Origin: Candidatus Margulisiibacteriota bacterium
Lineage (GTDB): Bacteria > Margulisbacteria > Termititenacia > Termititenacales > Termititenacaceae
Reading direction: 5' to 3'
Assembly: GCA_031274525.1 (NCBI GenBank)
Contig: JAISQA010000025.1
Coordinates: 1,294-65,293 of the forward strand
Length of the DNA stretch: 64,000 nucleotides
Shown: piece by piece, positions 1 to 64,000 of the stretch
Numbering within the stretch: position 1 is the stretch's first letter
How the letters are laid out: each line of letters starts with the position of its first letter
The notes under the pieces: model-generated
Database searches by the model: none
What the model saw: only the letters and a program-made list of their open reading frames with translations
Told to the model about the DNA's origin: nothing
Position numbers and translations under genes: made by a program

Positions 1-1209
1 CTAAACTCCCGGAAAGCGCTCTGGACAAAAAACAAAGCGGAGATCACGCCGGAAGAATATAATGATTTTTATAAACATATCGGCCACAGTTACGACACGC
101 CGCTGGAAATCATTCATTACACCGCGGAAGGCGCAAGTGAATTTAAGGCTCTGCTCTATATTCCGGAGCACGCGCCGTTTGACCTTTTCACCAAAGAATC
201 CGCGCTCGGCCTCAATCTTTACATCAAGCGCGTCTTTATTATGCACGACTGCAAAAAACTGATCCCGGAATATCTGCGTTTCCTGAAAGGCGTGGTGGAT
301 TCCAGCGACCTGCCGCTGAATGTCTCGCGGGAAATTCTGCAGGAAGACGCCCAGCTGGAAAAAATCAAAAAAAACATCACGAAAAAAGTCCTGAGCGTCT
401 TAAAAAATCTCAAAGAAAAAGATCCGGAAAAATATCTAAAGTTTTATCAGGAATTTGGCGCGGCGCTCAAAGAAGGCCTGCATTACGATTATGAAAACAA
501 AGACGCGCTGGCCGATCTGCTGCTTTTTGACACCAGCGCGGCGGCAGCCGGGCAATACCGCAGTCTGGCCGACTATGTCCAGCATATGCCCAAAGACCAA
601 AAAGATATTTATTATCTGATCAGCGAAACCCGCGCGCAGGCGCTGGCCTCGCCGCATCTGGGCGCGCTAAAAGCCAAAAATTACGAGGTGCTTTTTCTCC
701 ACGATGTCATTGATGAATTTGTCCTGCCCCAGCTTTATGAGTACAAAGGCAAAAAACTGCAGGCCATAGACAAAGCAGGGCTGGAGCTCGGCGACAAACA
801 AGCCAGTGCCGACAAAATCAAAGCCGCCGCGGAGAAATTCGGCGGTATTCTTACCCCGCTGAAATCCGCTCTGTCCGCTCAGGTGCAGGACGTGCGTTTT
901 TCTACCCGCCTGACCGACAGCGCCTGCTGCCTCACGGCGGACGAAAACGCCCTGTCCGCGCAAATGCAGAAGATGTTCAAAGCTATGGGGCAGGCCGTGC
1001 CGGAACAGAAAAAAATTCTGGAATTAAATCCCGACCATCCGCTGGTCCAGCTCCTGCCGCAGCTCGCGCAGAAATCCCCGGAAAAACTCCCAATTTATGC
1101 TAAAATGCTTTACGGGCAGGCGGTCATTGCCGAAGGCGGGAAACTGGACGATCCTCTGGAGTTTTCCCGGCAGCTCAATGAATTGCTGCTCAAAGCCGTG
1201 GAGGTCTAA
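1..1209 (+). CDS. htpG: Molecular chaperone HtpG (Hsp90), C-terminal ~400 aa; 5' end lies outside the window
   Basis: Frame 1 is open from nt 1. The translation ...ALWTKNKAEITPEEYNDFYKHIGHSYDTPLEIIHYTAEGASEFKALLYIPEHAPFDLF...LYIKRVFIMHDC continues into the listed ORF 241..1209 and matches HtpG middle and C-terminal domain signatures. Confidence 0.9.
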   Translation, partial: LNSRKALWTKNKAEITPEEYNDFYKHIGHSYDTPLEIIHYTAEGASEFKALLYIPEHAPFDLFTKESALGLNLYIKRVFIMHDCKKLIPEYLRFLKGVVDSSDLPLNVSREILQEDAQLEKIKKNITKKVLSVLKNLKEKDPEKYLKFYQEFGAALKEGLHYDYENKDALADLLLFDTSAAAAGQYRSLADYVQHMPKDQKDIYYLISETRAQALASPHLGALKAKNYEVLFLHDVIDEFVLPQLYEYKGKKLQAIDKAGLELGDKQASADKIKAAAEKFGGILTPLKSALSAQVQDVRFSTRLTDSACCLTADENALSAQMQKMFKAMGQAVPEQKKILELNPDHPLVQLLPQLAQKSPEKLPIYAKMLYGQAVIAEGGKLDDPLEFSRQLNELLLKAVEV

Positions 1210-1211
1210 AA

Positions 1212-2177
1212 ATGGAAGTCACCGCCGAAATATTATCCTCTCTCGAAAACAGCAAATTCAACGCCGACAACGACTTTGGCGCGCTGGAAGCCGCGCTGGA
1301 TCTGCTGCTCAAACAGGGTCAGGCAGTTTGGGACAAAGGCAGCAAAGAACGGGAGCTTTGGCTGGAACTGCTGTCCGGCGCTAAGGCGCTATCGCGGGAA
1401 GCCTGGCAAAAAAGCCCTGGACTGACCGCCATCGTTTGTTTTATGCAGGGCTGTCTGCTGCTCAGTCTGTCGCTGCTCAACGGCATAGGCCGCTCGCCGC
1501 TCGCCGTAAAAAAAGCCCCCGGCGGCTATACCGTAAAAATCCTGAGCAAGCTGCAGACTATCAAGCTGCAGTCCGGGCTCTTCGATCCGGAAACTGAAAA
1601 ATTACTGCGGGAATTTAAGCTGTCTTTTTTCGGCAAAGCGTTAAAGCCGGAATTTGGCAAAAACGATCTGGCTCTCATCAAGGGCGCCTTTGCGGAAACC
1701 GTGCTGCGTCTGAAACGCGAACAGGCTTTTATGGAGCGCATCGCCGAGGATCCGCTGCAAATATTCAAGGACAATATCGCCGGGGATGTTTTCGGCAACG
1801 GGGTGTTTTTAATCATCTCCGCCCTGCCGGCCGAGACCATGAATGCCCTGCTGCTGAATATCGGCTCCTTTCTGCCCGGCGAGCTGGAAGAAGTGAATGA
1901 AGACCATTTTTCCGTCAATGTCCGTGCCTATCTGACGACCAGCACGCAGGATTTGCACGAGCTTTTTAAGAAAACCCGGCTGCTGCTCAAGCTCTATCTC
2001 GGCCGCCAGAATGAAGTCCTCGCGATTATCATCAAGGATAAATTACAGGATTTTTTCTGTCAATTGCTGGCGGACGGTTTTGTCCAGAAGCAGATCAATA
2101 CGCATCTGCGGGACACCGCGCGGGAACAATGCGGCCTGCGCATCAAAGTGCTGGACGGGCTGGCCAAACTTCTGTGA
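1212..2177 (+). CDS. Hypothetical alpha-helical protein (321 aa)
   Basis: Long ORF immediately downstream of htpG on the same strand. No recognisable motif. Confidence 0.5.
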   Translation: MEVTAEILSSLENSKFNADNDFGALEAALDLLLKQGQAVWDKGSKERELWLELLSGAKALSREAWQKSPGLTAIVCFMQGCLLLSLSLLNGIGRSPLAVKKAPGGYTVKILSKLQTIKLQSGLFDPETEKLLREFKLSFFGKALKPEFGKNDLALIKGAFAETVLRLKREQAFMERIAEDPLQIFKDNIAGDVFGNGVFLIISALPAETMNALLLNIGSFLPGELEEVNEDHFSVNVRAYLTTSTQDLHELFKKTRLLLKLYLGRQNEVLAIIIKDKLQDFFCQLLADGFVQKQINTHLRDTAREQCGLRIKVLDGLAKLL

Positions 2178-3487
2178 AAAAATATGATCTAATCGTCATC
2201 GGCGCCGGCCCCGGCGGCTATGCAGCGGCGGCGCACGCGGCCCTGAACGGACTAAAAACTCTGCTGGTCGAAAAACAGCATTTAGGCGGCGCCTGTTTAA
2301 ACAGCGGCTGTATTCCGGTCAAAACTCTGCTGAACGCCGCGCATTTTTTGCAAAAAATCCGGAAAGCCAGTTTGTTCAATATCAAAGTCGAGCGGGCGGA
2401 GCTGGACTTCGCCGGACTTATCGACCGCAAAGACCGGCTGGCCAAACGGCTGCAAAAAGGCATCGCCAATCTGTTACAAAGCAGCGGCGTGGAAACGGTA
2501 TTCGGCACGGCGGAATTACTGCCGGGAAAGACAGTATCCGTGGCGCTGGACAGCGAGCATGGCCGAACCGTCCGCCAATACACCGCGGATAATATCATTC
2601 TGGCCACCGGGTCTGTGCCGGGGACTCTGCCAGGTATTGCTACTGACGGCGCATGGCTGTTGAACTCCAGTCAGCTGCTCGATCGTAAAACTATCCCGGC
2701 CAGTCTGGCCATCATCGGCGCGGGGGTTATCGGTCTGGAATTTGCGGATATTTACAGCCGTCTGGGCTGTCAGGTCACGCTCATCGATATCCTCGACCGG
2801 CTTTTACCCGGCGAAGACCGCGAGGCTGTCGAAATCATGCAAAAAAGTTTGCAGCGCGCGGGGTGTACTTTCAGGCTGGCCAGTAAAATAGCCAAAATCG
2901 AGAACCGGACTATATTTCTCTCCGGCGGACAGACTGTCGCCGCCGAACTCTGTCTGCTGGCCGCCGGACGCAAAATAGACACCGGCTATATTCAGGACAG
3001 CGCCCTGCTGAAAAATTCTAAAGGAATCCCGCAGGTCAATGAATTTTTCCAGACCAGCGTGCCGGGAATTTATGCCATCGGCGACATCAACAATATAGCG
3101 CTGTACGCCCACGCCGCAACTTATCAGGGCTTATGCGTCGTAAATAATTTACTCCCTGAGGCCGGCGGGCCCAATAAGCACAGTGCAGTTATGCCCAGAG
3201 TTATTTTCACCGCGCCGCAGATCGCCAGCGTCGGTCAGTACACCGCTGATTATAAAAAAATCCCTGTCGCGCTCCTCGGCCGGGCGCAGACCGAGGGTCA
3301 GACCGAAGGTTTCTTAAAATTATTCTTAGCTGAGAATAATTCTATTGCAGGCTGCGTTATTGTTTCCGAAAATGCCGACGCGCTCATCGGCGAGGCGGTG
3401 GCCCTCGTCAATACCCGCACAAAATACAGCGACCTCCAGAAGATGATCCACCCGCACCCGAGCTGGGCGGAAATATTTATACTTTAA
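2174..3487 (+). CDS. lpd: Dihydrolipoyl dehydrogenase-like class I pyridine nucleotide-disulfide oxidoreductase
   Basis: Probable GTG start at 2174 gives MKKYDLIVIGAGPGGY (FAD GxGxxG). Redox-active CLNSGC disulfide motif and a C-terminal HPHPSWAE His-Glu motif are present. Confidence 0.8.
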   Translation: MKKYDLIVIGAGPGGYAAAAHAALNGLKTLLVEKQHLGGACLNSGCIPVKTLLNAAHFLQKIRKASLFNIKVERAELDFAGLIDRKDRLAKRLQKGIANLLQSSGVETVFGTAELLPGKTVSVALDSEHGRTVRQYTADNIILATGSVPGTLPGIATDGAWLLNSSQLLDRKTIPASLAIIGAGVIGLEFADIYSRLGCQVTLIDILDRLLPGEDREAVEIMQKSLQRAGCTFRLASKIAKIENRTIFLSGGQTVAAELCLLAAGRKIDTGYIQDSALLKNSKGIPQVNEFFQTSVPGIYAIGDINNIALYAHAATYQGLCVVNNLLPEAGGPNKHSAVMPRVIFTAPQIASVGQYTADYKKIPVALLGRAQTEGQTEGFLKLFLAENNSIAGCVIVSENADALIGEAVALVNTRTKYSDLQKMIHPHPSWAEIFIL

Positions 3488-3513
3488 GCGCAGACCCTCT
3501 GCGTTTTATTTTA
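3488..3513 (+). terminator. Rho-independent terminator after lpd
   Basis: Hairpin cgcag-accct-ctgcg followed by TTTTATTTTA. Confidence 0.55.
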
Positions 3514-3516
3514 ATT

Positions 3517-6018
3517 TCAGGGATTTAAATAATATCTATCCGTCAGCAGCTCAGTCAACATTACGTCGTCCTTGAATAATTCCAGCACGGCGGTATAAAG
3601 TTCCAGACCGGTCATTTGTTTATCCGCTCCGGGATCCAGCATTTCTGCAATCAGCTGCGTAATTTTCGGAAATAAATTTTTGGCTTCCAGATACTGGATA
3701 GCCGCCTGAACAAAAGGAATACTTTTATTTTTCATGCTCAGATCGACCTGGCCTAACGCCAGCAAAATACAGGCAATGACCGGATTGCCGGCCATATCGC
3801 CGCAAATTTCTACTGGTTTGCCTCTAGCCTTGCTCTGCTGGATAATCGTGCGGATAGTATCCAGCACGCCATACTGCAGGCCGTCCAGACTGCTGATGTC
3901 TTTACGTTCTTTCTTGCCCACAATAGACATAGTTAAATCGTTCGAGCCGATGCTGACGCAATCCACAGCCTTTAAAATAGCGCCCAGAGAGGCCACCGCG
4001 CCGGGAGTCTCGATCATTACTCCCTCCCGCACTTTGGCCTGTGGAAATTCCGCCTGCAGCGGGGCAAAGAAAACCGCGTGATAATTGTCCAGCTCCTCCT
4101 TGCTCCGGATCATGGGATAAATAATCTCCAGCTGCGCCGCAGGCTGCTCCGCGGCCAGCATAAAGATCGCCCGCATGTACTCGGCCTGCGCCTCCCGGAC
4201 TGCCTGATTCTGGGGTAAAAAAAGATATTCATAAATAGTCTGACCCGGCAAAATCGCCGGCAGGTCGTTGATCGGCTCTTTATCCCGCCCTTCATCCAGC
4301 GTCCGGAAGGTTATGCCTGCGGGATGACTTTTTAAGGCCGCGCGTAAAATCCCCAGCCATTCCCGGCTGTTCAAGATCCGCCCCTGAGCCGAGAGCTCAA
4401 ATTCCATACGAAATAAGCCGATGCTGTCTGTATAATTTTGCAGAGCCGGCTCCTGATCTTTTTCTTTTCGGTTCGCGGTGTTTTCTTTTAATTTAGTCGG
4501 GCGGCTACCCGCGGTCAGTTTAACCCCTTTATAAAACTGCTGGCTAAAATACCCGGAAATCGCTCCGCTGCGGGCGGCGTTTTCTGCTAATACGACCAGA
4601 TCTTCCGGCCCAGGATTGATCAGCAGTCTGCTGCCGTAAAAAGCAGTCTGCGCGCCGCGGCTGATGTATTGCATAATCGAGGGCGGCAGGCCGACCAGCA
4701 GGGGAAAATCCAGTCCGTCAGCCACAATATAGGCGTGCGATTGATCGGAGGCGCCCAGAGCCACTGCGCCGGAGACAGCGCCGTGCTCGATATAATTATA
4801 GATCTGGGTGCTGGATATATCCTGCCCGAAAACGACAGACCCCGGATGGATCTGCTGTTCTTCCCCGTAAACAAAGGACTTACGGATAAACCGCAAATAG
4901 TTCAAAGGAATCTTTAGCGTGTCTGCGGCTTTGGAGTCCGGCATAAGCGCAACACTGCTCTCATATTTTTGAATATATTTATTGATCGTTTCCCAGGGGG
5001 TGACGGTTGAATCTGCCAGCAGTTTAACATTCAGACTGGCAAAAATACTTATTTCCGAAAAAACCCGAAACGGCTCTTTCTCCTGGATATACGCGCCCAG
5101 ATATTTGGTCAGGATCTCACCCGCCTCTACAGAGGACTCTCCGCGCACTGTCTCCAGCAGCTCTGCCAGACAATCAGCCACATTGATCTGCACATTATCC
5201 GGCAGATGAGACAGCTGCTGCCGACAATATTCTCGAAAAGAATATTCCACTGCTGCCTGTAAATAACTGACCGCTTTTTGTTTGACATAATCCGGGAGCT
5301 GCTCCAGATCATCCTGAGTAAGTTCGCTCTCTTTCCAGGCCCTGCCGTAAATCACCTTTTCGCCAAAATAGGGTTTGGGCAGAGCTATTTCGACCATGCC
5401 CTGATCCAGACTAAGTTTATAAGCCTGTAACGCTATCGCCCGGATATCCTCTATTCTCTGGCGCCGGTCAGGATTGGCCTGCAGCTCATACGGCGTATTT
5501 GACCGCAAAAGCAGGACGGACTCTTCCCACTCTGCCTCCGGCGCGCCTCCTTGAGGAATTTTCCCCAGAACTATGAACAGCAGGTGCTGGGCGGGATCGA
5601 GGCGGGAAGGTATTTCCAGAAAACGCACTCTACCGTCCACGCTCTGATACCAGTGTATATCGTCCGGAACATCCACCCATGCGCCCGGAATTGCCCCTTT
5701 GCAGGCAGAATCTATTTCTACAAATCTGGCAAAAACATATTCTTCCGGCTTTTCCGGATCAGCCGGTCTGCTGGTTTTGGCATTCATCGTGTGCAGATTG
5801 GTCTTAAAATTCCGCCAGCCGTTACGGCCGAGAGTATAGCGTTCACTGCTTTTAATCACACTGCCTTTGAAGCCGCGGTCAAACTCATTGCTGATCTGTT
5901 CCGTCTCAATATCCAGAATAGTATCCGTCGAGTAAACATATTTTTCACCTCTGTACGGCTCCAGTAAGGCGGCTCTACTCTGCGCTACATCGTTTTGGGC
6001 CAGAATTTTATAAAACAT
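3517..6018 (-). CDS. PEP-utilizing enzyme family protein (phosphohistidine domain plus C-terminal PEP-binding TIM barrel) with an atypical ~400 aa N-terminal region
   Basis: C-terminal ...CVSIGSNDLTMSIVGKKERKD...ICGDMAGNP... is the PEP-utilizers_C signature. SHAYIVADGLDFPLLVGL resembles the mobile phospho-His domain. The N-terminus is neither PPDK ATP-grasp nor EI HPr-binding type. Confidence 0.65.
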   Translation of the reverse strand: MFYKILAQNDVAQSRAALLEPYRGEKYVYSTDTILDIETEQISNEFDRGFKGSVIKSSERYTLGRNGWRNFKTNLHTMNAKTSRPADPEKPEEYVFARFVEIDSACKGAIPGAWVDVPDDIHWYQSVDGRVRFLEIPSRLDPAQHLLFIVLGKIPQGGAPEAEWEESVLLLRSNTPYELQANPDRRQRIEDIRAIALQAYKLSLDQGMVEIALPKPYFGEKVIYGRAWKESELTQDDLEQLPDYVKQKAVSYLQAAVEYSFREYCRQQLSHLPDNVQINVADCLAELLETVRGESSVEAGEILTKYLGAYIQEKEPFRVFSEISIFASLNVKLLADSTVTPWETINKYIQKYESSVALMPDSKAADTLKIPLNYLRFIRKSFVYGEEQQIHPGSVVFGQDISSTQIYNYIEHGAVSGAVALGASDQSHAYIVADGLDFPLLVGLPPSIMQYISRGAQTAFYGSRLLINPGPEDLVVLAENAARSGAISGYFSQQFYKGVKLTAGSRPTKLKENTANRKEKDQEPALQNYTDSIGLFRMEFELSAQGRILNSREWLGILRAALKSHPAGITFRTLDEGRDKEPINDLPAILPGQTIYEYLFLPQNQAVREAQAEYMRAIFMLAAEQPAAQLEIIYPMIRSKEELDNYHAVFFAPLQAEFPQAKVREGVMIETPGAVASLGAILKAVDCVSIGSNDLTMSIVGKKERKDISSLDGLQYGVLDTIRTIIQQSKARGKPVEICGDMAGNPVIACILLALGQVDLSMKNKSIPFVQAAIQYLEAKNLFPKITQLIAEMLDPGADKQMTGLELYTAVLELFKDDVMLTELLTDRYYLNP

Positions 6019-6146
6019 TTATCCCTTCTTTATTTACGGTATGTCTATACAATACCCTGTTTTGCTAAAAATATATCGTAAGTTTCCGGGTAAAATTGCA
6101 CAAAACAACCTTTTCCCGCAGACTACTTTACTGCTATACTACACAC

Positions 6147-6179
6147 CGGTTTCGGGGTGTGGCGCAGCTGGTAGCGTGC
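6147..6179 (+). repeat. attL: 33-bp direct repeat identical to the 5' end of tRNA-Pro plus 6 upstream nt
   Basis: cggtttcggggtgtggcgcagctggtagcgtgc is identical to 13662..13694. The sequences diverge immediately after. Confidence 0.8.
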
Positions 6180-6191
6180 TATCAACTTTAC

Positions 6192-6326
6192 TTGCGCATC
6201 ACCGAACAATTGCGCAAAGACATTCAGGATATGGCCCTTAAAGAGGAGCGCACGCTTAGCTCTATGACATACAAAATTCTAAAAGAATGGGTTAAATCCT
6301 ACAAGGAGAGCAAAAATGCCCGTTAA
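6192..6326 (+). CDS. Small ribbon-helix-helix (Arc/CopG-like) protein, paralog 1; start uncertain (TTG 6192 or ATG 6231)
   Basis: C-terminal ...RTLSSMTYKILKEWVKSYKE is paralogous to the downstream RHH ORF. The frame is open across the att core. Confidence 0.35.
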   Translation: MRITEQLRKDIQDMALKEERTLSSMTYKILKEWVKSYKESKNAR

Positions 6327-6477
6327 AAGGAAAAAAGTACTGGCCGTGGCCACCACCGAGGAAGTATTAAGCAGGCTAACGGACATTGCTACCAAAGATG
6401 ACCGCTCCATCAGCTTCCTTATACACAAGGCTATAGAGGAATGGCTGGAAAATCACCCGGAAAATACACAATCTTAG
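6316..6477 (+). CDS. Small ribbon-helix-helix (CopG/Arc-like) DNA-binding protein, paralog 2 (53 aa; below the ORF-track size cutoff)
   Basis: ATG at 6316 is preceded by an AGGAG RBS. Translation MPVKRKKVLAVATTEEVLSRLTDIATKDDRSISFLIHKAIEEWLENHPENTQS shows a beta-strand plus two-helix pattern. Confidence 0.45.
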   Translation: MPVKRKKVLAVATTEEVLSRLTDIATKDDRSISFLIHKAIEEWLENHPENTQS

Positions 6478-6490
6478 TTAAGGGGGATTT

Positions 6491-6787
6491 ATGGAAGTTT
6501 TGGCTGCAATCGTATTTTATATTTTTTTCTCCTGGCTTCATAAAACATTTTTTAGCAAGTGTCATTTGATTGCGCAAGTACTGATGACCGTTTGGGGGTG
6601 GGGAGTGGCCGCCTCCTTTTATTATGTTCCTGACCTGCTGGAGAAGGGGATAGACCCGTTAAGGATTATAGTTACGATGGGCGTCCTACCGCTTATTCCG
6701 GTCGGCTTTACTGCGTGCGCTGCCCTGATAAATGAGCTTATCAACAAGTATCTCGATAATATCAAACATATCCAGCCAAAACCTTAG
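6491..6787 (+). CDS. Small integral membrane protein (3 predicted TM segments), hypothetical
   Basis: Hydrophobic stretches IVFYIFFSWL, VWGWGVAASFYYV and GVLPLIPVGFTACAALI. A GGGG RBS lies upstream. Confidence 0.45.
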   Translation: MEVLAAIVFYIFFSWLHKTFFSKCHLIAQVLMTVWGWGVAASFYYVPDLLEKGIDPLRIIVTMGVLPLIPVGFTACAALINELINKYLDNIKHIQPKP

Positions 6788-6803
6788 TCCGCGCGGCTTA
6801 TCC

Positions 6804-7697
6804 TTACGCCTGCATCAGCCTGCCGGGCCTCCCGGCCTTATTGCGCAGATAGATTATCTCATCGCGGCGCGCCTGCGTTGTCCCCGGAGCCATATACTCC
6901 TCTTTCAGCTGTGCATCGGAAGGCAGGGAACCGAGAGCCGATAAATCCCCGCTCGGAATATCCATGGAGCTGCCGCCCGTCATATCCTTGAGCTTATGTA
7001 TTAAGTTGACCATACTGGCTCCCCTTGTGTCCATGAGCTGGCGCAATACACCCCTGTCCTCATCGCCAAGAATATGCAGATTATCTACAAAATTACGCGC
7101 CTCGGCGATTATCTTATTGGCGTCATTACCTAGCTTCCTCTTTTCGCTTTCAATGAATTTCTGCGCGTCTATATATCTCTGTTCGTCCGTCCGGGTATCC
7201 AGATAGCCGATACCCTCCAGTATTTTCAAAATACTCGACGTGACAACGCTGGCCTGCTCTTTATTCATACCTACGCTGTGATACGCCCTGGAAAGTGTGG
7301 ACGGCAACTTCTCGATGAGTTTGGACTTTTCGTTATCCTTCTCGAAAAAAGGCAAGAACTTTTCATCGGGCGCATAGTCCTGAAAGTACTCACTGTCTTT
7401 AGCCGGAGCGGTACCTTTAGAAATCGTGCGGCGTAAATCGAGGAGCCGCTTTTCGTAATTTTCTTTCTCTGTTTTAGTTTTATTAAAAAACTTTTCAGCG
7501 GCCTTTTCATCAAATTGACCGTCCTCAAACAGCGGCTCCCACGGCTTTCCCGCTACATCGAGGGTAACGGGAGCAGGAGAAGGATTATCACCACTATCAG
7601 TAGCGGCAGGATTATCAGCAGCCCCGCCCCCCCCTGCCGGATTTCCATCTCCCTCGCCTTCAACTGGAGATAATGTTGTTCCCTGTTCTTCATTCAT
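6804..7697 (-). CDS. Putative phage capsid scaffolding-like protein (acidic, helical)
   Basis: Likely start MNEEQG at 7697 with an AAGGAAGGGG RBS. G/P/D-rich acidic N-terminus followed by charged helical repeats. It sits where a scaffold gene would be in the terS-terL-portal-scaffold order. Confidence 0.35.
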   Translation of the reverse strand: MNEEQGTTLSPVEGEGDGNPAGGGGAADNPAATDSGDNPSPAPVTLDVAGKPWEPLFEDGQFDEKAAEKFFNKTKTEKENYEKRLLDLRRTISKGTAPAKDSEYFQDYAPDEKFLPFFEKDNEKSKLIEKLPSTLSRAYHSVGMNKEQASVVTSSILKILEGIGYLDTRTDEQRYIDAQKFIESEKRKLGNDANKIIAEARNFVDNLHILGDEDRGVLRQLMDTRGASMVNLIHKLKDMTGGSSMDIPSGDLSALGSLPSDAQLKEEYMAPGTTQARRDEIIYLRNKAGRPGRLMQA

Positions 7698-7698
7698 A

Positions 7699-8058
7699 TT
7701 AACCCCTTCCTTGCTGTAATTTTTGTGCCAGAGCCTCAAACGGCGGCTCACCTAAAACCTTTTTCCTTAAATCATCTATCTGCTCCTGCGCACGCCCGGA
7801 AATATTTTCCCCTTCCTGAATAAGCGGCAATATCTGCTCGGCGTGTGCCCCGGCTTCCTTCTCCGTAACAAAAACATGAGCAAATTCTACATAATCAGTT
7901 TTGACGCCTACAAGAATCTTTGCCAGAAGATAGCCCGATGTCGCCAGTGTATAACCGCATAGCGTACCCTTAGACACGGTCACGCCTTCCAGAACGCCAT
8001 TATTTTTTACTATTTTAGTAAAATAAATCTCACTCCCAATATCAAATAATTTACTCAT
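7699..8058 (-). CDS. Hypothetical phage protein (119 aa)
   Basis: ORF within the packaging/head gene block. Confidence 0.4.
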   Translation of the reverse strand: MSKLFDIGSEIYFTKIVKNNGVLEGVTVSKGTLCGYTLATSGYLLAKILVGVKTDYVEFAHVFVTEKEAGAHAEQILPLIQEGENISGRAQEQIDDLRKKVLGEPPFEALAQKLQQGRG

Positions 8059-8257
8059 CGTCTTTTACTTCCTTTCTTTTACGCCTGCGTCCAATGGCCC
8101 TGGTCGGGTCTGTACCATGGACGTCTTTAATAGCCTTTGCCGCTACCAGTTTCGCGTAATATTCCTGCGTGGCCTTACAAATCGTCGGTTTTATTTCGTT
8201 TGGCAGATTAGATGCCTGTATTTTGGCAATCACCAGAGTTAAATCAAAAAATAACAT
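8051..8257 (-). CDS. Hypothetical small basic phage protein (68 aa)
   Basis: ORF in the operon. C-terminal RRRKRKEVKDDE. Confidence 0.3.
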   Translation of the reverse strand: MLFFDLTLVIAKIQASNLPNEIKPTICKATQEYYAKLVAAKAIKDVHGTDPTRAIGRRRKRKEVKDDE

Positions 8258-8261
8258 ACTC

Positions 8262-8528
8262 TCACCCCTTTTCGTTTTTAGCTTTTTCCAGAATATCTTT
8301 GATATGGGAAACCATTTGCTGTTGACCTATTTTTGTAAAAGTAAAATTCACATTATCATAGCTGGGAAACCCGTTTCCGCTGAACCATTCCAGATATTCA
8401 ATAACTCCCTTACCGGCATCAGAATTGAAGACCTTTAAAACCTTAGCGCGGACGTCCAGCGCCCATTGTGCCCTTTCCGTCATTCTATTCTGGCCATTCC
8501 CCGTTATATTATGGTTGTTTTTCTGCAC
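8262..8528 (-). CDS. Hypothetical phage protein (88 aa)
   Basis: ORF in the operon immediately downstream of the portal gene. Confidence 0.35.
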   Translation of the reverse strand: MQKNNHNITGNGQNRMTERAQWALDVRAKVLKVFNSDAGKGVIEYLEWFSGNGFPSYDNVNFTFTKIGQQQMVSHIKDILEKAKNEKG

Positions 8529-10095
8529 GCCTTGCTATCGCCTTTCCCATTGCTTTCGCGTTATCCGCCTGCACGTCAGCCTCAATGGCCTGTGCCATTT
8601 GTTGCTGTTGCGCCTCAACTTGCTGTTCGCGAATTTGTTTTATCTCATCAGGGGTACGTATGAATACACCGGGGATACCCATTATATCCATTAAGTATGC
8701 CATTACTTCATCATACTTGAGCACCTGATTAACAATTTGCAGGGAAGGGTCCAGCTGGGTCAGCATCATCAGAGAATTTATAATACTCTGCGCTTCCGAT
8801 GCTTTTAGTTGTTTGGAAAGCTGGGTGTTAACTTTAATTTTAAAAATAACACCGTCAATCTGGGATACATTAAATTCTTTTTCGACAAACCTAAAATCAA
8901 TGAGCACCTCAAAGAGACGGCGCACCAGCGGAAGCACAAACTCACCAATGAGCCGTCCGAATACGGACGACAGATTGCGACGGAGCATATTCATTCGCTC
9001 CGATACCTCGTATGCCGTTCTAGCGGAATACTGACTGTCCGGCGGCAGGGTATTCCCCATCATGGATTGCTTAATGCCAAGCCGCATCTGGTCTATCTTA
9101 TAGCTCTCTACGTTGTGATTAGTCTGGATATTTAGCGGCTGTATGCTGGTTTGCGTGTCGGGCACCGGATTGAGAGCGAATGGAGTAAGCTCAAAGTCGT
9201 CCGGGTCAAGCATTGCGTCTTCCTGCACCAGTAAGGGCGGACAGTTAAACGCAAAAGCGCGCAGGGAATATTCCATGATTTTATTCAGAGACTTAATGTC
9301 ATTGAGCGCCTTCATACCCACGCCGCGCCCGTAAGGTTCCCCGGCGGCTTTATTCCACCGTAAAACAACAAAGGGGTTGGTTTTGGATTTACGCGTTAAT
9401 AAAACCCCGGCTTTTTTCTTATCTACGACATAATAATAATAAATATCCTCATCGTAATCCTTATACACGCACTCGATAATTTCCATTTTGTCTTTACCTT
9501 CAGCTTCACTGACGGCCATATCTTTCAGTTCGCGCCACTGGTGGCGAACAAGCTCTTTTCTCATCGAGAACGTCCTGAATACGCCGCGCACCTCACCGTC
9601 CCGGCCTTCTTCCAAACAATATTCATTGAGCGGAATAGCCCTGAAAACCAGAGGGCTGGTCAGACTGCCCGCGTGAACAAGCATACACGCCGTCCCCGCA
9701 ATCAAATCATAACAAAACTCCGAAAATGCCACATCGAAATTAGAAAGGTTCTTATATTCATTGGCCAGCCCGGAGAGCCTGTCCAGTTCGCGATTAATGT
9801 CATCTCTCTCATTCTCCGGGAAACTATTTCCGGCTTCCAGTTCAATCCACCCGGCATACGGAGGGCAAAGGACTTCCTGCATGGTAGCAACAAATTCGTC
9901 GCCGGCCACCTCGCCCGTGCTATCGAATGATTGAGAGCGGGTATCAGAATACGGGTTGGCGGTATTACCGGGCTTATCGAAACCATTTCTATCGGGCATT
10001 ATATAATCAAAAATTTCACGGTATTTACTATCCCATGATTTTTTAATCCCGGACGCTTTACTCTCTTTATCGATAATATCTTTTGCTGTTAACAT
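8509..10095 (-). CDS. Phage portal protein (T7 gp8-like head-to-tail connector family)
   Basis: 528 aa. ...SARTAYEVSERMNMLRRNLSSVFGRLIGEFVLPLVRRLFEVL... and the C-terminal Q-rich QQVEAQQQQMAQA tail parallel T7 gp8 (...ERVTAEEIRYVASELEDTLGGVYSILSQELQLPLVRVLLKQL, C-terminal QQKMAQQSMQ). Confidence 0.7.
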   Translation of the reverse strand: MLTAKDIIDKESKASGIKKSWDSKYREIFDYIMPDRNGFDKPGNTANPYSDTRSQSFDSTGEVAGDEFVATMQEVLCPPYAGWIELEAGNSFPENERDDINRELDRLSGLANEYKNLSNFDVAFSEFCYDLIAGTACMLVHAGSLTSPLVFRAIPLNEYCLEEGRDGEVRGVFRTFSMRKELVRHQWRELKDMAVSEAEGKDKMEIIECVYKDYDEDIYYYYVVDKKKAGVLLTRKSKTNPFVVLRWNKAAGEPYGRGVGMKALNDIKSLNKIMEYSLRAFAFNCPPLLVQEDAMLDPDDFELTPFALNPVPDTQTSIQPLNIQTNHNVESYKIDQMRLGIKQSMMGNTLPPDSQYSARTAYEVSERMNMLRRNLSSVFGRLIGEFVLPLVRRLFEVLIDFRFVEKEFNVSQIDGVIFKIKVNTQLSKQLKASEAQSIINSLMMLTQLDPSLQIVNQVLKYDEVMAYLMDIMGIPGVFIRTPDEIKQIREQQVEAQQQQMAQAIEADVQADNAKAMGKAIARRAEKQP

Positions 10096-10096
10096 T

Positions 10097-10450
10097 TTAT
10101 CCTAACTGGTTGGTTAATGATGGCATTGGGTAGGGGTTGACGCTTTCCGTTAAACTCGGCGCGCTGGTATAATTGGTCTTATAGTCGGTGATAGTTTGTT
10201 TCCTTTGTTTTAAAATATCCCCCCTGCGGCTTTCTTCCGCCAGTATCATGCTTCTTATGCGGGTAACATAATCATCGTACCGGGACTTAGTAATCCCGAC
10301 ACCGCCCTTGAGGGTAATATTAAAAACGGGTAAATCAAGCTCACGGGCCCTCTCGGTGAGCTCCTGTGCTTCGCCGGTAGGGTTCCATATTACCTCTTTC
10401 TTTTCCCAGTAATAGGTGGGTGGGCTTGATTTATTGTAATGTAATGGCAT
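10097..10450 (-). CDS. Hypothetical phage protein (117 aa) between terL and portal
   Basis: ORF coupled to the portal gene. Confidence 0.4.
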   Translation of the reverse strand: MPLHYNKSSPPTYYWEKKEVIWNPTGEAQELTERARELDLPVFNITLKGGVGITKSRYDDYVTRIRSMILAEESRRGDILKQRKQTITDYKTNYTSAPSLTESVNPYPMPSLTNQLG

Positions 10451-10496
10451 TTTCGTTTTTTATTATATTGCACCAATAAATCTGTCAAGTTTTATT

Positions 10497-11837
10497 TCAG
10501 AAAAATCTACCATTCCACTTCTTGGCTTTAAGTTTAGAAATTTTACTCCCGGACATCTCCATCATAGCAATAAGCGAGAAAGCATCGGCGGCATGGCTCG
10601 TCCAGTCATGAAAAGGAGTATCTTTAAATCTCTGTCTGTTCTCGTCATAGCCCCGGCGGTATTGCTTCAATGCCTCATAACCGGCTTCCGTTGTATCTTT
10701 ATTAAAATACACTCTCGACAAAATAGCCCTTGTGCGCTGTATCGCGCCATAAATATCATTGCGCCTTGGGTAAATCTTTATAGAGCGGCGGCCTAAATTC
10801 TTTAACTGTTGCTCAATTGTAAGGGCTCTGTCCCCGGACGTCATCTGCCTGTGAGCTCCGTCGTGCGGGATATGGTCTGTCTGGTAAAGATAACCTTTCC
10901 CCTGCAAGACGGCAACATAATGACCAAGCGCATACCCGTCATTTTCATAATAATCTATAACCCTTATTTCCTTGTTGATAAACTGGACAAACCAGATAGC
11001 CGTGCTGTCCGAAATGCCTAAATCCCAAAAAGTGTGAACCGGATACCCGGCATCGTGAGGAAACTTACCGTAATTAGTCTGTCTGTACTGGTCTAAAATA
11101 TCGGAATAATAAGAGCCAACCAGCGCACCGGAAAAACTACAGTAATATTCCTGCTGGATAATTTCCTCCATTTTACCCCGGCTTCTTTCCTCCTGGAGCA
11201 TATCCTCTGACACAATCGGCAACCCATTGTCATCAACGGTATCATTAATGGTCTTGAGGTCGGCAAAGTATTTATCGTGATTATTCAGCCATTCGAACAT
11301 ATCCTTGGCATGGTTAGAGCCCCTCGGCGTCGTATTAAAAACAACGAACCCGCGTGTCTCTTTCAGCATCGGCTCAATCGCAAGGTCAAAAAAACTCGGC
11401 TTATGAAGCGCGTATTCGGAAATTATCGCGCCCTGTAAACCGGCCCCCACGCGCTTATCGTACCTGTCGCCGCCAATCAGCGATATAATTGAGCCATTCT
11501 TGAAGTAAATTTTCATGGAATGATCATCAAGACGCTTAACTACTTCTCTGGGAATTAAGTCAAGATAACGCCTGCCGTCCGCGGTTATGCCTTCCCAGAT
11601 AGCATTGCGCGCCTGCTGTGCCTCCGGGAGGGCAAACCAGTAATTGCCAACTTTTTCTATAGCCTTGGCCGCGAGAAATTGCAGGCAAAATAAATCCTTG
11701 CCAGCGCGCCGGTGCCAGACCAGCATCGCCATATATTTCGCATAATGGTCTACGCCTTGATGAAGTTTATTCCAGGCATCTTTCTGGTATTTACGAAATT
11801 TAATTGTCGGAAATTTTATTTCTTTTGAGCTACTCAA
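10497..11837 (-). CDS. terL: Phage terminase large subunit
   Basis: Walker A-like WHRRAGKD near the N-terminus. Size is 446 aa. It overlaps terS by 8 nt and lies upstream of the portal gene. Confidence 0.7.
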   Translation of the reverse strand: MSSSKEIKFPTIKFRKYQKDAWNKLHQGVDHYAKYMAMLVWHRRAGKDLFCLQFLAAKAIEKVGNYWFALPEAQQARNAIWEGITADGRRYLDLIPREVVKRLDDHSMKIYFKNGSIISLIGGDRYDKRVGAGLQGAIISEYALHKPSFFDLAIEPMLKETRGFVVFNTTPRGSNHAKDMFEWLNNHDKYFADLKTINDTVDDNGLPIVSEDMLQEERSRGKMEEIIQQEYYCSFSGALVGSYYSDILDQYRQTNYGKFPHDAGYPVHTFWDLGISDSTAIWFVQFINKEIRVIDYYENDGYALGHYVAVLQGKGYLYQTDHIPHDGAHRQMTSGDRALTIEQQLKNLGRRSIKIYPRRNDIYGAIQRTRAILSRVYFNKDTTEAGYEALKQYRRGYDENRQRFKDTPFHDWTSHAADAFSLIAMMEMSGSKISKLKAKKWNGRFF

Positions 11838-12273
11838 GGTTTTTTTCTATTTTGATAGTAAGCTGGCCGAGTTCCGCATCAACCTTCTCTTTCCATAAGT
11901 CCGGTTGTCTCGTCTTCAGCCAGTAGATTGCGGCTGTAGTGTCCGGCGGAAAATACGCTTTTTTTTCTGTTTTTATTACGCTGCCCTTATGGACAAAAAC
12001 ATCTTCTATTTTTGCATTAAATCCAGTTGCTTTTTTATATAGAGAACTGGCAACTTCCGCGTCCGCCTTTACCCGTCCGGCTTTTATGGCCTCACCAAAC
12101 GCCGGGCGATTTTTTATCCAGTCAAAAATTACACGGTCTTTTACCTCAAAAAAATCTGCTATCCGGGAAACAGTAAAGCCGCCAAGAGCGAGTTTTCTGA
12201 CCTGCTCGGCAAATTCTGGCTTATATTTCTCCACAACATTTCGCAGAGAGCCCTTACCTTTAATTTTTACCAT
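11830..12273 (-). CDS. terS: Putative phage terminase small subunit (HTH-containing)
   Basis: N-terminal HTH (GGFTVSRIADFFEVKDRVIFDWIK). C-terminal AAIYWLKTRQPDLWKEK motif is typical of a TerS family. Position is immediately upstream of terL. Confidence 0.5.
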   Translation of the reverse strand: MVKIKGKGSLRNVVEKYKPEFAEQVRKLALGGFTVSRIADFFEVKDRVIFDWIKNRPAFGEAIKAGRVKADAEVASSLYKKATGFNAKIEDVFVHKGSVIKTEKKAYFPPDTTAAIYWLKTRQPDLWKEKVDAELGQLTIKIEKNLE

Positions 12274-12299
12274 GATTAAAGGTTATCACAACTATAGAT

Positions 12300-12316
12300 T
12301 TGTCAAGTATTGACAA
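12300..12316. promoter_or_regulatory. Perfect palindromic operator-like site TTGTCAA-gta-TTGACAA overlapping the -35 element
   Basis: 7-bp perfect inverted repeat with a 3-bp spacer in the divergent terS / xis-int intergenic region. Confidence 0.5.
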
Positions 12317-12338
12317 CTAATCAGCAGTGTGTTATACT
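12310..12338 (+). promoter_or_regulatory. Consensus sigma70-type promoter (TTGACA-17-TATACT) driving the xis-like/int genes
   Basis: TTGACA at 12310..12315, a 17-nt spacer, TATACT at 12333..12338, then an AAAGGGG RBS and ATG at 12361. Confidence 0.6.
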
Positions 12339-12360
12339 ATAAAAAGAAAGGGGTAAACAA

Positions 12361-12558
12361 ATGGAAGGGAAACGGGGTGGCGCAAGACCTAATTCCGGCG
12401 GTGCGCGGCCGGGTGCAGGAAGAAAAAAGGGCTGGCGAAAGCCGGAGGCAGAACGCAAAACGCGCGTTGTATGGGCCAGGTTACCCGAACCACTTTATGC
12501 CGTCTGGCTGAAACTCGGTGGGGCAACATGGTTAAGGGAGGTGCTGGAAAAACAATAA
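12361..12558 (+). CDS. Small basic protein (65 aa), putative DNA-binding / recombination directionality (Xis-like) factor
   Basis: Gly/Arg/Lys-rich N-terminus (GGARPNSGGARPGAGRKKGWRK). Immediately upstream of the integrase and translationally coupled to it. Confidence 0.35.
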   Translation: MEGKRGGARPNSGGARPGAGRKKGWRKPEAERKTRVVWARLPEPLYAVWLKLGGATWLREVLEKQ

Positions 12559-12580
12559 AAAATTGGTATGGAGGTTATGT

Positions 12581-13588
12581 ATGCTTTTCAAAAAAACTCT
12601 AAAATCCTATGCGGAAAATTTATTCAACCCTAATGGTAAATGGCGGAAAAACCGCGAAAGCAAAGGCTGGAATTTAGTAGATAAGGCTATTGCCGACAAG
12701 AACGCCCTTGTGAGAAATCATATTATTCCACTTTGGGGCAAAAGACAGCCGGATAAAATATCAATAAAAGAGATTAACGAAAAGCTCTACACACTCGACT
12801 TATCCAATGCCACAAAAAATAAAATACTCGTATGTCTCAATGATATTTTCACCTACCTAGCAGAACAGGAATTTATTAAAAGAAATCCAATTGTAGAAAT
12901 TTCCAGATTTTCCGACCGGCCCGTACTTCACCGGGGCGCATTAAGCCCGGAAGAAATAGATATATTATTTCCGCAATCACACGCAGAACTGCTTAAAATA
13001 TGGGGTTCCGAGATGTATGCCTGTGCATTTCTCGTTCTAAAAGATACCGGAATGAGACCGGGAGAATTAAGAGCTCTACGGTGGGGGGATTGGTATCCAG
13101 AGCACAGATTTATCCCGGTAACAAAAGCGATAGAAGCAAGCAAACGCACTAAAATTAAAAGCACAAAAACCGGGACAACAAAACCCGCGATTATTTCAAA
13201 ATTCACGGCGGCGGAACTTAACAATTATCGGGATAAAATTAAAGCCCTTCCCGAAAACTTTATTTTTATTTGCAAAAGTGGTTTACCGGTAAGTGATAGT
13301 ATTTTAAGTAAACGTTTTCGGCGGGGAGCCAGTCGCGCAGGATTAAACAGGCCAGAAGTTACTCCGTACTGGCTTAGATACACGTTTAATACGCGCATGT
13401 TAGAGGTGATGCCAGATGAGACCGTCCGTAAGTTAATGGGGCACGCTACCCCGGCAATGACCAAGCGTTATAGAGATGCGGACATAGCGTCCCTAAAACG
13501 AGAAGCACAAAAAATATCGCCGCTATACCCGGAAAGTTATACCATTACCCCCGCACCTGAAGACCTCCAGCTGGCTTTTGGATTCTAA
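12581..13588 (+). CDS. int: Tyrosine-type site-specific integrase
   Basis: Probable ATG at 12581 with a GGAGG RBS (the track ORF starts at TTG 12563). C-terminal catalytic region has LRHTFNT-like ...LRYTFNTRML... and ...GHATPAMTKRY... It is adjacent to a tRNA gene. Confidence 0.85.
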   Translation: MLFKKTLKSYAENLFNPNGKWRKNRESKGWNLVDKAIADKNALVRNHIIPLWGKRQPDKISIKEINEKLYTLDLSNATKNKILVCLNDIFTYLAEQEFIKRNPIVEISRFSDRPVLHRGALSPEEIDILFPQSHAELLKIWGSEMYACAFLVLKDTGMRPGELRALRWGDWYPEHRFIPVTKAIEASKRTKIKSTKTGTTKPAIISKFTAAELNNYRDKIKALPENFIFICKSGLPVSDSILSKRFRRGASRAGLNRPEVTPYWLRYTFNTRMLEVMPDETVRKLMGHATPAMTKRYRDADIASLKREAQKISPLYPESYTITPAPEDLQLAFGF

Positions 13589-13591
13589 AAA

Positions 13592-13620
13592 CTTGACTCT
13601 CACGGAAAGTCGGTGTACTA
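13592..13620 (+). promoter_or_regulatory. Candidate promoter (TTGACT-17-TACTAT) for tRNA-Pro, supplied by the element's end
   Basis: ttgactctcacggaaagtcggtgtactat lies about 45 nt upstream of the tRNA. Confidence 0.3.
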
Positions 13621-13661
13621 TAACTCCGAATTTCAACAAGGTATTTTTTTAGGTCGGTACT

Positions 13662-13694
13662 CGGTTTCGGGGTGTGGCGCAGCTGGTAGCGTGC
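13662..13694 (+). repeat. attR: 33-bp direct repeat overlapping the 5' end of tRNA-Pro
   Basis: Identical to 6147..6179. Confidence 0.8.
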
Positions 13695-13743
13695 CTGTTT
13701 CGGGTACAGGAGGTCGTCGGTTCGAGCCCGGCCACCCCGACCA
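13668..13743 (+). tRNA. tRNA-Pro (anticodon CGG)
   Basis: CGGGGTGTGGCGCAGCTGGTAGCGTGCCTGTTTCGGGTACAGGAGGTCGTCGGTTCGAGCCCGGCCACCCCGACCA. Acceptor CGGGGTG/CACCCCG, anticodon loop TTCGGGT, T-loop TTCGAGC, encoded CCA. Confidence 0.9.
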
Positions 13744-13950
13744 AATTAAACAAAACTATTTCCCAAAATAGTGGGGGGATATTCCATTCTTCCGAGACTA
13801 AATATACCCTAGTTGCCGTGTGTTTTATAAGAACTTTTTTCGGGTTGATTAAAATAGTCTAATAATTTCCGTATAGACATATTCTGTGTTTCAGCATACA
13901 CTTGGGCCTGTATAGTATTTTTCATTTTTATGCAATCAAATCGTTTTTCT

Positions 13951-14427
13951 TTAGTCGCCGTCATATTTCAATAACTCCCTTGGATTTCTAACCTCAATAA
14001 TAGCATATCCAGATTTAAGATTAACCCCATTATAACCCCTTATTCGGTCTAAATTTACTATATGCTTAAAATTCCAGCTTGCCAATACATCTGCTTTATA
14101 GATTGTTGCCAAAGCAATATGTCTACAATCATCAATACTAGTTTTTCCTACTACTTTCTCCCTAACATATTTATCGGCTAGTTTTATGGCTTCCTCTGTT
14201 AATTCAACATGCTCAAAAGAATTTGGATCATATTTATCTAACAGTGTTAAGACATTTTTCGGGGCTTTTTGTAATTCTTGTTCTAGTACACTTGAAATTA
14301 TAAAAATAACTTCTTTATTTTTCAGTCGTTCAAATAGTGCCTTTGTTTCACTGGCAAACTCGTCGTCAAAATAACCGCCAACTATCGATGTATCGATATA
14401 AATTCTCGTGACCATAGTCTTCTCCAA
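13951..14427 (-). CDS. PIN-domain protein (VapC-like ribonuclease fold), orphan
   Basis: N-terminal ...RIYIDTSIVGGYFDDEF... matches the PIN start with conserved Asp. Later acidic residues (ISSVLEQE, DDCRHIA) are consistent. Low-GC gene between two tRNAs. Confidence 0.6.
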   Translation of the reverse strand: MEKTMVTRIYIDTSIVGGYFDDEFASETKALFERLKNKEVIFIISSVLEQELQKAPKNVLTLLDKYDPNSFEHVELTEEAIKLADKYVREKVVGKTSIDDCRHIALATIYKADVLASWNFKHIVNLDRIRGYNGVNLKSGYAIIEVRNPRELLKYDGD

Positions 14428-14461
14428 TCAGCACAGAAAATCTTTCCACTTTTCAGGACAC

Positions 14462-14537
<76 letters not shown>

Positions 14538-14606
14538 ACAAAGTACTTCATTATATTTTTATCCGGCGTTTTAGGCAAATCTGATATATGCTAAAATTCC
14601 TGTGTT

Positions 14607-16241
14607 ATGTTAATCTCGCTTTACCTTGAGAATTATGCCCTGATCAGCCAGCAGACCATTGAATTTAGCGAGGGATTCAACGTCATTACCGGCGAGACCG
14701 GCGCCGGTAAATCGATCATCGTCAACGCGCTGGCTCTCATCATGGGCGAGCGGGCCTCGACGGATTTTATCAAAGCGGGCAAACAAAGAGCGGTGCTCGA
14801 AGCCGTATTTGACATCCGCGGCCGGCAGCTGGAAGGCTATGCCGCTGAGGAAGTGCTTATTATCACCAGAGAAATATCGCTCAACGGCCGCAATCTGATC
14901 AAAATAAACCACCGCGTCGTCACCCAGAATGAGCTGAAAAAAGTCTCGCGCTATCTGATCGATATTCACGGTCAGCACCAGCATCAGCTCCTTATCGACC
15001 CGGGCAATCATCTGGAAATACTTGACCTTTTCACGCAGGCCGGACTGCGCACGGACTGCCGGCTGGCTTTTCAGGAGTACCACACGCTGAAAAAAGAACA
15101 CGATCTGCTCCTGCAAAGCCGCGATCTGCGGCAGGAAGAAAAAGACTTTCTGGGTTTTCAGCTGAGCGAGCTGGAAGCAGCGGAATTGCAGCCGCGCGAA
15201 TACACGGAACTCCAGACGGAAAAAAGCCGGCTGGATTCTTTTACGGAGATAGCCGAAGCCATTCACAGTGTGGCCGGCAAAACCGCCGACACGCAGAATG
15301 ATCTGCGTGCCAATAAACACAAGCTGGGACAGGTAGCCGCTAAAGAAACCGCCCTGCAGGCGCTGGCGGACAAAGCCGAAGCGCTGGAGCTGGATTTTGA
15401 GGATTTTCGCGAAAACCTGAGCGCTTACGCAAATCAACTGGAATTTTCGCCGGCGCGGCTGAATGAAATAAACGAGCGGCTGGATCTGCTGAACAAACTG
15501 AAACGCAAGCATCTCAAGCAGCTTGAGGCAGAAGATATCGCCGACCTGCTTATCAAAAAACGGGATCAGCTGCGGGCCCTGCTGTCCGGGCTGGAAGACA
15601 CCGACGAGCATCTGGCCGCGCTGCAAAAAAATCTGGAGCGCGCGGAAGAAACTTATCTGGCTAAGGCCGGGGAGCTATCCCGGCACCGGCAGGAAACCGC
15701 CGGTCAGCTGGAGACCCGGATCAGCGCCGCCCTGCGCGCGCTGCGTATGCCCCATGTCCAGTTCAAAATCAATTTTACACCGAGCGCCTACGCCGCGGAC
15801 GGTCTGGACGCCGTGGAATTTCTGATCTCCGCCAATGCCGGTGAACCGCTCAAGCCGCTGGCCAGAATAGCTTCCGGCGGCGAGCTTTCCCGGGTAATGC
15901 TGGCTATCCGCAAAATACTGGCCGAACACGAACAAAGCTCCTCCATGATCTTTGACGAGATAGACGCCGGTATCGGCGGCGAGACCGCGCTGGCGATCGC
16001 CGAGGCCATTCAGGCCATTGCCACCAGACATCAGGTCATCTGCATCACGCATCTGGCGCAAATCGCGGCCAGAGCCAGCTATCATCTGCGGGTGGCCAAA
16101 TCCAGCGCGGAAAACACCACGACCGTGACGGTCACTCCGCTGCGCAAAGCGGAGCGCGAGCTGGAAATCACCCGCATGCTGTCCGGAAAAATGACCGAAA
16201 GTTCCGCCGCGCACGCGCAGGAATTACTGGAGCAGCTTTAA
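14607..16241 (+). CDS. recN: DNA repair protein RecN
   Basis: MLISLYLENYALI start. Walker A GETGAGKS. Long coiled-coil middle region. C-terminal SGGELSRVMLAI signature and DEIDAGIGG Walker B. Confidence 0.9.
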   Translation: MLISLYLENYALISQQTIEFSEGFNVITGETGAGKSIIVNALALIMGERASTDFIKAGKQRAVLEAVFDIRGRQLEGYAAEEVLIITREISLNGRNLIKINHRVVTQNELKKVSRYLIDIHGQHQHQLLIDPGNHLEILDLFTQAGLRTDCRLAFQEYHTLKKEHDLLLQSRDLRQEEKDFLGFQLSELEAAELQPREYTELQTEKSRLDSFTEIAEAIHSVAGKTADTQNDLRANKHKLGQVAAKETALQALADKAEALELDFEDFRENLSAYANQLEFSPARLNEINERLDLLNKLKRKHLKQLEAEDIADLLIKKRDQLRALLSGLEDTDEHLAALQKNLERAEETYLAKAGELSRHRQETAGQLETRISAALRALRMPHVQFKINFTPSAYAADGLDAVEFLISANAGEPLKPLARIASGGELSRVMLAIRKILAEHEQSSSMIFDEIDAGIGGETALAIAEAIQAIATRHQVICITHLAQIAARASYHLRVAKSSAENTTTVTVTPLRKAERELEITRMLSGKMTESSAAHAQELLEQL

Positions 16242-17348
16242 AACTGCGCCGGCGTTTTGCGCCAGAATATTGCGGGCCGCCAGTTTTTGCCGCAGGGCCA
16301 GAAAATCCTTTTTAATTTTTCGTATTTTCTTTTTGTCGTATAAAGTCTGCCTCAGCAGTTTATACAAAGCCGGAGCATTGACCCCGCGCTGGATGCGCTC
16401 CGGCATGATCGCTTTGCCGGTCAGCATATTGGGCAGGGCTTTGTATTTCGGCACTTTCGCACCCAGCAGTCTGGACACCAGCCAGTAAGAGAACGGCGGG
16501 AATTTATAGACAGCGATGATCGGCGTGCCCAGCAAAGCCGCCTCTAATGTAATCGTCCCGGTCGAGGAGACAATAATATCCGCGGCACGCATCGCGGCGT
16601 AATTTTCCTTAAATAACACCGGAATATTTTTAACCGCCTGGAGCCGGGCGCGGCAATACGCGCTGGCCGCCACCAGGACAAACTGCTCGCGGCCGCGGGA
16701 AAGTCCGGTCATTTCCCTGAAAATCGGCAGGAGATTGTCCAGCTCCTGTTTGCGGCTGCCGGGAAAAAGCGCGACCAGCGGTTTGGCGGTGGAGAGTTTA
16801 TGTCTGCGGCGAAAAGCGGACGGGGCCACTCTGGTTTTGACGATCTCGCTCAAAGGATGGCCGTTGTACACGCTGTGCGCGCCCAGCTTCCGGTAAAATT
16901 TATGTTCGCCGGGAAAGATCGAAATTATCAGGTCGCAGAGCTCCGCCACTTTCCGGCCGCCCGCCGGCGTGCCCCAGAGCCATTCCTGTGGCGAGATATA
17001 ATACACGACCGGCAGCCCCCGGCTTTTAGCATACCGTGCCAGCGGCAGATGAAACCCCTGCCCGTCCACGCAGAGGAATAGATCAAATTTATTTTTCCGC
17101 AGATATTTTTTCGCCCGCGCCAGCGTCCGCAGATAAGCCGGCAGATGGCGCAGCGGTTCAATGATGCCCACTGTGCTGCGTTTCGTCAGGTCGGTAAAAA
17201 CCTGCACACCCTCCGCCCGCAGCGCTTCGCTGCCGATGCCGAAAAAAGCCAGTCCCCGGCGCTTTTGTTTTAAGGCCCGCACCAGACTGGCCGCGTGCAG
17301 ATCGCCGGAAGTTTCTATGGCGCTGATGAATATTCTTTTAGTCTCCAT
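16224..17348 (-). CDS. lpxB: Lipid-A-disaccharide synthase
   Basis: N-terminal IFISAIETSGDLHAASL (LpxB GT19 signature). 374 aa. Confidence 0.85.
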   Translation of the reverse strand: METKRIFISAIETSGDLHAASLVRALKQKRRGLAFFGIGSEALRAEGVQVFTDLTKRSTVGIIEPLRHLPAYLRTLARAKKYLRKNKFDLFLCVDGQGFHLPLARYAKSRGLPVVYYISPQEWLWGTPAGGRKVAELCDLIISIFPGEHKFYRKLGAHSVYNGHPLSEIVKTRVAPSAFRRRHKLSTAKPLVALFPGSRKQELDNLLPIFREMTGLSRGREQFVLVAASAYCRARLQAVKNIPVLFKENYAAMRAADIIVSSTGTITLEAALLGTPIIAVYKFPPFSYWLVSRLLGAKVPKYKALPNMLTGKAIMPERIQRGVNAPALYKLLRQTLYDKKKIRKIKKDFLALRQKLAARNILAQNAGAVLKLLQ

Positions 17349-17370
17349 GGTTTTCCTTAATAATTATACG

Positions 17371-18879
17371 CTAAAACGAAGCCGAGACTCCTGCCCACCA
17401 GGATTCTTCGGTAGCGTTATTCTCCAGACGTATAGTCCAGGGACGGGACGTGTATTCCAGAAAATAGATAATCCGGTTAATCCGTCCGTTGTAGATCAGA
17501 TAGCGCAGCGTCTGGCCCAAACGCATATGCCACAGCGAGACCATCGCGGTCGTCCGCACATTGTCACCGATCTCATAATGTTCATCATAAGAAAAAGGTG
17601 ACCGGCCGCGCTCGTCCACATAATCATACACTCTGGCGTCCCAGTTAAATATCCAGAGTCTTCTGCGCGCGTTCACAAAACTGAACACGCGGTGCCAATT
17701 ATAGGGATACAGCGAGTATTTTACCGTGTCATAGCCGATACCGGGCCGGATGGACATTAAATAAGGCAGCTCATAATCCCGCGAAAGCTCGGAATAAGAC
17801 TGCCAGCGCGAACCGCTGGTCTCCGTGGTCAGCTCGCGCACGGAAGTATAGGTGTTGGTGGTATAGAGATTTAGCTGCTGCCAGGGAATATGAAATATGG
17901 CATAATATTCCAGCTCGATATCTTTATTGATGATGTCCACGCCGGATTCCTCCTGAACTGTGCGCGTCAGGCGCAGGATACTGGCTTCGGCATTATTGAT
18001 CTCCGTGTTGTACTGCAAAAGCTCATTGAAAGTCATATCCTTATCTCCGGCATAGGGCACTTCCAAGAAAGAGTGTTCATAGGAGAGCTTCTCCTGCGTC
18101 GGCCAGTACTGCCAGTTCTCATTAATATAAGTCATCTGATCGTAATCCGAAAAACGCATTATGTTCTGCATGCCGTAACCAGCGCCTTTTTCTTCCGCGT
18201 AGCCAAGCTGCAGATTGCCGTAAAATTTTTCATCGACGTAGTAATGATTGTTCCAGCGGAAAAAATCTCCGGCAAAATAAGTGCGCCCCCACTGGGGAAA
18301 AGAACCGGGCAGGCTGAAAGCGTTGCGGCGTTTATCCACCACGTACACCGGTATATACCAGAGTTTGTGCGGGCCGCCGTTAAAGGTCGTGTCATAAAAA
18401 ACCGCCCAGCCCGGATAGATGTCCAGTCTTCTGGACTTCATGCCAAAGTCATACATCGGCACGCCGATAACCGGCTCGGTCAGCGCGATTTTCTCACCGC
18501 GGAAAAACAATCTTCGGGACTGCACGTACAGGTCTTCCGTGCTGATCGCAATATCCTGCGCGTACATATAGTTGCTGGCGGGATCGTATTCCAGCTCTTC
18601 GCCGGAAATTTCGTTGTTCAGATATCTGGAATGAAAACCGCGGGAAAGATAAACGCGGCTGCTGGCCGTCGAAAACCGCACCTGTCCGGCGCGGATAACC
18701 GTGTTATCGTAACGCAGCAGCACATTCTGGGTGCCGGGGCTGGCATAAAAAAACAGCTCCTCTCCGCTGCGTTCGGAACGCGGGGCGGTGATGGACAGCG
18801 TATACAGGCCGATCTTTTGGGTATACGGCGCGCTAAAACAAACGGCGGTTAAAGCCAGAATCAGCAGGCTTTTTTTCAT
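17371..18879 (-). CDS. Outer-membrane beta-barrel protein with signal peptide, possibly LptD/OstA-like
   Basis: Signal peptide MKKSLLILALTAVCFS. Aromatic-rich alternating pattern. C-terminal ...WWAGVSASF ends in Phe. Adjacent to lpxB. Confidence 0.4.
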   Translation of the reverse strand: MKKSLLILALTAVCFSAPYTQKIGLYTLSITAPRSERSGEELFFYASPGTQNVLLRYDNTVIRAGQVRFSTASSRVYLSRGFHSRYLNNEISGEELEYDPASNYMYAQDIAISTEDLYVQSRRLFFRGEKIALTEPVIGVPMYDFGMKSRRLDIYPGWAVFYDTTFNGGPHKLWYIPVYVVDKRRNAFSLPGSFPQWGRTYFAGDFFRWNNHYYVDEKFYGNLQLGYAEEKGAGYGMQNIMRFSDYDQMTYINENWQYWPTQEKLSYEHSFLEVPYAGDKDMTFNELLQYNTEINNAEASILRLTRTVQEESGVDIINKDIELEYYAIFHIPWQQLNLYTTNTYTSVRELTTETSGSRWQSYSELSRDYELPYLMSIRPGIGYDTVKYSLYPYNWHRVFSFVNARRRLWIFNWDARVYDYVDERGRSPFSYDEHYEIGDNVRTTAMVSLWHMRLGQTLRYLIYNGRINRIIYFLEYTSRPWTIRLENNATEESWWAGVSASF

Positions 18880-19385
18880 CTGCGCAGGAAACCTACTATC
18901 GCGCGGCCAAAATCTGCCGCGGCTGCATAATCTCTGGCGGTGAGCACATTGCCGCTGACGACCACCGGCTTATCCACGTAGCGCCCCTCATGCTGCCGCG
19001 TGTCCGCCAGCGCGTCCGGCGCGGGAAACACGGTGTATTCTTTGCCCCGCATAATGCCGGCCTGCGCGGGGATCACTCCGGAGATGCAGATCGCCGCGAC
19101 CAGTCTACCGGCGGCGTTAAATTCTCTGACCAGCCGCAGGACAACCGCGTCATACCAGTAAGTCGCCTGACCGCCGATGATCACCAGACCCTGATAGTCC
19201 GCGGAATTAATTTTGTCCAGCGTGATATCCACGCTGGCGGTGGTCAGGCCTTTTTTGCCGCGCAGGCTGCCGCCCACCGTCGAAGCCGTCACGACGGCCA
19301 GCCCGGCGTCCTCCAGAATTTTTTTGGGCACCGAGTATTCTTCATCGCGAAAACCATCCGGCACGAGCAAAAATAAAACCGCCAT
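18876..19385 (-). CDS. DJ-1/PfpI family protein (class I glutamine amidotransferase-like)
   Basis: ...GLVIIGGQATYWYD...AAICISGVIPAQAG... shows the nucleophile-elbow Cys context typical of DJ-1/PfpI. Confidence 0.7.
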   Translation of the reverse strand: MAVLFLLVPDGFRDEEYSVPKKILEDAGLAVVTASTVGGSLRGKKGLTTASVDITLDKINSADYQGLVIIGGQATYWYDAVVLRLVREFNAAGRLVAAICISGVIPAQAGIMRGKEYTVFPAPDALADTRQHEGRYVDKPVVVSGNVLTARDYAAAADFGRAIVGFLRR

Positions 19386-19387
19386 TT

Positions 19388-21640
19388 TTACAAACCCCGG
19401 TTGACGTCGATTTTCTGGCTGTCAATCTGCTTGCGGCCGGACTCCGGAATGATCGCCGACTGCACGTTATTGGTGGTCACCGCTTCTTCTGCGTCGGAGA
19501 GAAAAATAATGCTGCCGGTGTCCGGATAAAAAGTTTTCTCCCAGTCCGGACGCGTCTGGCCGGCCGGCACCAGCCCGCCGAATATCGAATGGACCTGACA
19601 GGCCTGTGTGTACACGCCGTTCTCCCACATTAATTCTTCCACCACGTCGGACTCCGGACACATCGGCGTCGCCAGCGCTTTGCCGACCGTGCAGATCCGC
19701 TGCTTCACCATGCCGCGCGGATACGGAAAATATTCTTTGGGCAGTTTGGGCAGAGCATAAGCCATAAACATCCGCCACATCTGCGCCGGCACCCAACCGC
19801 CGGTCACTTCCTGCATCGGAGAATTATCATCATTGCCCATCCAGACCACCGTCACAATATTGGGCGCAAAACCGATGAACCAGGCGTCACGGTAATCATT
19901 GGTCGTGCCGGTCTTGCCGGCCAGATCATAGCCGGGGACATTAGCGCCCTGTCCGGTGCCCCGCTGCATCACGCCTTTCAGCATATAGATCAGCGCGTGC
20001 ACATAGCGGGACTCAAAAACCCGCCGCGCCGCGATCTGGTGCTTGTACAGCACATTGCCGTTGCGATCCTCGATGCGCAGAATAGACACCGGATCGACAC
20101 GCACGCCGCCGTTGGCAATAGTGCAGAAAGCCGCGCCATGCTCCAGAATAGAAGTCTCGCTGGCGCCCAGCGTCAGTGACAGCACCGGCGGCAGATAGGA
20201 CTGCAGCCCCAGTTTGCGGCAGGTCACGATAATATTGCTCGGATCCAGTATATCGCTGACCCGCACCGCCACGATATTGAGCGATAACTCCAGCGCGCGC
20301 TTGAGGGTCACCGGCCCTTTGAAATCATTGGTGTAATTGCGCGGCGCATAGGGCCCCTGCGTGGTATTGAAAGTGACCGGCAGATCATCGACGACCGTGC
20401 CCGGCGACAGGCCCATGCTCAGGGCGGTCAAATAAGTGTACGGCTTGAATGACGAACCGGTCTGGCGCTTGGCCTGCACGATATGATCAAACTCCCGCTC
20501 CAGAAAATCGCGGCCGCCCACCCAGGCTTTGATGTAGCCGGTTTTGGGATCAACGCTGAAAAGAGCAGCCTGCGTGGCGTTGAGCGAGGCCACTTCTTTA
20601 CCTTTGATCCAGTGCGGCCGGCTGGCTTCCATCATATAATATTCTACCGAGTCCTCGGCCTGCCGCTGCAAATCCGGCTCCAGCGTGGTGTACACCTTGA
20701 GGCCGTCATTATAGACCGCTTCCGCGCCGTACATGGCGATCAGCTGCTTGACCACATAACTGGTAAAATAGGGATGCTTGTAGCGCAGCGTGCGGCGCGA
20801 GGCCAAGAAGATCGGCGTCTCCTTGCTCTGATAGTATTCCGCTTCGTCGATCAAACCCAGCGTCAGGAGCCGGCGCAGGACAATATCTTTGCGCCAGCGC
20901 GCCCGCTGCGGGCGTGTAAACGGCGAGTACAATTCCGGGCCGCGCAGCAGACCGATCAGGGTCGCGGCCTCCGGCAGGGTTAAGTCCGCGGCGGATTTGC
21001 CAAAATACAAATTGGCCGCGGATTCGATGCCGTAGGCATTGTGCCCCCAGTAAACCTGATTCAGATAAAACTCCAGGATCTCTTCCTTGGTATATTTGCG
21101 CTCCAGCTGCAGCGCCAGAATTATTTCGGCGACCTTACGGATCATTTTCTTGCGCTTGTTCAGGAAAATGCTTCTGGCCAGCTGCATGGTGATCGTGCTG
21201 CCGCCCTGCATTTTTTCGCCGCGCAGGACATTGACAAACACAGAGCGGAAAATCCCCTTAAAATCCAGACCGTTGTGCTGATAAAAATTGGCGTCTTCGG
21301 AAGCGATCACCGCCGCTTTCACAAAATCCGAGATCCGGGAAATCGGCACGATGACCCGGTTTTCCTCCTGATGCAGCTCGGCCAGGATCGAGCCGTCCGC
21401 CGCGTACACTTTGGTGGTCTCATTGGGCACATAGGTGGAGATGAGATCGACATCCGGCAGCTGCGTGGAGATCTGCACCACCACAATGAGCAGCAGCAGC
21501 GCGCCCAGCGCCGCCGCCAGACACAGGTAACGAATAATTCTTTGCAGCCAAAAATTAAATTTTTGTCTTTTGAGATGTTTTCCGTAAGAACTCAAATGTG
21601 CCGATTTAATCTCGCCGATCGGCCTTTTAAAGATACCCAC
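19388..21640 (-). CDS. mrcA: Penicillin-binding protein 1A (bifunctional glycosyltransferase/transpeptidase)
   Basis: N-terminal TM anchor. GT51 motifs EDANFYQHNGLD, GGSTITMQLAR and RKVAEIILALQLE. Transpeptidase domain with ...TGSSFKP... SxxK-like motif. Confidence 0.85.
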   Translation of the reverse strand: MGIFKRPIGEIKSAHLSSYGKHLKRQKFNFWLQRIIRYLCLAAALGALLLLIVVVQISTQLPDVDLISTYVPNETTKVYAADGSILAELHQEENRVIVPISRISDFVKAAVIASEDANFYQHNGLDFKGIFRSVFVNVLRGEKMQGGSTITMQLARSIFLNKRKKMIRKVAEIILALQLERKYTKEEILEFYLNQVYWGHNAYGIESAANLYFGKSAADLTLPEAATLIGLLRGPELYSPFTRPQRARWRKDIVLRRLLTLGLIDEAEYYQSKETPIFLASRRTLRYKHPYFTSYVVKQLIAMYGAEAVYNDGLKVYTTLEPDLQRQAEDSVEYYMMEASRPHWIKGKEVASLNATQAALFSVDPKTGYIKAWVGGRDFLEREFDHIVQAKRQTGSSFKPYTYLTALSMGLSPGTVVDDLPVTFNTTQGPYAPRNYTNDFKGPVTLKRALELSLNIVAVRVSDILDPSNIIVTCRKLGLQSYLPPVLSLTLGASETSILEHGAAFCTIANGGVRVDPVSILRIEDRNGNVLYKHQIAARRVFESRYVHALIYMLKGVMQRGTGQGANVPGYDLAGKTGTTNDYRDAWFIGFAPNIVTVVWMGNDDNSPMQEVTGGWVPAQMWRMFMAYALPKLPKEYFPYPRGMVKQRICTVGKALATPMCPESDVVEELMWENGVYTQACQVHSIFGGLVPAGQTRPDWEKTFYPDTGSIIFLSDAEEAVTTNNVQSAIIPESGRKQIDSQKIDVNRGL

Positions 21641-21714
21641 GCGCTTCCCCTTGAGGCAAAAATTTTGAGGTGCTATTATAACATAACTATATTTTTATAA
21701 GGCGGGCGGGGTAT

Positions 21715-22875
21715 TTGGACGCATTTGCGCTAATCCAGCAGGGCGCTCTGGAAATAATTTCCGGGGATGACCTCAAAAAAAAGCTTAATTCCGGCAAAAA
21801 ACTTAAAATAAAGCTGGGCACCGATCCTTCGGCGCCCGATTTGCATCTGGGGCATACGGTAGTCCTGCGCAAACTGCGCGAATTTCAGGAGCTGGGGCAT
21901 GAAGTTATTTTTCTGATCGGCGATTTTACCGCGGCCATCGGCGATCCGACCGGCAAATCCGAGACGCGCCCGCCGCTCAGCCGCGCCCAGATCGAGCAGA
22001 ATGCCGCCACGTATCAGGAGCAGGTTTTTAAGATTCTGGACCGGCACCAAACCCGCGTGGTTTATAATTCCAGCTGGATCAGCCAGCTCACCCCGGCGGA
22101 CATTCTCCGCCTGATGTCGCAGATGACCGTTGCCCAGATGCTGGAACGCGAGGATTTCCGCAAACGTTACGCGGAAAAACGCTCTATTGCCCTGCACGAA
22201 TTTCTGTATCCGCTTTTGCAGGGCTATGACTCCGTCGCGCTGCAGGCGGATGTGGAGCTGGGCGGCACCGATCAGAAATTTAATCTGCTGGTCGGACGCG
22301 ACCTGCAGGCGGCCGCCGGACAGGAGCCGCAAAATATTGTCATTATGCCGATCCTGGAAGGACTGGACGGCGTGCACAAAATGTCCAAATCGCTGGGCAA
22401 TCACGTCGGGATCACCGAACCCCCTAATGAAATGTTCGGCAAGCTGATGTCCCTGCCGGACGCGCTGATGCCGCGCTACTACCAGCTGCTCACCAGCCTG
22501 ACTTTCGATAAAAACGAGCATCCGCGCGCGGCCAAAGAAAAGCTGGCCAGATATATCATCACGCAGTATCACAGCGCGGCTGCCGCGGACGCCGCCGCGG
22601 AAAATTTCAAAAATGTTTTTGCCAATAGCGGTGTGCCGGATGATATAACCACGCTTCCGGCCAAAGATTTTTTGGATCTGCCGCTGGCCAAAATACTGGC
22701 CGCGTCCGGTCTCTCCGCGACCAACAGCGAGGCCAAGCGGGATATACAGGCCGGTGCGGTCAAAGTAAACGGCCAAAAAATCACCGACGGTGGCTTGGTC
22801 CTTGTCACGCAGGACACACTGAATGTGGAGTTTATCCTGCAGGTAGGGAAACGAAAATTTGTTAAACTCTATTAG
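21715..22875 (+). CDS. tyrS: Tyrosine--tRNA ligase
   Basis: HIGH-class motif [14 protein letters not shown] motif as [10 protein letters not shown]-terminal S4-like domain. Confidence 0.85.
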
Positions 22876-23233
22876 TCCGGACAAAAAATACAAGCTGACT
22901 CTCCTCGGATTTATTACCGGCTGTTGTTCCGGTCTGCTGGGCGTCGGCGGCGCCACTATAATGCTGCCGCTGCTCACCCGCTGGCTGAAATACGATCAAA
23001 AAACCGCGCAGGGCACAGCGCTGGGCGTTATTATTCCCACGGCGGCGCTGGGCGCTCTGTTTTATGCCCGTTTTACAGCTATACCTGTCGCTATTGCTCT
23101 ACCGCTGACCACCGGCGCGATGCTCGGAGTTCTGCTGGGTTCAGCTATAGTCTGGAAAATACCAAACAAAATTCTGACGAAACTTTTCGGTGGATTGCTG
23201 CTGGTCGCCGCGGCCGTGCTGGCGCTGGATTGA
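22859..23233 (+). CDS. TauE/SafE (DUF81) family membrane protein, N-terminal half-size unit (4 TM)
   Basis: [23 protein letters not shown] is a typical DUF81 repeat motif. Non-ATG (TTG) start. Confidence 0.5.
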
Positions 23234-23235
23234 GT

Positions 23236-23583
23236 ATGCTGTTTATTCTGCTGGGGATACTGGGCGGTATTTTAAGCGGGCTTTTCGGCGTGGGCGGAGC
23301 CTCGGTCTATATCCCGGCGCTGGTTATCGCCGGGCATATTCCGCAAAATCAGGCTCAAGGGCTGGCGCTGCTGGTAATGATTCCGGTCACGCTGCTGGCT
23401 TTTATGCATTACCGGCAAAAAGGTTTTGTCGCCCGCCCGGCTCTCGCTTTTTTGATACTCGGCAGTCTGGCCGGGACATTTGCCGGATCCTATCTGGCCA
23501 ATACTATCAACCCGCAGGCTCTGAAATGGCTGTTTGCCGTTTTTCTGGCTTACAATGGCTTAACGATGCTTATCAGACCTTAG
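23236..23583 (+). CDS. TauE/SafE (DUF81) family membrane protein, C-terminal half-size unit (4 TM)
   Basis: ATG is 3 nt after the upstream stop. LGILGGILSGLFGVGGASVYIPALV is the second DUF81 repeat. The track ORF 22924..23583 carries a spurious N-terminal extension. Confidence 0.55.
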   Translation: MLFILLGILGGILSGLFGVGGASVYIPALVIAGHIPQNQAQGLALLVMIPVTLLAFMHYRQKGFVARPALAFLILGSLAGTFAGSYLANTINPQALKWLFAVFLAYNGLTMLIRP

Positions 23584-23631
23584 GGCCAATATTCCGGCCC
23601 GGAGATAAAATATCTGGTCTGAGCAGCCCCA

Positions 23632-24186
23632 TTACTTAAACAAATTCTGTAAATCCTGCATATTGAGTTCATTCAGATTTTGCCGGGCCTGCTCCTGCAG
23701 CTGTCTGGTCAGCTCCTGCTCCACCGCGCGCATATCCGGCAGCGGGACTTCCGCTTCCTGAGCGAACTTGAGCGGCAGTTCGATAAACCCCAGCACGGCG
23801 GCGCGGTATTCGCCGCTGACCCGGACTTTGAGCGTTTTCTGGCCACGGGCTATGGCGTTGACCAATTCGCTGGCCGAACCAAAAATTTGGGCAAAAGCCA
23901 GATCCTGCTGCAAAGCAAAAACCGTAGCGCCATTGGCCGGCGCGTTTATGGCTGCGGACTGGCCGGTCAAAAATTCCTGATCCGCCACATAAAACGTATA
24001 ATCTATCCTGCCGTTTAAGGGCAGCAGGTTGGGATTGTGCAGGTCGAAATTAAATTTGGCGTTCACCGAATCCAGACCATTGAGCCTGAACTCATTATCC
24101 CGGTAAGTGATCTGCGGCGCCTGCATAAGACAGCCGGTCAGCAGCAGGCAAAAGCCGCCAAGCAACAGGATTTTTCGATAATTCAT
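23632..24186 (-). CDS. Lipoprotein, hypothetical
   Basis: Lipobox LLTGC at residues 16-19 of a signal peptide. Confidence 0.5.
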   Translation of the reverse strand: MNYRKILLLGGFCLLLTGCLMQAPQITYRDNEFRLNGLDSVNAKFNFDLHNPNLLPLNGRIDYTFYVADQEFLTGQSAAINAPANGATVFALQQDLAFAQIFGSASELVNAIARGQKTLKVRVSGEYRAAVLGFIELPLKFAQEAEVPLPDMRAVEQELTRQLQEQARQNLNELNMQDLQNLFK

Positions 24187-24244
24187 GGGGTGGAATTATA
24201 ACATATTCGCGCTATAATGACTGAAAATTACCGGGGGGATTTCT

Positions 24245-25066
24245 ATGCAAAAATTTTTCGTTCTGACTTTATTACTGGCCGGCGCGCTGACCGCCGCCGA
24301 ACCTAAAGGCGTGGTCGCGACTATCGCCACCGACAATTATATCACCACGGCGGACATGCAGGCCCGCATTGAGACTTTCCCGTCGCAGTACCGCGAGTTT
24401 TATTCCTCGCCGGACGGCAAAAAGAAAATTCTGGACATGCTGATTGAGGAAAAGCTGCTGGCGGCCGCGGCCCGGACCGGCGGTTATGCCACCAACCCGG
24501 AAGTGCTGCGCACGCTGGAAAGCATTAAAGCAGAAGTGATGACCAATCAGTATGTCAAAGACGAGATCAGCAAATTGACCGTGTCCGACAGCGAGATAAG
24601 CGCTCATTATAATGCCAGCAAAGAAAAATATACCCTGCCGGAGGCGGTGCGCGCCAGTCATATCCTCGTGGATACCGAAGCCGAAGCGCAGGCGCTGCTT
24701 CAGGAGCTTAAAGGCGGTAAAGATTTTGCGGCTGCCGCCAGAGAAAAATCGATCGACACCGGCAGCGCCCAGCGCGGCGGCGATCTGGATTTTTTTACCA
24801 GAGGCCAGATGGTCGAGCCCTTTGAAAAAGTCGCTTTTGCGCTGCAAAGCGGCGAGCTGAGCAAAGCTCCGGTGCAAACCCAGTTTGGCTGGCATATTAT
24901 CAAGGTCACGGAACGCCGGGCGGCCAAACAGCAGACTCTCGCGGAAGTAAAAGCGGATATCCGCAGTGAACTGCTCCTGCAAAAACAGCGCAACAAAGTA
25001 AATTCGCTGCTGGAAGCCGCAAAACAGAAATATCCGGTCAAGACCAATCCGGACAATCTGCAATAG
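24245..25066 (+). CDS. Peptidyl-prolyl cis-trans isomerase, parvulin (PpiC/PrsA/SurA-like), secreted
   Basis: Signal peptide. Parvulin domain ...VRASHILVDTEAEAQALLQELKGGKDFAAAAREKSIDTGSAQRGGDLDFFTRGQMVEPFEKVAFAL... Confidence 0.8.
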   Translation: MQKFFVLTLLLAGALTAAEPKGVVATIATDNYITTADMQARIETFPSQYREFYSSPDGKKKILDMLIEEKLLAAAARTGGYATNPEVLRTLESIKAEVMTNQYVKDEISKLTVSDSEISAHYNASKEKYTLPEAVRASHILVDTEAEAQALLQELKGGKDFAAAAREKSIDTGSAQRGGDLDFFTRGQMVEPFEKVAFALQSGELSKAPVQTQFGWHIIKVTERRAAKQQTLAEVKADIRSELLLQKQRNKVNSLLEAAKQKYPVKTNPDNLQ

Positions 25067-25076
25067 GCGGCAGGCC

Positions 25077-25910
25077 TTGCGGATCCGGAGCGCCGCCAAG
25101 ATCAATCCAGTCTTAAATGTCCTCGGCCAGCGGGCGGACGGCTATCATGAGCTGCAGACAATTATGCAGTCCGTCTCGCTTTACGATCAGCTGGAGTTCG
25201 CGCGGGCGGACGCTCTGGAGGTAAACGCGCCGGCCGGCCTGACAGAACGTCCGGAGCAAAATCTGGTCTATCGCGCGGCACGGGCTTTCTTAGCCAAATA
25301 CGCGCCGCGGCAGGGTGTCCGCATAACGCTGACCAAAAATATACCCCTGGCCGCGGGACTGGCCGGAGGCTCCACGGACTGCGCCGGCACGCTGATCGGA
25401 CTGAATAAATTTTTTGCACTGAACCGGCCGGTCTCCGAATTGGCCGCAATCGCCGCGGCGCTCGGCTCGGATATAGTTTATTGTCTGTACGGCGGCGCCT
25501 ATCTGGCCAGAGGCCGCGGGGAGATCTTACAAAAAATACCGGAACCGCCCCGGAGGCCCGGTCTCATTCTCAAGCCGCCTTTCGGCCTCTCGACCGCGGA
25601 AGTATACCGGCGCTGCGCGCCCCGGCCAGCCGTCGATCTCAGCCTTTACCAGCACGGCAATTCGACCGCTCTAGCTCTGCAAAATGACCTTATTGCCCCG
25701 GCGCTCAGTCTGCGGCCGGAATTACAGAATTATTTCCATATAATAGAAGCGACCCGGCCGGCGGCGTATCAAATGTCCGGTTCCGGGCCGGCAATTTTTG
25801 CTTTTTATGAAGATACTGCGGCCCGGGACGCAGCTTTTTTCGCCCTGAATACGCAAAATGAAGTGTACAAAATAGAGACTGTCCCCCGCGCGCAGCTTTT
25901 TTCTGAATAA
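25077..25910 (+). CDS. ispE: 4-diphosphocytidyl-2-C-methyl-D-erythritol kinase
   Basis: AKINPVLNVLGQRADGYHEL matches the IspE N-terminal signature. GHMP kinase motif PLAAGLAGGSTDCAG. Confidence 0.85.
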   Translation: MRIRSAAKINPVLNVLGQRADGYHELQTIMQSVSLYDQLEFARADALEVNAPAGLTERPEQNLVYRAARAFLAKYAPRQGVRITLTKNIPLAAGLAGGSTDCAGTLIGLNKFFALNRPVSELAAIAAALGSDIVYCLYGGAYLARGRGEILQKIPEPPRRPGLILKPPFGLSTAEVYRRCAPRPAVDLSLYQHGNSTALALQNDLIAPALSLRPELQNYFHIIEATRPAAYQMSGSGPAIFAFYEDTAARDAAFFALNTQNEVYKIETVPRAQLFSE

Positions 25911-25976
25911 TCGGCCTGAATTAAACCGGCCGTTTACACGGTTAATTTTACAGTCTCTTAATTGCCAGTAACTAAT

Positions 25977-26198
25977 TTATCCACTACTTATCCACAAAAT
26001 TTCTAGCAGGCTATAAAGGCAAATAGGCCTGTTTTAAGTATTTGCAGCCGCTTTTTAGGAAAACCCGGAAAAACACACTATATATATGGTTTGTATTGTC
26101 AACTAATCTGGATATATAGCGTATGAAAATTTTCGGTATTTTAGAATATTTTTTTATTTACAAATCTTATCTACTATATTTTCAACAAGTTATCCACA
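25977..26198 (+). promoter_or_regulatory. Cluster of consensus DnaA boxes plus AT-rich tract (oriC-like or DnaA-regulated region)
   Basis: TTATCCACT at 25977, TTATCCACA at 25988 and TTATCCACA at 26190, all in the same orientation. Weaker TTATCTACT at 26167. An AT-rich run (tatatatatggtttgtattgtcaactaatctggatatatagcgtatgaaaattttcggtattttagaatatttttttattta) lies between them. Confidence 0.45.
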
Positions 26199-26200
26199 TA

Positions 26201-27259
26201 TCAGTAGAACACTTCTTTTGCCGTAGATAAGCCTTTTTTTAGAATATCCTGACGGCTTTGTTCAAAAGAATAATAGACCTGATCCGTAAAAGAACGGTAT
26301 TCAAAAAGACCGGAACGGCCGCGAAACCCGCGCGGGTCGTCCGGGCAGAGCCGGCGGTATAAGCGCTGGGACAGAACCGCCAGCAGCACCGCCCGCAAAA
26401 GATACTCGGCCACGCCTAAATCCAGCAGGCGCGTAAAAGTCTCCTGTGTGTCGCGGGTATGCAGCGTGGCCAGCACCAGATGTCCGGTCAGCGCCGCGCG
26501 CACCGCGATCTGCGCCGTGGTTTCATCGCGTATTTCGCCGATGAAAATAATATCCGGATCCTGACGCAGCACCGCCCGCAGGACTTCCGCGAAGCCGACC
26601 TCGCGGGCCTGATTGATCTGCACCTGATTAACGCTGTCCAGCTGATACTCGATAGGATCCTCGATAGTCACAATATTTTTCTGCGCGCGGTCCAGCAGCT
26701 TCAACAAAGCATACAGCGTGGTCGTTTTGCCCGAACCGGTGGGCCCGGTCACCAGCAGCAGGCCGGCCGGCCGCGCCAGATTGGCGGTCAGCGAGACCCG
26801 CGCCGGTTCCGGCAGACCCAGATCGTCCACCGTCAGGCTCAGCCCGCCGCTCAAAATCCGGAGCACGATCTTCTCGCCCCAAAAGACCGGCATTACCGAC
26901 AGCCGGATATCCCGCTCCTTATAGGTAAACCGCCCGTCCTGCAGACCGTATTTATTGGTGTCCAGTCCGGCCATAATCTTGAGCCGGGTAAAAAATTGTT
27001 CCCGCTCGGCGCGCGGATATTTGCGCCAGAGCGCCAGCAGGCCGTCCTCACGGTAACGCACCTGAAAAAAGTCCTTAAAACTCTCAATATGTACGTCCGA
27101 AATAGCCGCCGAGAGGCAGTTATCCAGCATATCGTTAATTTCTTTGACCGGGTTCATAATAACCAAAAAGAGCAAAAAAAATGCCAGGTGAGCGGCCGGG
27201 CTTACTTTCAAACCGCGGCTTATTATTTTCCCGAAAATTGTGTATAATTGTCTGTACAA
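26201..27259 (-). CDS. GspE/PilB-family secretion ATPase, short (ComGA-like) form
   Basis: Walker A GPTGSGKTT. Asp box and Walker B DPDIIFIGEIRD. His box LATLHT. The N1/N2 domains of long GspE are absent. The functional start may be MNPVKE at 27157. Confidence 0.7.
   Translation of the reverse strand: MYRQLYTIFGKIISRGLKVSPAAHLAFFLLFLVIMNPVKEINDMLDNCLSAAISDVHIESFKDFFQVRYREDGLLALWRKYPRAEREQFFTRLKIMAGLDTNKYGLQDGRFTYKERDIRLSVMPVFWGEKIVLRILSGGLSLTVDDLGLPEPARVSLTANLARPAGLLLVTGPTGSGKTTTLYALLKLLDRAQKNIVTIEDPIEYQLDSVNQVQINQAREVGFAEVLRAVLRQDPDIIFIGEIRDETTAQIAVRAALTGHLVLATLHTRDTQETFTRLLDLGVAEYLLRAVLLAVLSQRLYRRLCPDDPRGFRGRSGLFEYRSFTDQVYYSFEQSRQDILKKGLSTAKEVFY
27240..27249 (+). promoter_or_regulatory. 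Extended -10 promoter element (TGTGTATAAT) upstream of the small ORF and GH116 gene
   Basis: TGnTATAAT match about 20 nt before ATG 27271. Confidence 0.35.
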
Positions 27260-27270
27260 CGAGGTGCAAA

Positions 27271-27445
27271 TATGTTGATTTTATTGATCGGTATCTGTAT
27301 GTCGCTGGGGTTATGGAGCGCCGTGTACCTCGGATTCAAAGAAAAGTACAATGCCAACGAAGGCACGCTGGCCCTGCTGGTCCTGGAAATACTTTTCTTG
27401 AGTCTCGGGCTGGTCATTTACGGTCTGATCACCATTCTTCATTAA
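27271..27445 (+). CDS. Small membrane protein (58 aa, 2 TM), hypothetical
   Basis: ATG 27271. Hydrophobic MLILLIGICMSLGLWSAVYLGF ... LALLVLEILFLSLGLVIYGLI. Immediately upstream of the GH116 gene. Confidence 0.4.
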
Positions 27446-27453
27446 AAAAATAA

Positions 27454-29742
27454 ATGTTTACCCCCCAGACGTTAAAAATACCGTCCAGTGCGTATACCTT
27501 TACGCTAAACAGCCTGAGCAGGCTCAAGCCTCTGAAGCCCGGCGTGTCTTTTCCCATGATCGATTCTTTTCCGCACGGCAGCCCGCTGGGCGGTTTCGGC
27601 GCGGGGACTTTCAGCCGCAGCCCTTACGGCGATTTTAATATCTGGCACCTTTTTCCGGGCGCGCATATTCACGAATCCCTGGAAGCCTGCGGTCTGGCCG
27701 TCTGGCGCAAAACCAAAAACAAAACCGCCGCCGCGCCTCTTTCGCTCCAGAATAAAAGCTGGCCCGGACAAAAACTTAAAGCCAGCCGCTGCCGTTATGC
27801 CGCGCTCTATCCGCGCTCGTGGTATGTCTATCCCGAAGTCCAGGCGGTCATCGAGCAATTCTCGCCGATCCTGCCGCATAATTACCGGGAAACCTCCTAT
27901 CCGGCCGCTTGTTTTAATGTGCAGCTCAGCAATCCCCGCAAAAGCCCGCAGGAAATCTCCGTGCTTTTTTCCTGGCAGAATATGCTGGGCTGGGGCCGTA
28001 CGCTCGGCGCCAACGCTACGGAACACCGTTTTAGCAAAAACGCCGCCGTCCGCCGCTGGAATGAACGCCGCGTCGATAATGAATACAAGGCAATCGTTTT
28101 CCAGAGCAGCTCCGCCGGAGCGGATACGCTGTCCGGCGAAATGTGTCTCATGACCTATGCCCCCGCCGGAGCGCTGGTGTCTTTTTGCACGCAGTATGAC
28201 ACCGAACAGCCGCCGGATATTATGTGGGAGCCGTTCGCGGCCAGAGGCGTGCTGCGGGATAATCTCGGCGAGGAATATGCCCAGCCGGCCGGGGCGCTGG
28301 CCGTAAAAGTGCTGCTCAATCCCGGCGAGACCATAACCATTCCTTTTGTTCTGACCTGGGACATTCCGCGTTACCTCAATGACCGCACCGCGCGCTATTA
28401 CACCAAATATCTGAACACCGACGGCAATAATGCCTTCGCTCTGGCGCGGGAAGTCCTGCAGCAGCAAAAAAAATACGCTCTGGACATCGCGCGCTGGCAG
28501 GCCGGGTTCAGCCGCAAAATGCCCCGCTGGCTGGCCGGGCAGCTGTTTAATGAATTGTATTATCTGGCCGACGGCGGCAGTGTCTGGGACGCGGACAGCG
28601 GCATGTATTCCTGTCTGGAGTGTTTGGATTATCCTTTCTACGAAACGCTGGATGTGCGTTTCTACGGCTCTTTTCCGCTGGCCAAATTCTGGCCGGAGAT
28701 CGAAAAAAGAATACTGCAGGAGTTCAGCAAAACTGTTTTTGCCGAAGATACGACTAAAATCACCTATCATGCGCAGGCCGCCGTGCTGCAGGATGTCGCG
28801 GTCAGCGGCGAGCATAACAAAAGTTTTGTGCAGAAAGACTACCGCAAACGCAAATATGCCCTGCCGCACGATCTGGGTTCACCGTTCGAGGAACCCTGGG
28901 CCAAACTAAACGCCTACACCTGGCAGAACACCAACCGCTGGAAAGACTTAAATTCCAAATTTGTCCTGCTGCTCTACCGCGCTTATTATTACAGCGGCAA
29001 AAAAGATCATGCTTTTCTGGCGGAGATCTGGCCGGGGCTGGTCAAAGCGATCGAGTATCTGGATACGCTGGACATAGATCAGGACGGCCTGCCGGAGAAT
29101 GAAGCGTTTCCCGACCAGACTTTTGACAACTGGCTGATGCACGGCACCTCCGCTTACTGCGGGATACTGCGCCTCGCCGCGCTGCAGGCGGGCATTCAAA
29201 TCGCCGAGGTCAGCGCGAAAAAAGAGCAGGCCAGGCAATGGCGGCTGCGGCTCAAAAAAGCCAGAGATTCCCTGAACCGCAAACTCTGGAATGGCAAATA
29301 TTTCCGTTTCGACGAACGTTCGGAAATAATCATGGCCGCGCAGCTGACCGGCCAGTGGTATCTGGAACAGCTGCGGCTGCCGTCCGTGCTGGAAGACAGC
29401 CAGATCGACAGCGCGCTGCGGCAGATCTATCAAAGAAATTTCCAGCGCATCGCGCGCGGCCGGCACGGTCTGGTCAACGGACGCACCGCCGACGGACTGC
29501 CGGTCAGCGCCTCGCAGGGCAATGACGCCTGGGTCGGCATAAATTACGCTGTTGCCTGCCACCTGCTCCTGCGCGGCCGGCGCCGGCAGGCGGAAAAAAT
29601 CCTGAAGTCAGTCACAGAGGCGCTGCGGCAGGGCGGTCTGCTTTTCCGCACGCCGGAAGCCTGGAACGCGCAGGAGCATTATTATATCGCCTCCATGTAC
29701 CAGCGTCCCGGGGTCATCTGGACGCTGGCGGACTGGTATTAA
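27454..29742 (+). CDS. Glycoside hydrolase family 116 (GBA2-type beta-glucosidase / glucosylceramidase-like)
   Basis: N-terminal PLGGFGAGTF...DFNIWHLFPG matches the GH116 N-domain. Size is ~760 aa with a C-terminal (alpha/alpha)6-type region. Confidence 0.65.
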   Translation: MFTPQTLKIPSSAYTFTLNSLSRLKPLKPGVSFPMIDSFPHGSPLGGFGAGTFSRSPYGDFNIWHLFPGAHIHESLEACGLAVWRKTKNKTAAAPLSLQNKSWPGQKLKASRCRYAALYPRSWYVYPEVQAVIEQFSPILPHNYRETSYPAACFNVQLSNPRKSPQEISVLFSWQNMLGWGRTLGANATEHRFSKNAAVRRWNERRVDNEYKAIVFQSSSAGADTLSGEMCLMTYAPAGALVSFCTQYDTEQPPDIMWEPFAARGVLRDNLGEEYAQPAGALAVKVLLNPGETITIPFVLTWDIPRYLNDRTARYYTKYLNTDGNNAFALAREVLQQQKKYALDIARWQAGFSRKMPRWLAGQLFNELYYLADGGSVWDADSGMYSCLECLDYPFYETLDVRFYGSFPLAKFWPEIEKRILQEFSKTVFAEDTTKITYHAQAAVLQDVAVSGEHNKSFVQKDYRKRKYALPHDLGSPFEEPWAKLNAYTWQNTNRWKDLNSKFVLLLYRAYYYSGKKDHAFLAEIWPGLVKAIEYLDTLDIDQDGLPENEAFPDQTFDNWLMHGTSAYCGILRLAALQAGIQIAEVSAKKEQARQWRLRLKKARDSLNRKLWNGKYFRFDERSEIIMAAQLTGQWYLEQLRLPSVLEDSQIDSALRQIYQRNFQRIARGRHGLVNGRTADGLPVSASQGNDAWVGINYAVACHLLLRGRRRQAEKILKSVTEALRQGGLLFRTPEAWNAQEHYYIASMYQRPGVIWTLADWY

Positions 29743-30125
29743 AAACCGCGCGCGTCCTGCTGAAAAGTCCGGGCCAGAATTTTGAGCGCCGCCAGCACGC
29801 CCGGCCGCTTTTCCGGCCGGAATTTGCGGAGCGCGCTCAGGGCCTGCAGCTCAAAAGTCTTTTGCCGCATGGAATTTTTATCCCGGGGCAAATCGTCCAG
29901 CTCCTTAAACCACCAGTCCAGCGTGACGCCGTATTTCCGGCTGATGCGCAGCAGCGTGCGCAGATGCGGCAGCCGCAGGCCTTTGAGAAAACGGAAATAC
30001 TCGCTCTTATCCAAATCCAGACTGTCCGCAATAGCCTCCATGGTGTGCCCGCTGTTTTTGCGCAGCAGAGACAGTTTTTCGCTAAACAATTTTTTCAAAT
30101 CGTCATCAGAAATCTCGTTATCCAT
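29739..30125 (-). CDS. XRE-family helix-turn-helix transcriptional regulator
   Basis: ...LRKNSGHTMEAIADSLDLDKSEYFRFLKG... is an HTH_XRE pattern. Divergent from the tail-collar protein gene. Confidence 0.6.
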   Translation of the reverse strand: MDNEISDDDLKKLFSEKLSLLRKNSGHTMEAIADSLDLDKSEYFRFLKGLRLPHLRTLLRISRKYGVTLDWWFKELDDLPRDKNSMRQKTFELQALSALRKFRPEKRPGVLAALKILARTFQQDARGF

Positions 30126-30150
30126 TCAGCACCTCTTTCTTATATGCTTA

Positions 30151-30178
30151 TTGACAAAACTTAACCGTTTGCTAGAAT
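30151..30178 (+). promoter_or_regulatory. Sigma70-like promoter TTGACA-16-TAGAAT for the MdpB-like gene
   Basis: Lies between two copies of TATATGCTTAT (30141 and 30208). AAAAGGGGG RBS before ATG 30246. Confidence 0.45.
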
Positions 30179-30245
30179 TATTGCAGGTAGCAAAGCGACA
30201 TCAGAATTTATATGCTTATAAGCAACAAATAAAAGGGGGATATAT

Positions 30246-31163
30246 ATGGCCGAAAAATATTCAGGGATAGCCAGAGGGAAACCGATGAACGCCAGCGATG
30301 TGGAGGGTGCGCTGGATCTCAAAGCCAATGCCAGCGAGATGACTGCCGCGCTGGCCTTGAAAGAAAACATCAGCAATAAAAAAACCAGTATATCCAGCAC
30401 CTCGGACACCGAGTATCCCACATCCAGAGCGGTGTCTACCGCGCTAGCCTTGAAAGAAAACGCCAGTAACAAAAAAACCAGCATATCCAGCACCTCGGAC
30501 ACCGAATATCCCACATCCAGAGCAGTAGCCACGGCTTTAGCGGCCAAAGCCGCGGCCAGCGACGTGAGCGCTTTACAAACGGCGGTCGGCGGCTTGCAGG
30601 CCAAACTGCCCGTGGGTACTATCCTGATGTACGACGGCACGGGCTGGGTGAATAACAGCACGCTGCCGGGCTGGTACCAATGCGACGGACAGAACGGCAC
30701 GCCGAATCTAACAGATCTGTTTATCCGGGGCGCGGCCAGCAGTGGCGGCACGGGCGGCGCGAATAGTCAGGAGATAAGCATAGGCACAAATAATTTACCG
30801 AAGCATACCCATACGCTGACCAGCACAAAGGTAACGGCCAATACAGCCGGAAATCACAAACACGGCCTGCGCAGCACCGAGCAGGATCTTGAGGAGGTGC
30901 ATGGATTTCAATGGCACCTTGTAATCGAATCCAGAAAAAATGCTATTGCGGTCAGCTGGGGTACCGGGATAATTACCGATTATTACGAAACTTTCAGGGA
31001 AACACCAGGCTCTTCAAATATGCTGGATGCCATGTCCACCACAGGCAGTCACAGCCATACAGTTTCCGGGACTACCGATGAAAACAGTTCTACGCAAAGT
31101 AAAATTACGGTGTCCACCGTGCCCGGCTATTATGCGGTGATTTACATTAAGCGCGTGGCTTAA
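30246..31163 (+). CDS. Phage tail-collar domain protein (MdpB-like / tail-fibre tip-like) with internal tandem repeat
   Basis: VGTILMYDGTGW...GWYQCDGQNGTPNLTDLFIRGA is the tail-collar signature. HTHTL, HKHGL and HSHTV are HxH motifs like Zn-binding fibre tips. Two 31-aa (93-bp) perfect-ish repeats at 30354..30539. Confidence 0.65.
   Translation: MAEKYSGIARGKPMNASDVEGALDLKANASEMTAALALKENISNKKTSISSTSDTEYPTSRAVSTALALKENASNKKTSISSTSDTEYPTSRAVATALAAKAAASDVSALQTAVGGLQAKLPVGTILMYDGTGWVNNSTLPGWYQCDGQNGTPNLTDLFIRGAASSGGTGGANSQEISIGTNNLPKHTHTLTSTKVTANTAGNHKHGLRSTEQDLEEVHGFQWHLVIESRKNAIAVSWGTGIITDYYETFRETPGSSNMLDAMSTTGSHSHTVSGTTDENSSTQSKITVSTVPGYYAVIYIKRVA
30354..30539 (+). repeat. 2 x 93-bp in-frame tandem repeat inside the MdpB-like gene
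   Basis: gccttgaaagaaaac...ccgcgcta repeated with about 8 mismatches. Encodes LALKEN(I/A)SNKKTSISSTSDTEYPTSRAV. Confidence 0.8.
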
Positions 31164-31202
31164 TTCAGCCCGGCGTAGGTGCTGGCCTGTGCTACATTTT
31201 CT

Positions 31203-32693
31203 CTACAACCTCCACTGCCAGCGTTTGCGCGGATAATCCAGCCGGTAATGCGAGCCGCGGCTTTCCCTGCGCCGCAGGGCGCCCCGCACGCAGAGTTTGG
31301 CGCAGAGCAGCAAATTATTTTCTTCCGGGGAACTGTCCGGTAATTCCTGTAATTGCTGCCAGATCTTTTCCAGTCCCGCGCGTTCCCGTACAATGCCGGC
31401 GTACTGCCACATCCCGTCCTGAATGGACGCGCGATTTCCAGCCGGTTGGTTTATTTTAACCGCGGCATAGCCGCCGGGCAGAGGCGGAGGGACACCCTTA
31501 CGGTTTTTTAAGGCAGCTTGAGCCGCACGCCGGCCAAAAACCAGACCCTCCAGCAGAGAATTGGAGGCCAGCCGGTTGGCGCCGTGCACGCCCGTGGAGG
31601 CACACTCGCCGCAGGCCAGCAGCCCGCGGATATTTGTCCTGCCCCAGACGTCCGTGGCAATACCGCCCATGGAGTAATGCGCCGCCGGGACGACCGGCAC
31701 CAGATCTTTGGCGATATTGATCCCCAGACTCTGGCACTGCCTGTAAATAGAGGGGAAACGCGCCCGCAGATCCACCGCCGCCGTCGTGAAATCCAGCAGG
31801 ACATGATCGGCATTGGTTTTCTGCATCTCGGCGACGATCGCCCGCGAGACCACATCGCGCGGCGCCAGCTCGGCATAAGGATGATAGTCCGGCATAAACC
31901 GCCGCCGCCGCACATTACGCAGCACCGCGCCCTCGCCCCGCACCGCCTCGGAGATCAAAAACTGCTGCTCCGCGCTCTGCGGCGCGTACAGCGAGGTCGG
32001 ATGAAACTGCACAAATTCCATATCGCGGATCCGCGCACCGGCGCGGCAGGCCAGCGCAATGCCGTCGCCCGTCAAAGCGGAGGGATTGGTATTGTACCTG
32101 AAGACCTGCACATAACCACCGGTGGCCAGAATGGTGTGGCGCGCCAGCACGGCAAACTGCCGGCCCGCGGACAGGAATATCCCGCCGCTACAGCGGCCGC
32201 GCCCTCTCAGCAATTCCAGACACCGGGTCTCCGGATAAACGGTCAGATTGCCCCGCGCATTTTTTTTTAAATACTGCGCCATGCCGCGCTCCACTTCCGC
32301 GCCGGTAGAGTCCCCGGCGTGCAGGATGCGGCGGTGCGAATGCGCGGCCTCCTGACCCAGCTCCAGACCGTCCTCGCCGCGGTCAAAGAACACCCCCATC
32401 TTCAGCAGTTCCGCCACGGCCGGGATGCCCTGCTGTACCAGCACGCGCACCGCCTGCCGGCGGCAAAGTCCCGCGCCGGCATACAGCGTGTCCCGGCAAT
32501 GAAATTCCGGCCGGTCCGTCCTGTCCATAACCACGGCGATGCCGCCCTGCGCCAGCTGGGTGGCGCTGATATTCGGCCGGCCCTTATGCACGAGCGTCAC
32601 CGTGCCGCCCTTGACGGCCTCGATCGCCGCCGCCAGCCCCGCCACGCCCGCGCCGATAATAAGCGTGTCTGTCTGATATATTTCTTTTATCAT
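31203..32693 (-). CDS. nadB: L-aspartate oxidase
   Basis: DTLIIGAGVAGLAAA FAD motif. GGIAVV..., HYSMGGI and RLDYP are NadB/fumarate-reductase flavoprotein signatures. 496 aa. Confidence 0.85.
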   Translation of the reverse strand: MIKEIYQTDTLIIGAGVAGLAAAIEAVKGGTVTLVHKGRPNISATQLAQGGIAVVMDRTDRPEFHCRDTLYAGAGLCRRQAVRVLVQQGIPAVAELLKMGVFFDRGEDGLELGQEAAHSHRRILHAGDSTGAEVERGMAQYLKKNARGNLTVYPETRCLELLRGRGRCSGGIFLSAGRQFAVLARHTILATGGYVQVFRYNTNPSALTGDGIALACRAGARIRDMEFVQFHPTSLYAPQSAEQQFLISEAVRGEGAVLRNVRRRRFMPDYHPYAELAPRDVVSRAIVAEMQKTNADHVLLDFTTAAVDLRARFPSIYRQCQSLGINIAKDLVPVVPAAHYSMGGIATDVWGRTNIRGLLACGECASTGVHGANRLASNSLLEGLVFGRRAAQAALKNRKGVPPPLPGGYAAVKINQPAGNRASIQDGMWQYAGIVRERAGLEKIWQQLQELPDSSPEENNLLLCAKLCVRGALRRRESRGSHYRLDYPRKRWQWRL

Positions 32694-32718
32694 AATGATG
32701 CTGTATTATATCCCCCTT

Positions 32719-34038
32719 ATGAAACTTTGCGTAATCGGCACCGGTTACGTCGGTCTGGTGGACGGCACCTGTTTTGCTGAAACCGGCAACGACGTGGTCT
32801 GTGTGGACTCCAACAAAGCCAAAATCGACTCTCTGCTGGCCGGGCAGCTGCCGATTTTTGAGCCGGGGCTGGCTGTGCTTGTCAAAAAAAATGTCGAAAA
32901 AAAACGCCTGTCTTTTTCCACGGATGTCCAGACCGCCGTGCAAAACGCGGATATTTGTTTTATCTCCGTCGGCACGCCGCCCGGCGAGGACGGCTCGGCG
33001 GATCTCCAGTATGTGCTGGCCGCAGCCGGATCTATTGGCAAAAATCTCAACGGCTACAAAGTCATAGTCGATAAATCCACCGTGCCGGTCGGCACTGCCG
33101 ATAAAGTCCGCGCGGCGATCGCCAGCCTGACCAAACAGCCGTTCGATGTTGTCTCCAATCCCGAATTTTTAAAAGAAGGCGCGGCGGTGGAGGATTTTCT
33201 CAAGCCGGACCGCATCGTTATCGGCACCGAGAGCGACAGAGCCTTTGCCGTAATGGAAAAACTTTACGCGCCGTTCGTGCGTATCGGCGCGCCGATTATC
33301 CGGATGTCCACGCGCTCCGCCGAGATGACCAAGTATGCCGCCAACGCCATGCTGGCCACGCGCATTTCTTTTATGAACGATCTGGCCAATCTCTGCGAGC
33401 TGGTCGGCGCGGATATCGATATGGTGCGCAAAGGCCTGGGTTCGGACTCGCGCATCGGCAAGCGATTTTTATTTCCGGGCATCGGTTACGGCGGCTCGTG
33501 TTTTCCCAAAGATGTCAAAGCGGTCATTCGCACCGCGCAGGAAAACGGCTATGAGCTGGAGCTGCTGCAGGCCGTCGAGCGCGTCAATGAAAAACAGAAG
33601 CTGACGCTGGTCGAAAAGATAAAAAAACATTACGGCAATGAGCTCTCCGGCAAAAAATTCGCCGTGTGGGGACTGGCTTTCAAGCCGCAGACCGACGATA
33701 TGCGCGAAGCCCCGGCGATAGTCATCATCCGCGCGCTGTTGCAGGCCGGAGCCCGGATCAGCGCCAGCGATCCGGAAGCCCTCGGCGAGGCCAGAAAAAT
33801 TTTCGGCGCCAAAATCGACTATCAGGAAGATAATTACGCCGCGCTGGCCGAAGCGGACGCCCTGCTTATTCTGACCGAGTGGCGGGAATACCGCGAGCCG
33901 GATTTTACGCGCATGAAGCAAGCCTTGAAAACCCCGCTCATCTTTGACGGCCGGAATATTTACAACAGTGTTTTGCTGCAGGAACAGGGGTTTACCTATT
34001 ATTCGATCGGCCGGCAGGCTCTGCAAAATCGCGCGTGA
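32719..34038 (+). CDS. ugd: UDP-glucose/nucleotide-sugar 6-dehydrogenase
   Basis: MKLCVIGTGYVG NAD-binding start (the track ORF begins 24 nt earlier at 32695). Catalytic region ...GGSCFPKD... Confidence 0.8.
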   Translation: MKLCVIGTGYVGLVDGTCFAETGNDVVCVDSNKAKIDSLLAGQLPIFEPGLAVLVKKNVEKKRLSFSTDVQTAVQNADICFISVGTPPGEDGSADLQYVLAAAGSIGKNLNGYKVIVDKSTVPVGTADKVRAAIASLTKQPFDVVSNPEFLKEGAAVEDFLKPDRIVIGTESDRAFAVMEKLYAPFVRIGAPIIRMSTRSAEMTKYAANAMLATRISFMNDLANLCELVGADIDMVRKGLGSDSRIGKRFLFPGIGYGGSCFPKDVKAVIRTAQENGYELELLQAVERVNEKQKLTLVEKIKKHYGNELSGKKFAVWGLAFKPQTDDMREAPAIVIIRALLQAGARISASDPEALGEARKIFGAKIDYQEDNYAALAEADALLILTEWREYREPDFTRMKQALKTPLIFDGRNIYNSVLLQEQGFTYYSIGRQALQNRA

Positions 34039-34094
34039 AAATTTCCAGAAAATAATCTAAAATACTTCCTATTGTAATTTAGGGTTAGCGCTTT

Positions 34095-34169
34095 GGCCTC
34101 ATCGTCTAATGGTCAGGACACGAGATTCTCAATCTCGTAATAGGGGTTCGATTCCCCTTGAGGCTGCCA
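34095..34169 (+). tRNA. tRNA-Glu (anticodon CUC)
   Basis: GGCCTCATCGTCTAATGGTCAGGACACGAGATTCTCAATCTCGTAATAGGGGTTCGATTCCCCTTGAGGCTGCCA. Anticodon stem CGAGA/TCTCG, loop TTCTCAA, encoded CCA. Confidence 0.8.
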
Positions 34170-34194
34170 CAGTAATTATTACTTAATGGTAATT

Positions 34195-34223
34195 TTGATA
34201 ATGCCTCTCCTGTAAGCTATAAT
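34195..34223 (+). promoter_or_regulatory. Sigma70 promoter TTGATA-17-TATAAT for the dcm-mig pair
   Basis: Near-consensus hexamers. GAGGAA RBS before ATG 34244. Confidence 0.5.
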
Positions 34224-34243
34224 AGTTATATTTGAGGAATTGA

Positions 34244-35257
34244 ATGTATAAAATACCAGAAATTACCTTTATCGACCTATTCGCCGGTATTGGCGGTATG
34301 AGAATGGCTTTTGATAAAGCTGGTTGCAAATGTGTATTTACTTCTGAATGGAATAAATATGCTCGGATAACCTATAACGAGAATTTTGGTGAACAACCTT
34401 ACGGCGATATTACCAAGATTAATGAAAATGATATTCCAGACCATGACATTCTGGTTGCCGGATTTCCCTGTCAGCCATTTTCTATTGCTGGTGTTTCTAA
34501 AAAAATCAGTCTTGGCAGAAGTCACGGTTTTTTAGATAAAACACAGGGAACTTTGTTTTTTGATGTAGCCAGGATCATTAAACAAAAAAGGCCAAAAATT
34601 GTTATGCTTGAAAATGTCAAAAATCTGGTCTCGCATGATAATGGTAATACATTTAAGACTATAAAAGATACACTGGAGTCGCTGAATTATACTGTGTCAT
34701 TCAAAATTTTGGATGGACAGCATTATGTTCCGCAACACAGAGAGCGTATCATTATTGTTGGATTAAACAGAGATACTTTCGGGAATGATATTGTATTCCA
34801 GTTCCCTGCATTGCCGAGTAAAGAATATAAGATAAAAGATATTTTAGAAAAGAAAGTTGATGTAAAATATACACTTTCTGACAAACTCTGGAAGTATTTA
34901 CAGAACTATGCCAAAAAACATCAGGAAAATGGTAATGGGTTTGGTTATGGGCTGGTTAATCTAAATAAGGTTTCCAGAACATTAAGTGCTCGTTATTATA
35001 AAGATGGTTCTGAAATTTTAATTCCACAGAGAAATAAAAATCCCCGACGACTTACACCCAGAGAATGTGCCAGATTGCAGGGATTTCCCGATACATTCAA
35101 AATAGTTGTGTCTGATACGCAGGCATATAAACAGTTTGGCAACTCAGTTGCTATGCCATTGATACACGATGTGGCAAAATCAATTGTGGACATATTAGCT
35201 TATACCAGACCGAGAAAAATACGCGAGGCTGAACCAGAACCAGTATTAGTGGGATAA
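34244..35257 (+). CDS. DNA (cytosine-5)-methyltransferase (Dcm-type)
   Basis: Motif I FAGIGG. Motif [10 protein letters not shown]. Motif VI LENVKNL. Motif [13 protein letters not shown]-terminal [13 protein letters not shown]...FGNSVAMPL. Confidence 0.9.
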
Positions 35258-35383
35258 TTATATGAATTTGAAACAGGCTTCATCTACTACACCCAAAATC
35301 AAGAAAAGGAGTCAATTCAGGGTACGGTCTGGATTTCTGGCAAATCTATACCATAATAATGAGATAATTGATCTTAATACAAT

Positions 35384-36031
35384 ATGATCGATGAAAATGT
35401 TATTTCCAGTGAAATAATAAAACATCACCGGGAATATTTCAGGGATTTTCCCTGGAGAAAAAATATTTCTCCATATAAATTATTGATTGCAGAGTTAATG
35501 CTCAGGCGGACAAAGGCCAAGCAAGTTATTCCTGTTTATAATAATTTCATAGAAAAATATCCAGATATAAATTATCTGGGTTTAGCAAGATTATCTGACA
35601 TTCAGAAAATCATCCAGCCTCTTGGTTTACACTGGCGTGCGGAAAGTTTTATTGATTCTGTAAATTATATCCAAATAAAGCATAATGGCCAATTTCCTGA
35701 TACGGAGCAAGAAATTAAAAATATTCCGGGGGTTGGTAATTATATTACCGGCGCTATATTAACAGTTTGTTTTAAAACCAAATATCCTGTAATAGACAGT
35801 AATATCGCTAGATTTATAAATAGATATTATGGACTTGGCCTGTCAGGAGAAATTAGAAGAAACAAGCAGATACTGGTAAAAGCAAATGAATTGTTTTCTA
35901 TTAAAAATACAGAAAACTTATTATTCCCTTTAGTCGATTTTACTGCACTCATTTGCAAGCCAAGAAAACCGATTTGTGAAAATTGTTTTCTGAAAGAAGA
36001 TTGTATGTATTTTCAACATTTCCTGCTGTAG
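35384..36031 (+). CDS. HhH-GPD superfamily DNA glycosylase, MutY/Mig-like (predicted T:G mismatch glycosylase), 4Fe-4S
   Basis: HhH-GPD loop IKNIPGVGNYITGAIL...VIDSNIARF with catalytic Asp and no EndoIII-type Lys. C-terminal FCL cluster CKPRKPICENCFLKEDC (C-x6-C-x2-C-x5-C). Located immediately downstream of the C5-MTase. Confidence 0.7.
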   Translation: MIDENVISSEIIKHHREYFRDFPWRKNISPYKLLIAELMLRRTKAKQVIPVYNNFIEKYPDINYLGLARLSDIQKIIQPLGLHWRAESFIDSVNYIQIKHNGQFPDTEQEIKNIPGVGNYITGAILTVCFKTKYPVIDSNIARFINRYYGLGLSGEIRRNKQILVKANELFSIKNTENLLFPLVDFTALICKPRKPICENCFLKEDCMYFQHFLL

Positions 36032-36040
36032 TCTTTAATC

Positions 36041-36090
36041 CCATTTTGCCCGCCTGCTTGGGCTTCGCCCCCAAAATTTTTCGGCGGGAC
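36041..36090. repeat. Left ~50-bp GC-rich inverted repeat (IR-L)
   Basis: Its reverse complement gtcccgccgaaaaattttgggggcgaagcccaagcaggcgggcaaaatgg matches 42817..42866 at 47/50 positions. Confidence 0.75.
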
Positions 36091-36097
36091 GGCGGGA

Positions 36098-38195
36098 CTA
36101 TGAAACCAAATTCTTTTCTAAAATTTCAAAATGCTTCGGGTCTGATTCTTTCACGATATTCAGTAAAATCTTGATTGCATCCTTGCTCTCTCTTTTGTCT
36201 TTATGCTCGATTGTGCTTGTTGGATCGGAATTATGAGAAAATTCATTGACCAACTTGTATACTTTCCCCGCGGCTACAGTACTAATTTTCTCATCAAGAT
36301 TATTGATGTTTTTGATCAATACTTCCATTTTAGATTTTTGATCGCCTGTTGTCGGTATTTTAAAATCTACAAAAATATCAAAAAATCTTCTCGCCATATT
36401 TCCTATCGTATAAAAATCCTCATATTGTGTATCTTGTTTTTCCGAAAATTCTTTGAGTTTGGCAAACAAGAAATGATATTCAGATTTATAGTTTCGTAAT
36501 GTTTTATCAAGTGTAATAATTTTTGCTTTTCTTACATCCGATTTAATAAAATTTTCTACCATGAAAAATTCGCAAGGATTTGGTTTTTCTGTCTTATTTT
36601 CGGACTCTAATTTTTCATTATCTTTTTTCGTTGAATTATTCTTATTGATAAACCATTCTTTGACCAAATTGAAAAGTTGAAAATTGTGTGTGGAAATAAA
36701 AAGTTGCCCGACTTCCTTGAAATGTGTGTTTATCATTGAAAAACAGTGCTAAATGAAATTTGAATCAAAGCTAGAAATTGGATCGTCAATAAAAATAATT
36801 CCTTTTGATTTATCAAAATCGCCTTCACCGACCTTAACAACAAAATATGAAAAAGCGATTGCGGTTTTCTCTCCTTCACTCAAATTTTTTGCTGGCTTTC
36901 CGTCTCTCTTTATCGTATAGCCTTTGTTGTCTCCGTCCAATGCAAGCGCTATTTCTTTTCTGCCAAAAAATCCTTCTAGCTGTTTATTGATAGCTATAAT
37001 CGCTTTGCCTATATTTGAAGTTTGGTTTTCAAGTTCTGCAATGTCGGAATTATTTTTATTAATCGCATCAAGGGCTTCTTTTTCATTTTTTAATGATTCT
37101 TCCAAATCGGCTCCCATTTTTTTATAGTCCTGACCTGCCAAGGCAGTCGCGATTGAATTCAATTCGAGTTTCTCGCGAGCACTTGAAACCTCATTTGCAT
37201 GATTTTTTGCTTTTTCATTATGCTCATTGATAATTTTGTTCAATTCCAAAATTACGCTGTTGCAAGAAGACAAAAAATCCACTGGTTGTGTAGGACTTGA
37301 AACAACTACAAGCGGATTGTCATATTTTTCTTGAAGCGATTTTAGCGCTTCTTCGATCCAAGTATTTATTTTCTTGATAACTTCGTTAAGTTTCTTTGCC
37401 TGACTTGCGTATTTATCTTTTAGATCGGGGTAAAGATCATCGTTTTTTGTCGCAATTTCTAATTGTCTTACTTTCAAAATTTCACTTTTCAGGTTCGTGA
37501 TTGTATTTTGTAAGTCCTCATAGTCTTTGCTGAGCAGTCTGTGTTTTACCTGCCTCGCTTTTGCTTATTGCTTCGTATTTTTTCTTATCTTCGGCAGATA
37601 AGAGTTTGTCGGTAAAATTATCAATGCCAATAGTATTGATTTTGTTTTCAGCTTTTGTCTTGTTGTATGACTTGTCAAAAAGGATGTTTGCAATTTCTCG
37701 CCCCAAACCAGTCAGAAAAGTATTTTTTGTTTCTTCTTTTGTCGATTTATCTTTTTTTGACTGTTCGTATGTTTTGCCAGGAGTGATTTTATCCAGTTTC
37801 AACTGTTCAAGCCGTTTTTTGCTCTCAATATCTTCTTTGCTTACATAAATAATCGGATTGCATGAATCCAAAGGATCAAAAGAAATATTTTCATCTATAA
37901 AATCTTGGTTGAAAACCTTGATCGGCAAAACATTGGTGGCAACATCTGTATTTTTTACGGTGGTTCCGTCATCTGTTTTTATTTCGAATTCGCCATTTTC
38001 GGGATACTGTTTGAATTTGTCTTTATCGTAAGTACATTTTTTCTCGCAACTCGCAAAAACACGGGAAATGGTTGTTTTTCCGCTTCTATTCCAGCCATAG
38101 ATCAAATTGAATCTTTTAAAATCAGAAAGCTCTGTTTTCCAAATAAAATTATGAAATATGCCGTAATCTTTGAGTTTTGAGATTTTAGTAATCAT
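36098..38195 (-). pseudogene. AAA_13-family ABC-type ATPase (PrrC/RloC-like coiled-coil ATPase), disrupted by one frameshift (~37520-37560) and one in-frame TAG (36749..36751)
   Basis: Track ORFs 37518..38195 (Walker A YGWNRSGKTT), 36749..37477 (coiled coil, LSEGEKTAIAFSYF signature, Walker B/D-loop IIFIDDPISSFDSNFI then TAG) and 36098..36736 (H-loop QLFISTHN) are collinear pieces of one ~680-aa gene. Pieces 2 and 3 are in the same frame across the TAG. Confidence 0.7.
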
Positions 38196-38203
38196 GTTAA
38201 AAA

Positions 38204-39721
38204 CTAGGCAGTTACCTCATTTAAAGTCGTTTTCATCTCAAGGCTATTAACAAATTTATCAATATCCGAGATTCTCACTTCCAAACTATCTTTTTTGATA
38301 AAATCAAAATAACGTTCAGTATCAATAAAAGATTTTGGCGAGATAAACACGGAATATGATTTTGTGCCTCTTTTGACATATTCTTCAAGATGGCGATGTA
38401 TGGAAAACGACTCTCTGATATGTTGTTGTGTTCCAGTAAGTAAAGTTACTTCAACCAAAACTGTGTCTTTTTCTTCTAAACATTCAATATCGGGACTTCC
38501 GCCAGATGCAAAACTTGTTGGCAGTCCTTCATCGTCGGATATAAAGTTAGGTTTCACGATAACATTCGGTAATTTTTTAAGGATGGCCAAGGAAGTCAAA
38601 AATTCTAATCGCAAGGGCTGTTCAATAACTTTCAAAATATCATCACTTGAAGATTTTTTCTGTGCTAAATTAAACAGTTCGTTTTTAATAGATTCCCAAG
38701 CATAATGATCAACCCATTTTCCCAATTCCGCTTTTGTAGTTTTCGCTGGGGCTTTAAATACGGTAAGTGTTGAGATTAAATCGTGATCAACTTGTCCGAT
38801 GTACTCAAAAAATTCTTTTTCCGTTTCAAATTCTTTATAGGAAATATAATTTTTCAAAATATAATTTACGGCGGTAGATTCTTTTGTGTTTATATCTATA
38901 AAACGACCACCGCCACGCAAAGAAAGTAAACCAGTTAAACGCATTTTTCGTATAAAATCGTCAGGGTAATCACCGAGAATTGAATTATCATCTCGCTTTG
39001 TTTCGTTTAGCAATTTATAGCAAAGATCCAAAATCACTTCATCGCTCGGCGTATAACCATGTTTTTTGCGTAATTTTTTGATTTCTCGATATAAACTTTC
39101 GGCATTATCATTTTGCCAACACAGCAACAGAGGTATTTCTGATCTGGATATACCAGCCCTCTTGTATGCTGGGTCATTATTCAAAAGTTTTATGGTTTGT
39201 ATAAGTAAAATAAGTGGAACATTTTTATTTAAAACGCGACGAAATGGATTTTGGCGTTGATATTTCGCAAAAGCATTTGCAAAAACCATTAACTCATTTT
39301 CTGGCTTTTCCTTATCCAATAACATTTTACCGCTTTCGGAAAATTTTATTTCTTCATTTTGCCAATACCAAACAAAGCCAAGTTCTTTAGCAATTTTGAA
39401 CCAAGTATCAAACCGCGATGGCCAACCTTTTTCAAAACCCGCTTCTTTATGGCTTTGTGGATTGTCGGAAAATACCTTTTCGGTTTCAGTTTCGCTCAAT
39501 TCAATTTCATTCTTCCGTTTATCTTTTATAGCCGAAGACACTTTCATCGGCTGATATAATCCTTTTTGAATTAAAGATTTGGCGACTTTATCAATAATTT
39601 CGTTAGTTAAAATTTCGCCGTCATATTCCGCAAGCACAGTCAGAAAATCCTTCAATCGTTCAGGATTTCTCATTGTCGTTGTAAATAGTAATGGTTTGTA
39701 TTCAGATTGTCGTTTATTCAT
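38204..39721 (-). CDS. Type IIS restriction endonuclease, AlwI family (N.BstNBI/PleI/MlyI-like)
   Basis: C-terminal catalytic region ...SPDIECLEEKDTVLVEVTLLTGTQQHIRESFSIHRHLEEY...YSVFISPKSFIDT parallels N.BstNBI ...PDMEIIYEDFIVLGEVTTSKGATQFKMESEPVTRHYL...YCLFIAPEINKNT. 505 aa. Confidence 0.7.
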   Translation of the reverse strand: MNKRQSEYKPLLFTTTMRNPERLKDFLTVLAEYDGEILTNEIIDKVAKSLIQKGLYQPMKVSSAIKDKRKNEIELSETETEKVFSDNPQSHKEAGFEKGWPSRFDTWFKIAKELGFVWYWQNEEIKFSESGKMLLDKEKPENELMVFANAFAKYQRQNPFRRVLNKNVPLILLIQTIKLLNNDPAYKRAGISRSEIPLLLCWQNDNAESLYREIKKLRKKHGYTPSDEVILDLCYKLLNETKRDDNSILGDYPDDFIRKMRLTGLLSLRGGGRFIDINTKESTAVNYILKNYISYKEFETEKEFFEYIGQVDHDLISTLTVFKAPAKTTKAELGKWVDHYAWESIKNELFNLAQKKSSSDDILKVIEQPLRLEFLTSLAILKKLPNVIVKPNFISDDEGLPTSFASGGSPDIECLEEKDTVLVEVTLLTGTQQHIRESFSIHRHLEEYVKRGTKSYSVFISPKSFIDTERYFDFIKKDSLEVRISDIDKFVNSLEMKTTLNEVTA

Positions 39722-39725
39722 AAGT

Positions 39726-40631
39726 TTAATAGTTAGTAATCAAAACTTCCTTAATTATCTTTTTGCCGTTGTTATGATAATTAATGTAGTTGCTTTCTAT
39801 TTTGTGCACCTTATATTTTTTCATCCATTCCAGCAGTATATCATTTTTACTTCCATTATAATGAGTAACATTTGATAGGGCAAATTTAACGCCTTTCTTG
39901 TCTAAAACATCAATCATTTTTAATAAATCGGCTTCCGATTTTTGATTCCACAATTTATTATATTCGCTGGCAGATATTAAATATGGAGGATCTAAATATA
40001 CAAAATCATTTTTTAAATATTTTTTGTCTGAAAAAAACTTTTTAAAACCTTTGGAGGTTATAGATATTTTTTTATCCTGAACAAAATCAAAATAGCCATT
40101 CAAGGCATTAACTACATTTTTATTAAAATCAACATTACCAACAGGCAAATTAAATTTACCCCCGCCATTAAATCGCAACATTCTATTAAATCCATAAATA
40201 AGTAGAATATACAAAATTAGGGGGTCATTTTTCTGATAATTATTTACACATAATCTCAATTTATCGTATCCATCTTTATTAAATCTTGCGTAATAAGTTT
40301 TTTTAAATTCCTTTTTTAACGAATCGGGAACAATATCTTTTTTGTATGAATGCGAAAATTTATATTTGTGGATTATTCTTTCAGCATCCTTAAAAAATTT
40401 TTCTGGATTTTTTGAGCTGGCAATTAGAAGTGTATGGATATTGATCAGATGCTTATCTATGTCATTGAGAAAATATTTTTTTGCTTCAATATTCAAAAAT
40501 ACCGTGCCTCCACCGACAAAAGGTTCATAAAAATTATTTATTTCTTTGGGAAATAAATTTACCAGTTGTTTCATCAGCTTGTATTTATCGCCGACATAAA
40601 ACAGAGGCGATCTTTTTATTTTATTACTCAT
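39726..40631 (-). CDS. N6-adenine DNA methyltransferase, D12 (Dam) class - M1
   Basis: FYVGDKYK...EPFVGGGTVF motif I. DPPY motif IV (VYLDPPYL). Overlaps the upstream MTase by 4 nt and precedes the REase gene. Confidence 0.85.
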   Translation of the reverse strand: MSNKIKRSPLFYVGDKYKLMKQLVNLFPKEINNFYEPFVGGGTVFLNIEAKKYFLNDIDKHLINIHTLLIASSKNPEKFFKDAERIIHKYKFSHSYKKDIVPDSLKKEFKKTYYARFNKDGYDKLRLCVNNYQKNDPLILYILLIYGFNRMLRFNGGGKFNLPVGNVDFNKNVVNALNGYFDFVQDKKISITSKGFKKFFSDKKYLKNDFVYLDPPYLISASEYNKLWNQKSEADLLKMIDVLDKKGVKFALSNVTHYNGSKNDILLEWMKKYKVHKIESNYINYHNNGKKIIKEVLITNY

Positions 40632-42436
40632 ATTTTTGCTTTCGTTACAAACAAGTATTCTTTGTGATTATTAAAATTAGTATTGCCAGCATTAAAGTGT
40701 CTATAATTTTTTTCAAAAACTTTGGTTGGTCCTTTCTTTTGCAGAATCTGCTCAATCTCTTGGAGTGTGATTTTATTTTTTGAGGAATTACTTTTTGAAT
40801 CGTAAGTGTTATTGTATGAAACGACCAAATATTTAGCGTCAAGATCTCTCGCGAGTTCCGCAAATTTATCTTTGGCGTTAGCTCGGCAGTAGTCGCTCAT
40901 ATTTTCTGGCTCTGGCTTTAATGCTACGCCGAAAAGTTTTGGGTTATCCCATTTAGTCAAAGTTTCAAGTACATGATAAAACCTGCTATACTGCCTTGAA
41001 TTGTAAGGTGGGTCAATATAAACGACATCAGCATTTATTTTTTTTGCCAGATCATTTGTATCTTCTTGGAAAATTGATATTTCTTGCGTGTCTATTGGGT
41101 CAATCGGTTTCATAAAAAAACTATCATTGATAAATTCCTTTTTGAAATAAGCATCAAAATGTCCAACCGTATTGGCGATTTTATCGGCGGTATAAAGCAA
41201 CGAAGCGATTAATATGTAATATTCTCGTTCGGTTAAATTTTTTTTATTTTTTTCTATATTTTCGCGAATGAAGCCGATAATTTTTGCTGAATTTTTGCTG
41301 AAAAATTTACCACCAAAATTTTTGGAAAAATAATTTTCCTCCAAGTCGTCGCCATAAATATTATTATAGCTTTTTATAATATTATCTATTTTATTTTTAT
41401 CCCATGCCTCGTTTCCGAAAAAAGCTCGATATATCGCATAATTTGAATGTAGAAAGTCGTTCAATAAAATCTTTTCAAAGTGTTTGGTTGCAACGGCGGA
41501 TACAACACCAGTCCCCGCAAAAATATCCGCAAATGAATTTCCTTTACATTCTTTGTTAATTATGGAAAAAATCCACTCAATCAATTTATGTTTATTTCCG
41601 ATATATCTGCGATTATGTAATTGGAGATGATTTTCTTTCACCTGTGGAATATAAAAATAATTTTCTCGGATTTTTTCGGCGGCTATTTCATAGGATGGTC
41701 GTTCGGTTTCAAACATGGCAAAAAGAGTACCCTGTATTCCGTCTGCGACATAATCAATGTTTGCTTTTTGTTTATTTAATTTTTCGTAAAAGCTGTAATG
41801 ATTATTTTGAGAAATGATAATAAAATCAATAACTGGTATTCCCATTATTTCGCCAGCCTGTATGATTTTTTCAATAATTTGATTGTCTTTTTCGCTTGGT
41901 GAAAAATCGCCCGAAGGGTGATTATGAACCAAAACAACACTGGCGGCGTTTAATTCCGTTGCAGGATAAAAAATTTCTCTCGGATGTAGTAGTGCCTTAT
42001 CTAAAAGACCGATACTCACAATTTCTTTTTTTAACAAAACATTTCGTGCGTTTAAATAAAGACAAACTAAATGTTCTTTTTTCTTGTCTCTTAAATCATA
42101 AGTGAGAGATAAAATATCTTGAGAATTTTTTATAACAATTTCGTTGATTTTGTTTTCGTCGTAAAATCTTTTTACCAATGAAATTGCGGAAGCAATTTGC
42201 AATGCTTTTGCCTGTCCGATTCCTGAAATTTCTAAAAGATTATCAACAGTTATATTCAAAAAGTTTTTACCAAATTTTCTGATGATATTTTCAGAAAGTT
42301 GTCTAACATTTTTCCCTTTGATTCCACTACCCAAAAGAATTGCCAAAAGATCACTTTTTAAAAGTGCGTCAGCCCCTTTTTGTAAAAACCGTTCTCTTGG
42401 GCGATCTATTTTGGGAATATCTTTTATTTTTGTCAT
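40628..42436 (-). CDS. Fusion protein: N-terminal RadC-like JAB domain (HhH + JAMM) joined to C-terminal D12-class N6-adenine DNA methyltransferase - M2
   Basis: Residues 1-220 have DRPRERF...LLAILLGSGIKGKNV...GIGQAKALQIASA plus VLVHNHPSGDFSPSEKDNQIT (RadC/JAB). Residues ~270-602 have RRYIGNKHKL...ADIFAGTG and VYIDPPYN (Dam-type). Confidence 0.75.
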   Translation of the reverse strand: MTKIKDIPKIDRPRERFLQKGADALLKSDLLAILLGSGIKGKNVRQLSENIIRKFGKNFLNITVDNLLEISGIGQAKALQIASAISLVKRFYDENKINEIVIKNSQDILSLTYDLRDKKKEHLVCLYLNARNVLLKKEIVSIGLLDKALLHPREIFYPATELNAASVVLVHNHPSGDFSPSEKDNQIIEKIIQAGEIMGIPVIDFIIISQNNHYSFYEKLNKQKANIDYVADGIQGTLFAMFETERPSYEIAAEKIRENYFYIPQVKENHLQLHNRRYIGNKHKLIEWIFSIINKECKGNSFADIFAGTGVVSAVATKHFEKILLNDFLHSNYAIYRAFFGNEAWDKNKIDNIIKSYNNIYGDDLEENYFSKNFGGKFFSKNSAKIIGFIRENIEKNKKNLTEREYYILIASLLYTADKIANTVGHFDAYFKKEFINDSFFMKPIDPIDTQEISIFQEDTNDLAKKINADVVYIDPPYNSRQYSRFYHVLETLTKWDNPKLFGVALKPEPENMSDYCRANAKDKFAELARDLDAKYLVVSYNNTYDSKSNSSKNKITLQEIEQILQKKGPTKVFEKNYRHFNAGNTNFNNHKEYLFVTKAKI

Positions 42437-42443
42437 ATCCTGT

Positions 42444-42650
42444 TTATTTAATTAAATCCTCGATTGTAACGCCAAGTGCTTTCGCTAATTTTGCCATGAT
42501 AAGTACGGACGGCTTTTTAATTACATTACTCTCAATTTTTGTCAGAGTAGTATATTTAACGCCTGATTTTTTGGCAAAATCTTCCTGCGATAAGCCTATC
42601 TTACCTCGATATTTCTTTATATTTTCTCCAATGTTTATTTCCGTTGCCAT
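42444..42650 (-). CDS. Controller (C) protein, XRE-family HTH regulator of the R-M operon
   Basis: 68 aa. ...IKKYRGKIGLSQEDFAKKSGVKYTTLTKIESN... is a classic C-protein HTH. First gene of the R-M operon. Confidence 0.75.
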   Translation of the reverse strand: MATEINIGENIKKYRGKIGLSQEDFAKKSGVKYTTLTKIESNVIKKPSVLIMAKLAKALGVTIEDLIK

Positions 42651-42676
42651 AATTTCAATTATTTGATAGTATTATT

Positions 42677-42694
42677 ATGAAGTGATATACTTTC
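42677..42694 (-). promoter_or_regulatory. Possible C-box-like imperfect palindrome upstream of the C gene
   Basis: TGAA-n-ATAT-n-TTCA symmetry (tgaagtgatatactttca) about 30 nt upstream of the C start. Confidence 0.2.
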
Positions 42695-42816
42695 AATATA
42701 ATGATACCAAATTTTAAGAATATGAGCAAATAAATAAAGGGAGTTCCTTTGATATAACGCGCGCACGGGTGGGTGGGGCAAGCGTTATGCTTCTTTTATC
42801 TCCTCTTTTGTTTTCT

Positions 42817-42866
42817 GTCCCGCCGAAAAGTTTTGGGGGCGAAGCCCAAGCAAGCGGGCAAAAAGG
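42817..42866. repeat. Right ~50-bp GC-rich inverted repeat (IR-R)
   Basis: gtcccgccgaaaagttttgggggcgaagcccaagcaagcgggcaaaaagg; the inverted partner is at 36041..36090. Confidence 0.75.
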
Positions 42867-43103
42867 AAGGGGGTTGGGGGGAATTCCGCTTTTTCTTTGC
42901 GAAATCAAATTGCGGACAGCCCCGCCACCTGTCTGAATACCTGGAAGGCAGAACCCGCAGAAAAATACTTTTTTCATTAAAAGAAGAAAAAATCGGGCAC
43001 GCGCAAAATGAAAAGAGCAAAGAGTATTTTGCTGTGGTGTGGTGAGCTTGTCAAGCAGTGGCGGGGCTGGCTTCCTTAGTGGGGGTTTTGCTCAAAGAAT
43101 GTT

Positions 43104-43136
43104 CGAACTTCGTCCAAAAAATACCGCGCCACGCGA
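43104..43136 (-). terminator. Rho-independent terminator downstream of tRNA-Ser
   Basis: Perfect 9-bp stem gcgccacgc-gaa-gcgtggcgc followed on the minus strand by TATTTTTTGG. Confidence 0.6.
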
Positions 43137-43211
43137 AGCGTGGCGCTGACTGCGCGCGTGTTTCCTTGCGCACGCAGGCGTCGCTCGCGCATTGGCGCGA
43201 GCGGAGAGGGC

Positions 43212-43296
43212 GAGATTCGAACTCGCGGTACCTTGCGGTACACAACATTTCCAATGTTGCACCATCGGCCACTCGGACACCTCTCCGTAAAGAAAG
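43212..43296 (-). tRNA. tRNA-Ser (anticodon GGA)
   Basis: Reverse complement reads GGAGAGGTGTCCGAGTGGCCGATGGTGCAACATTGGAAATGTTGTGTACCGCAAGGTACCGCGAGTTCGAATCTCGCCCTCTCCG. Long variable arm. Anticodon loop TTGGAAA. CCA is not encoded. Confidence 0.85.
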
Positions 43297-43405
43297 ATTA
43301 TATTATGGGCGGGTGTTTTCTACAATTCGGCGCTGGTGAAGCGCTGATTTTGTTCTGTCATTTGCCTAATCTATACTGGTACAGTAAAATTGGTATTAAG
43401 AGGTT

Positions 43406-43633
43406 ATGCAGATGCAGAGTAAACAGCTCTCTGTGAGCTGGTCCGGTTATCGTAAGTTCCCTGCGCCGCCCGGTCTGGCCCAGCAATTACTGGCTGTGCA
43501 GCGGGAGAATAACGCGCTGGACAGCTTGCACCGTTACAAGCCGCGGCTGGCAGACAGATACAGGCAAAATCTGGAAAAAGTGGCGGATAATCTGGCCGAA
43601 GCTGCTCTGCCCTGGGTTTTACCGGGTTCTTAA
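43406..43633 (+). CDS. Hypothetical protein (75 aa)
   Basis: ORF with an AAGAGG RBS. No recognisable motif. Confidence 0.35.
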   Translation: MQMQSKQLSVSWSGYRKFPAPPGLAQQLLAVQRENNALDSLHRYKPRLADRYRQNLEKVADNLAEAALPWVLPGS

Positions 43634-43645
43634 AAAGGAGGAATT

Positions 43646-44083
43646 ATGAAAATTATTAAATGTTTATTAAGCGCGGCGCTCTTGATTAGCCTGACTTTAG
43701 CTCTTGGCAGTAAACCTGCGGACGCCGAACCGGCGCTGCTGGAAACTTACTGGCGGCTGACCGAGCTGTCCGGTCAAAAAGTCAGTTCGTCCGCGCCGCA
43801 GGGACGCGAGGCGCATCTGATCCTGAAAAAAGACGGCGCGGCCAGCGGCAGCGGCGGGTTAAACCGCTTTACCGGTCAATACACGCTGGACAAAAACGAT
43901 GGCCTGGCTTTTTTGCCGGCCGCCGCCACGTTAATGGCCGGAGTGCCCGCGGCTATGGAAACCGAAAGAAAATTTTTCCAGAGCATGGCACAGACCAAAA
44001 AATACAAAATCAGGCAAAACAAATTATATTTAATGAACGCCAGCGGCTCCGTCCTTGCGATACTGGAAGCAGTTTATCTGTAA
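43646..44083 (+). CDS. META/HslJ-like (DUF306) secreted protein
   Basis: Signal peptide. W..TEL.G...SGSGG(L)NRFTGQYTLD...LAF...A.TLMA... matches the META domain pattern. Strong AAGGAGG RBS. Confidence 0.55.
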   Translation: MKIIKCLLSAALLISLTLALGSKPADAEPALLETYWRLTELSGQKVSSSAPQGREAHLILKKDGAASGSGGLNRFTGQYTLDKNDGLAFLPAAATLMAGVPAAMETERKFFQSMAQTKKYKIRQNKLYLMNASGSVLAILEAVYL

Positions 44084-44090
44084 ACAGCTA

Positions 44091-44124
44091 AAAAGCCGTC
44101 CTGATAGCGGGGCGGCTTTTTTTA
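44091..44124. terminator. Bidirectional Rho-independent terminator between the convergent META gene and sigma-factor gene
   Basis: AAAAAGCCGTCC-tgatagcg-GGGCGGCTTTTTTT. Confidence 0.6.
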
Positions 44125-44148
44125 CAAAATGCTGATGTTGCCCCCCGG

Positions 44149-44958
44149 TCACATCAGAGCCAGAGCTACTTTGTGGCAGGCGCTTTTGAGCACGCGCGAG
44201 ACCTGCGCCTGAGTGATCCGAAACCGCGTGGCAATCTCATCCTGGCTGAACTCGCGCATAAAATGATATTTCATTATCAGTTGATCGCGGCTATTCAGCG
44301 TGTGCAGGGCTTCAGCGAGGCCCTCGCGTTCCAGTATTGTCTCGGAAAAACCGTCACAGCCGATTATTTCTTCCAGCCGGACAAAAGCATCTTTACCGCT
44401 GTTGTTTTTGACCGGCGCGTCCAGTGAAGCCAGATAGTGCGCGTTCACCGTCTGGGTGATCCTGTCCAGAGCGCGGACTTTGAGTCTGAAGGCTTTGGCC
44501 GTCTCAGCGCGGGTCGCCTCGCGGCCGTGTTTGTAGAGAAAGTTCTCGCGGAATTTCTGGATGCGGGCGTTAAGCTCCACGCATTTGCGCGAAACACGAA
44601 TACCGTAACAATTGTCGCGGATAAAATGTTTCAATTCACCGTCGATCGTGGGCACTGCGTAATAAGACAGCTTGGCGCGGCGGGAAGGATTGTATTTCTT
44701 GACCGCCTTGATCAGCCCGATCGCCGCCACCTGCACCAGATCCTGAATATCCACATCCCTGCGCACATATTTTTTGGCAAGGTACACGGCCAGCGGAAAA
44801 TTAGCCACGACGAGTTCTTTTTTCTCTCTGGAAAGATAGCTTTGCATAGAATCGTTGATCAGTTTCGAGACAATTTTTTTATGCGTATCTTTAAGTTCTA
44901 AGATCTCCTTGCGGTTTAATTTTCTATTTTTGGTTCTGGTCGCTATTGCCATTTTCAT
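44149..44958 (-). CDS. RNA polymerase sigma factor, sigma-70 family (group 3, SigB/F/WhiG-like)
   Basis: Region 2 FPLAVYLAKKYVRRDVDIQDLVQVAAIGLIKAVKKYNP...KLSYYAVPTIDGELKHFIRD. Region 4 HTH ...SQDEIATRFRITQAQVSRVLK... Confidence 0.75.
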   Translation of the reverse strand: MKMAIATRTKNRKLNRKEILELKDTHKKIVSKLINDSMQSYLSREKKELVVANFPLAVYLAKKYVRRDVDIQDLVQVAAIGLIKAVKKYNPSRRAKLSYYAVPTIDGELKHFIRDNCYGIRVSRKCVELNARIQKFRENFLYKHGREATRAETAKAFRLKVRALDRITQTVNAHYLASLDAPVKNNSGKDAFVRLEEIIGCDGFSETILEREGLAEALHTLNSRDQLIMKYHFMREFSQDEIATRFRITQAQVSRVLKSACHKVALALM

Positions 44959-45066
44959 CCTCCCCTTAATATTTCAGAAGAGAAACGGCAGTTTTTATGC
45001 CAGGCACAGTTTTTAGCTTATTCACAGCGAAAATAGCATTTAGAAAGAAGAATACATCGATTTTTA

Positions 45067-45124
45067 TTGTTCAAAATTGAACAAATACGGAGAGGCGCCT
45101 TTTATACATTATATTTAATGTATA
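45067..45124. promoter_or_regulatory. Palindrome-rich upstream region of the sigma-factor gene
   Basis: Perfect 18-bp palindrome TTGTTCAAAATTGAACAA (45067..45084) and TACATTATATTTAATGTA (45107..45124), plus repeated GCTTAATTA. Confidence 0.35.
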
Positions 45125-45211
45125 AATTTAGGCACTTAATTACAGGTGCTTAATTATTAATATACCCGGATTTGGGGAAAATATACCTACCGGCTTGTAC
45201 TTTCTCCGCGG

Positions 45212-45967
45212 TCAATATTCGGCGCCATGCGGCGCGGCATTGCGAAATTCTGCTCTGAGCCGTTTTTCTTCAGTCAGCGTTTTAGCCTGCAGTTCGTCAG
45301 CGCGTCCCAGCACAGCCCTTAACTCTTTAGCGAGATCCTTTCTTTTGTCTGCGTTAAAGGCCTTGATTTTTCCGCGCAGAGCGTGGTAAATCCATCTATA
45401 CAGTCTATCTTCCGGGGCAGAATGGTCTCTTTTGTTTTTCGGTCTTCTTTTATTTTCTTCCACCCAGTCAATCAGCTCTGCCAGATTGCGCTCCTGATTG
45501 ACCACATCCTGCGTGCGGGTCACATCAACGCCCTGCTCTGCCAGCTGCTCCAGAATCTGCGGGTCGGATTTTCGCTCATAGAACCACAAATAGTACGGCA
45601 CTTCGTCAGCATTAACTTTACCCGGCATCCGGTCATGTTCCTGAAAAAAAACCACAAATCTCTCCAGCGCCGCCTTGCGCTGCATAGCCAGAATAGTCCG
45701 GTCAAAATCGACTCCGGCGGCGGCCAGCGCGGCCATAACATCCGCATATTGCTTCTTTCTCTTGAACCAGCTGCGAATAGGCTGTTTGCTGTGCGGCAAG
45801 ACTTCGCCGTTTTCTTTATACGCAGCCACAAACTCCTGTTTGCGTTTTTCCAGCTGCGCGTAATCCCACTCCCGGTTATCGGCCCAGCTGGTATATATTT
45901 TCTTTCCGTCTTTGTAGACAATATTCATTGTATTAAATATTTCGTAAGTTCCGGCCAATTGTTGCAT
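45212..45967 (-). CDS. Helicase-associated (HA) domain repeat protein, hypothetical
   Basis: Three ~60-aa repeats with a W...F...Y/H..G..P...W pattern (for example WDYAQLEKRKQEFVAAYKENGEVLP and LIDWVEENKRRPKNKRDHSAPEDRLYRWI). Confidence 0.35.
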   Translation of the reverse strand: MQQLAGTYEIFNTMNIVYKDGKKIYTSWADNREWDYAQLEKRKQEFVAAYKENGEVLPHSKQPIRSWFKRKKQYADVMAALAAAGVDFDRTILAMQRKAALERFVVFFQEHDRMPGKVNADEVPYYLWFYERKSDPQILEQLAEQGVDVTRTQDVVNQERNLAELIDWVEENKRRPKNKRDHSAPEDRLYRWIYHALRGKIKAFNADKRKDLAKELRAVLGRADELQAKTLTEEKRLRAEFRNAAPHGAEY

Positions 45968-45992
45968 ACTGTTTATGTTATAATTCCCCCGC

Positions 45993-46188
45993 CCTGAAAA
46001 TCAGCTCACGCGAACTGCCGGGCTGCAATTAACAGCCTGTCATTATATAAAGTATCTGTATTAAAGGAGTTTACTTTTTTATGAAGGTCATCTCACGCTG
46101 ACTTCCGTGTTACAATTAGCAGCCTGTCATTATACAAAGTATCAGTATTAAAGGAGTCTGCTTTTTTATGAAGGTCATTGGCATCACC
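45993..46188 (+). repeat. 2 x 98-bp tandem direct repeat (~88% identity) spanning the RBS and start codon of the Mur ligase gene
   Basis: Unit ctcacgc...attaaaggagt.t.cttttttATGAAGGTCAT at 45993 and again at 46091. Copy 1 gives a 6-codon ORF (MKVISR*); copy 2 starts the real gene. Confidence 0.75.
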
Positions 46189-47184
46189 GGCACCAACGGT
46201 AAGACCACCACCACGCATATAGTCTGTGAAATACTCCAAAAAGCCGGTTATAAAGCCGCTAAAATCGGCACCATCACCAACCGCCTGACCACGCCGTCGC
46301 CCTGGGAGCTGGCGGAGATATTTGAACGCGAGCGGCAAAAAGGCACGGAATATCTGGTCATGGAAGTGTCCTCGCACGGCATTCATCAGGATCGGGTCAA
46401 GGGTATTTTTTTTCATGTCAAAGCCCTCACCAATATCACGCGCGATCATCTGGATTATCACAAAACTTTCCGGGCCTATAAAAAAGTAAAATACGGCTGG
46501 CTGCGGCGCGGACACGGCATAAAAATAACCCCGCGGCTCTGGCACAAAGAAAAAATTGATTTTGCGCAGCCGTTCAGCGGTAAATTCAACGAGCACAATT
46601 TACAGACCGCGCTGGCTATACTCAAGTCCTTAAATATACTGCCGGAGCCGCAGCTAAAAAAACTTTTTGCCTGTCTGTCCCCTGTTCCCGGCCGTTTTGA
46701 GGTCATCGCCCGCAGGCCGTTTATGGTCATCGTGGACTATGCCCACACGCCGGACGGCGTGGAAAATCTGCTCAATGCCGTGCTGGCCCTGCGCAGGAAA
46801 CAGGGCTCCGGCCGGATCATCACGGTCTTCGGCTGCGGCGGCGACCGCGACAGGGGCAAGCGTCCCAAAATGGGCCGGCTGGTTTTGCGCAAAAGCGATA
46901 TTTGCGTGGTGACTTCCGACAATCCGCGCACGGAAAATCCCGCTGCAATCATTCAAGACATTTTAACGGGCATGAAACAAAATTTTTTCACCAGAGCCAA
47001 ACAAATTAAGATTGAGGCTGACCGCGGACGGGCTATCGCCCAGGCTATGGCGCTGGCCGACCCGGGCGATTTTGTGGTGCTGGCCGGCAAAGGCCATGAG
47101 ACCTATCAGGTGATCGGCACCGCCAGACATCATTTTGACGATCATGAGGAAGCGCAAAAGGCGCTGGAATTATGCCTCAAATAA
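46168..47184 (+). CDS. MurE-like Mur ligase family protein lacking the N-terminal UDP-binding domain
   Basis: Begins directly at the ATP-binding P-loop GITGTNGKTTT. ...VMEVSSHGIHQDRV...TNITRDHLDYHKT... and C-terminal DYAHTPDGV...TVFGCGGDRDRGKRPKMG...TSDNPRTENP...AGKGHE are MurE signatures. 338 aa versus about 490 for MurE. Confidence 0.65.
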   Translation: MKVIGITGTNGKTTTTHIVCEILQKAGYKAAKIGTITNRLTTPSPWELAEIFERERQKGTEYLVMEVSSHGIHQDRVKGIFFHVKALTNITRDHLDYHKTFRAYKKVKYGWLRRGHGIKITPRLWHKEKIDFAQPFSGKFNEHNLQTALAILKSLNILPEPQLKKLFACLSPVPGRFEVIARRPFMVIVDYAHTPDGVENLLNAVLALRRKQGSGRIITVFGCGGDRDRGKRPKMGRLVLRKSDICVVTSDNPRTENPAAIIQDILTGMKQNFFTRAKQIKIEADRGRAIAQAMALADPGDFVVLAGKGHETYQVIGTARHHFDDHEEAQKALELCLK

Positions 47185-48185
47185 AAAGAGTCCGGACTAA
47201 AACTATTCGGATCGGCTCCGTACCGATCGGCGGGAAAAATCCTATCGCCATTCAGTCGATGACCAATACTTTTACAACCGACATTCGGGCCACGCTCGGA
47301 CAGATCAGGGCCTGCGCGGAAGCCGGCTGCGACATTATCCGCGTGACCGTGCCGGATCAGAAAGCGCTGGAGGCTTTTGCGGAAATAAAAAAACAAAGTC
47401 CTTTGCCGGTCGTGGCGGATATTCATTTTGACCACCGTCTGGCTATTGGCGCGATCGCCGCCGGGGCGGATAAGATCCGGATCAATCCCGGCAATATTCC
47501 GGGCCGGGCCAAACTAAAAGAGATCATCGCCGCGGCCAGAAAACACCATACCCCCATCCGCCTCGGCGTGAATGCCGGCTCCACCCGCAAAGATCTGGCC
47601 GCGCTGGCCGTGGAGTACTGCACATTTTTTGAAGCGCAGAAATTCACCAATCTCGTCCTGTCCCTCAAGTCTTCGTCGGTGCCGGACACACTGGCCGCTC
47701 ATGCCAAAATTCTAGCTAAAAGAAATTATCCCCTGCATATCGGCATCACCGAAGCCGGCACCGCATATTACGGCGCCATAAAATCCGCCGTGGGGCTGGG
47801 CGCGCTGCTGAGCCGCGGCATCGGCGACACACTCCGTGTCTCGCTCACCGCTGACCCAGTCAAAGAAGTCACCGCCGCCAGATATATTCTCAAGGCGCTG
47901 GGTCTAATAAAATGCCCGGAAGTCATCGCCTGCCCTACCTGCGGCCGGACGCAGATCGATATTATCGGTCTGGCCAATACTGTCGAGCAAAAACTGCAAA
48001 AGCTGAACAAAAATATTACCGTCGCGGTAATGGGCTGCGTGGTCAACGGGCCGGGCGAGGCGGCGCGCGCGGATTACGGCATTGCCGGCGGCAAAGGTCA
48101 GGGCATCATTTTTGCCAGAGGCCGGAAATTAAAAACTGTGCCGGAAAAAGATCTGGTCGCGGAATTATTTAAGTTGATAAACTAA
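47172..48185 (+). CDS. ispG: 4-hydroxy-3-methylbut-2-en-1-yl diphosphate synthase
   Basis: KTIRIGSVPIGGKNPIAIQSMTNT. Three-Cys cluster region CPTCGRTQIDIIG...GCVVNGPGE. Confidence 0.9.
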   Translation: MPQIKRVRTKTIRIGSVPIGGKNPIAIQSMTNTFTTDIRATLGQIRACAEAGCDIIRVTVPDQKALEAFAEIKKQSPLPVVADIHFDHRLAIGAIAAGADKIRINPGNIPGRAKLKEIIAAARKHHTPIRLGVNAGSTRKDLAALAVEYCTFFEAQKFTNLVLSLKSSSVPDTLAAHAKILAKRNYPLHIGITEAGTAYYGAIKSAVGLGALLSRGIGDTLRVSLTADPVKEVTAARYILKALGLIKCPEVIACPTCGRTQIDIIGLANTVEQKLQKLNKNITVAVMGCVVNGPGEAARADYGIAGGKGQGIIFARGRKLKTVPEKDLVAELFKLIN

Positions 48186-48254
48186 ACCTACCCTGAAATC
48201 CTGAATTAAATTTTCCGGTATTGGGTAAAATATCTATTATAGTATAATCTACCA

Positions 48255-49280
48255 ATGCCAGATTCTGCTGAATATTTTATGCGCGCGGCCCTGCGGCTGG
48301 CGGAGAGAGGACGCGGCTTTGTCTCGCCCAATCCGCTGGTCGGCGCGGTCATTGTCCGGAACGGCCGGATAATCGCGCGCGGCTGGCACGCCGCTTGCGG
48401 GCAGGTTCACGCGGAGCGGGCGGCGATACTGGCGCTGGCCGGCCAAAGACCGGTCAAAAATTGTGCCTCGGGCGCGACTATCTATGTGAATCTCGAACCC
48501 TGCGCGCATCACGGCCGGACGCCGCCCTGCACGGACATTATTATCGAGGCCGGAATAAAAAAAGTCGTCTTTGCCCTGCGCGATCCCAATCCCAAAGTCC
48601 ATAAATTAAATCCCGTGCATATTTTGCAGAAAGCCGGTATTGAGGTTGTTTATCCGGTTTTAGAAAAAGAAGCACGGGAGCTGAACAAGATTTTTTTCAA
48701 GAACCAGCAAGAGCATTTACCGTACGTCACGCTAAAATCAGCGGTAACTCTCGATGGCAAGATTGCCGACGCGCGCGGCCGGAGCAAATGGATCACCGGA
48801 GCCGGGGCGCGCGCGGCAGTGCATAAGTTGCGGCTGGCGCACGACGCGGTGCTCGTCGGCAAGAATACGGTATTACTGGATAACCCACGCTTGAACATCC
48901 GCATCCCCGGCGTAAAAAAAGAAAATTACAAAATAATTCTGGGCGCGCGCGGAGATTTTCCGTCAGGCACTAAATTATTAAAAGACCCTAAAGCAATTTT
49001 TGTTAAAGAAAAAAATCTAACGAAACTTCTACGGAATTTGTATCAAAAACAGGGCATCTGCTCGCTACTGGTCGAGGGCGGCAGCGCGGTAAACACGGCT
49101 TTTCTCAAGGCCGGACTGGTCGATGAATGGCAGTTATTCATCGCGCCGAAACTGCTGGGCGGCGGTCTGCCGGCACTGGGCGAACTGGGCCTCCGCCGGA
49201 TAGCCCGCGCCAAATCCGCCAGCATACACTTCGCGCGTTTTTACGGCCAGGACTTGCTACTGGAAATATATTTGCACTGA
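48255..49280 (+). CDS. ribD: Bifunctional riboflavin biosynthesis protein RibD (deaminase/reductase)
   Basis: CMP/dCMP deaminase zinc motif HAERAA...LEPCAHHGRTPPC. C-terminal RibD reductase domain LKSAVTLDGKIA... Confidence 0.85.
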   Translation: MPDSAEYFMRAALRLAERGRGFVSPNPLVGAVIVRNGRIIARGWHAACGQVHAERAAILALAGQRPVKNCASGATIYVNLEPCAHHGRTPPCTDIIIEAGIKKVVFALRDPNPKVHKLNPVHILQKAGIEVVYPVLEKEARELNKIFFKNQQEHLPYVTLKSAVTLDGKIADARGRSKWITGAGARAAVHKLRLAHDAVLVGKNTVLLDNPRLNIRIPGVKKENYKIILGARGDFPSGTKLLKDPKAIFVKEKNLTKLLRNLYQKQGICSLLVEGGSAVNTAFLKAGLVDEWQLFIAPKLLGGGLPALGELGLRRIARAKSASIHFARFYGQDLLLEIYLH

Positions 49281-49392
49281 GATCCTAACAATCACTATGA
49301 TCTGTTATTTCGCCTTACAGCAGGAGAAATATTTTGTCGGAAGGCGCTTTGGCTCGAACTCAATGCCCCTGGCTTGCCGCCTGCGGGAATTC

Positions 49393-49590
49393 TTAAACTA
49401 ACAACACACAGCCAAAAATGATGGGAATTACCGTATAGCAGACAAAATGAATTATCCAGCCGTATTTGCCGTATTTTTTCTGCATAGCCGCATATTTATA
49501 AAGCCGCCCCGGACTGCGGACCCGCAGCCAGGCCATGCTCAAACCATAAAGAATACAAACCCAGCCAAAAATATCCGCCAGAGTGTTCAT
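49393..49590 (-). CDS. Small membrane protein (65 aa), hypothetical
   Basis: Two hydrophobic segments. Just downstream of lepB. Confidence 0.3.
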   Translation of the reverse strand: MNTLADIFGWVCILYGLSMAWLRVRSPGRLYKYAAMQKKYGKYGWIIHFVCYTVIPIIFGCVLLV

Positions 49591-49599
49591 CTAAACTCC

Positions 49600-50340
49600 T
49601 TACTTTAAAATCTTCCAGCGCCACGGCGGCAGAGCGACAAATCTGGCCACGCCGACTAGATGATCTTCCGGCACAAAACCCCAGAACCTGCTGTCCGAGC
49701 TATTCGGGCGATTGTCGCCCAGCACAAAATAATGCCCCTCCGGCACTTTGAGCGGCCCGTAATAACTAAAATCATTGACCCAGCTAAAATCATCCTGGCC
49801 GGACAGATACTCGCCGTTGATCAGGACGCGCCCGTTACGCAGCTCGACCACATCGCCAGGCAGGCCGATGCAGCGCTTCACGTAGTCCATGCCCGCGCGC
49901 CCCGGCAGAGCAAAATAAGCCGCATAATCGCGCCCGTCGATTTGATACACATACTCCTGCTCCGGCTGGGGCTTCAGCGGCACTTTGAAAATCACTATAT
50001 CCAGCCGCCGGGGCCGCACGCCAAAGTCCCACCAAAACCGCTGTTTCACAATTTTGCGCTCGGTCTGAAACCAGGGATTGGGCAGAACGAACAGCAGTTT
50101 GGCGGAATACCAGGCCTCGCGCAAGGGATTGGAAATACCGTAATACAGGCGGTTGACGATCAGCACATCGCCGACTTTGAGCGTGGGGATCATCGAGCCG
50201 GACGGGATAATAAAAATGGTCAGCACTGTCGCTTTCAAAAACAGGGCAAAAATAATAACCCCCAGAATAGACCAGACTGTTTCTTTTTTTTGGGGTTTGG
50301 GCGGCGTGTCCTGCTTTTTATTAAAAAACGCAAAAGACAT
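49600..50340 (-). CDS. lepB: Signal peptidase I
   Basis: Box B SGSMIPTLKVGD. Box D/E GDNRPNSSDSRFWG. N-terminal TM segment. Confidence 0.85.
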   Translation of the reverse strand: MSFAFFNKKQDTPPKPQKKETVWSILGVIIFALFLKATVLTIFIIPSGSMIPTLKVGDVLIVNRLYYGISNPLREAWYSAKLLFVLPNPWFQTERKIVKQRFWWDFGVRPRRLDIVIFKVPLKPQPEQEYVYQIDGRDYAAYFALPGRAGMDYVKRCIGLPGDVVELRNGRVLINGEYLSGQDDFSWVNDFSYYGPLKVPEGHYFVLGDNRPNSSDSRFWGFVPEDHLVGVARFVALPPWRWKILK

Positions 50341-50350
50341 CAGCGTTTGT

Positions 50351-50941
50351 TCAGACCTGCGGGGTTTCCGCCGGAGCGGCTGCGCCAGCGGTGGCCGCGG
50401 CGATAGCTGCCGCCGGGGAAACAGGTTCAGGGGCTTTGACCTCTTCGGCGCTTTTTTTAGCCGCCTCTTCTTTTGCTTTAGCTTCGGCTTCTTTTACTTC
50501 TTTAGCCGCCTGCTCGCGGATTTTTTCCTGTTCTTTACGCAGTCTGGATTTCTCGACCGCCGCCGAGATATTCTTCTGCAAATCTTCTTTTACCCGCGTG
50601 ATCCTGGAGCCGACGAGATCGCGCAGGTAATACAGCCGCGCCCGTCTGGCCTTGCCGTACTTGACCAGATCAATTTTGGCCACGGTTTTAGCATGCAGCG
50701 GAAAAGTCTTCTCCACACCGATGCCGTCCACGACTTTGCGCACCGTCACCATTTCATTGAGCCCGCTGCCGCTCCTGCTGATAACCACGCCTTCGAAGAT
50801 CTGAATTCTTTCTTTTTTCTCTTTTTTACCGGCATCTTCCACAATGCGCTGATGCACTTTGATCGTATCGCCGGCGCGAAAATTGCCAATATCAGTCTTT
50901 TTCTGCCTGTTCTCAATTTCCATTATAATAGCGTTCTTCAT
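50351..50941 (-). CDS. rplS: 50S ribosomal protein L19 with a Lys/Ala/Glu-rich C-terminal extension
   Basis: FRAGDTIKVHQRIVE...IQIFEGVVISRSGSGLNEMVTVRKV...LYYLRDLVG matches L19. About 80 extra C-terminal residues (KEQEKIREQAAKEVKEAEAKAKEEAAKK...). Confidence 0.85.
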   Translation of the reverse strand: MKNAIIMEIENRQKKTDIGNFRAGDTIKVHQRIVEDAGKKEKKERIQIFEGVVISRSGSGLNEMVTVRKVVDGIGVEKTFPLHAKTVAKIDLVKYGKARRARLYYLRDLVGSRITRVKEDLQKNISAAVEKSRLRKEQEKIREQAAKEVKEAEAKAKEEAAKKSAEEVKAPEPVSPAAAIAAATAGAAAPAETPQV

Positions 50942-51029
50942 ACACTCTCCGTCGTTTTACCACAAAGGGGTGACAGTTTATTATATTCTGGCAGGGGTGT
51001 CAACGTGCTGTACAATCTCCCGGCTTTTT

Positions 51030-52748
51030 TCAAGCACCACCGGCAGCAATTGGTTGCTCTATCCGCAGCAAGGCCGCCTGGTATTCTTTGAGCAGATAAC
51101 TTTTCGGCACCAGCGTGTGGATATTGTCCCACGGCAGCGTCCGGTCAGTATCAAGCGGCTGGAGAAAATCCGCCAGAGTTTTGCCCACTTGTTTGATAGC
51201 TTGCAGCCAGAGCTCATAACGGAAATGCTCCTGCCAGCCGTCGTACTGACAGCCCAGCCTGTACGCCGCCAGAATGAGCTGTCCGCTTTCCCGTCCGCTG
51301 CGGCTCAAGACAGCCTCGATAGCTGAGGATTCCGCCTGATGATACCGAAACTGTATACGCCGCGAATGTAAATTTTGTTTGAGGAGAGTTTGTTTGCGTT
51401 TGATCTCCTCCGGAGCATTGACCGCCGCCCACTGGAACGGCGTATGCGCTTTAGGCACAAAATTGGATGCGCTGAGCGTAATTGTGAAATTTCTGGTCTG
51501 TTTATTGTCAGCCAGTATTTTTTCCGCCAGCGCCGGGATAGCCGCGACATCCTCATCCGTCTCGCCCGGCAGGCCCAGCATAAAATAAAGTTTCAGCGAA
51601 CGGATGCCGCTCGCCAGCGCAATATGCGCCGCGCGGAGTATATCGTCCTCGCTCATTTCCTTGTGAATAATATCCCGCAGCCGCTGGGTGCCGGCTTCCG
51701 GCGCGATAGTCACGGTGCTGCGCCGGACTTTCTGGGTCTCGGCCAGCAGTCTGGCTGAGATACTCTCCGTGCGCAGCGAGGGCAGTGAAATATTGATATT
51801 TTGGGACGCATAACGCTGATTGAGCGCGCAGGCCAGCTCCTCGATCTGCGGATAGTCCGTGGCGGTCAGGGACAGCAGGGACAGCTCGGTATAACCGCTC
51901 TCCTTGAGCCCGGTCTCGGCGTCGCGCAGAATATCCGGCAGCGGCCGGGGGCGCAGCGGCCGCCAGGTAAAGCCCGCCTGACAAAACCGGCAGCCGTGCA
52001 GACAGCCGCGCATTATTTCCAGCACCAGCCGGTTATGCACCGTATCTATATAGGGAATGATAGTCTTGACCGGATTATTTAATTTACTCAGATCTTTAAT
52101 GTAATTTTTAGTGGTTGAGTTGCGCAAAGACGGCACATAGATCCCGTCCCGGCCCAGTCCGGCCAGCTGTTTTAATTTCTCCGCTCTGGGCAGTTTTTTA
52201 AGCTCCGTCCGGGCCAGTTCGCGCAGAAAATCCTCGAACAATTCCTCGCCTTCGCCGATCAAAGCGACATCGATAAAATCCGCCAGCGGCTCGACATTAA
52301 AAGCGCAGGGGCCGCCGGCAAAAATGAGCGGCGCGTCCTCGCCGCGGTCTTTGGCCGCCAGCGGGATCTGCGCTCTGTCCAGAAACAAAAGCAGATTGGT
52401 ATAGGTCAGCTCGTGCTGGAGTGAAAAACCAACCGTGTCAAAATCTTTCAACGGCGTCCGGCTCTCCAGCGAAAACAGCGGCCAGCCTCTGGCCTGCAGC
52501 GCGGCCAGCATGTCCTCTTCCGGCAGGAAAGCCCGCTCCACCGCGGCTTCGGACAGGGCATTGCCGCGGAAATACAGGATATTCAGGCCCAGATTGGAGG
52601 TGCCTATAGCATATTTGTCTGGATAACACAGACAGCAGGTGATCCCGCCGTGGCCGGGTTTATGCACCGAATTTTCTTCATTATTGATATACTGCGCCGG
52701 TGCGCGCACGGAACGCAGGAGCTTCTTAAATTCTTTCTGATCAAGCAT
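51030..52748 (-). CDS. Radical SAM family protein (B12-binding-domain type)
   Basis: CxxxCxxC as CLHGCRFC. 572 aa with an N-terminal B12-like region. Confidence 0.65.
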   Translation of the reverse strand: MLDQKEFKKLLRSVRAPAQYINNEENSVHKPGHGGITCCLCYPDKYAIGTSNLGLNILYFRGNALSEAAVERAFLPEEDMLAALQARGWPLFSLESRTPLKDFDTVGFSLQHELTYTNLLLFLDRAQIPLAAKDRGEDAPLIFAGGPCAFNVEPLADFIDVALIGEGEELFEDFLRELARTELKKLPRAEKLKQLAGLGRDGIYVPSLRNSTTKNYIKDLSKLNNPVKTIIPYIDTVHNRLVLEIMRGCLHGCRFCQAGFTWRPLRPRPLPDILRDAETGLKESGYTELSLLSLTATDYPQIEELACALNQRYASQNINISLPSLRTESISARLLAETQKVRRSTVTIAPEAGTQRLRDIIHKEMSEDDILRAAHIALASGIRSLKLYFMLGLPGETDEDVAAIPALAEKILADNKQTRNFTITLSASNFVPKAHTPFQWAAVNAPEEIKRKQTLLKQNLHSRRIQFRYHQAESSAIEAVLSRSGRESGQLILAAYRLGCQYDGWQEHFRYELWLQAIKQVGKTLADFLQPLDTDRTLPWDNIHTLVPKSYLLKEYQAALLRIEQPIAAGGA

Positions 52749-53553
52749 CGGCTAAAATGGTTTTGACAAACTGCTGATTAAATATATGGCCGGATTTATA
52801 CACGAAAAATTCCGCCTGAGGCAAAGCGCCCAGCGCCGCGATATCACCTATAAAATCCAGAATTTTGTGCCGGACCAATTCATCGGGAAAACGCAGCGCC
52901 TGAGAAAAACCCGCCGCGCCGATCACCAGCGCGTTCTGCAGGGTGGCCCCGCGCGCCAGCCGGTGCTGTAACAGATAGGCTATTTCTTCCTGAAAGCCGT
53001 AAGTCCGCGCCGGCGCTATCTCCTGAACAAAATCCGTTTTGCCAAATTCAAAACTGTACACATCGGTCTGCACCACAGGATGGGTATAATCCAGCAGAAA
53101 ATTTACCTTGAAAGCCGCCGCCGGCAGCGCCAGAATAAATTTGCCGCTCCCGGTCAGCTGCCGCGGCTTTTTCAGGTTAAAAAAGTTTTTCGGTTTGTTC
53201 TGCTCCTGAATACCGGCGGCCAGAATCTGCTCGACCACAAACCGGGCCGAGCCGTCCTTGATCGGCGCTTCATCGCCGTCCACCTCGACCAGCACGTTAT
53301 CAAGGCCCAGCCCGGTCAGGGCGGACACCAGATGCTCCACCGTCTGGATCGTGCTGCCGTCCGTAAAAACAATCTCGGTGCCGCGCTCGGTGCCGCGCAC
53401 ATTGGGACAAAAATATCTGCTGGTCAGCGTGGAACTGCGGAAAATAAGTCCGCTGTCCGGCTTGAGCGGAGACATCGTTACTTCCGCAAATTTGCCGGTG
53501 TGAATACCATAACCGTTAAAAACGAGTTGTTTGGCGATAGTTCTCTGGTTCAT
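52741..53553 (-). CDS. lpxC: UDP-3-O-acyl-N-acetylglucosamine deacetylase
   Basis: ...HKILDFIGDIAALG... and N-terminal ...GIHTGK... match LpxC. Confidence 0.85.
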   Translation of the reverse strand: MNQRTIAKQLVFNGYGIHTGKFAEVTMSPLKPDSGLIFRSSTLTSRYFCPNVRGTERGTEIVFTDGSTIQTVEHLVSALTGLGLDNVLVEVDGDEAPIKDGSARFVVEQILAAGIQEQNKPKNFFNLKKPRQLTGSGKFILALPAAAFKVNFLLDYTHPVVQTDVYSFEFGKTDFVQEIAPARTYGFQEEIAYLLQHRLARGATLQNALVIGAAGFSQALRFPDELVRHKILDFIGDIAALGALPQAEFFVYKSGHIFNQQFVKTILADA

Positions 53554-53621
53554 TAAGTGATTATACCAAACCAGCGTAAATCAGGCGCCGAAAATCGGGC
53601 CCGGTTGTACTTTTTTAACGC

Positions 53622-54326
53622 TCACATAAAATCGGTAATAGTCATGCCCAGCATGCCGTAAAGCGGGTTGAGCTCGACCTCTTTGCCGTTCTCGTCAATC
53701 TGCGTTATCCTGCTGTGCACCATATTGACCAGCATGAAATTGAAATACATCGTGTCGCTGGTGTAAACCCGGACACCGGCGTTGAGATTGTATTTATTGC
53801 CGTCATAAGCCACCACATCCGCCAGCCAGGACAAATATTCGCTGGTATAGTACTCACCGCCGCACATGGCCGACGCGACCACTTCCCGGCCGACATAGCG
53901 GCCGACAAAGCCCAGACTGAAAGAATGACCGCCCTGAAATTTTTTGGTGGTGACCATATACATATCGGGATTATCCTGAAAGGTGCCCATGGAGGAAAGA
54001 TTTTCAAAGCCAATGGCTACATACAGCGGGTCTTCGTAATCATTCAGCGTGCCAAACCATTTGAGATTGAGATACAGGCCTTCCCGCTCGCTGCGGCCCT
54101 GAAACGTAACTTCGATCCATTCCGCCCAGCCCAGCCCCATGTTGTATTTCCAGTGCGACTGTATTTCTTCCGTGCCGGAAAAAGAGCTCAAGCCCAGATT
54201 GTACTGTTGAAAACGCAGGCCTTCTCCGTTGGGCATCACAATGTAGCCGGTCGTGCCGTTAATATTGCGCCCCGCCGCGCCCACTATCGCCGGAAAAAAA
54301 AGTAAAACAAATAAAAGCTTTTTCAT
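53622..54326 (-). CDS. Exported/outer-membrane protein, hypothetical
   Basis: Probable start MKKLLFVLLFFPAIVGAAG (signal peptide). The track ORF is longer because it begins at an upstream start. Confidence 0.45.
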   Translation of the reverse strand: MKKLLFVLLFFPAIVGAAGRNINGTTGYIVMPNGEGLRFQQYNLGLSSFSGTEEIQSHWKYNMGLGWAEWIEVTFQGRSEREGLYLNLKWFGTLNDYEDPLYVAIGFENLSSMGTFQDNPDMYMVTTKKFQGGHSFSLGFVGRYVGREVVASAMCGGEYYTSEYLSWLADVVAYDGNKYNLNAGVRVYTSDTMYFNFMLVNMVHSRITQIDENGKEVELNPLYGMLGMTITDFM

Positions 54327-54345
54327 AAATACCCCCCGCTTTACT

Positions 54346-55485
54346 CTAAAGGCTATTATACAACGTTTCCAGCCGCTTGGTAATAGCGGAGTTGAGAAAT
54401 TTGGCTCTGGCATTCCGGTCGGCGCCGGCCGACAGACGCCGCAGCTCGGCGGGATCGTTCAGCACCGCCAGTGTCTTTTGCACAAAAATTTCCAGATCAT
54501 CCGGCACCAGATAACCATCCACGCCGGATTCGATCATCTGCGACACGCCGCGCGCATCGATCGCCACGGCCGGTTTGCCGCAGGCCTTGGCTTCGGAGAG
54601 AACCAGGCCCTGCGTCTCGGTCTTACTGGCGCAGACAAACAAATCGCCGGCTTTGAGATAATCATACACTCTCGCCCGCTCCACCCGGCCGGTGAAAATA
54701 ACTTTGTCCGCGATATTTAATTCCGCGGCCAGCTTTTGCAGTGCGGCGGCGTGCGGGCCGAAAGCGACGATCATCAGCCGCGTGTCCGGCTTCTGCGCCG
54801 CAATCTTTTGAAAAGCCCGCAGGAGAAACTCGATGTTTTTCTCTTTGGAGGCGCGGCCGCAGTACATCAAAAGCGGCGTCTCCGCGGACAGGCCGTATTT
54901 TGCGCGGATGCCGTCCGGCCGGGCGGCCAGCACCGCCGCGTCTTCCACGCCGGTCGGCAGGACTTCCACACGCCGGGTCACGCCGTATTCCCGGCGCAGA
55001 ATTTCTTTGACCACCGGCGTGGGCGTGATGATCAAATCACAGCCCCGGCAAAAATCCCGGATGATCCATTTCAAAAGCGGCTCGGTAACGCAGCGCGGCA
55101 GCGGCACAAAATGCAGGTAATCCGTAAACAGCGTGTGAAAATGATACACGAACGGCACTTTTAATTTACGGGCCAGACGCCGCGCGAGATAACCCAGCTG
55201 ATACGGCGAATGGGAGTGAATGATATCCGGCTTATGGCGCTGGAGCCACCGCCAGTGCCCGCGCTTAAAAGGCCAGGCCAGCCGGAACCCCGGATACAAG
55301 CGCGTGCCCAGCGAGGGAAAACGCACGACTGCGTAACTGTCGCTGTCCTGAAAGCCCGGATAACGGGGCGCCAGCACCGTCACCTCATGGCCCAGCGTGG
55401 TCAGGCCTCTGGAAAACGCATCCACCGAAACGGTCACGCCGCTCAAATAAGGCTTGAAAGACTCTGTATAAAAATGGACTTTCAT
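54346..55485 (-). CDS. Glycosyltransferase family 4
   Basis: GT-B fold. C-terminal E-x7-E-like ...ETQGLVLSEAKACGKPAVA... motif. Confidence 0.7.
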   Translation of the reverse strand: MKVHFYTESFKPYLSGVTVSVDAFSRGLTTLGHEVTVLAPRYPGFQDSDSYAVVRFPSLGTRLYPGFRLAWPFKRGHWRWLQRHKPDIIHSHSPYQLGYLARRLARKLKVPFVYHFHTLFTDYLHFVPLPRCVTEPLLKWIIRDFCRGCDLIITPTPVVKEILRREYGVTRRVEVLPTGVEDAAVLAARPDGIRAKYGLSAETPLLMYCGRASKEKNIEFLLRAFQKIAAQKPDTRLMIVAFGPHAAALQKLAAELNIADKVIFTGRVERARVYDYLKAGDLFVCASKTETQGLVLSEAKACGKPAVAIDARGVSQMIESGVDGYLVPDDLEIFVQKTLAVLNDPAELRRLSAGADRNARAKFLNSAITKRLETLYNSL

Positions 55486-55503
55486 ATTCTAGTAATACCG
55501 CCT

Positions 55504-56472
55504 CTACTGCCAATCGGCCAGCCGCAGATGTTTTTCCAGCTCTTTCAGTCTGGAATTAAGCTCCGGCAGCTTGTTGTACAGGGCGCGGCGGCGCATCGCG
55601 CTGCCGTATTCGTCCGCGGTCGGCGTGCCATAGATTTTCGAATTGGGCGGAATGTCGCGCAAAACCGACGTCGCGGCAAAAATTACCGTATTGCTGCCGA
55701 TAGTGATATTATCACCGACACCGGCGTTGCCGGCCAGCACCACATTATCCCCCAGAGTAGAACTGCCCGCCACGCTGGCCCCGCCGGCCAGGACGCAATT
55801 CCGGCCGATCCGCACATTATGCGCCACATGCACTTTATTATCGAGCTTCGTGCCCTGCCCGATAATTGTAGAGCTCAAAGTCGCGCGGTCTATGCTGGTA
55901 TTGGCGCCGATCTCCACCCCGTCCTCGATGAGCACATTCCCTCTTTGCGGAACTTTGACCTGCCGGCCGGTTTTATCCTGAACATAGCCAAATCCGTCCG
56001 CCCCGATGACCGCATTGGCCTGAATAATACAATCGCGGCCGACCACACAGCCCGCGTAAACCACCACGCCCGGATACAGAATGGTATTGTCGCCAATCCG
56101 GGCGCGGGCGCCGATATAGACCAGCGGATAGACCGTCACGTTCCGGCCCAGCGCCGCTGACGGGTCGATAAAAGCCCTGTCCGAGACGCCCGCCGTCGGC
56201 TGTTCCGGGAAAAAAATCTCCAGCAATTCAATCAGAACTTCTTTGCCTTTGTCCGTGATAATCCGGGGACAGGCCAATTCAGGAAGGTCTTTATTCAGGA
56301 TCACACAGTGCGGCGTGCGGCCTTTTAGTTCATCCAGCGCTTTGCGCAAGACAGCCAGACAGACCGAACCGGGCCGGGCGCAGTCCGCCGCTTCGACCAG
56401 CGCCGTGAGCTGAACATCCGTGCCGACCAGCCGGCCGCCGATTTTTTCCGCCAGCTCTTTAGCCGTCAGCAT
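55504..56472 (-). CDS. lpxD: UDP-3-O-(3-hydroxyacyl)glucosamine N-acyltransferase
   Basis: Left-handed beta-helix hexapeptide repeats. N-terminal LAEKIGGRL... 322 aa. Located downstream of skp. Confidence 0.85.
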
Positions 56473-56927
56473 TATTTTTTCTTATTCAGCCTGTTGACCA
56501 CAGAGTCCGTCAGATCCAAACCGCCGGCGATAACCACCTGTTTATCCACGACCACATCTATGCCGACTTCCTTGGCCACCGCCTCGACCGCGGTCACAAT
56601 ATCCTTGCGGATTTTGACCATTTGCTCCTCATTGAGCATTTTAATTTCCGCCTCTTTGGGATCCAGCTCTTTCTGCATTTTTTCCCGGATTTTATCCTGT
56701 TCTTTTTCGGACTTGCCGTCAATCTTCGCGTCATCCAGCTCCTGCTGGTATTTGGCCAGAGCTTTCTTATAATCTTTCATTTTGTTATTGATCTCTTCCT
56801 GGGCTGTTTTGGTCTTGGTATAGCCTTTAAAAACCTGCTCCACGTCGATAAAACCCACCGTCGCCGCCAGCGAAAAGCTCAGCAGAATCAGCGCGCTCAG
56901 CACAATTTTGGCAAATTTCATGTTCAT
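56472..56927 (-). CDS. skp: Periplasmic chaperone Skp/OmpH
   Basis: ATG 56927 follows a GGAGAGG RBS. Signal peptide. Charged coiled-coil protein of ~150 aa between bamA and lpxD. Confidence 0.75.
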
Positions 56928-57162
56928 CCTCTCCTTCAAAAAATTAGCACCTTTTTTAAATTCTAGCATAGAGTGAATTTTGGCAACAGGGATTGGTTTG
57001 GGCCCCAAACCCCGCTCCGGGAACAAAAGGGAAAGTTAATTGTAGCCCGGAGCCGGAACAAAGCCAGAGGTCTCTACAATAACAATGGCGGTCTGCGCCG
57101 CCCGCAGATACGCTTGCAAATATTCCGCTTTGCTGAGCTGCCGTTCTCTCTGCATATTTTAG

Positions 57163-59217
57163 TTAGAATGTATTCCCCATATTAAAACTCAAGAAACCGT
57201 CGGCAAATTCTTTGTACTGCGGCCAGCCGTAATCGAGGCGGATCGGCCCCATTGGCGTGATAACGCGCACGCCAAACCCCTGACTGGAGCCCCAGCCGTG
57301 CTGATTGGTAAAATTGCGGTCGGCATCCAGCGGATCATCCACCGGCTGCACGGCCTGCCCGATATCATAAAAAAGCACCCCGACAAACATCTCGGTAAAA
57401 ATATAACGGTATTCAATATTAAAAACCGCGCGCTCATTGCCTTTGGCAAAAACGGACTGATAGCCGCGCACCGTCGAATCGCTGCCCACATAATACTGCT
57501 CGGCCGGCAGAATATCCCCCAGCTGATAATCATACATCTCCCGGAAAGCCAGCACCTGCTTCTCCGCCAGCGGAAAAAACTGATTGAGCTGCAGGCCGTA
57601 ACGGGAAGCGTTGATACTGCCGCCCAGAATTTTGCTGGAATGATCCATGTAAAAAGAATTGTACAGGCCGGTGGTCGGGTTCATCCACTGATCGCGCGAA
57701 TCATAGGCAATAAAATAACCGACCGCCCGATCCTGATAATCCAGCGTGCGGTCGTCGGTATTGAACACATCCTCATAGCGGAAAGTAAAAGTATCGCTGA
57801 TATTTTTTGTCCGGCGGAAACCGACGGTCGTCGACCAGCCGTTGCGCAGCTCGCGCTGGCCGGAAAGATAATTGTAGCCGTAAGTCGACCACAGCTTGCC
57901 GGTAAAAGAAGTCTTATTGTCCCACATCCAGGGATTGTGATAACGGATCTGATAGGAAGTGATCTTCTCCGCAAACTGCGACTTAAAAAGCAGCGACTGG
58001 CCGGAGCCCAGCAGATTGTCCAGAAAAAGATCGGCAAAACCGAACCAGCCCTGAATCTGGCCGTAGCCGCCGCCGAAATTGACCGAGCTGGTTTTCTTTT
58101 CCTCGACCCGCAGATCCAGATCGATCTTGCCGGTCTCTTCATTGAGGCGGATGTCCGGTACCAGCGAGGAGAAATAATTAAGATTGTACACATTGCGCAG
58201 ATCCTCGCGCAGCAGCGCGGCATTGAACACATCGCCGGACTTCAGATCCATTTCCCGCATGATGACCTGCTTCTGCGTGACCGTATTGCCGATAATACGG
58301 ATCGCACCCAGCTCGCCCTCAGAGATCCGGTAAGTCAGCGTATAGTCATTGTCCGCGGCCGGCCGCTCGATAGCGTCGATCCGGGCAAAAATATAATCTT
58401 TGTCCCGGTACAGACGCTCGACCGCCACCATGTCTTTTTGCAGCTGGCGGGTGGCCAGAATCTCGCCGGTCTTAAGCTCCATGACTGCCAGCAGCTCCGC
58501 GGCGGACAGCGCGCGGTTGCCTTCGATTTTAATCTGCTGGAGTTTGGGGTTTTCATAAACTATGTAGGCCAGCACTGTTTTATAATCTTTGGTCGCTTTG
58601 GTGTACTCTACTCTCTCAAAAAAACCCAGATCCAGCAGCCTCTGCCGGTTGACTTCCGCGCGCAGCTCCGAATAAAAATCGCCGGGACGAATAAGCAGAG
58701 CCTCCTGCACAGCCGCCGCCAGCTGCTCCGGGATAGGTTGCGGGCCTTTGTTCTCGACCAGAATATCGCTGATCGGGTACGCAATATTCAGTTCCGTATT
58801 TTCCTCTAGCTGATAATCCTCTGTGTCCTCCGTGCCGGGCGCCGCCAGCTGCAAAACAAGACGCAGCGGCAGCGGCCCTTCGTCCAGTTTTTCCGGCAGG
58901 GTATAGCGGCCGACCCATTCGCCGGGCGTGTAATCAAAAAAGTCCAGGGTCTGGCCCAGAATGACCGCCTGAACATAATCCACCGGAGCGTCCGGGTCGT
59001 TTATTTTGAGATTGATCGTCACGGTCTGTCCCGGCGCGTAAGCGCTGTCCAGCGTATAGGTATAGAGCGGCAGGTTTTCTGCCGCCGGCTCCAGTCTAAG
59101 CGCGCGGATCGGATTACCGGTCGGCGCTTCCGGAGGCGACAAAATTTCGTCCAGCTCCAGCGCGGCCAAAGCGATACTCCCCAGGAAAAACACCAGCAAC
59201 AGTTTGCGCGTAAGCAT
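57163..59217 (-). CDS. bamA: Outer membrane protein assembly factor BamA (Omp85) with POTRA domains
   Basis: 684 aa. POTRA repeats. C-terminal beta-barrel ending ...FNMGNTF. Located upstream of skp-lpxD. Confidence 0.85.
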   Translation of the reverse strand: MLTRKLLLVFFLGSIALAALELDEILSPPEAPTGNPIRALRLEPAAENLPLYTYTLDSAYAPGQTVTINLKINDPDAPVDYVQAVILGQTLDFFDYTPGEWVGRYTLPEKLDEGPLPLRLVLQLAAPGTEDTEDYQLEENTELNIAYPISDILVENKGPQPIPEQLAAAVQEALLIRPGDFYSELRAEVNRQRLLDLGFFERVEYTKATKDYKTVLAYIVYENPKLQQIKIEGNRALSAAELLAVMELKTGEILATRQLQKDMVAVERLYRDKDYIFARIDAIERPAADNDYTLTYRISEGELGAIRIIGNTVTQKQVIMREMDLKSGDVFNAALLREDLRNVYNLNYFSSLVPDIRLNEETGKIDLDLRVEEKKTSSVNFGGGYGQIQGWFGFADLFLDNLLGSGQSLLFKSQFAEKITSYQIRYHNPWMWDNKTSFTGKLWSTYGYNYLSGQRELRNGWSTTVGFRRTKNISDTFTFRYEDVFNTDDRTLDYQDRAVGYFIAYDSRDQWMNPTTGLYNSFYMDHSSKILGGSINASRYGLQLNQFFPLAEKQVLAFREMYDYQLGDILPAEQYYVGSDSTVRGYQSVFAKGNERAVFNIEYRYIFTEMFVGVLFYDIGQAVQPVDDPLDADRNFTNQHGWGSSQGFGVRVITPMGPIRLDYGWPQYKEFADGFLSFNMGNTF

Positions 59218-59241
59218 AAGCGTAATAATAACCTGTTTTAA

Positions 59242-61071
59242 CTAAAATGTATAACCCAGACCAAAATGAAAAATCCAGTACAGTTCGCCCCGGCCGAGAT
59301 CAAAACGCAGCGGGCCGATCGGCGTGGTCACCCGCAAACCCAGGCCATAGCCGGATTTGAACTCTTTGACCGAGACTTCCGGCGAAGTAAAAGCGTGGCC
59401 CCAGTCGTAAAACAAAACACCCTGCCAGTGTTCATTGAAAATATAGCGGTATTCCGCGTTGAGCAGGATCATTTTGGGGCCGACGGCAAAAGGCTCTGTG
59501 TCCGCATAACCGCGCACCGTGGCGCTGCCGCCCATAGAATATTCCTCACCTTCCAGAATATTCTTTTCCCGCGCGGAAACATAGACGCCGCTGCGATAAT
59601 TCAAACCGATGATATGATTGTTTTCCGCCAGCGGCATAAAGCGGGAGTACTGCACTTCCGTGCGGTGAAAACTCACACCGCCCAGATCAAATAAGATCTC
59701 GCCCAAAAGATCCGCGCGGCCGCCTTTTTCCAGACGCAGCTGAAAAATATCACCGTCCGCCACAATGCCGGTGTCGCCCAGATAATGCAGGGCATTGTAG
59801 GTATACACCGCGGACAAGGAGCGTTTGAGATAGTGAATAGCCGGACTGAGCTGCACATCTTCCTGCACAAACTCATCCTTGTACTCAAAGAGCAGCTGAT
59901 ACTGCGGGCCAAAGGGCAGCGGCATATTCAAATCCGTGGCAAAACCATCGCGGCGGATCGGCAGCAGACTGTCCACTCCGCTTTGCGGGTTGCGCAGGGT
60001 CTCATAACCGACACCCAGATATTTAGAAATACCCCAGGACATATCGCGAAAAAGAAACCAGGGATAATAATAACGCAGGCGGTAATTAAATTTGGGCAGC
60101 GCGTCCTTTCTGCGGTACTCCTGACCATACTGCACATTGAGCTGGATCTGCTCGCCGGTCTTGAAGAGATTGATCAAGCTCAAGCGCGAGAAAGCAAACT
60201 GTTCCTGCGAGGTCACGCCCAGTCCCGCGCTGAGCAGGCTTTTTTTCTTTTCCCGGACTTGCAGGTACAAATCGACCGCGCCGGGCTCTTCGGCCGGCGC
60301 CACTTCCGGCAGCAGCACCGTGGAAAAATAACCGAGGCGGAAAATCCGCATCCGGTCGGCATAGAGCGCATTGCTGTTGTAGACCGCGCCCTTTTGCAGG
60401 CTCATTTCTCTTAAAATCAAATCCGGCGGCGCATCCACATTGCCGGTGACCGTCACGGCATTGATAACCGGCTCCAGGATCTGCACGCGCAAAATACCAT
60501 TGTCAGAAATATCCACCTGCTCCACCGAAGATAATTCATAACCGCTGCGCCGGTACAGCCGATCCAGCCGCTCAATATCCCCGGACAGCGTGCGGTAATT
60601 CAACTGCTCCTGCGGCCGGTTCAGCCAGATGCGTTCAATTTTTTTCAAGTCCAGCGATTTATTGCCGATAAAATCCACCGAGCGGATGACCGGGTTTTCC
60701 TGCACGACAAAAACTACTTTCAGGCCGTTATTATAGGGCTGCAAATCCGCATCGACGGAGCGGAAGCCGCCGAGGGACATCACCCGGCGCAGGTCATCCT
60801 GCAGCAGAGCATAATCCAGACGCCGACCGTGCCGCGTCCGGATCTGCGCACGCGTTAAAATATCCTCCTGACTGTAGATCCGGTTGCCGCTGACCTCCAG
60901 CGCCAGCACCGGAGCGCCGGGATAAAAATCTTCGCCGCCCCGGACGCGGCCGGTAGACTCCACCGGCTCCGCCGGTGTGTAAGCGGGCGCGCTATCTGCC
61001 GGCGCGGCCCCCAGCAGGCCGCAGCAGCAAAACAAAATTAAAATTAGTTTATGCATCCTAAACTCCATCAA
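59242..61071 (-). CDS. Second Omp85-family (BamA/TamA-like) outer membrane protein
   Basis: Signal peptide (probable start MHKLILILF at ~61056). POTRA-like region. Barrel ending ...HFGLGYTF. Lies between the TamB-like gene and bamA. Confidence 0.7.
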   Translation of the reverse strand: MMEFRMHKLILILFCCCGLLGAAPADSAPAYTPAEPVESTGRVRGGEDFYPGAPVLALEVSGNRIYSQEDILTRAQIRTRHGRRLDYALLQDDLRRVMSLGGFRSVDADLQPYNNGLKVVFVVQENPVIRSVDFIGNKSLDLKKIERIWLNRPQEQLNYRTLSGDIERLDRLYRRSGYELSSVEQVDISDNGILRVQILEPVINAVTVTGNVDAPPDLILREMSLQKGAVYNSNALYADRMRIFRLGYFSTVLLPEVAPAEEPGAVDLYLQVREKKKSLLSAGLGVTSQEQFAFSRLSLINLFKTGEQIQLNVQYGQEYRRKDALPKFNYRLRYYYPWFLFRDMSWGISKYLGVGYETLRNPQSGVDSLLPIRRDGFATDLNMPLPFGPQYQLLFEYKDEFVQEDVQLSPAIHYLKRSLSAVYTYNALHYLGDTGIVADGDIFQLRLEKGGRADLLGEILFDLGGVSFHRTEVQYSRFMPLAENNHIIGLNYRSGVYVSAREKNILEGEEYSMGGSATVRGYADTEPFAVGPKMILLNAEYRYIFNEHWQGVLFYDWGHAFTSPEVSVKEFKSGYGLGLRVTTPIGPLRFDLGRGELYWIFHFGLGYTF

Positions 61072-64000
61072 AAACTGTGCAGCATTTCCAGCGACAGCAC
61101 CGGCACATAGTCGTTCTGCAAAATATCCAGTTCGCTGCCGATATTCAAAGACAGCTCGTCAATAAAATAATTTTTTAAAATTTTACAGGTCAGCTTATAA
61201 GAGTTTACTGTAATATTGATATTTCTGGTCTGCAGATTGCGGTCAAAGTTGGTGTCCAGTCTGAAGAACAGGCGTTCTTTCCAGAGCTCTTTGACCAGCT
61301 CCAGTCCGAATAGATACTCGGTCTGCGCGGCAAGGGTATCCTCCGCGGCGGGCAGCGCGGTCTGCGCCTCCAGATTGGCCAGACGCGCCGCGTCCTGACC
61401 GAGATCGCGCTTGATGCGCACATCATACAAGCCCGTCCACTCCGCGGCGGCTTTCTCCGCCGGCTTGAGCAGAGAGCGCATCAGCAGATTGATCTCCGTG
61501 ATCGTCAAATCCCGCAGGGTCTCGCGGGTCGCGTCATTTACCGTCTGCGCGCCGGTGCCTCTGGACAGAGCGATCGCGGATTTGATGAAAGGCGGCGAGA
61601 TCGCGTAAGCCAGCTCCTGAAAACGGGACTGCTCGATAGTCCGTCCGGTCTGCGGATCGCGCAGCGCGTACGGCTCGCCGTCCAGAACATACACCAGATT
61701 TTCTTTTTTATATCTTTCAAACGTAATGGACGACAGGTCAAAAATCGAACCGTTCATGAAAACCAGATAATCGCTCTCGGTCGTGATCGTCTGCGGCTCC
61801 GGCTCCGCCTCCGCGTCAGCCGAGACAGCCAGAGAGCCTGTCACGAGCTGCGTGTCATACACGGTGGTCTGCGCCACAGCGACAATATGCGGCTCCAGCG
61901 TGAATTTTTCTGTCACCACAAATTCCAGATAATTGTCCTGCGGCCGGTGCAGGGGCTGGGACAGGAAATATTTTTCCTGTTCGCGCGACTCCAGTAGCGT
62001 AAATTTACGGTTGATAAAGCTGAAATAGCCGTCCTCTAAAAAAATCCGGCCGTCCACGCGCAGAAAATTGGTCGAGCCGCTGATCTGCACCGGCGGATTC
62101 TCATCGCGCAGGCCGATATTGATCTGATTGAGGAAGCTGGAAAACTCGCCGGTCAAAAGCAGCGAATCGCCGGACAGCACGCGCACATCATTGCGCACAT
62201 TGAGCTCCAGATCCAGCTGCACCGCCAGATTTTTCTCGGACCTGACGCTCGGCGGCCGATCCGTCTTAAAGAGATACAGGCTGCCATTGGCAAAAGACAG
62301 TGAGCCGTCCAGCAGCGGGCCCACCGGCTCATTGTCCCGGATGCGTCTGCTCAGTCTGGAGCGGGCGGCAGGGTTGAGCGGGATCAGCAGCTCGCCGTGC
62401 AGGCCGATATCCTGCAGGGCAAAATCGCCGTTATAGACATTGCGGATATTCAACCGGCCCCGTACATCCTCCAGAGCCAGATTGCTATCCAGTACCAATT
62501 GTTCCGGCGCGCGCAGGCTCCAGCCCCGCAGCTGGACGCCGCCGGACAAAGTCAGGGGCGGCGTGTACTGGTCATAGCTGCGCAAAAGGAATTCCAGCTC
62601 TTTAACCTGCAGGGCATTATTCTGCAAACCCAGCACGGCGCGGCGGATCAAAATCTCCTGAAAATAATTATTGTCCAGCTCGATGCGGGTGCCCGCCAGA
62701 TCCAGAGAATCTGCGGACAAAAGCGGTGTGTCCAGCGTGCCGCGCAGCGTCAGCGCAATATTGCCGGAGCTGCTCACCGCGCCGATATTCTGGACGAACG
62801 GCGAGAACAAAACCAGATCCCCGCCGTTCAGGTTCAGCCGCAGGTCGATATTATCCTGTCTGTACCGCTCATCCCACAAGCCCAGCAGCGGAAATTTACC
62901 GGCCAAAAGCTCCCGCGCCTCGCGGCGGCCGCGCAGCAAATTCACCTCATTAAAATAAATACTGCCGTCCCTGATCAGCGCGCTCATTCTTAATTTATCA
63001 TAGTCCACGCCGGCCACGGTCAAGCCGTCAAAATCCACATTCGCGCTGATCCGCCCGGCGTTGGTAACCGCGCTGATCCGCACGTTTTGCGCACGCTGTC
63101 CCTGCAAGACGCCGTCCCGCACGGACAGATCCGCGGCGAGGCTCAGCTCGCCGTCCCGGCTGGACAGCGCCGCGCGGCCGCGCAGCCGGCCCTGCACATC
63201 CAGCGTCCTGTCGGCGTCTTCCGGCGCCGCCGCCGGTATAAATTCTGCAAATTTATCCAGCACCGCGCCGCCGTACTCCACATACAGCGGGCCCGGCGGC
63301 AGCACCACCGGCTGGATCCGCAGGGTCTGCTGGCTGCCAGCCTGCAGGCGCTGCTGCACGTCGAGATAGGTCGCTTCGGCCCGGCGGGCAAAATCATGAG
63401 CGGCGGCCAGATTGACCGAGACGTCAATATCCGCGCTGACCTGCAGCCGCGGCCAGAGCGGCCCGGCGCCTTCCGTCAGCCGCGCCTGCATATCGCCGGC
63501 CAGCTGGCTGTCCGCCAGATCGAGCAGCACCCCGCGCAAAGCAAACCCGTCGGCATCCGCGGCGATATTCCCGGCCAGCCGCGCCACCTGCAAATCGGAA
63601 TACTGCAAATCAGCCAGATTGAGCCGGCCGTCCAGCGAGAGCTGTTTGTTCCGCCAGAAAACCCCGCCGGTAAAATCCACCTGCCCCGCGCCGTCCGGAA
63701 AATATTTTTGAAAAACACTGTTCTGCGCCAAATCCAAACTGGCTTTGTTTACGCTGACCGCGATATTATTTTCGGCATCGCCGGCCAGCGCCAGCCGCAG
63801 CCAGGCCTGCTCGTCCGGCAGAGTGTCGGATACGCTCAATGCATAAGCCTGTCCGACGCCGTAGTCCGCGCTGACCAGCAGTTCCTGCCCATTAAGCCGC
63901 AAAATTGTGTCTGTGGTGCGCAGACGGTTGTCCTGCCAGACAAAAGTACCGTGCAAACTTTCGAGCTTCTGCTGATAAAATTCCAGACCGTCTGTTTTAA
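61068..64000 (-). CDS. tamB: TamB/AsmA-like translocation-and-assembly-module protein, C-terminal >960 aa; N-terminus lies beyond the window
   Basis: Frame stays open to nt 64000. Long beta-rich repetitive protein with a DUF490-like C-terminus. Adjacent to Omp85 genes. Confidence 0.6.
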   Translation of the reverse strand, partial: KTDGLEFYQQKLESLHGTFVWQDNRLRTTDTILRLNGQELLVSADYGVGQAYALSVSDTLPDEQAWLRLALAGDAENNIAVSVNKASLDLAQNSVFQKYFPDGAGQVDFTGGVFWRNKQLSLDGRLNLADLQYSDLQVARLAGNIAADADGFALRGVLLDLADSQLAGDMQARLTEGAGPLWPRLQVSADIDVSVNLAAAHDFARRAEATYLDVQQRLQAGSQQTLRIQPVVLPPGPLYVEYGGAVLDKFAEFIPAAAPEDADRTLDVQGRLRGRAALSSRDGELSLAADLSVRDGVLQGQRAQNVRISAVTNAGRISANVDFDGLTVAGVDYDKLRMSALIRDGSIYFNEVNLLRGRREARELLAGKFPLLGLWDERYRQDNIDLRLNLNGGDLVLFSPFVQNIGAVSSSGNIALTLRGTLDTPLLSADSLDLAGTRIELDNNYFQEILIRRAVLGLQNNALQVKELEFLLRSYDQYTPPLTLSGGVQLRGWSLRAPEQLVLDSNLALEDVRGRLNIRNVYNGDFALQDIGLHGELLIPLNPAARSRLSRRIRDNEPVGPLLDGSLSFANGSLYLFKTDRPPSVRSEKNLAVQLDLELNVRNDVRVLSGDSLLLTGEFSSFLNQINIGLRDENPPVQISGSTNFLRVDGRIFLEDGYFSFINRKFTLLESREQEKYFLSQPLHRPQDNYLEFVVTEKFTLEPHIVAVAQTTVYDTQLVTGSLAVSADAEAEPEPQTITTESDYLVFMNGSIFDLSSITFERYKKENLVYVLDGEPYALRDPQTGRTIEQSRFQELAYAISPPFIKSAIALSRGTGAQTVNDATRETLRDLTITEINLLMRSLLKPAEKAAAEWTGLYDVRIKRDLGQDAARLANLEAQTALPAAEDTLAAQTEYLFGLELVKELWKERLFFRLDTNFDRNLQTRNINITVNSYKLTCKILKNYFIDELSLNIGSELDILQNDYVPVLSLEMLHSF

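Follow-up and report, generated by a model that had tools for sequence, protein, structure and literature searches.

A tRNA-Pro-integrated element of a Candidatus Margulisbacteria bacterium, probably a prophage with a recent deletion, in which only the genes for integration, DNA packaging, portal and scaffold are kept from a small tailed phage

Is a ~7.5 kb element inserted at a tRNA-Pro gene of a Candidatus Margulisbacteria bacterium the remnant of a prophage, or a satellite that redirects the capsids of another phage? The first-pass annotation of the 64 kb stretch of DNA analysed here (the window) left this choice open, and both the anatomy that it described and the two alternatives that it drew are sound. 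Of the genes of a small tailed phage, the element retains only those for integration, DNA packaging, portal and scaffold; the most likely reading is a prophage with a recent deletion rather than a proven phage parasite.

Direct repeats identical over all 33 nt (6147-6179 and 13662-13694) delimit the element as claimed, and its low GC content was borne out as well (45.1% for the interior, 6180-13661, vs 54.1% for the window without its islands). GC is similar in three parts of the element (44.2, 45.8 and 43.2%). ARAGORN places an intact tRNA-Pro(CGG) gene, the integration target, at 13668-13743 (+). Accordingly, 6 nt of leader and the first 27 positions of the tRNA make up the repeat, and the intact gene is found downstream of the element. 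The right-hand copy (attR, 13662-13694, +) contains the 5' part of this gene and the left-hand copy (attL, 6147-6179, +) is displaced; the window has exactly two copies of the 27-nt tRNA segment, vs zero expected in shuffles. The first-pass annotation was correct in calling this geometry unusual: the repeat coincides with the 5' portion of the tRNA gene, with the element upstream and the integrase adjoining an att site, an arrangement that is rare but known and is found in other phages of this integrase family. Integrative elements recombining on the 5' side of tRNA genes have already been described (Zhao and Williams 2002, J Bacteriol 184:859, as cited in PMC6563490); as cited there, they likewise have an identity block at the tRNA 5' end and lie upstream, but differ in host phylum and integrase lineage. 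In the related loci L231 and L166 the 5' tRNA piece is oriented towards the integrase; in the present element both run in the same direction.

With the element upstream and the identity block at the tRNA 5' end, the element must supply the tRNA promoter. The earlier proposal that it does so is consistent with a promoter-like site (TTGACT-17-TACTAT, 9/12 matches; 13593-13621, +) between the integrase stop and the tRNA, 40-odd nt upstream of the latter, and with an equivalent motif just past the integrase stop in L166 and L231, although such motifs are no more frequent in the region than in shuffles. The presumed native tRNA-Pro promoter is represented by a TATACT -10-like hexamer in host DNA just left of attL (6135-6140, +), also present 8-12 nt 5' of tRNA-Pro in L166 and L231. 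After integration, this native-type hexamer presumably points into a ribbon-helix-helix (RHH) operon at the left end of the element.

The right end carries the integration module. Its tyrosine integrase (335 aa; 12581-13588, +; PF00589, E = 1.9e-19; phrog_1, E = 3.4e-41) is identical to MDR1997070.1 from a Ca. Margulisbacteria MAG. Directly 5' of it lies a 65-aa basic ORF (12361-12558, +) with no family match, a candidate excision or directionality factor judging by its position, since ORFs 39-45% identical to it occupy the same place in L231, L166 and L165. Both genes would be expressed from a promoter-like TTGACA-17-TATACT with an upstream TG (12310-12338, +; 11/12 matches, the best in the region), the -35 of which is overlapped by a perfect 17-bp palindrome, TTGTCAAGTATTGACAA (12300-12316), a candidate operator with a single perfect match in the window. 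The same module is carried by other, ordinary phages on 25-48 kb contigs, and 72 loci whose integrase is 40-59% identical proved to be without packaging genes. At the left end, the earlier statement that the element has no repressor does not hold, as two ORFs match PHROG Arc-like repressor families. RHH1 (6159-6326, +; phrog_3431, E = 1.9e-6) has an uncertain start, with a GTG within the att core (6159) and a TTG (6192) as candidates; RHH2 (6316-6477, +; Arc/CopG-like; phrog_3180, E = 1e-5) has a strong Shine-Dalgarno sequence, overlaps the RHH1 stop and scores 5.5e-5 against an NCBIfam RelB-like antitoxin, below the cutoff. The gene that follows, also overlooked earlier, encodes a small orphan membrane protein (98 aa; 6491-6787, +) with three hydrophobic, predicted transmembrane segments, no family match and no IMG/VR relative; superinfection exclusion would be a purely speculative role for it.

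Between these ends, on the minus strand, all ORFs of the packaging block are intact and its eight genes are translationally coupled in the order terS-terL-o117-portal-o88-o68-o119-scaffold. The small terminase subunit terS (11830-12273; phrog_309, E = 2.3e-38) is of a type shared only with L089 among the loci compared. The large subunit terL (10497-11837; phrog_2, E = 2.3e-23) is 53-61% identical to terL of related podophages and keeps the RRAGKD, SE, TPRG, WDLGISD, HDG and HDWTSH motifs. The portal (8509-10095) is of the T7 gp8 'head-tail connector' type (PF12236, E = 5.5e-64; phrog_332, E = 2.8e-76), has solved relatives in 9efk and 8ck0, and departs from conserved columns at 1/71. The small ORFs differ in conservation: o117 (10097-10450), between terL and portal, is an orphan with no family match and no relative; o88 (8262-8528), directly after the portal, has homologues at the same position in 10 loci; and o68 (8051-8257), downstream of the portal, has them in L002, L086 and L089. 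For o119 (7699-8058), a conserved phage ORF, tblastn gives matches of 30-39% identity at 10 loci. In relatives the gene precedes terS/terL, but here it sits between o68 and the scaffold gene, with its start and stop overlapping the neighbouring genes (AF2 model, pLDDT 51). The scaffold, or capsid assembly protein (297 aa, ending in GRLMQA; 6804-7697; MDR1997062.1 at NCBI), aligns with the scaffolds of L002, L003 and MEP301 and is 38-48% identical to the 'capsid assembly protein' gene, which in relatives is located between those for portal and capsid. The terS packaging operon showed no sigma-70-like promoter. All genes named in the first-pass annotation (integrase, small basic ORF, terS, terL, portal and scaffold-like gene) are confirmed, the integrase, terS, terL and portal with Pfam/PHROG support and the basic ORF by conserved position only.

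The terS-terL-portal-scaffold module is that of HTVC010P and Methylophilales phage MEP301-like podophages (~35 kb, portal PF12236, capsid PF19821), with which the block shares the order terS, terL, portal, two small ORFs and scaffold at 40-60% identity. Portal identity is 27-32% to cultured podophages and up to 57% to uncultured contigs, scaffold identity is 30-48% to related podophages, and the closest portal relatives (up to 57%) are contigs with capsid and tail genes, many of ~35 kb, or short fragments. These podophages show no integrase of the family found here. Upstream of terS they carry early and replication genes, and past the scaffold they continue into capsid, tail tubular protein and further genes, all absent from the element. 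In 17/17 related loci with a scaffold gene, a PF19821 capsid gene follows within 130-680 bp, whereas the element breaks off 16 bp past the scaffold at the convergent membrane-protein gene, so that the gene order does stop where a coat gene was expected. Searches by tblastn with all ORFs of seven relatives gave matches confined to 6807-12255 and no capsid, tail, lysis or replication homologue in the whole 64 kb window, and Pfam and PHROG revealed no tail tubular, tail, lysis or replication genes, in line with the absences first noted. The scaffold C-terminus is 2 residues short compared with all 17 relatives and the convergent gene follows after 16 bp (6788-6803) without a terminator; the junction therefore looks like a scar, putatively of a deletion, rather than an evolved gene end.

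The balance of this evidence leans towards an internally deleted (defective) prophage that may still excise. From the anatomy, we infer that a temperate podophage with HTVC010P/MEP301-like packaging and head genes, a T7-type portal and a tyrosine integrase entered tRNA-Pro(CGG) of a Candidatus Margulisbacteria bacterium. If its attP carried a promoter plus the tRNA 5' end and crossover took place within the 33-bp core, the intact tRNA would be a hybrid fed by element DNA, and the displaced 5' stub would keep the host promoter, now reading into the Arc-like RHH/RHH/membrane-protein operon, whose products may confer immunity or exclusion. An internal deletion of ~25-30 kb would subsequently have taken out the whole stretch from the capsid gene to the end of the membrane-protein gene, with the tail, lysis and early/replication genes in it, and left two att sites, the xis-like/integrase module with its putative strong promoter and palindromic operator, and the terS-to-scaffold operon. 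Such a remnant would be unable to build a particle alone and would probably still be able to excise and re-integrate. Colinearity of the block with ~35 kb podophages up to the scaffold argues for this history; the GC content (45% vs 54%) and perfect repeats fit a recent arrival and a recent deletion, which would explain why the remaining ORFs are still intact. Also counted in its favour were the missing capsid gene after the scaffold, the scar-like junction at the shortened scaffold, the absence of other phage genes from the window, the lack of a late promoter, the unique architecture, the occurrence of the integrase module in ordinary phages, an incomplete prophage in Ca. Termititenax aidoneus, and decay of mobile DNA elsewhere in the window. 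Against a deletion, no kept gene is damaged, the retained set is exactly one coherent functional module with both ends clean, and o119 is placed differently from all relatives. The early genes upstream of terS are also missing compared with all known relatives, so one deletion would be enough only for an ancestor with convergent arms, of which none was found. Among defective prophages with att sites and an integrase still in place are e14, DLP12 and Rac of E. coli K-12, and classical cryptic prophages usually show pseudogenes, insertion sequences and mixed leftovers. The element resembles them in having att repeats at a tRNA or other gene, an intact integrase, phage genes within the repeats, and a partial gene set that lacks particle-formation functions; it differs in being one complete functional block without a damaged ORF, where the two missing scaffold codons are the only feature that might point to decay.

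It is doubtful, if conceivable, that the element is instead a new kind of phage satellite, excising upon infection or induction of a related helper podophage that switches on the late operon. Its scaffold and portal might then nucleate procapsids from helper capsid protein, which its TerS and TerL would fill with element DNA, with the helper giving tails and lysis, a scheme that we regard as equally tentative. The intact, translationally coupled packaging operon is consistent with such a role, as are portal and TerL conservation equal to that of bona fide phages, perfect att repeats, and an integrase module intact with its promoter-like site and candidate operator. The gene set is exactly that needed to redirect assembly and packaging, and helper dependence fits the absence of a late promoter belonging to the element. 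Within this phage clade, conservation is highest for the capsid protein (up to 83% identity where scaffolds have 48-60%), so one scaffold could fit many helpers. However, the satellite reading gains no positive support: there is one example only, from a MAG; no relative of the same architecture occurs among the best 80 of 596 portal loci, the 72 integrase loci and IMG/VR (o117, 98-aa membrane ORF and attP junction); no primase/replicase, AlpA-type regulator or interference gene is present; the packaging operon has no sigma-70-like promoter; the shortened scaffold abuts the break; and the window holds no helper-like phage. The first-pass annotation had looked to a hidden capsid gene and full prophages in close relatives as signs of simple decay; no capsid gene exists and no full-length prophage was seen at the site in a close relative within this barely sampled host lineage, so neither sign of simple decay was observed. 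On balance, a satellite origin is weakened but keeps some probability. Described satellites with portal and TerL all encode a capsid protein too (cfPICI, Mulch/Flayer; PMC10085698, PMC10690885). cfPICI resemble the element in being small islands that have an integrase, terS, terL and portal but no tail or holin genes (PMC10085698). They also encode a major capsid protein, usually a protease, a head-tail adaptor and connector, an AlpA-type regulator and a primase-replicase, with a median of 14 kb. The element lacks the major capsid protein and protease and, by Pfam, PHROG and NCBIfam, a primase-replicase, AlpA/MerR/Stl-type regulator, head-tail adaptor and connector, its regulators being Arc-like RHH proteins. 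Nor is it a SaPI-like PICI, having a portal, a component forbidden for PICI in SatelliteFinder (PMC10085698), and terL, and no primase-replicase. In SaPI-type PICIs and P4, a satellite scaffold (CpmB, Sid) and own TerS redirect helper assembly and packaging (PMC10690885), the same idea as in this reading, but these satellites lack TerL or portal, replicate autonomously and have unrelated scaffolds, whereas the present scaffold is an ordinary phage one. MulchRoom and MiniFlayer of Streptomyces provide a precedent for satellites without key replication genes (PMC10690885) and share the terS, terL, portal and scaffold module, MulchRoom also having a tyrosine integrase; they differ in encoding their own major capsid protein and head-tail adaptor, in being larger and in being unrelated in sequence.

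Less probable still is a mosaic mini-element, in which an integrative backbone of ~2 kb, made up of the two RHH genes, the membrane-protein gene, the xis-like ORF, the integrase and attP, captured a packaging/portal/scaffold cassette by illegitimate recombination. The cassette would be kept because it benefits the host or the element: a co-resident phage might, for instance, carry out pac-initiated lateral transduction of the adjacent chromosome, or mis-assembly might interfere with incoming podophages. The integrase/xis module has its relatives among termite-gut Margulisbacteria phages of other morphotypes and the packaging block among HTVC010P-like podophages, and the two were not seen together elsewhere among the loci compared; the 5.5 kb block ends at gene boundaries on both sides and o119 has been relocated into it. 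Phage mosaicism alone explains the differing ancestries, however, GC is uniform across the three parts, the promoter/terminator layout gives no hint of a cassette, and there is neither a precedent nor a second copy. We consider an assembly artefact very improbable, in which population heterogeneity or a chimeric join at 6788-6803 would have made the contig of this metagenome-assembled genome leave out the central part of a full-length prophage: the junction is abrupt, but it has no repeat to mislead an assembler, both flanking ORFs have proper ends, the contig is long at 87 kb, and NCBI and JGI record identical proteins.

For the deleted prophage that we favour, sampling of the host lineage is so sparse that neither a full-length phage version nor an empty site was found. 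In Ca. T. aidoneus, the orthologous chromosomal site holds Neck1-TMP-xis-int with the same integrase module and without distal tail or lysis genes, and is another, different incomplete prophage. Elsewhere in the window, decay of mobile DNA is seen in an AAA_13 gene split into three ORFs.

The element (6147-13694) is bounded by two identical 33-nt copies of CGGTTTCGGGGTGTGGCGCAGCTGGTAGCGTGC (attL, 6147-6179; attR, 13662-13694), and the 27-nt tRNA part of this repeat occurs exactly twice in the 64 kb and has no match in shuffled sequences. ARAGORN places tRNA-Pro(CGG) on the plus strand at 13668-13743, so the repeat comprises tRNA positions 1-27 preceded by 6 nt of leader, and the intact tRNA gene follows downstream of the enclosed DNA. 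The enclosed 7,482 bp have a GC content of 45.1%, compared with 54.1% for the window without its islands. Most of this DNA is a minus-strand chain of overlapping or abutting ORFs from terS to scaffold. According to Pfam and PHROG profiles, the chain encodes TerS (11830-12273; phrog_309, 2e-38), TerL (10497-11837; phrog_2), the orphan ORF o117 (10097-10450), a portal protein (8509-10095; PF12236, 5e-64; phrog_332, 3e-76), three small ORFs conserved in relatives (o88, 8262-8528; o68, 8051-8257; o119, 7699-8058) and an orthologue of the relatives' scaffold (6804-7697). No promoter was found for this packaging operon. At the right end, on the plus strand, a promoter-like TTGACA-17-TATACT site (11/12 matches) precedes a 65-aa basic, xis-like ORF (12361-12558) and a tyrosine integrase gene (12581-13588; PF00589, phrog_1). 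The promoter-like site is overlapped by the perfect palindrome TTGTCAAGTATTGACAA, a candidate operator that is unique in the window, as a search for further copies found none. The left end carries three plus-strand ORFs: RHH1 (6159/6192-6326) and RHH2 (6316-6477), both Arc-like ribbon-helix-helix proteins matching PHROG Arc-like repressors (E 2e-6 and 1e-5, respectively), and memb98 (6491-6787), encoding 98 aa with three hydrophobic segments. The first-pass annotation gave an accurate inventory of the other genes but overlooked these three, and its statement that the element has no repressor is wrong in view of the two Arc-like ORFs. A Candidatus Margulisbacteria MAG (87 kb contig) encodes an identical integrase, TerS, portal and scaffold (MDR1997070, -069, -066 and -062, respectively), and the site is flanked by LpxB and RecN. 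The left flanking gene (3517-6018) encodes an 833-aa protein in which only the C-terminal third matches a family (PEP-utilising enzyme, PEP-binding domain), the long N-terminal part having no Pfam match.

The packaging block is related to that of podophages. The portal has 93 homologues (best 57% identical), many of them on contigs of ~35 kb, and its cultured relatives are Methylophilales phage MEP301 and HTVC010P-type pelagiphages (27-32% identity). MEP301 and the uncultured contigs share the order o119-like gene, terS, terL, a few small ORFs, portal, two small ORFs, scaffold, capsid (PF19821) and tail genes. The window departs from this arrangement, which it otherwise follows between terS and scaffold, in two points: the position of o119 and the absence of anything after scaffold. 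Among all fetched loci with a scaffold homologue, a capsid gene lies 130-680 bp downstream of scaffold in 17/17, bearing out the earlier observation that the gene order ends where a coat gene is expected. An o119 homologue lies upstream of terS/terL in each of the 12 scaffold-bearing loci where one was detected, whereas in the window o119 sits between o68 and scaffold and is translationally coupled. It has no family match, a word-based homologue search returned o119 alone, and its single-sequence AlphaFold model has a pLDDT of 51. Translated ORFs of seven relatives matched the window only within 6807-12255, and this comparison revealed no capsid, tail, lysis or replication genes in the 64 kb. 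A hidden capsid gene within the element was considered and rejected: the capsid protein of this clade is highly conserved, yet has no tblastn match in the window, and the sole ORF of capsid-compatible size is the scaffold orthologue. Neither whole-element blastn (distant mode) nor the integrase identified useful cultured-phage relatives, and no solved structures for TerL or scaffold were found by sequence. The 90% protein cluster holding the window portal has an unrelated 40-aa representative (P0154) that is not encoded in the window; the homologue search therefore missed the portal self-match and could have missed close relatives likewise. Exact-protein look-up of the integrase and portal in other contigs returned no record. 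Separately, a solitary T7-type portal homologue (26% identical; phrog_332, 4e-56) is found at 10001-12631 of locus L238, a 2.87 Mb chromosome (ERZ25074506), among metabolic genes with no other phage gene nearby and next to a gene (320 aa) that is not scaffold-like. This homologue is either a domesticated portal or a remnant consisting of a single gene; its protein cluster has 8 member sequences.

The break itself lies at the end of scaffold. The protein aligns to its relatives up to its very end, terminating in ...GRLMQA before the stop, where 17/17 relatives have two extra C-terminal residues (LMDAQF, LMDASY and the like). The convergent memb98 ORF ends 16 bp beyond the scaffold stop, with no terminator-like hairpin between the two genes, and we interpret this junction as the scar of a deletion in, or just at, the final scaffold codons. 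Because the last two residues are variable among relatives, the scaffold protein may well still work. The retained genes contain no frameshifts. Among alignment columns at least 90% conserved, the portal is off consensus in 1/71, on par with any phage in the alignment, and TerL in 15/149, the most among full-length sequences; most of the TerL deviations are conservative, with its ATPase and nuclease motifs preserved.

The integrase module has a different distribution. Its 59 integrase homologues derive mostly from JGI, ENA and Logan metagenome assemblies, and the named ones mainly from Candidatus Margulisbacteria MAGs, Ca. Termititenax aidoneus and Treponema primitia. Scanning metagenome and viral contigs with an integrase profile yielded 72 fetched loci (integrase 30-59% identical), and 0/72 have a counterpart to terS, terL, portal, scaffold or any of the small ORFs. 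Apart from the integrase, the only common gene is the 65-aa ORF preceding it, present in L231 (a phage contig from IMG/VR) and in L166 and L165 (both Ca. T. aidoneus). The integrase accompanies myovirus-like baseplate genes and a reverse transcriptase in L165, belongs to siphovirus-like genomes in L167/L168 and L231, and occupies other chromosomal sites in L240 and L241, two loci that proved uninformative. No match to o117, memb98 or the predicted attP junction came up in IMG/VR scans, and the combination of this integrase with the packaging block is unique among the searched collections. In the myovirus-like prophage end of L165 (8142-10712 of BGZN01000032), the RVT_1 reverse transcriptase gene adjoins the xis-like/integrase pair and may represent a diversity-generating retroelement.

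The attachment geometry is unusual. The first-pass annotation was correct that the repeat is the 5' part of the tRNA with the element upstream, a mildly interesting detail: integration into the 5' part of tRNA genes is known and, in the literature as relayed in PMC6563490 (Zhao and Williams 2002 and others), much rarer than integration into the 3' part. The predicted circular (attP) junction of the excised element reads ...TAGGTCGGTACT + 33-nt core + TATCAACTTTAC..., and the predicted empty site ...CTATACTACACA + 33-nt core + CTGTTTCGGGTACAGG.... Integration on the 5' side appears characteristic of this integrase lineage, since L231 (IMG/VR UViG_3300009784_000031, ~3420-3600) contains a phage-borne 5' tRNA part. 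Directly 3' of its integrase, which is 55% identical to that of the window, the opposite strand holds the first 38 nt of a tRNA-Pro(UGG) together with a TATACT hexamer, and phage genes flank this stretch on either side. The tRNA piece faces the integrase in L231 and L166 and runs in the same direction as the integrase in the window. A promoter-like motif lies 3' of the integrase stop in all three loci (window, L166 and L231). That of the window, TTGACT-17-TACTAT (13593-13621, plus strand), is the obvious candidate driver of the hybrid tRNA-Pro, and, judging from sequence, the host-side TATACT at 6135-6140 would now point through the displaced stub into the operon of RHH1, RHH2 and memb98. An attP carrying the tRNA-Pro 5' end and a promoter is a rare geometry of a phage integrase lineage; it would make the tRNA reliant on sequence from the element, and the regulator operon of the element reliant on the promoter of the host tRNA. 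In L165 (BGZN01000032), a fragment resembling a tRNA 3' end lies 3' of the integrase, indicating that the lineage uses 3'-type sites too.

The same site is occupied in a related genome. L166 shares tRNA-Gly(CCC), RecN and LpxB with the window, and at 6710-10700 (BGZN01000027) it encodes, in order, Neck1, a 64-aa ORF, tape measure, the xis-like ORF, integrase and a 5' fragment of tRNA-Pro (positions 1-35) preceded by a TATACT hexamer. Distal tail and lysis genes are absent from L166 and an intact tRNA-Pro was not detected within reach, so that this locus looks like another incomplete prophage at this hot spot, of siphovirus type and apparently defective. A search of a species-representative genome collection for a full prophage or an empty site in related genomes gave nothing with the portal profile; the best RecN match in that collection is only 39% identical, indicating that the host lineage is not represented there.

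We lean towards the most economical reading, that the element is what a recent deletion has left of a prophage, derived from a temperate HTVC010P-like podophage of Margulisbacteria, and that it may still excise. The break falls exactly where synteny predicts further genes, the scaffold end is short and followed by no terminator, and the packaging operon has no detected promoter. The element also lacks replication, regulator or interference genes of satellite type, occurs once (among the best 80 of 596 portal loci, the 72 integrase loci and the IMG/VR scans), and has incomplete prophages and a split AAA_13 gene for company in the same or a related genome. The intact genes imply either a recent deletion, which fits the unameliorated GC content and perfect repeats, or a block under selection. 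We give little credence to a captured cassette with another selected role, and very little indeed to misassembly. As a remnant, the element is an ordinary outcome of prophage decay and a clean natural example of a packaging-only leftover, which could still mobilise DNA upon infection by a compatible phage. It also records temperate relatives of HTVC010P-like podophages in a barely sampled, uncultured termite-gut phylum.

That the element is a phage satellite, one of the possibilities that the first-pass annotation had raised from an accurately described anatomy, is unlikely, as the single occurrence and the lack of satellite-type genes leave the suggestion unsupported. The surviving module is nevertheless fully intact and functionally coherent, its mobilisation genes are intact, and no partner on offer would be more conserved than the capsid protein of a helper. 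Known satellites with portal and TerL (cfPICI, PMC10085698; MulchRoom/MiniFlayer, PMC10690885) always encode a capsid protein too, so a capsid-less satellite would be new, and such a kind cannot be claimed from one MAG. Slightly less likely again is a working, so far undescribed satellite with its own TerS, TerL, portal and internal scaffold and no capsid protein. Such an element would seed procapsids from the highly conserved capsid protein of a helper podophage, fill them with its own DNA and rely on the helper for tails and lysis; with no replication genes of its own, packaging would proceed from the excised circle or in situ. If true, this would be a new hijacking strategy, in which portal vertex and scaffold, rather than the capsid protein, are taken over.

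Two other low-GC regions lie in the window. An islet of 33% GC between tRNA-Pro and tRNA-Gly(CCC) (13744-14461) contains, on the minus strand, a PIN-domain gene (13951-14427); the gene in that place in Ca. T. aidoneus is unrelated (115 aa), so this spacer is variable, and the islet may have remained from another element or be a solitary toxin gene. Between tRNA-Glu(CTC) and tRNA-Ser(GGA) lies a second island with a far lower GC content (34170-43200; 33.7%), a restriction-modification/defence island. It encodes a C5 cytosine methylase, an HhH-GPD glycosylase-like protein, an AlwI-family endonuclease, a Dam-like methylase, a RadC-Dam fusion and an AAA_13 ATPase split into three ORFs, which is probably a pseudogene.

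Follow-up and report, generated by a model that had tools for sequence, protein, structure and literature searches.

A restriction-modification cassette between long inverted end modules in a Margulisbacteria genome belongs to a family of defence cassettes found in several phyla

An imported restriction-modification cassette and its ends

The window, the whole 64-kb stretch of DNA analysed here, derives from a Margulisbacteria metagenome-assembled genome (MAG). It contains a variable interval between host tRNA-Glu(ctc) and tRNA-Ser(gga) genes (Table 1), a hotspot between convergent tRNA genes. The restriction-modification (R-M) cassette within this interval is polar, with the promoter and controller protein first, followed by the methylases, the endonuclease and the AAA_13 gene; small HTH genes likewise head the cassettes of loci L071, L056 and L198. 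The promoter is sigma-70-like (TTGCTC-17-TATCAT, 42729-42701) and lies in the conserved leader, whose motif GCTTGCCCCACCC was present at one end only in 10 of 11 paired cassettes of the first locus set and, in the window, at the right end only. Over 6.8 kb the cassette shares 88-90% DNA identity with a Nomurabacteria contig (L004), and it has blocks in common with L041, L193, L133, L122 and L143. The R-M genes (38204..42436) are intact, type IIS-like and 94-95% identical to those of L004 at the amino-acid level. The AAA_13 gene is broken: relative to the intact 784-aa gene of L004, it has lost 257 nt and acquired a stop at codon 568.

Table 1. Features of the variable interval and its borders (positions in the window).
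Feature	Position	Strand	Remarks
Host tRNA-Glu(ctc)	34095..34169	+	Left limit of variable interval
Dcm, C5 methylase	34244-35257	+	Pfam
HhH-GPD/EndoIII-type glycosylase	35384-36031	+	Pfam
Left end piece	36041..36097	+	Inner core only, profile positions ~337-398; GGCGGGAC tandem duplicate
AAA_13 pseudogene (RloC/PrrC-like ATPase)	36098..38195	-	Three ORF fragments, Pfam matches to successive parts of PF13166
AlwI-family endonuclease	38204-39721	-	Pfam, NCBIfam
D12 methylase	39726-40631	-	Pfam, NCBIfam
RadC-like/D12 methylase fusion	40628-42436	-	Pfam, NCBIfam
HTH_3 controller (C) protein, 68 aa	42444..42650	-	First gene of operon
Conserved "P-end" leader	42651..42816	-	Motif GCTTGCCCCACCC at 42783-42771
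Right 50-nt arm	42817..42866	-	Inner core of right end module
Right end module, nearly full length	42817..43127	-	Profile positions 2-256 and 321-387
Right-module hairpin	42951-42929	-	
Right-module long hairpin	43037-42955	-	
Right-module helix	43074-43058 with 42928-42914	-	
Putative tRNA-Ser-like relic at outer end of right module	about 43030-43127	-	
Host tRNA-Ser(gga)	43201..43286	-	3' end towards right module

A preliminary description of this DNA had reported GC-rich, host-like inverted repeats of about 50 bp, 94% identical, around 6.8 kb of AT-rich foreign DNA that held no transposase. The repeats were borne out: 36041-36090 (+) and 42817-42866 (-), each 50 nt long and 94% complementary to the other, agree at 47 of 50 positions across a spacer of 6726 nt, where no 50-nt inverted repeat is expected by chance. 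Within the 64 kb, a 29-mer searched with up to 3 mismatches matched only these two arms, as did a 17-mer with up to 2, while shuffled sequences yielded 0.00 and 0.04 matches, respectively. The foreign character of the cargo likewise stands, given its GC content of 0.32 and its identity to L004, and neither a transposase nor an integrase was found between the arms. The likeness of the repeats to the host holds for GC content (0.60 in the arms, 0.53-0.55 in the host flanks) and fails for sequence, which is absent from related host genomes.

The 50-mer is the inner core (~65 nt) of an end module that reaches ~400 nt. A core containing TTGGGCTTCGCCCCCAAAA is present at both ends of the cassette, where profile search placed inward-facing inverted cores at 36040-36101 (+) and 42883-42817 (-). 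The left repeat truly extends over 36041-36097, since its inner end carries a tandem duplicate of GGCGGGAC. This core directly touches the stop codon of AAA_13, the last cargo gene ("T-end"), and similarity to six loci (L004, L009, L010, L018, L032 and L041) begins exactly at 36041; core-only ends are common elsewhere, for example in L071, L032 and L006. The conserved sequence of the element extends further out on the right, as far as 43127, where the alignments of more than 15 loci stop, and 42866 is therefore not an element boundary. The right module lacks one ~65-nt hairpin, as in L045 and L046. With a nearly full right module and a left module reduced to its core, the element spans 36041-43127. 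Its right end lies 74 nt from the 3' end of the convergent tRNA-Ser(gga) at 43201, behind which a host-type hairpin is conserved with Termititenax to about 43176. The 50-nt repeats are thus the inner tips of long inverted end-pieces of an imported R-M cassette.

Host relatives keep the tRNA-Glu/tRNA-Ser interval without any module, and the module was absent from three related Margulisbacteria or Termititenax loci. The interval measures 1.25 kb in Termititenax (L196) and holds a 5.1-kb type-I-like R-M system in L075, another Margulisbacteria locus; this system is 74-76% identical to module-flanked cargo elsewhere, and no module was detectable at L075 itself. The preliminary description had placed the Dcm-Mig module outside the repeat pair, in agreement with our map, in which Dcm and the glycosylase occupy an AT-rich stretch outside the cassette (34244..36031, GC 0.34), possibly of separate origin. 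This gene pair has no relatives among the about 190 cassette loci, and neither a duplicated tRNA-Glu 3' end nor an att duplication was found near it. Assembly of the island in at least two steps, as suggested earlier, is plausible.

One set of ends around many defence operons

A 19-base piece of the repeat occurs in more than 190 public loci (72 genome loci and at least 120 metagenome loci), mostly from Patescibacteria (CPR) MAGs, and profile search recovered 219 cores in 187 loci. All 32 two-core loci carry inward-facing inverted pairs separated by 2-8.1 kb, none in tandem. The DNA between them is AT-rich (2-8 kb), forms a one-directional operon in 30 of the 32 and consists mostly of genes for R-M or other defence; R-M types I-IV predominate among the cargo families, which also include SMODS, AAA_21, UvrD and HerA. 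Module sequence is conserved across loci whose cargo differs wholly, and modules with a discrete outer boundary adjoin more than 50 different flanks. These data define a large family, in groundwater bacteria of several phyla, in which one set of conserved ends surrounds a wide range of defence operons; it is found mainly in Patescibacteria and also inserted in chromosomes of other phyla. The window cassette belongs to this family: its cores are paired and inward-facing, its cargo is polar and that cargo is homologous to other members. Of the origins first proposed for the repeats, the ends of a non-autonomous mobile cassette therefore fit best, with unrelated cargo bracketed in 32 of 32 two-copy loci, cargo and ends recurring in other phyla and similarity to six independent loci stopping exactly at 36041.

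Hairpins abound in the end module, the outermost 100 nt of which looks like a decayed tRNA-Ser. Compared with four tRNA-Ser genes, the tip gave z = 5.0 for one and 0.2-1.7 for the other three; it was not called as a tRNA by Rfam or ARAGORN. Rfam 15 covariance models (E up to 1) found only tRNAs in the window island, L003, L069 and L071. Compensatory changes preserve the hairpins; in one 17-bp stem, for instance, five or more pairs have switched from AT to GC. In two helices, non-Watson-Crick pairs are mostly G-T on the strand that reads from cargo to outside (119 versus 15 and 31 versus 3 on the other strand).

Association with tRNA-Ser genes and a serine recombinase

About 24 of the 78 modules with an outer boundary (about 30%) abut a 1.8-kb unit that has 130-nt inverted ends, encodes a large serine recombinase (Resolvase, Recombinase and Zn_ribbon_recom domains) and is placed between a genuine tRNA-Ser and the module. 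Across the junctions, the sequence is tRNA-Ser...CCGCCA|ATTTTCAC...GTGAAAAT|TGGCGGTG...module, and modules adjoin tRNA-Ser in L003, L069, L071, L121, L148, L189 and L198-L201. In the reciprocal comparison, five of five genes for recombinase homologues on long contigs abut or overlap tRNA-Ser, and a module lies on the gene's other side in four of the five. The protein is weakly CcrB/XisF-like; it scores far under the Ccr cut-offs (101 bits against 900) and is therefore not a Ccr. Both P-ends (6) and non-P ends (7) adjoin the unit, the recombinase gene is found in both orientations and at least five unrelated cargos occur with one and the same unit (85-93% DNA identity). About two thirds of the modules with an outer boundary have neither recombinase nor tRNA-Ser alongside, and many of these come after terminator-like hairpins of unrelated genes. 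Many metagenomes also contain the unit alone on a contig of ~1.8-2.0 kb; possibly it is an element in its own right for which the tRNA-like junction is only a target. In the window, neither a recombinase nor a remnant of the unit was found, including by tblastn with the L189 recombinase, and the loci yielded no excision product, circular junction or clean empty site. By this evidence from sequence, the family appears linked to tRNA-Ser and a serine recombinase by association.

We consider it probable that the window element is a non-autonomous, decayed member of a cassette family that targets tRNA-Ser and is linked to this recombinase, its movement being deduced from the arrangement of the loci. 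Full members would be integrative elements whose large serine recombinase would target tRNA-Ser genes at their 3' end. The module's outer tip, ending in ...CACCGCCA, would be a tRNA-Ser-like relic, and a circular form would carry two identical junctions of relic and recombinase unit in inverted orientation. Integration could then proceed via either junction, so that the recombinase gene and the cargo would each be found in both orientations. The window copy occupies the canonical place, adjoining a convergent tRNA-Ser. Since it has no recombinase, a truncated left module and one broken gene, it is best read as a stranded, non-autonomous and decaying copy, which nevertheless retains intact R-M genes.

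A more speculative extension, which we regard as rather doubtful, is that the family is a natural "cassette carrier" with two layers of recombination, an integron-like capture system for defence operons that operates across phyla and is built from a serine recombinase and tRNA-derived structured DNA. In the first layer, the recombinase would insert, flip or exchange the cargo arc either way through the two inverted tRNA-Ser-like junctions, doing in nature what engineered cassette exchange does with inverted sites. In the second, the sharply bounded 65-nt core, with its variable short repeats of the CGGCGGGAC type, would serve as an attC-like site for the capture of new operons.

Alternative routes and known systems

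A possible, though clearly less probable, alternative to recombinase-linked integration is cassette exchange by homologous recombination, in which modules of 65-400 nt would act as portable homology arms in competent cells, with no dedicated recombinase; an exchanged cassette would enter in either orientation because the arms are inverted. The conservation of modules around differing cargo, the sharing of an AAA_13 block by cassettes with different R-M systems and the different cargos on one recombinase-unit backbone all agree with such exchange. Saccharibacteria are reportedly naturally competent (PMC10187176). The R-M system of L075 lies at the equivalent locus, and an older cassette could therefore have provided homology, but L075 lacks a detectable module. 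Exchange also leaves unexplained how modules with a discrete outer boundary first came to lie at more than 50 different flanks, and the 50 nt that the window arms have in common are short for efficient recombination.

It is unlikely that the modules serve mainly as RNA or single-stranded structures with a tRNA-like 3' end. In that role they could insulate a toxic R-M operon, terminate it or process its 3' end, and their inversion would simply follow from the need for one on either side. The compensatory changes and the G-T excess speak for this function, as does a divergent promoter-like site directed into the right module, but DNA hairpins would be conserved likewise and the strand asymmetry is based on few inherited sites. 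No Rfam family matched. No U-run follows the main stem on either strand and folding z-scores were unremarkable (-1.8 to +1.1), which likewise gives no support to shared terminators, an option of the preliminary description, as the primary role. Mobility and sharp boundaries would remain unaccounted for.

Quite unlikely, too, is a non-autonomous inverted-repeat transposon whose 65-nt core is recognised by a trans-acting transposase. The imperfect terminal inverted repeats without an internal transposase are of this kind; many core-only ends begin near profile position 330-337 beside unrelated flanks, and outer flanks often lie just past terminator hairpins, a preference known for some elements. 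However, no transposase was found among the recurrent protein clusters or top Pfam families in or beside the about 190 loci, nor one whose own element bears matching ends. The ends are much longer and more structured than usual transposase sites. No direct duplication was found at 36041/43127, where the left end is truncated, nor does any family member have two unique outer flanks, so that no target-site duplication is demonstrable. Host REP-type dispersed repeats, as first suggested, or chance terminators common to the flanks are very improbable, since despite the host-like GC content and a weak 5-bp terminator match (36058-36074) the repeat occurs twice in 64 kb and nowhere in related host genomes, has one or two exact 19-mer copies in each of two complete chromosomes and is always paired around cargo in two-core loci.

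Among the closest described parallels are the "transposon-like" R-M units of Furuta, Abe and Kobayashi (2010), which lie between long, imperfect inverted repeats of similar size (65 bp, 60/65 identical) with 8-bp target duplications and no internal transposase, and for which mobilisation in trans was likewise raised (PMC2853133). Unlike those isolated cases, one conserved end module here, up to 400 nt long and full of hairpins, with a tRNA-like tip, serves very many cargos across phyla and is associated with tRNA-Ser and a serine recombinase, with no target duplication seen.

As in integron gene cassettes, many unrelated, often defence, cargos are joined to a conserved structured recombination element. 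Integron cassettes carry one attC each, in direct orientation, in arrays beside intI, whereas here solitary cassettes with their own promoter lie between two inverted copies without intI. An integron gene cassette was rejected, as pairs are always inverted and never tandem and the repeat contains no attC-type core sites. Mobile insertion cassettes and cargo-bearing MITE-like elements also hold passenger genes between inverted repeats without a transposase, but their ends derive from a known IS whose transposase acts in trans, and no matching IS or transposase was found here. In Neisseria, minimal mobile elements exchange different cassettes, often R-M, between conserved host-gene flanks, and engineered recombinase-mediated cassette exchange, a laboratory design, uses inverted sites to accept either orientation without excision; both resemble the present family in placing different cassettes between conserved flanks, exchange here being an analogy. 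Staphylococcal cassette chromosome (SCC) elements bring cargo, often defence genes, to one conserved chromosomal site via large serine recombinases, and recombinase-less cassettes are found beside autonomous ones. The present family resembles SCC and ccr-less pseudo-SCC elements (PMC10055296, PMC6222049) in its defence cargo, its members without a recombinase and its weakly CcrB/XisF-like enzyme; it differs in using the tRNA-Ser 3' end and long inverted modules rather than rlmH and short direct repeats. Tycheposons of Prochlorococcus are likewise cargo islands at tRNA hotspots, a minority with large serine recombinases; most have tyrosine recombinases, often with replication genes, and the portion of the preprint available to us makes no mention of inverted end modules (bioRxiv 10.1101/2020.12.28.424599).

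The conserved ends provide a search handle, in that any sequence between two inward-facing cores is a candidate defence operon. Several cargos, among them the 1226-aa and 860-aa proteins of L012, match no Pfam family, and the handle could be used to mine new immune systems from CPR bacteria, which to our knowledge largely lack CRISPR. Through the 88-90% identical cassettes of Nomurabacteria and Margulisbacteria, the family also attests to a recent passage of DNA between CPR bacteria and phyla that are free-living or symbiotic. If the link to the recombinase is true, it would represent a small serine integrase system that works in either orientation and is directed at tRNA-Ser genes, a target that every bacterium offers, and would be attractive for engineering the genomes of uncultivated lineages.

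Layout of the inverted pair in the window

The repeat search returned a single long inverted pair of such quality across the entire window, with arms of 50 nt each (36041-36090 and 42817-42866) that are 94% complementary and lie 6726 nt apart. Probes derived from the arm, a 29-mer allowing up to three mismatches and a 17-mer allowing up to two, matched the window only at the two arms, with shuffles giving 0.00 and 0.04 matches, respectively. The inverted repeat claimed in the preliminary description is thus borne out, as is the absence of a transposase from the cassette, since neither a transposase nor a recombinase was found among the genes annotated between the arms. The surrounding interval, from tRNA-Glu(ctc) to tRNA-Ser(gga), has a GC content of 30-36%, and its flanks 53-55%.

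Features of the tRNA-Glu to tRNA-Ser interval
Feature	Position	Strand	Remark
tRNA-Glu(ctc)	34095-34169	+	left limit of interval
Dcm (C5 methylase)	34244-35257	+	Pfam
HhH-GPD glycosylase	35384-36031	+	Pfam
Left arm	36041-36097	+	
AAA_13, three split ORFs	36098-38195	-	Pfam
AlwI-family endonuclease	38204-39721	-	Pfam
D12 methylase	39726-40631	-	Pfam
RadC-like/D12 methylase fusion	40628-42436	-	Pfam
68-aa HTH controller protein	42444-42650	-	
Right arm	42817-42866	-	
tRNA-Ser(gga)	43201-43286	-	right limit of interval

The arms are the inner tips of a conserved end module that can extend to ~400 nt and whose inner ~65 nt we call the core. The left arm is a core-only end, and the right arm belongs to a near-full module extending to 43127, from which one hairpin is missing, as it is in the compared loci L045 and L046. 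Because the alignments of six loci start exactly at 36041 and those of more than 15 stop at 43127, we assign the element to 36041-43127, which shifts the edge previously placed at 42866.

A separate feature of the cassette is a full RadC-like JAB domain, with its UPF0758 N-terminal domain, fused to the first methylase (508-2316 in locus L004); it is an unusual partner for a restriction-modification (R-M) methylase, and the fusion is kept at 94% amino acid identity across two phyla. Elsewhere in the window, 7.5 kb lie between the copies of an exact 33-nt direct repeat (6147-6179 and 13662-13694), the second of which runs into the 5′ end of tRNA-Pro(cgg) (13668-13743). This stretch includes a portal gene of phage type (PF12236, 8509-10095) and, at 12563-13588, a tyrosine integrase; region 6147-13694 resembles a satellite, or the remains of a prophage, inserted at tRNA-Pro. 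Two tandem duplications were also detected, one within ORF 30246-31163 (30331-30516, 93 nt twice, 87% identical) and one spanning the non-coding DNA that separates ORF 45212-45967 from ORF 46168-47184 (45995-46168, 87 nt twice, 84% identical).

Distribution, structure and cargo of the family

When a single genome of each species was scanned with the central 19-mer TTGGGCTTCGCCCCCAAAA, 72 loci came up, against ~4 expected by chance, with L005 and L024 being likely chance matches. The non-chance loci were nearly all Patescibacteria/CPR MAGs; the repeat does not belong to the host DNA, and its description as host-like is not supported. The 19-mer was also present in complete chromosomes of Thermodesulfobacteriota (L009) and Fidelibacterota (L071), at one or two exact copies per complete chromosome, and a metagenome scan added at least 120 further loci. 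A profile of the full element, built from aligned copies and run against all collected loci, identified 219 cores across 187 loci among the matches listed. In this same set all 32 loci with two cores held them as inward-facing inverted pairs around cargo, spaced 2.0-8.1 kb apart, and no tandem or back-to-back cores were found in any profile-searched locus.

Because two-core loci are always inverted pairs and complete chromosomes hold so few exact copies, the family does not behave as the REP-like host repeat that had been considered, and the refuting condition set in the preliminary description, a REP-type repeat spread over hundreds of intergenic regions and unconnected with insertions, does not hold. 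Arrangement and copy number likewise rule out an integron attC site and a composite transposon. Transcription terminators shared by the flanks, another early proposal, were not borne out either, a simple terminator being ruled out. The same inverted ends around cargo instead support the proposed non-autonomous mobile cassette. Searches of PLSDB plasmids, INPHARED phages and IMG/VR gave zero matches to the module, and so provide no evidence of a plasmid or phage vehicle.

Conservation among aligned copies reaches far past 50 nt, to a consensus of ~400 nt. Read from outside to inside, the module begins at a discrete boundary, (TG)GCGGTGTTTTTTGA...GTTCGAAC, followed by a long-range helix, formed by GAAGCCAGCCCCGCCAC and GTGGCGGGGCTGGCCTC, around an ~80-nt hairpin and a second hairpin that is small and variable. 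Inward of this helix stand two 15-17-bp hairpins with C-rich loops and then the core, TTTTTGCCCGCCTGC-TTGGGCTTCGCCCCCAA-AACTTTTCGGCGGGAC(GGCGGGAC), which stops sharply at the cargo start. Many copies are deletion variants, their outer and inner parts joined at short direct repeats, and ~20 are core-only, beginning at about profile position 330-337 beside unrelated DNA. Contigs that stop ~100-140 nt inside the module do not mark physical DNA ends; they fit repeat assembly breaks at ~k-1 for k = 141.

The hairpins are kept through compensatory substitutions, with five pairs of one stem exchanging A-T and G-C in 7-23 of ~80 distinct copies. Among the non-Watson-Crick pairs of two helices, G-T on the cargo-to-outside strand versus the opposite strand numbered 119 vs 15 and 31 vs 3, an asymmetry that derives from few inherited sites. 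In L025 (4974-5067) one 15-bp hairpin has its C-rich loop of 23 nt in flipped orientation (GGAAGGGGGTTGGGGGGAAGGAA), a small hairpin-mediated inversion. No Rfam family matches the module. On the cargo-to-outside strand its outer 100 nt align to tRNA-Ser through the acceptor, D-arm, long variable arm, GTTCGAA and ...CACCGCCA, with z = 5.0 against one CPR tRNA-Ser and 0.2-1.7 against three others; from this alignment we tentatively regard the outer tip as a tRNA-Ser relic.

The cassettes have a polarity. A conserved leader (...GCTTGCCCCACCC...) and then a promoter mark one end and one only (the P-end) in the window and in 10 of the first set's 11 paired loci, and at the opposite end the core adjoins the terminal gene's stop codon. 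Cargo forms a one-directional operon in 30 of 32 cases and has a GC content of 33-39% (11 cassettes measured). Pfam and PADLOC scans of 24 cargo proteins individually, and of another 91 taken together, identified mostly R-M types I-IV, together with AAA_13, AAA_21, SMODS, UvrD and HerA. Non-defence genes turned up occasionally (an NRPS, an AlkD-like protein), and several large proteins matched nothing; the recurrent families in these scans included no transposase or integrase.

The window cargo is a mosaic. Its AAA_13 block and left core recur behind type-I-like systems in L041, L193, L133 and L097, and its AlwI block is shared with L004, L122 and L143. Compared with L004 (a 7228-nt contig from Nomurabacteria), the window cassette shows 88-90% DNA identity; its three R-M proteins are full length, at 94-95% identity, and its AAA_13 gene has lost 257 nt and is interrupted by an early stop codon. 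As a member of the family, the window copy is stranded and in part decayed but keeps its R-M system intact.

Association with tRNA-Ser and a serine recombinase

In many loci the modules adjoin tRNA-Ser genes, of four anticodons. Past its outer boundary the module abuts, in ~24 of 78 cases, a ~1.79-kb unit with inverted ends of 124-134 nt. The product of this unit is a large serine recombinase with Resolvase, Recombinase and Zn_ribbon_recom domains; it is weakly CcrB/XisF-like, scoring far under the family cut-offs, and L107, L121 (2607-4157), L135, L189 (850-2439) and L191 carry intact copies of its gene. Wherever both sides are visible, the unit is flanked precisely by the 3′ end of a real tRNA-Ser and by the tRNA-like tip of the module, with junctions reading ...CTCCGCCA|ATTTTCAC...GTGAAAAT|TGGCGGTG....

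A reciprocal test started from recombinase homologues in the protein database and examined the copies on long contigs. The recombinase gene abutted or overlapped tRNA-Ser in all five, and a module lay on its other side in four, in one case accompanied by an entire R-M cassette whose leading gene encodes a controller protein. Between the unit's inverted ends the gene occurs in both orientations, and the module end beside it was the P-end six times and the non-P end seven times. On a 1.06-Mb CPR contig (L198, 6594-6868), a truncated module lies upstream of a tRNA-Ser(tga) carrying the recombinase unit; its tRNA-like relic runs in the same direction as the tRNA, which a simple integration model does not predict. 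A 1482-nt inverted repeat of 100% identity at both contig ends of L120 (1-1482 and 8613-10094), spanning module, recombinase unit and flank, was set aside as a probable assembly artefact, the assembly path having probably re-used one flank via the inverted module.

The position of the unit between tRNA-Ser and module, the two orientations of the recombinase and the adjacency of both P and non-P ends led us to infer a circular element with two arcs, one recombinase-bearing and one cargo-bearing. The arcs would be divided by two identical relic/unit junctions, inverted relative to each other, and either junction could recombine with the tRNA-Ser 3′ end. This model is weakened by the two thirds of modules that have no adjacent recombinase, many modules sitting instead after terminator-like hairpins of unrelated genes. 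It is weakened further by the window, where neither a recombinase nor a remnant was found, the 74-nt tRNA-Ser-module spacer included, and by the unit often assembling alone on contigs of ~1.8-2.0 kb. Close homologues on such contigs (protein matches P0131, P0134, P0135, P0141, P0151, P0159, P0164 and P0178, for example) suggest that the unit exists as an independent multi-copy element. A serine recombinase acting at tRNA-Ser is the best-supported candidate for the route of movement, its rivals being homologous exchange of cassettes and an unseen transposase.

R-M units with imperfect flanking inverted repeats and no transposase were described by Furuta et al. (PMC2853133) as 'transposon-like' mobile forms, so a flanked R-M unit is of a known kind. 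No account of this module or family was found in the literature searched, an absence that is not proof of novelty. Beyond Furuta et al. (PMC2853133), SCC elements and integrons are the use of one conserved, structured, tRNA-like module (up to 400 nt) for very many cross-phylum cargos, the strict inverted pairing of ends, and the linkage to tRNA-Ser and to a serine recombinase; the tycheposon passages compared do not cover these features either.

The tRNA-Glu/tRNA-Ser interval in relatives

Exact-match queries with three window proteins gave no hit, and the host was recognised by homology: the UDP-glucose dehydrogenase beside the cassette is 100% identical to a Candidatus Margulisbacteria MAG protein and 81-84% identical to those of Termititenax relatives. 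Synteny holds on both sides of the interval, which argues against a chimeric assembly. In T. persephonae (L196), convergent tRNA-Glu(+) and tRNA-Ser(gga)(-) enclose 1.25 kb of host-like GC content with no module; convergent tRNAs are therefore ancestral even where the cassette is lacking, ruling out inversion of the host tRNA-Ser by insertion, an idea raised by the opposite strand of tRNA-Ser in L073. In one related member of the Margulisbacteria (L075), the interval holds a 5.1-kb type-I-like R-M system (11429-16549; 835, 635 and 190 aa) with no detectable module, ~50% GC and 74-76% DNA identity to module-flanked cargo of L041, L056 and L053; it may be an older, ameliorated cassette. The lack of a module in both relatives speaks against a host-derived repeat.

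A third interval, in L073, is rearranged, with tRNA-Ser on the opposite strand relative to the other relatives. Here (11425-11650) a second tRNA-Glu 3′ end (…GATTCCTCTTGGGGCTGCCA) lies ~200 nt downstream of tRNA-Glu, just before tRNA-Ser, and looks like an att scar with local rearrangement. A duplicated tRNA-Glu 3′ end was also sought in the window as an att site for the methylase-glycosylase pair outside the arms (Dcm-Mig), and none was found. Taken together, the comparison of L196, L075 and L073 shows the tRNA-Glu/tRNA-Ser interval to be a long-standing hotspot and the window cassette a recent arrival.

Follow-up and report, generated by a model that had tools for sequence, protein, structure and literature searches.

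Why should a restriction-modification (R-M) operon carry a RadC protein on the front of one of its methyltransferases? RadC is near-universal in bacteria, and its function has been unknown for decades; three papers cite 'RadC, a misleading name?' on the point (PMC5512222, PMC3239186, PMC11981726). In the 64,000-nt stretch of a Candidatus Margulisiibacteriota genome analysed here (the window), a RadC module is joined in frame to an adenine methyltransferase (MTase), M2. We propose, at a probability of roughly 40%, that the RadC part belongs to an accessory head that would hold the MTase, together with an active RadC hydrolase, on new DNA marked by the sliding clamp.

At this locus lies a complete R-M cassette of the AlwI family (type IIS-like) that is horizontally mobile and consists of a controller-type gene, two adenine MTases and an endonuclease (Table 1). 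A preliminary description of this DNA had recognized a tightly coupled minus-strand operon, C-M2-M1-R, and the ORF list bears this out: four minus-strand ORFs are packed into 38204-42650, with 7 nt between C and M2, a 4-nt overlap of M2 and M1, and 4 nt between M1 and R. Its assignment of an AlwI-family endonuclease and two D12 (Dam)-class MTases also agrees with the profile matches, which are RE_AlwI in R, PF02086 in M2, and TIGR00571 in M1. M1 contains both FVGGG and DPPY motifs and additionally matches PADLOC MTase_II (6.7e-107). M2 has FAGTG at aa 306-310 and DPPY at aa 475-478; its Pfam D12 match spans aa 278-531, and the PADLOC MTase_II model PDLC03373 matches it (1.8e-126) over aa 269-600 only. 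Presumably, M1 and M2 supply one adenine MTase per strand. The DNA upstream of the C gene is conserved with two other fusion loci (L005 and L021) in an alignment of upstream regions. A promoter and terminator scan of 35900-43000 gave 29 promoter-like sites against 28.4 expected, which is chance level and uninformative in this AT-rich DNA.

Table 1. Features of the cassette in window coordinates (aa, residues of the RadC-M2 fusion).
Feature	Coordinates	Strand	Basis
Left arm of 50-nt GC-rich inverted repeat	42817-42866	.	94% complementary to 36041-36090
C, controller-type Xre/HTH_3 protein, 68 aa	42444-42650	-	Pfam HTH_3, E 1e-16
RadC-M2 fusion gene, 602 aa	40628-42436	-	ORF + Pfam/NCBIfam domains
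HhH domain (UPF0758_N), aa 4-78	42203-42427	-	Pfam PF20582, E 5e-21
RadC JAB domain, aa 102-219	41780-42133	-	Pfam PF04002, E 1.8e-36
JAMM partner Glu154, in HPRE (aa 151-154)	41975-41977	-	upstream of HNHPSGDFSPSEKD
JAMM zinc motif HNHPSGDFSPSEKD, aa 171-184	41885-41926	-	sequence motif
Conserved linker peptide DYVADGIQGTLFAMF, aa 228-242	41711-41755	-	conservation across fusions
Core QGTLF, aa 235-239, candidate sliding-clamp-binding motif	41720-41734	-	likeness to clamp motif
Candidate clamp-binding peptide of the window fusion, DYVADGIQGTLFAMFE			
D12-class N6-adenine MTase domain of M2, aa 278-602	40628-41605	-	Pfam PF02086, E 2.7e-36
M1, Dam-family D12 MTase, 301 aa	39726-40631	-	TIGR00571, 139 bits
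R, AlwI-family type II restriction endonuclease, 505 aa	38204-39721	-	Pfam RE_AlwI (PF09491), E 1.6e-41
Decayed AAA_13 / PADLOC PDC-S06 ATPase gene, three ORFs	36098-38195	-	Pfam AAA_13, PADLOC
Right arm of cassette inverted repeat	36041-36090	.	pairs with 42817-42866

The endonuclease, named 'AlwI family' by NCBI, matches the PADLOC REase_II model PDLC03507 over its full length (4e-130), and the nicking-enzyme model at just 2.8e-33. A GAGTC-like recognition site had been expected for it. We dropped GAGTC because R aligns to the GAGTC enzyme N.BspD6I in the catalytic domain only (aa 389-477, E 4e-10), another REase_II fits it best among the PADLOC models, and NCBI protein records returned no REBASE-type names. 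Since the N.BspD6I match is confined to the cleavage domain, the site need be neither GAGTC nor GGATC. As in the AlwI-family type IIS systems (AlwI, PleI, MlyI, and N.BstNBI/N.BspD6I), an RE_AlwI endonuclease follows two D12-class adenine MTases, but the window cassette differs from these relatives in having a C gene and inverted repeats at its bounds. One unfused relative (L052) keeps the gene order M2-M1-R, and the R protein of an unfused M-M-R operon on a Lactococcus lactis plasmid (NZ_CP065734) is 30% identical to the window R over its full length. The M2 of that plasmid has a short N-terminal extension without the linker peptide, whereas the window M2 has a 270-aa RadC head.

The inverted repeat that bounds the cassette has only two copies in the window, where none is expected by chance, and it also borders the homologous cassette of L005. 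An AAA_13 gene begins 8 nt after R; it is intact in L005 (784 aa), and here its Pfam match lies in three pieces that lack profile positions 180-314, a 257-bp stretch is deleted, and an in-frame stop separates ORF b from ORF c. The GC content of the cassette is constant at 0.31-0.33, while that of host flanks runs from 0.31 to 0.45 and is 0.55 in this window, in which the cassette forms a low-GC island. The repeats, the decayed gene coupled to R, and the Q-x-x-L-F linker peptide are additions to the preliminary description.

A fusion found in a metagenome-assembled genome (MAG), in a protein of which annotators have named one half each, invites the suspicion of a mis-assembly or a decaying, functionless accident. 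The M2 reading frame is continuous, however, and the identical 602-aa protein is on record as MDR1997095.1 at NCBI (Margulisbacteria MAG), which answers the earlier worry about a missing stop. The same architecture occurs in more than 120 protein clusters (90% identity), a count of fusions that does not equal independent events; independent assemblies supply upwards of 160 clusters with the identical architecture, and the fusion is carried at 38 of 45 species-genome loci, in many phyla. It is not sporadic, as had been feared. The RadC part is under strong purifying selection: dN/dS is 0.03-0.16 for the HhH domain, 0.05-0.15 for JAB, and 0.02-0.07 for the MTase, with dS from 0.4 to >1.5. The zinc-binding residues, which the preliminary description had allowed might be degenerate, are all present in M2 (E154, H171, H173, S181, and D184); E154, H171, H173, and D184 are invariant across 66 diverse fusions, and the JAMM E, H, H, and D are conserved in 40 RadC domains, fused and stand-alone. 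Given this spread, selection, and invariance, we rule out an artefact or neutral accident as exceedingly improbable. Apparent insertions of ~680 bp in the fusion gene of seven loci (L013, L014, L016, L027, L028, L037, and L038) are an artefact, produced because the adjacent M1, which is weakly M2-like, was joined to the fusion match.

The earlier reading of the M2 head as a complete in-frame RadC, with an HhH region and an intact JAMM motif, is confirmed by PF20582 and PF04002 and by both RadC family models: the first 219 residues reach 209.9 bits with the NCBIfam equivalog NF000642 (cut-off 180) and 201.9 bits with TIGR00608 (cut-off 133.85). The JAB domain matches PDB 2QLC (E 2e-25), on which its model superposes with a TM of 0.90 and an rmsd of 1.6-1.7, and the HhH domain has a pLDDT of 80-93 (AF2). 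An AF2 model of the head only, from a deeper alignment, gives RadC a pLDDT of 79; the full-length model, from a shallow alignment, is unusable for domain packing because of its mean pLDDT of 57 and pTM of 0.41. Stand-alone RadC proteins (the E. coli YicR type and Chlorobium 2QLC) share the HhH + JAB layout and the E...HxH...S...D pattern with the window head, but they are ~220 aa long, whereas the window RadC is fused to a 330-aa MTase with the Q-x-x-L-F peptide after it. Stand-alone RadC lacks this peptide, and MTase-fused heads form clades of their own.

A fold search with the head retrieved only RadC 2QLC and, after it, JAMM peptidases and weakly matching deaminases, which gave no fresh clue to function. 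Weak matches to dsDNA deaminases, and the placement of the JAB fold within a deaminase-like fold acting on nucleotides in a passage of PMC3239186, would fit a RadC that processes DNA, as a nuclease or some other nucleic-acid hydrolase handling R-M-linked lesions or nicks in the way that Vsr does beside C5 MTases. We consider this role improbable: HpaII-type operons with a RadC-C5 MTase already have Vsr, no lesion in need of repair is known to arise from m6A or m4C MTases, and no nuclease activity is on record for RadC (PMC11981726).

Fusions of RadC have been noted before. The fusion passages of Iyer et al. (2011, 2017) place an N-terminal RadC JAB on DNA-handling enzymes (DinG/Rad3 helicase, DnaG primase, and ArdC-N), much as here, and the partners covered by the relevant passages (PMC5512222, PMC3239186, PMC11981726) all act on replicating or incoming DNA. 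DNA MTases are not among the partners in the passages of Iyer et al., whereas here three MTase families are involved. The literature searched described no RadC-MTase fusion, an absence that does not equal absence from the literature, nor did it describe a function for such a fusion, in keeping with the preliminary description.

The survey of architectures and neighbourhoods that had been suggested was run, and it found the HhH + JAB head fused to D12, C5, and N6_N4 MTases beside AlwI, HpaII(+Vsr), MTaX1, and EcoRII-C nucleases. The RadC head is a portable module, found on three MTase families and in at least four R-M types; the fusion first noticed as a feature of one operon is real, but it is not peculiar to that operon. 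In a RadC tree, D12 fusions are interspersed with C5 fusions within two clades. Among L031-L033, the heads are 89-93% identical, the MTases just 43-45%, and the nuclease is different, with the breakpoint in the linker. Unfused M2-M1-R operons are present in L039, L040, and L052, with M2 and M1 fused to each other in L040, and some related MTases have no head at all at the position of RadC. Since related operons have the same MTase without a head, the head is probably not needed for methyl transfer itself.

Other homologous MTases carry different modules at that position. Heads of the LexA_DNA_bind + Peptidase_S24 type are borne by the D12 MTase P0144 (P0127 has S24 alone) and by two N6_N4 MTases, P0463 and P0521, whereas P0124, P0129, and P0204 have HTH_3 heads. 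Such heads add an N-terminal DNA-binding module, in some cases with a peptidase, to the same MTase families, but the RadC head uses HhH in place of an HTH and a metallo-hydrolase in place of a Ser-Lys S24 peptidase. HTH-bearing MTases such as M.SsoII are autoregulatory. RadC might be an equivalent switch, a regulatory or sensor head that tunes R-M expression or activity, for example by cleaving the C protein, the endonuclease, or itself in an ImmA/ImmR-like manner when ssDNA or DNA damage signals under-methylation. The LexA-like heads, a winged HTH with a self-cleaving S24 peptidase, and the HTH_3 heads would be natural counterparts. An HTH_3 gene lies immediately upstream of the RadC-MTase in the window, L005, L017, and L021, and further upstream in L048, L050, and L051, and JAMM peptidases come next after 2QLC in structural likeness to RadC, both in our fold search and in a passage of PMC11981726. 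Against such a switch, the 1.3 kb upstream of the fusion contain no HTH gene at many loci, and HTH heads bind operators, whereas HhH binding to DNA is not sequence-specific; a Pfam search found no HTH domain in M2 itself, where the head consists of HhH and JAB. In a passage of PMC5512222, Aravind and co-workers contend that the groove with which peptidase JABs take up the ubiquitin tail is missing from RadC, and the conserved Q-x-x-L-F peptide would be left unexplained. We regard a sensor head as a serious alternative, if on balance an unlikely one.

That peptide is a conservation island inside a variable linker. A Q-x-x-[LIMF]-F motif stands behind RadC in 164 of 168 fusions, with positions 2-3 free, against a chance level of ~0.002 per 55-aa segment estimated from the remaining sequence of these proteins, which are related to one another. 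Across the 66 diverse fusions Q235 is invariant and F239 at least 90% conserved. Family variants include QLGLF, QLNIF, and QMGLF; five of six N6_N4 fusions read Q-I-[TS]-L-S, with the Phe lost. The motif is retained in relatives without RadC, often at the extreme N-terminus (MEIQRSFF and MSAAQLALF), and, as QLPLF, between a LexA head and the MTase. The beta-clamp motif has been published as Q-phi-x-L-F, in which positions 1, 4, and 5 are decisive (bioRxiv 10.64898/2026.05.27.728225). The window core agrees in Q, L, and F and has Gly rather than an aliphatic residue at position 2, so weaker clamp binding is expected for it. The conserved stretch, DYVADGxQxxLFDxL, is longer than a clamp motif. 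The motif segment, which lies between domains, has a pLDDT of 24-37 in the shallow-alignment AF2 model and of 71-74 in the deeper one, where it forms a small hairpin and helix rather than a disordered, extended peptide; the length of the stretch and this moderately confident fold mean that the peptide may be a structural element.

The linker could also be a processing site, at which JAB would cut near DYVADG / QGTLF to free RadC and an MTase with Q-x-x-L-F at its N-terminus. Conserved residues do sit just upstream of the motif, the motif falls within the first 5-12 residues of unfused relatives (L040, L041, P0181, and P0259), and a passage of PMC5512222 gives precedent for processing peptidases in multidomain mobile-element proteins. 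Characterized JAB peptidases, however, cut after the Gly-Gly tails of ubiquitin-like proteins, and the linker has no such site; moreover, HhH-motif-MTase variants without JAB exist (P0281, P0282, P0215, and P0424). Self-processing of this kind seems to us very improbable.

Under the proposal of a clamp-tethered head, three parts would work together: the HhH domain as a non-specific DNA anchor, the RadC JAB zinc hydrolase with its intact JAMM site, and the Q-x-x-L-F peptide as a putative binding motif for the sliding clamp (DnaN). Peptide and HhH would keep the MTase, along with the hydrolase, on clamp-marked, freshly synthesized DNA, such that the new strand is methylated before the endonuclease cuts. 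Both clamp binding and this role in timing are inferred. The arrangement would be a bacterial counterpart of PCNA recruiting DNMT1 (PMC9690074), a maintenance MTase likewise tethered to a clamp on new DNA by a Q-containing peptide; the clamp and the motif class differ (Qxx[IL]xxFF in that case), and no homology is implied. Transposases of many IS families provide a precedent for binding of the beta clamp (PMC4549789), and clamp-binding bacterial MTases did not appear in the literature searched, which does not equal absence from the literature. Conservation of the clamp across bacteria means that one such head would work wherever this widely transferred cassette arrives. A clamp-tethered head accounts for the peptide and the HhH domain and assigns the JAB active site no specific job. 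One fusion comes from a MAG labelled Nanoarchaeota (L020), which would have no beta clamp; its contig is 2.3 kb long and may be mis-binned.

The mobility of the cassette raises a further alternative, in which RadC aids establishment by countering resident defences or by processing incoming ssDNA. RadC lies beside ArdB/ArdC anti-restriction genes on mobile elements, and it is a member of competence regulons. Passages of PMC12458937 and PMC3239186 describe RadC/ArdB modules and RadC-ArdC fusions on such elements. The cassette itself is found in many phyla, with a GC content that stays constant among hosts of differing flank GC and with the inverted repeats that it has in common with L005. The preliminary description had stressed that RadC/JAB proteins usually travel on mobile elements; mobility of the cassette stands, but the fused RadC is of the long, canonical chromosomal type with HhH, not the short JAB-only type found with ArdB/KlcA/ArdC and CbtA/CbeA on prophages, ICEs, and plasmids. 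Among the window ORFs, searched with Pfam, RadC-M2 has neither anti-restriction nor toxin-antitoxin neighbours. The fusion had no full-length match in 72,556 plasmid and 50,697 phage records, and because neither collection contains it, we set aside its identity as a plasmid or phage anti-defence gene. A product of incoming DNA, moreover, cannot protect that DNA until it is expressed, and the dS values indicate a history that is long and vertical, or slow, and not made up of recent jumps alone. An establishment aid is, in our judgement, distinctly unlikely.

For annotation, the public names of these proteins, either 'DNA repair protein RadC' or 'adenine methyltransferase', each conceal the other half of the fusion. 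R-M MTases of three families bear a portable N-terminal head, to which LexA-like and HTH heads are alternatives. More generally, several R-M MTase families may be recruited to the replication fork by a beta-clamp peptide, with RadC acting as a clamp-associated zinc hydrolase on new DNA or on bound proteins, a generalization that we offer tentatively and hold to be doubtful. Methylation and protection from the cognate endonuclease are both measurable, so that mutation of four residues within this cassette of four genes makes the function of RadC testable. If the peptide binds the clamp, selfish R-M cassettes would secure timely self-methylation through a host hub conserved across phyla, the same clamp on which IS transposases have already been reported, and the RadC-MTase head would be the first defined molecular context for RadC.

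The restriction-modification (R-M) operon of the window consists of four minus-strand open reading frames (ORFs) that fill positions 38204-42650 exactly, encoding an HTH controller (C), a RadC-headed methyltransferase (RadC-M2), a second methyltransferase (MTase; M1) and an endonuclease (R). C and RadC-M2 are separated by 7 nt, RadC-M2 and M1 overlap by 4 nt, M1 and R lie 4 nt apart, and both MTases keep the FxGxG and DPPY motifs. By the AlwI-family features that can be tested in sequence, this is an intact R-M cassette of that family, and the ORFs and domains are those of the C-M2-M1-R operon with a RadC-MTase fusion that the preliminary description had proposed. Its AlwI-family operon and complete RadC stand; its GAGTC-like recognition site is not supported, because the cleavage domain is the only part of R that matches the GAGTC nickase N.BspD6I. 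In a related AlwI-type system (L040, 8019-9986), M2 and M1 are a single polypeptide of more than 655 aa that lacks RadC and begins with MEIQRSFF, so a pair of MTases of this kind can also come as one protein.

Features of the window in and around the R-M cassette
Feature	Position	Strand	Description
Low-GC stretch	8000-15000		GC 0.42-0.49 vs about 0.53 nearby
tRNA-Pro	13668-13743		
tRNA-Gly	14462-14537		
tRNA-Glu	34095-34169		island border
C5 MTase module	34244-36031	+	second low-GC module, by tRNA-Glu
Inverted-repeat arms	36041-36090 and 42817-42866		50 nt, GC-rich, 94% complementary
AAA_13 gene	36098-38195	-	candidate defence ATPase (PADLOC PDC-S06; weak PrrC-like match); start 8 nt downstream of R
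R	38204-39721	-	505 aa; RE_AlwI (Pfam/NCBIfam)
M1	39726-40631	-	301 aa; Dam family (Pfam/NCBIfam)
RadC-M2	40628-42436	-	602 aa; UPF0758_N aa 4-78, RadC JAB aa 102-219, D12 MTase aa 278-531
C	42444-42650	-	68 aa; HTH_3 (Pfam/NCBIfam)
tRNA-Ser	43201-43286		island border

Residues 1-219 of RadC-M2 score 209.9 bits on the NCBIfam RadC equivalog (threshold 180), and the JAMM residues are in place (E154, H171-N-H173-P-S-G, P-S181 and D184), which confirms a complete RadC module. E154, H171, H173 and D184 are invariant in an alignment of 66 diverse fusions, and the model of the JAB domain fits the crystal structure of RadC, 2QLC, with a TM of 0.90. In comparisons with 16 orthologues, the HhH region has a dN/dS of 0.03-0.16, JAB 0.05-0.15 and the MTase domain 0.02-0.07, at dS values already between 0.4 and above 1.5. 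A decaying remnant is ruled out by these ratios and the invariant catalytic residues; judged from its sequence, this is a working head, kept by selection and competent for catalysis. It has all the sequence and fold features of a canonical RadC, differing in not being stand-alone, and is not of the short mobile-element type. We think it improbable that this head serves as a repair nuclease, and very doubtful that RadC-M2 is a self-processing polyprotein.

Far from being peculiar to a single genome, the fusion is widespread, and its architecture is apparently undescribed. The identical 602-aa protein is in NCBI as MDR1997095.1, on an 87-kb contig of a MAG assigned to Candidatus Margulisbacteria, and the best 120 clusters at 90% identity, which are 77-94% identical, have the same architecture in 120 of 120 cases. 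In species-representative genomes, 38 of 45 loci carry the fusion, usually with M1 and R downstream of it. The record titles span Patescibacteria lineages, Gammaproteobacteria, Nitrospirae, Planctomycetia, Atribacterota, Deltaproteobacteria and others, subject to the caveats of MAG binning. Three doubts attached to the preliminary description can thus be set aside: the fusion is almost certainly no assembly artefact, given the NCBI protein and the 120 clusters; its JAMM residues are not degenerate; and, at 38 of 45 loci, it is not phylogenetically sporadic. No fusion was found in the plasmid (72,556 records) and phage (50,697 records) collections searched. The gene product is named "DNA repair protein RadC" by NCBI and "adenine-specific DNA-methyltransferase" by JGI, and such labels, each hiding the other domain, may be one reason why the architecture went unremarked.

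The head also moves between MTase families. Searches of 1.84 billion 50%-identity representatives, Pfam scans and two further homology searches recovered HhH and JAB heads, 41-62% identical to that of the window, on three kinds of MTase. D12 fusions comprise the window family and P0122 (41% identity), with AlwI as the neighbouring nuclease; C5 fusions (about 45 clusters seen) neighbour HpaII and Vsr with an upstream HTH_3 gene (L048, L050, L051) or MTaX1 (L046, L047); and N6_N4 fusions (six clusters seen) neighbour EcoRII-C (L054-L057). All examined neighbourhoods of headed MTases are R-M operons. Fused heads form two groups in a neighbour-joining tree of RadC domains, with D12 and C5 partners intermixed within each. 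At loci L031-L033, the head is 89-93% identical to the window's and the MTase only 43-45%, with similarity breaking within the linker; the AlwI-family nuclease is a different one and M1 is absent. M2 occurs without RadC in related operons (L039, the M2-M1 fusion of L040, and L052 on an L. lactis plasmid).

Homologues carry alternative heads at the same position, namely HTH_3, LexA_DNA_bind with Peptidase_S24, and AAA_21, and LexA-type heads recur on N6_N4 MTases. Such heads, and the Xre-type C gene that often lies just upstream, would suit a RadC head that works as a regulatory switch; we regard this as unlikely, if worth weighing, as HhH is non-specific and many loci have no upstream HTH gene. 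In relatives outside the window (P0144, P0127, P0463, P0521), the LexA-like head, a LexA DNA-binding domain plus an S24 self-cleaving peptidase, sits on D12 and N6_N4 R-M MTases, which suggests damage-responsive control of some of these enzymes.

Right after JAB, all three kinds of fusion share the consensus D-Y-[VI]-A-[DE]-G-x-Q-x-x-L-F-[DE]-x-L, which the preliminary description did not see. In RadC-M2, it reads DYVADGIQGTLFAMF (aa 228-242), and the candidate clamp-binding peptide is NIDYVADGIQGTLFAMFETE, with key residues Q235, L238 and F239. Q-x-x-[LIMF]-F follows JAB in 164 of 168 fusion proteins, with at least 25 different residue combinations at positions 2-3; from how often the motif occurs in other parts of these proteins, about 0.002 per 55-aa segment would be expected, a background drawn from sequences that are close relatives of one another, and an estimate from composition alone comes closer to 0.02. 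Among 15 sequences less than 70% identical, Q235 is 100% and L238 and F239 are 87% conserved, with 13-47% in the flanking linker, and Q235 equals the catalytic residues in being invariant across the 66-sequence alignment. RadC-less relatives keep the core as VQGTLF (L035) or have MEIQRSFF at the N-terminus (L040 and L041), MSAAQLALF (P0181) or QLFLF (P0259); RadC-less C5 MTases have QTGIF, QTGMF or QLGLF, and P0144 has QLPLF between its LexA head and MTase. JAB-less variants (P0281, P0282, P0215, P0424) keep HhH before the MTase, with the peptide between them in all except P0424. More distant MTases mostly lack any N-terminal extension. Constraint on the peptide depends on neither RadC nor the MTase family.

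The bacterial clamp-binding motif is Q-phi-x-L-F, with consensus QL[S/D]LF and decisive positions 1, 4 and 5 (bioRxiv 10.64898/2026.05.27.728225). Residue for residue, the peptide is a good but imperfect match, because the decisive positions agree while position 2 is Gly in the window. We propose, with a probability of about 0.4, that the peptide docks onto a partner that bacteria in general conserve, with the beta sliding clamp as the most plausible one, and that together with HhH it would keep both the MTase and RadC at nascent DNA, allowing methylation ahead of cleavage by R. Precedents are DNMT1-PCNA (PMC9690074) and clamp-binding IS transposases (PMC4549789). The other known RadC partners (PMC5512222, PMC3239186, PMC11981726) are DinG/YoaA-like helicases, primase and ArdC-N, acting on replicating or incoming DNA, a set that fits a fork-associated role without proving it. 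That the head is an establishment or anti-restriction aid seems to us quite unlikely. Against clamp binding, the conserved stretch is longer than the clamp motif, AF2 places a hairpin and helix at the peptide (pLDDT 71-74), the Phe is lost in five of six N6_N4 fusions, and one fusion is located in a MAG labelled Nanoarchaeota. Clamp binding also leaves the substrate of the JAB active site unexplained.

The operon lies within a 9-kb island of GC 0.30-0.36 in a genome of about 0.55. Inverted repeats, the sole two copies in the window, bracket the four R-M genes and the AAA_13 gene. The same repeats flank a 90%-identical cassette in an unrelated host, on the 7.2-kb Nomurabacteria contig L005 (67-nt arms at 53-119 and 7110-7176), whose ends are inverted copies of each other over at least 60 nt. 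Cassette GC is 0.31-0.33 regardless of host flank GC, and no transposase was found inside the repeats. The AAA_13 gene, intact at 784 aa in L005, is a pseudogene in the window, having lost 257 bp by deletion and acquired an in-frame stop. From the shared bracketing, the host-independent GC and the decayed AAA_13 gene, it follows that transfer involves the cassette between the repeats as a unit and that its R-M part is what is maintained.

Other modules lie nearby or in related loci. Next to tRNA-Glu, a Dcm-type C5 MTase precedes a MutY/Nth-like HhH-GPD protein of 215 aa that has an Fe-S motif and matches a "type II nicking endonuclease" model of PADLOC (2.8e-36); the module has no endonuclease gene and has the look of an orphan m5C MTase paired with a T:G-repair glycosylase instead of Vsr. 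A 282-aa gene (DUF4357, weak RAMA match, PADLOC candidate PDC-S14; L001, 7149-7997), absent from the window, ends 3-4 nt before the RadC-M2 start and holds this position in about 13 of 38 fusion loci surveyed (for example L007-L009, L011-L013, L016, L022-L024, L028), lying between C and RadC-M2 in L009, L022 and L024. The low-GC stretch with the tRNA-Pro and tRNA-Gly genes may be a second acquired island.

Excerpts of the Aravind-group surveys give HhH, ArdC-N, primase and DinG as RadC partners, with MTases not among them (PMC5512222, PMC3239186), and a 2025 review states that fusions of RadC-like domains to DinG have not been studied and calls RadC function unresolved (PMC11981726). The literature searched, which was limited, yielded no paper that deals with RadC-MTase fusions or with bacterial MTases that bind the clamp. 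The cassette is a type II R-M cassette that carries a portable RadC-peptide head. The RadC-MTase architecture makes RadC function experimentally approachable.
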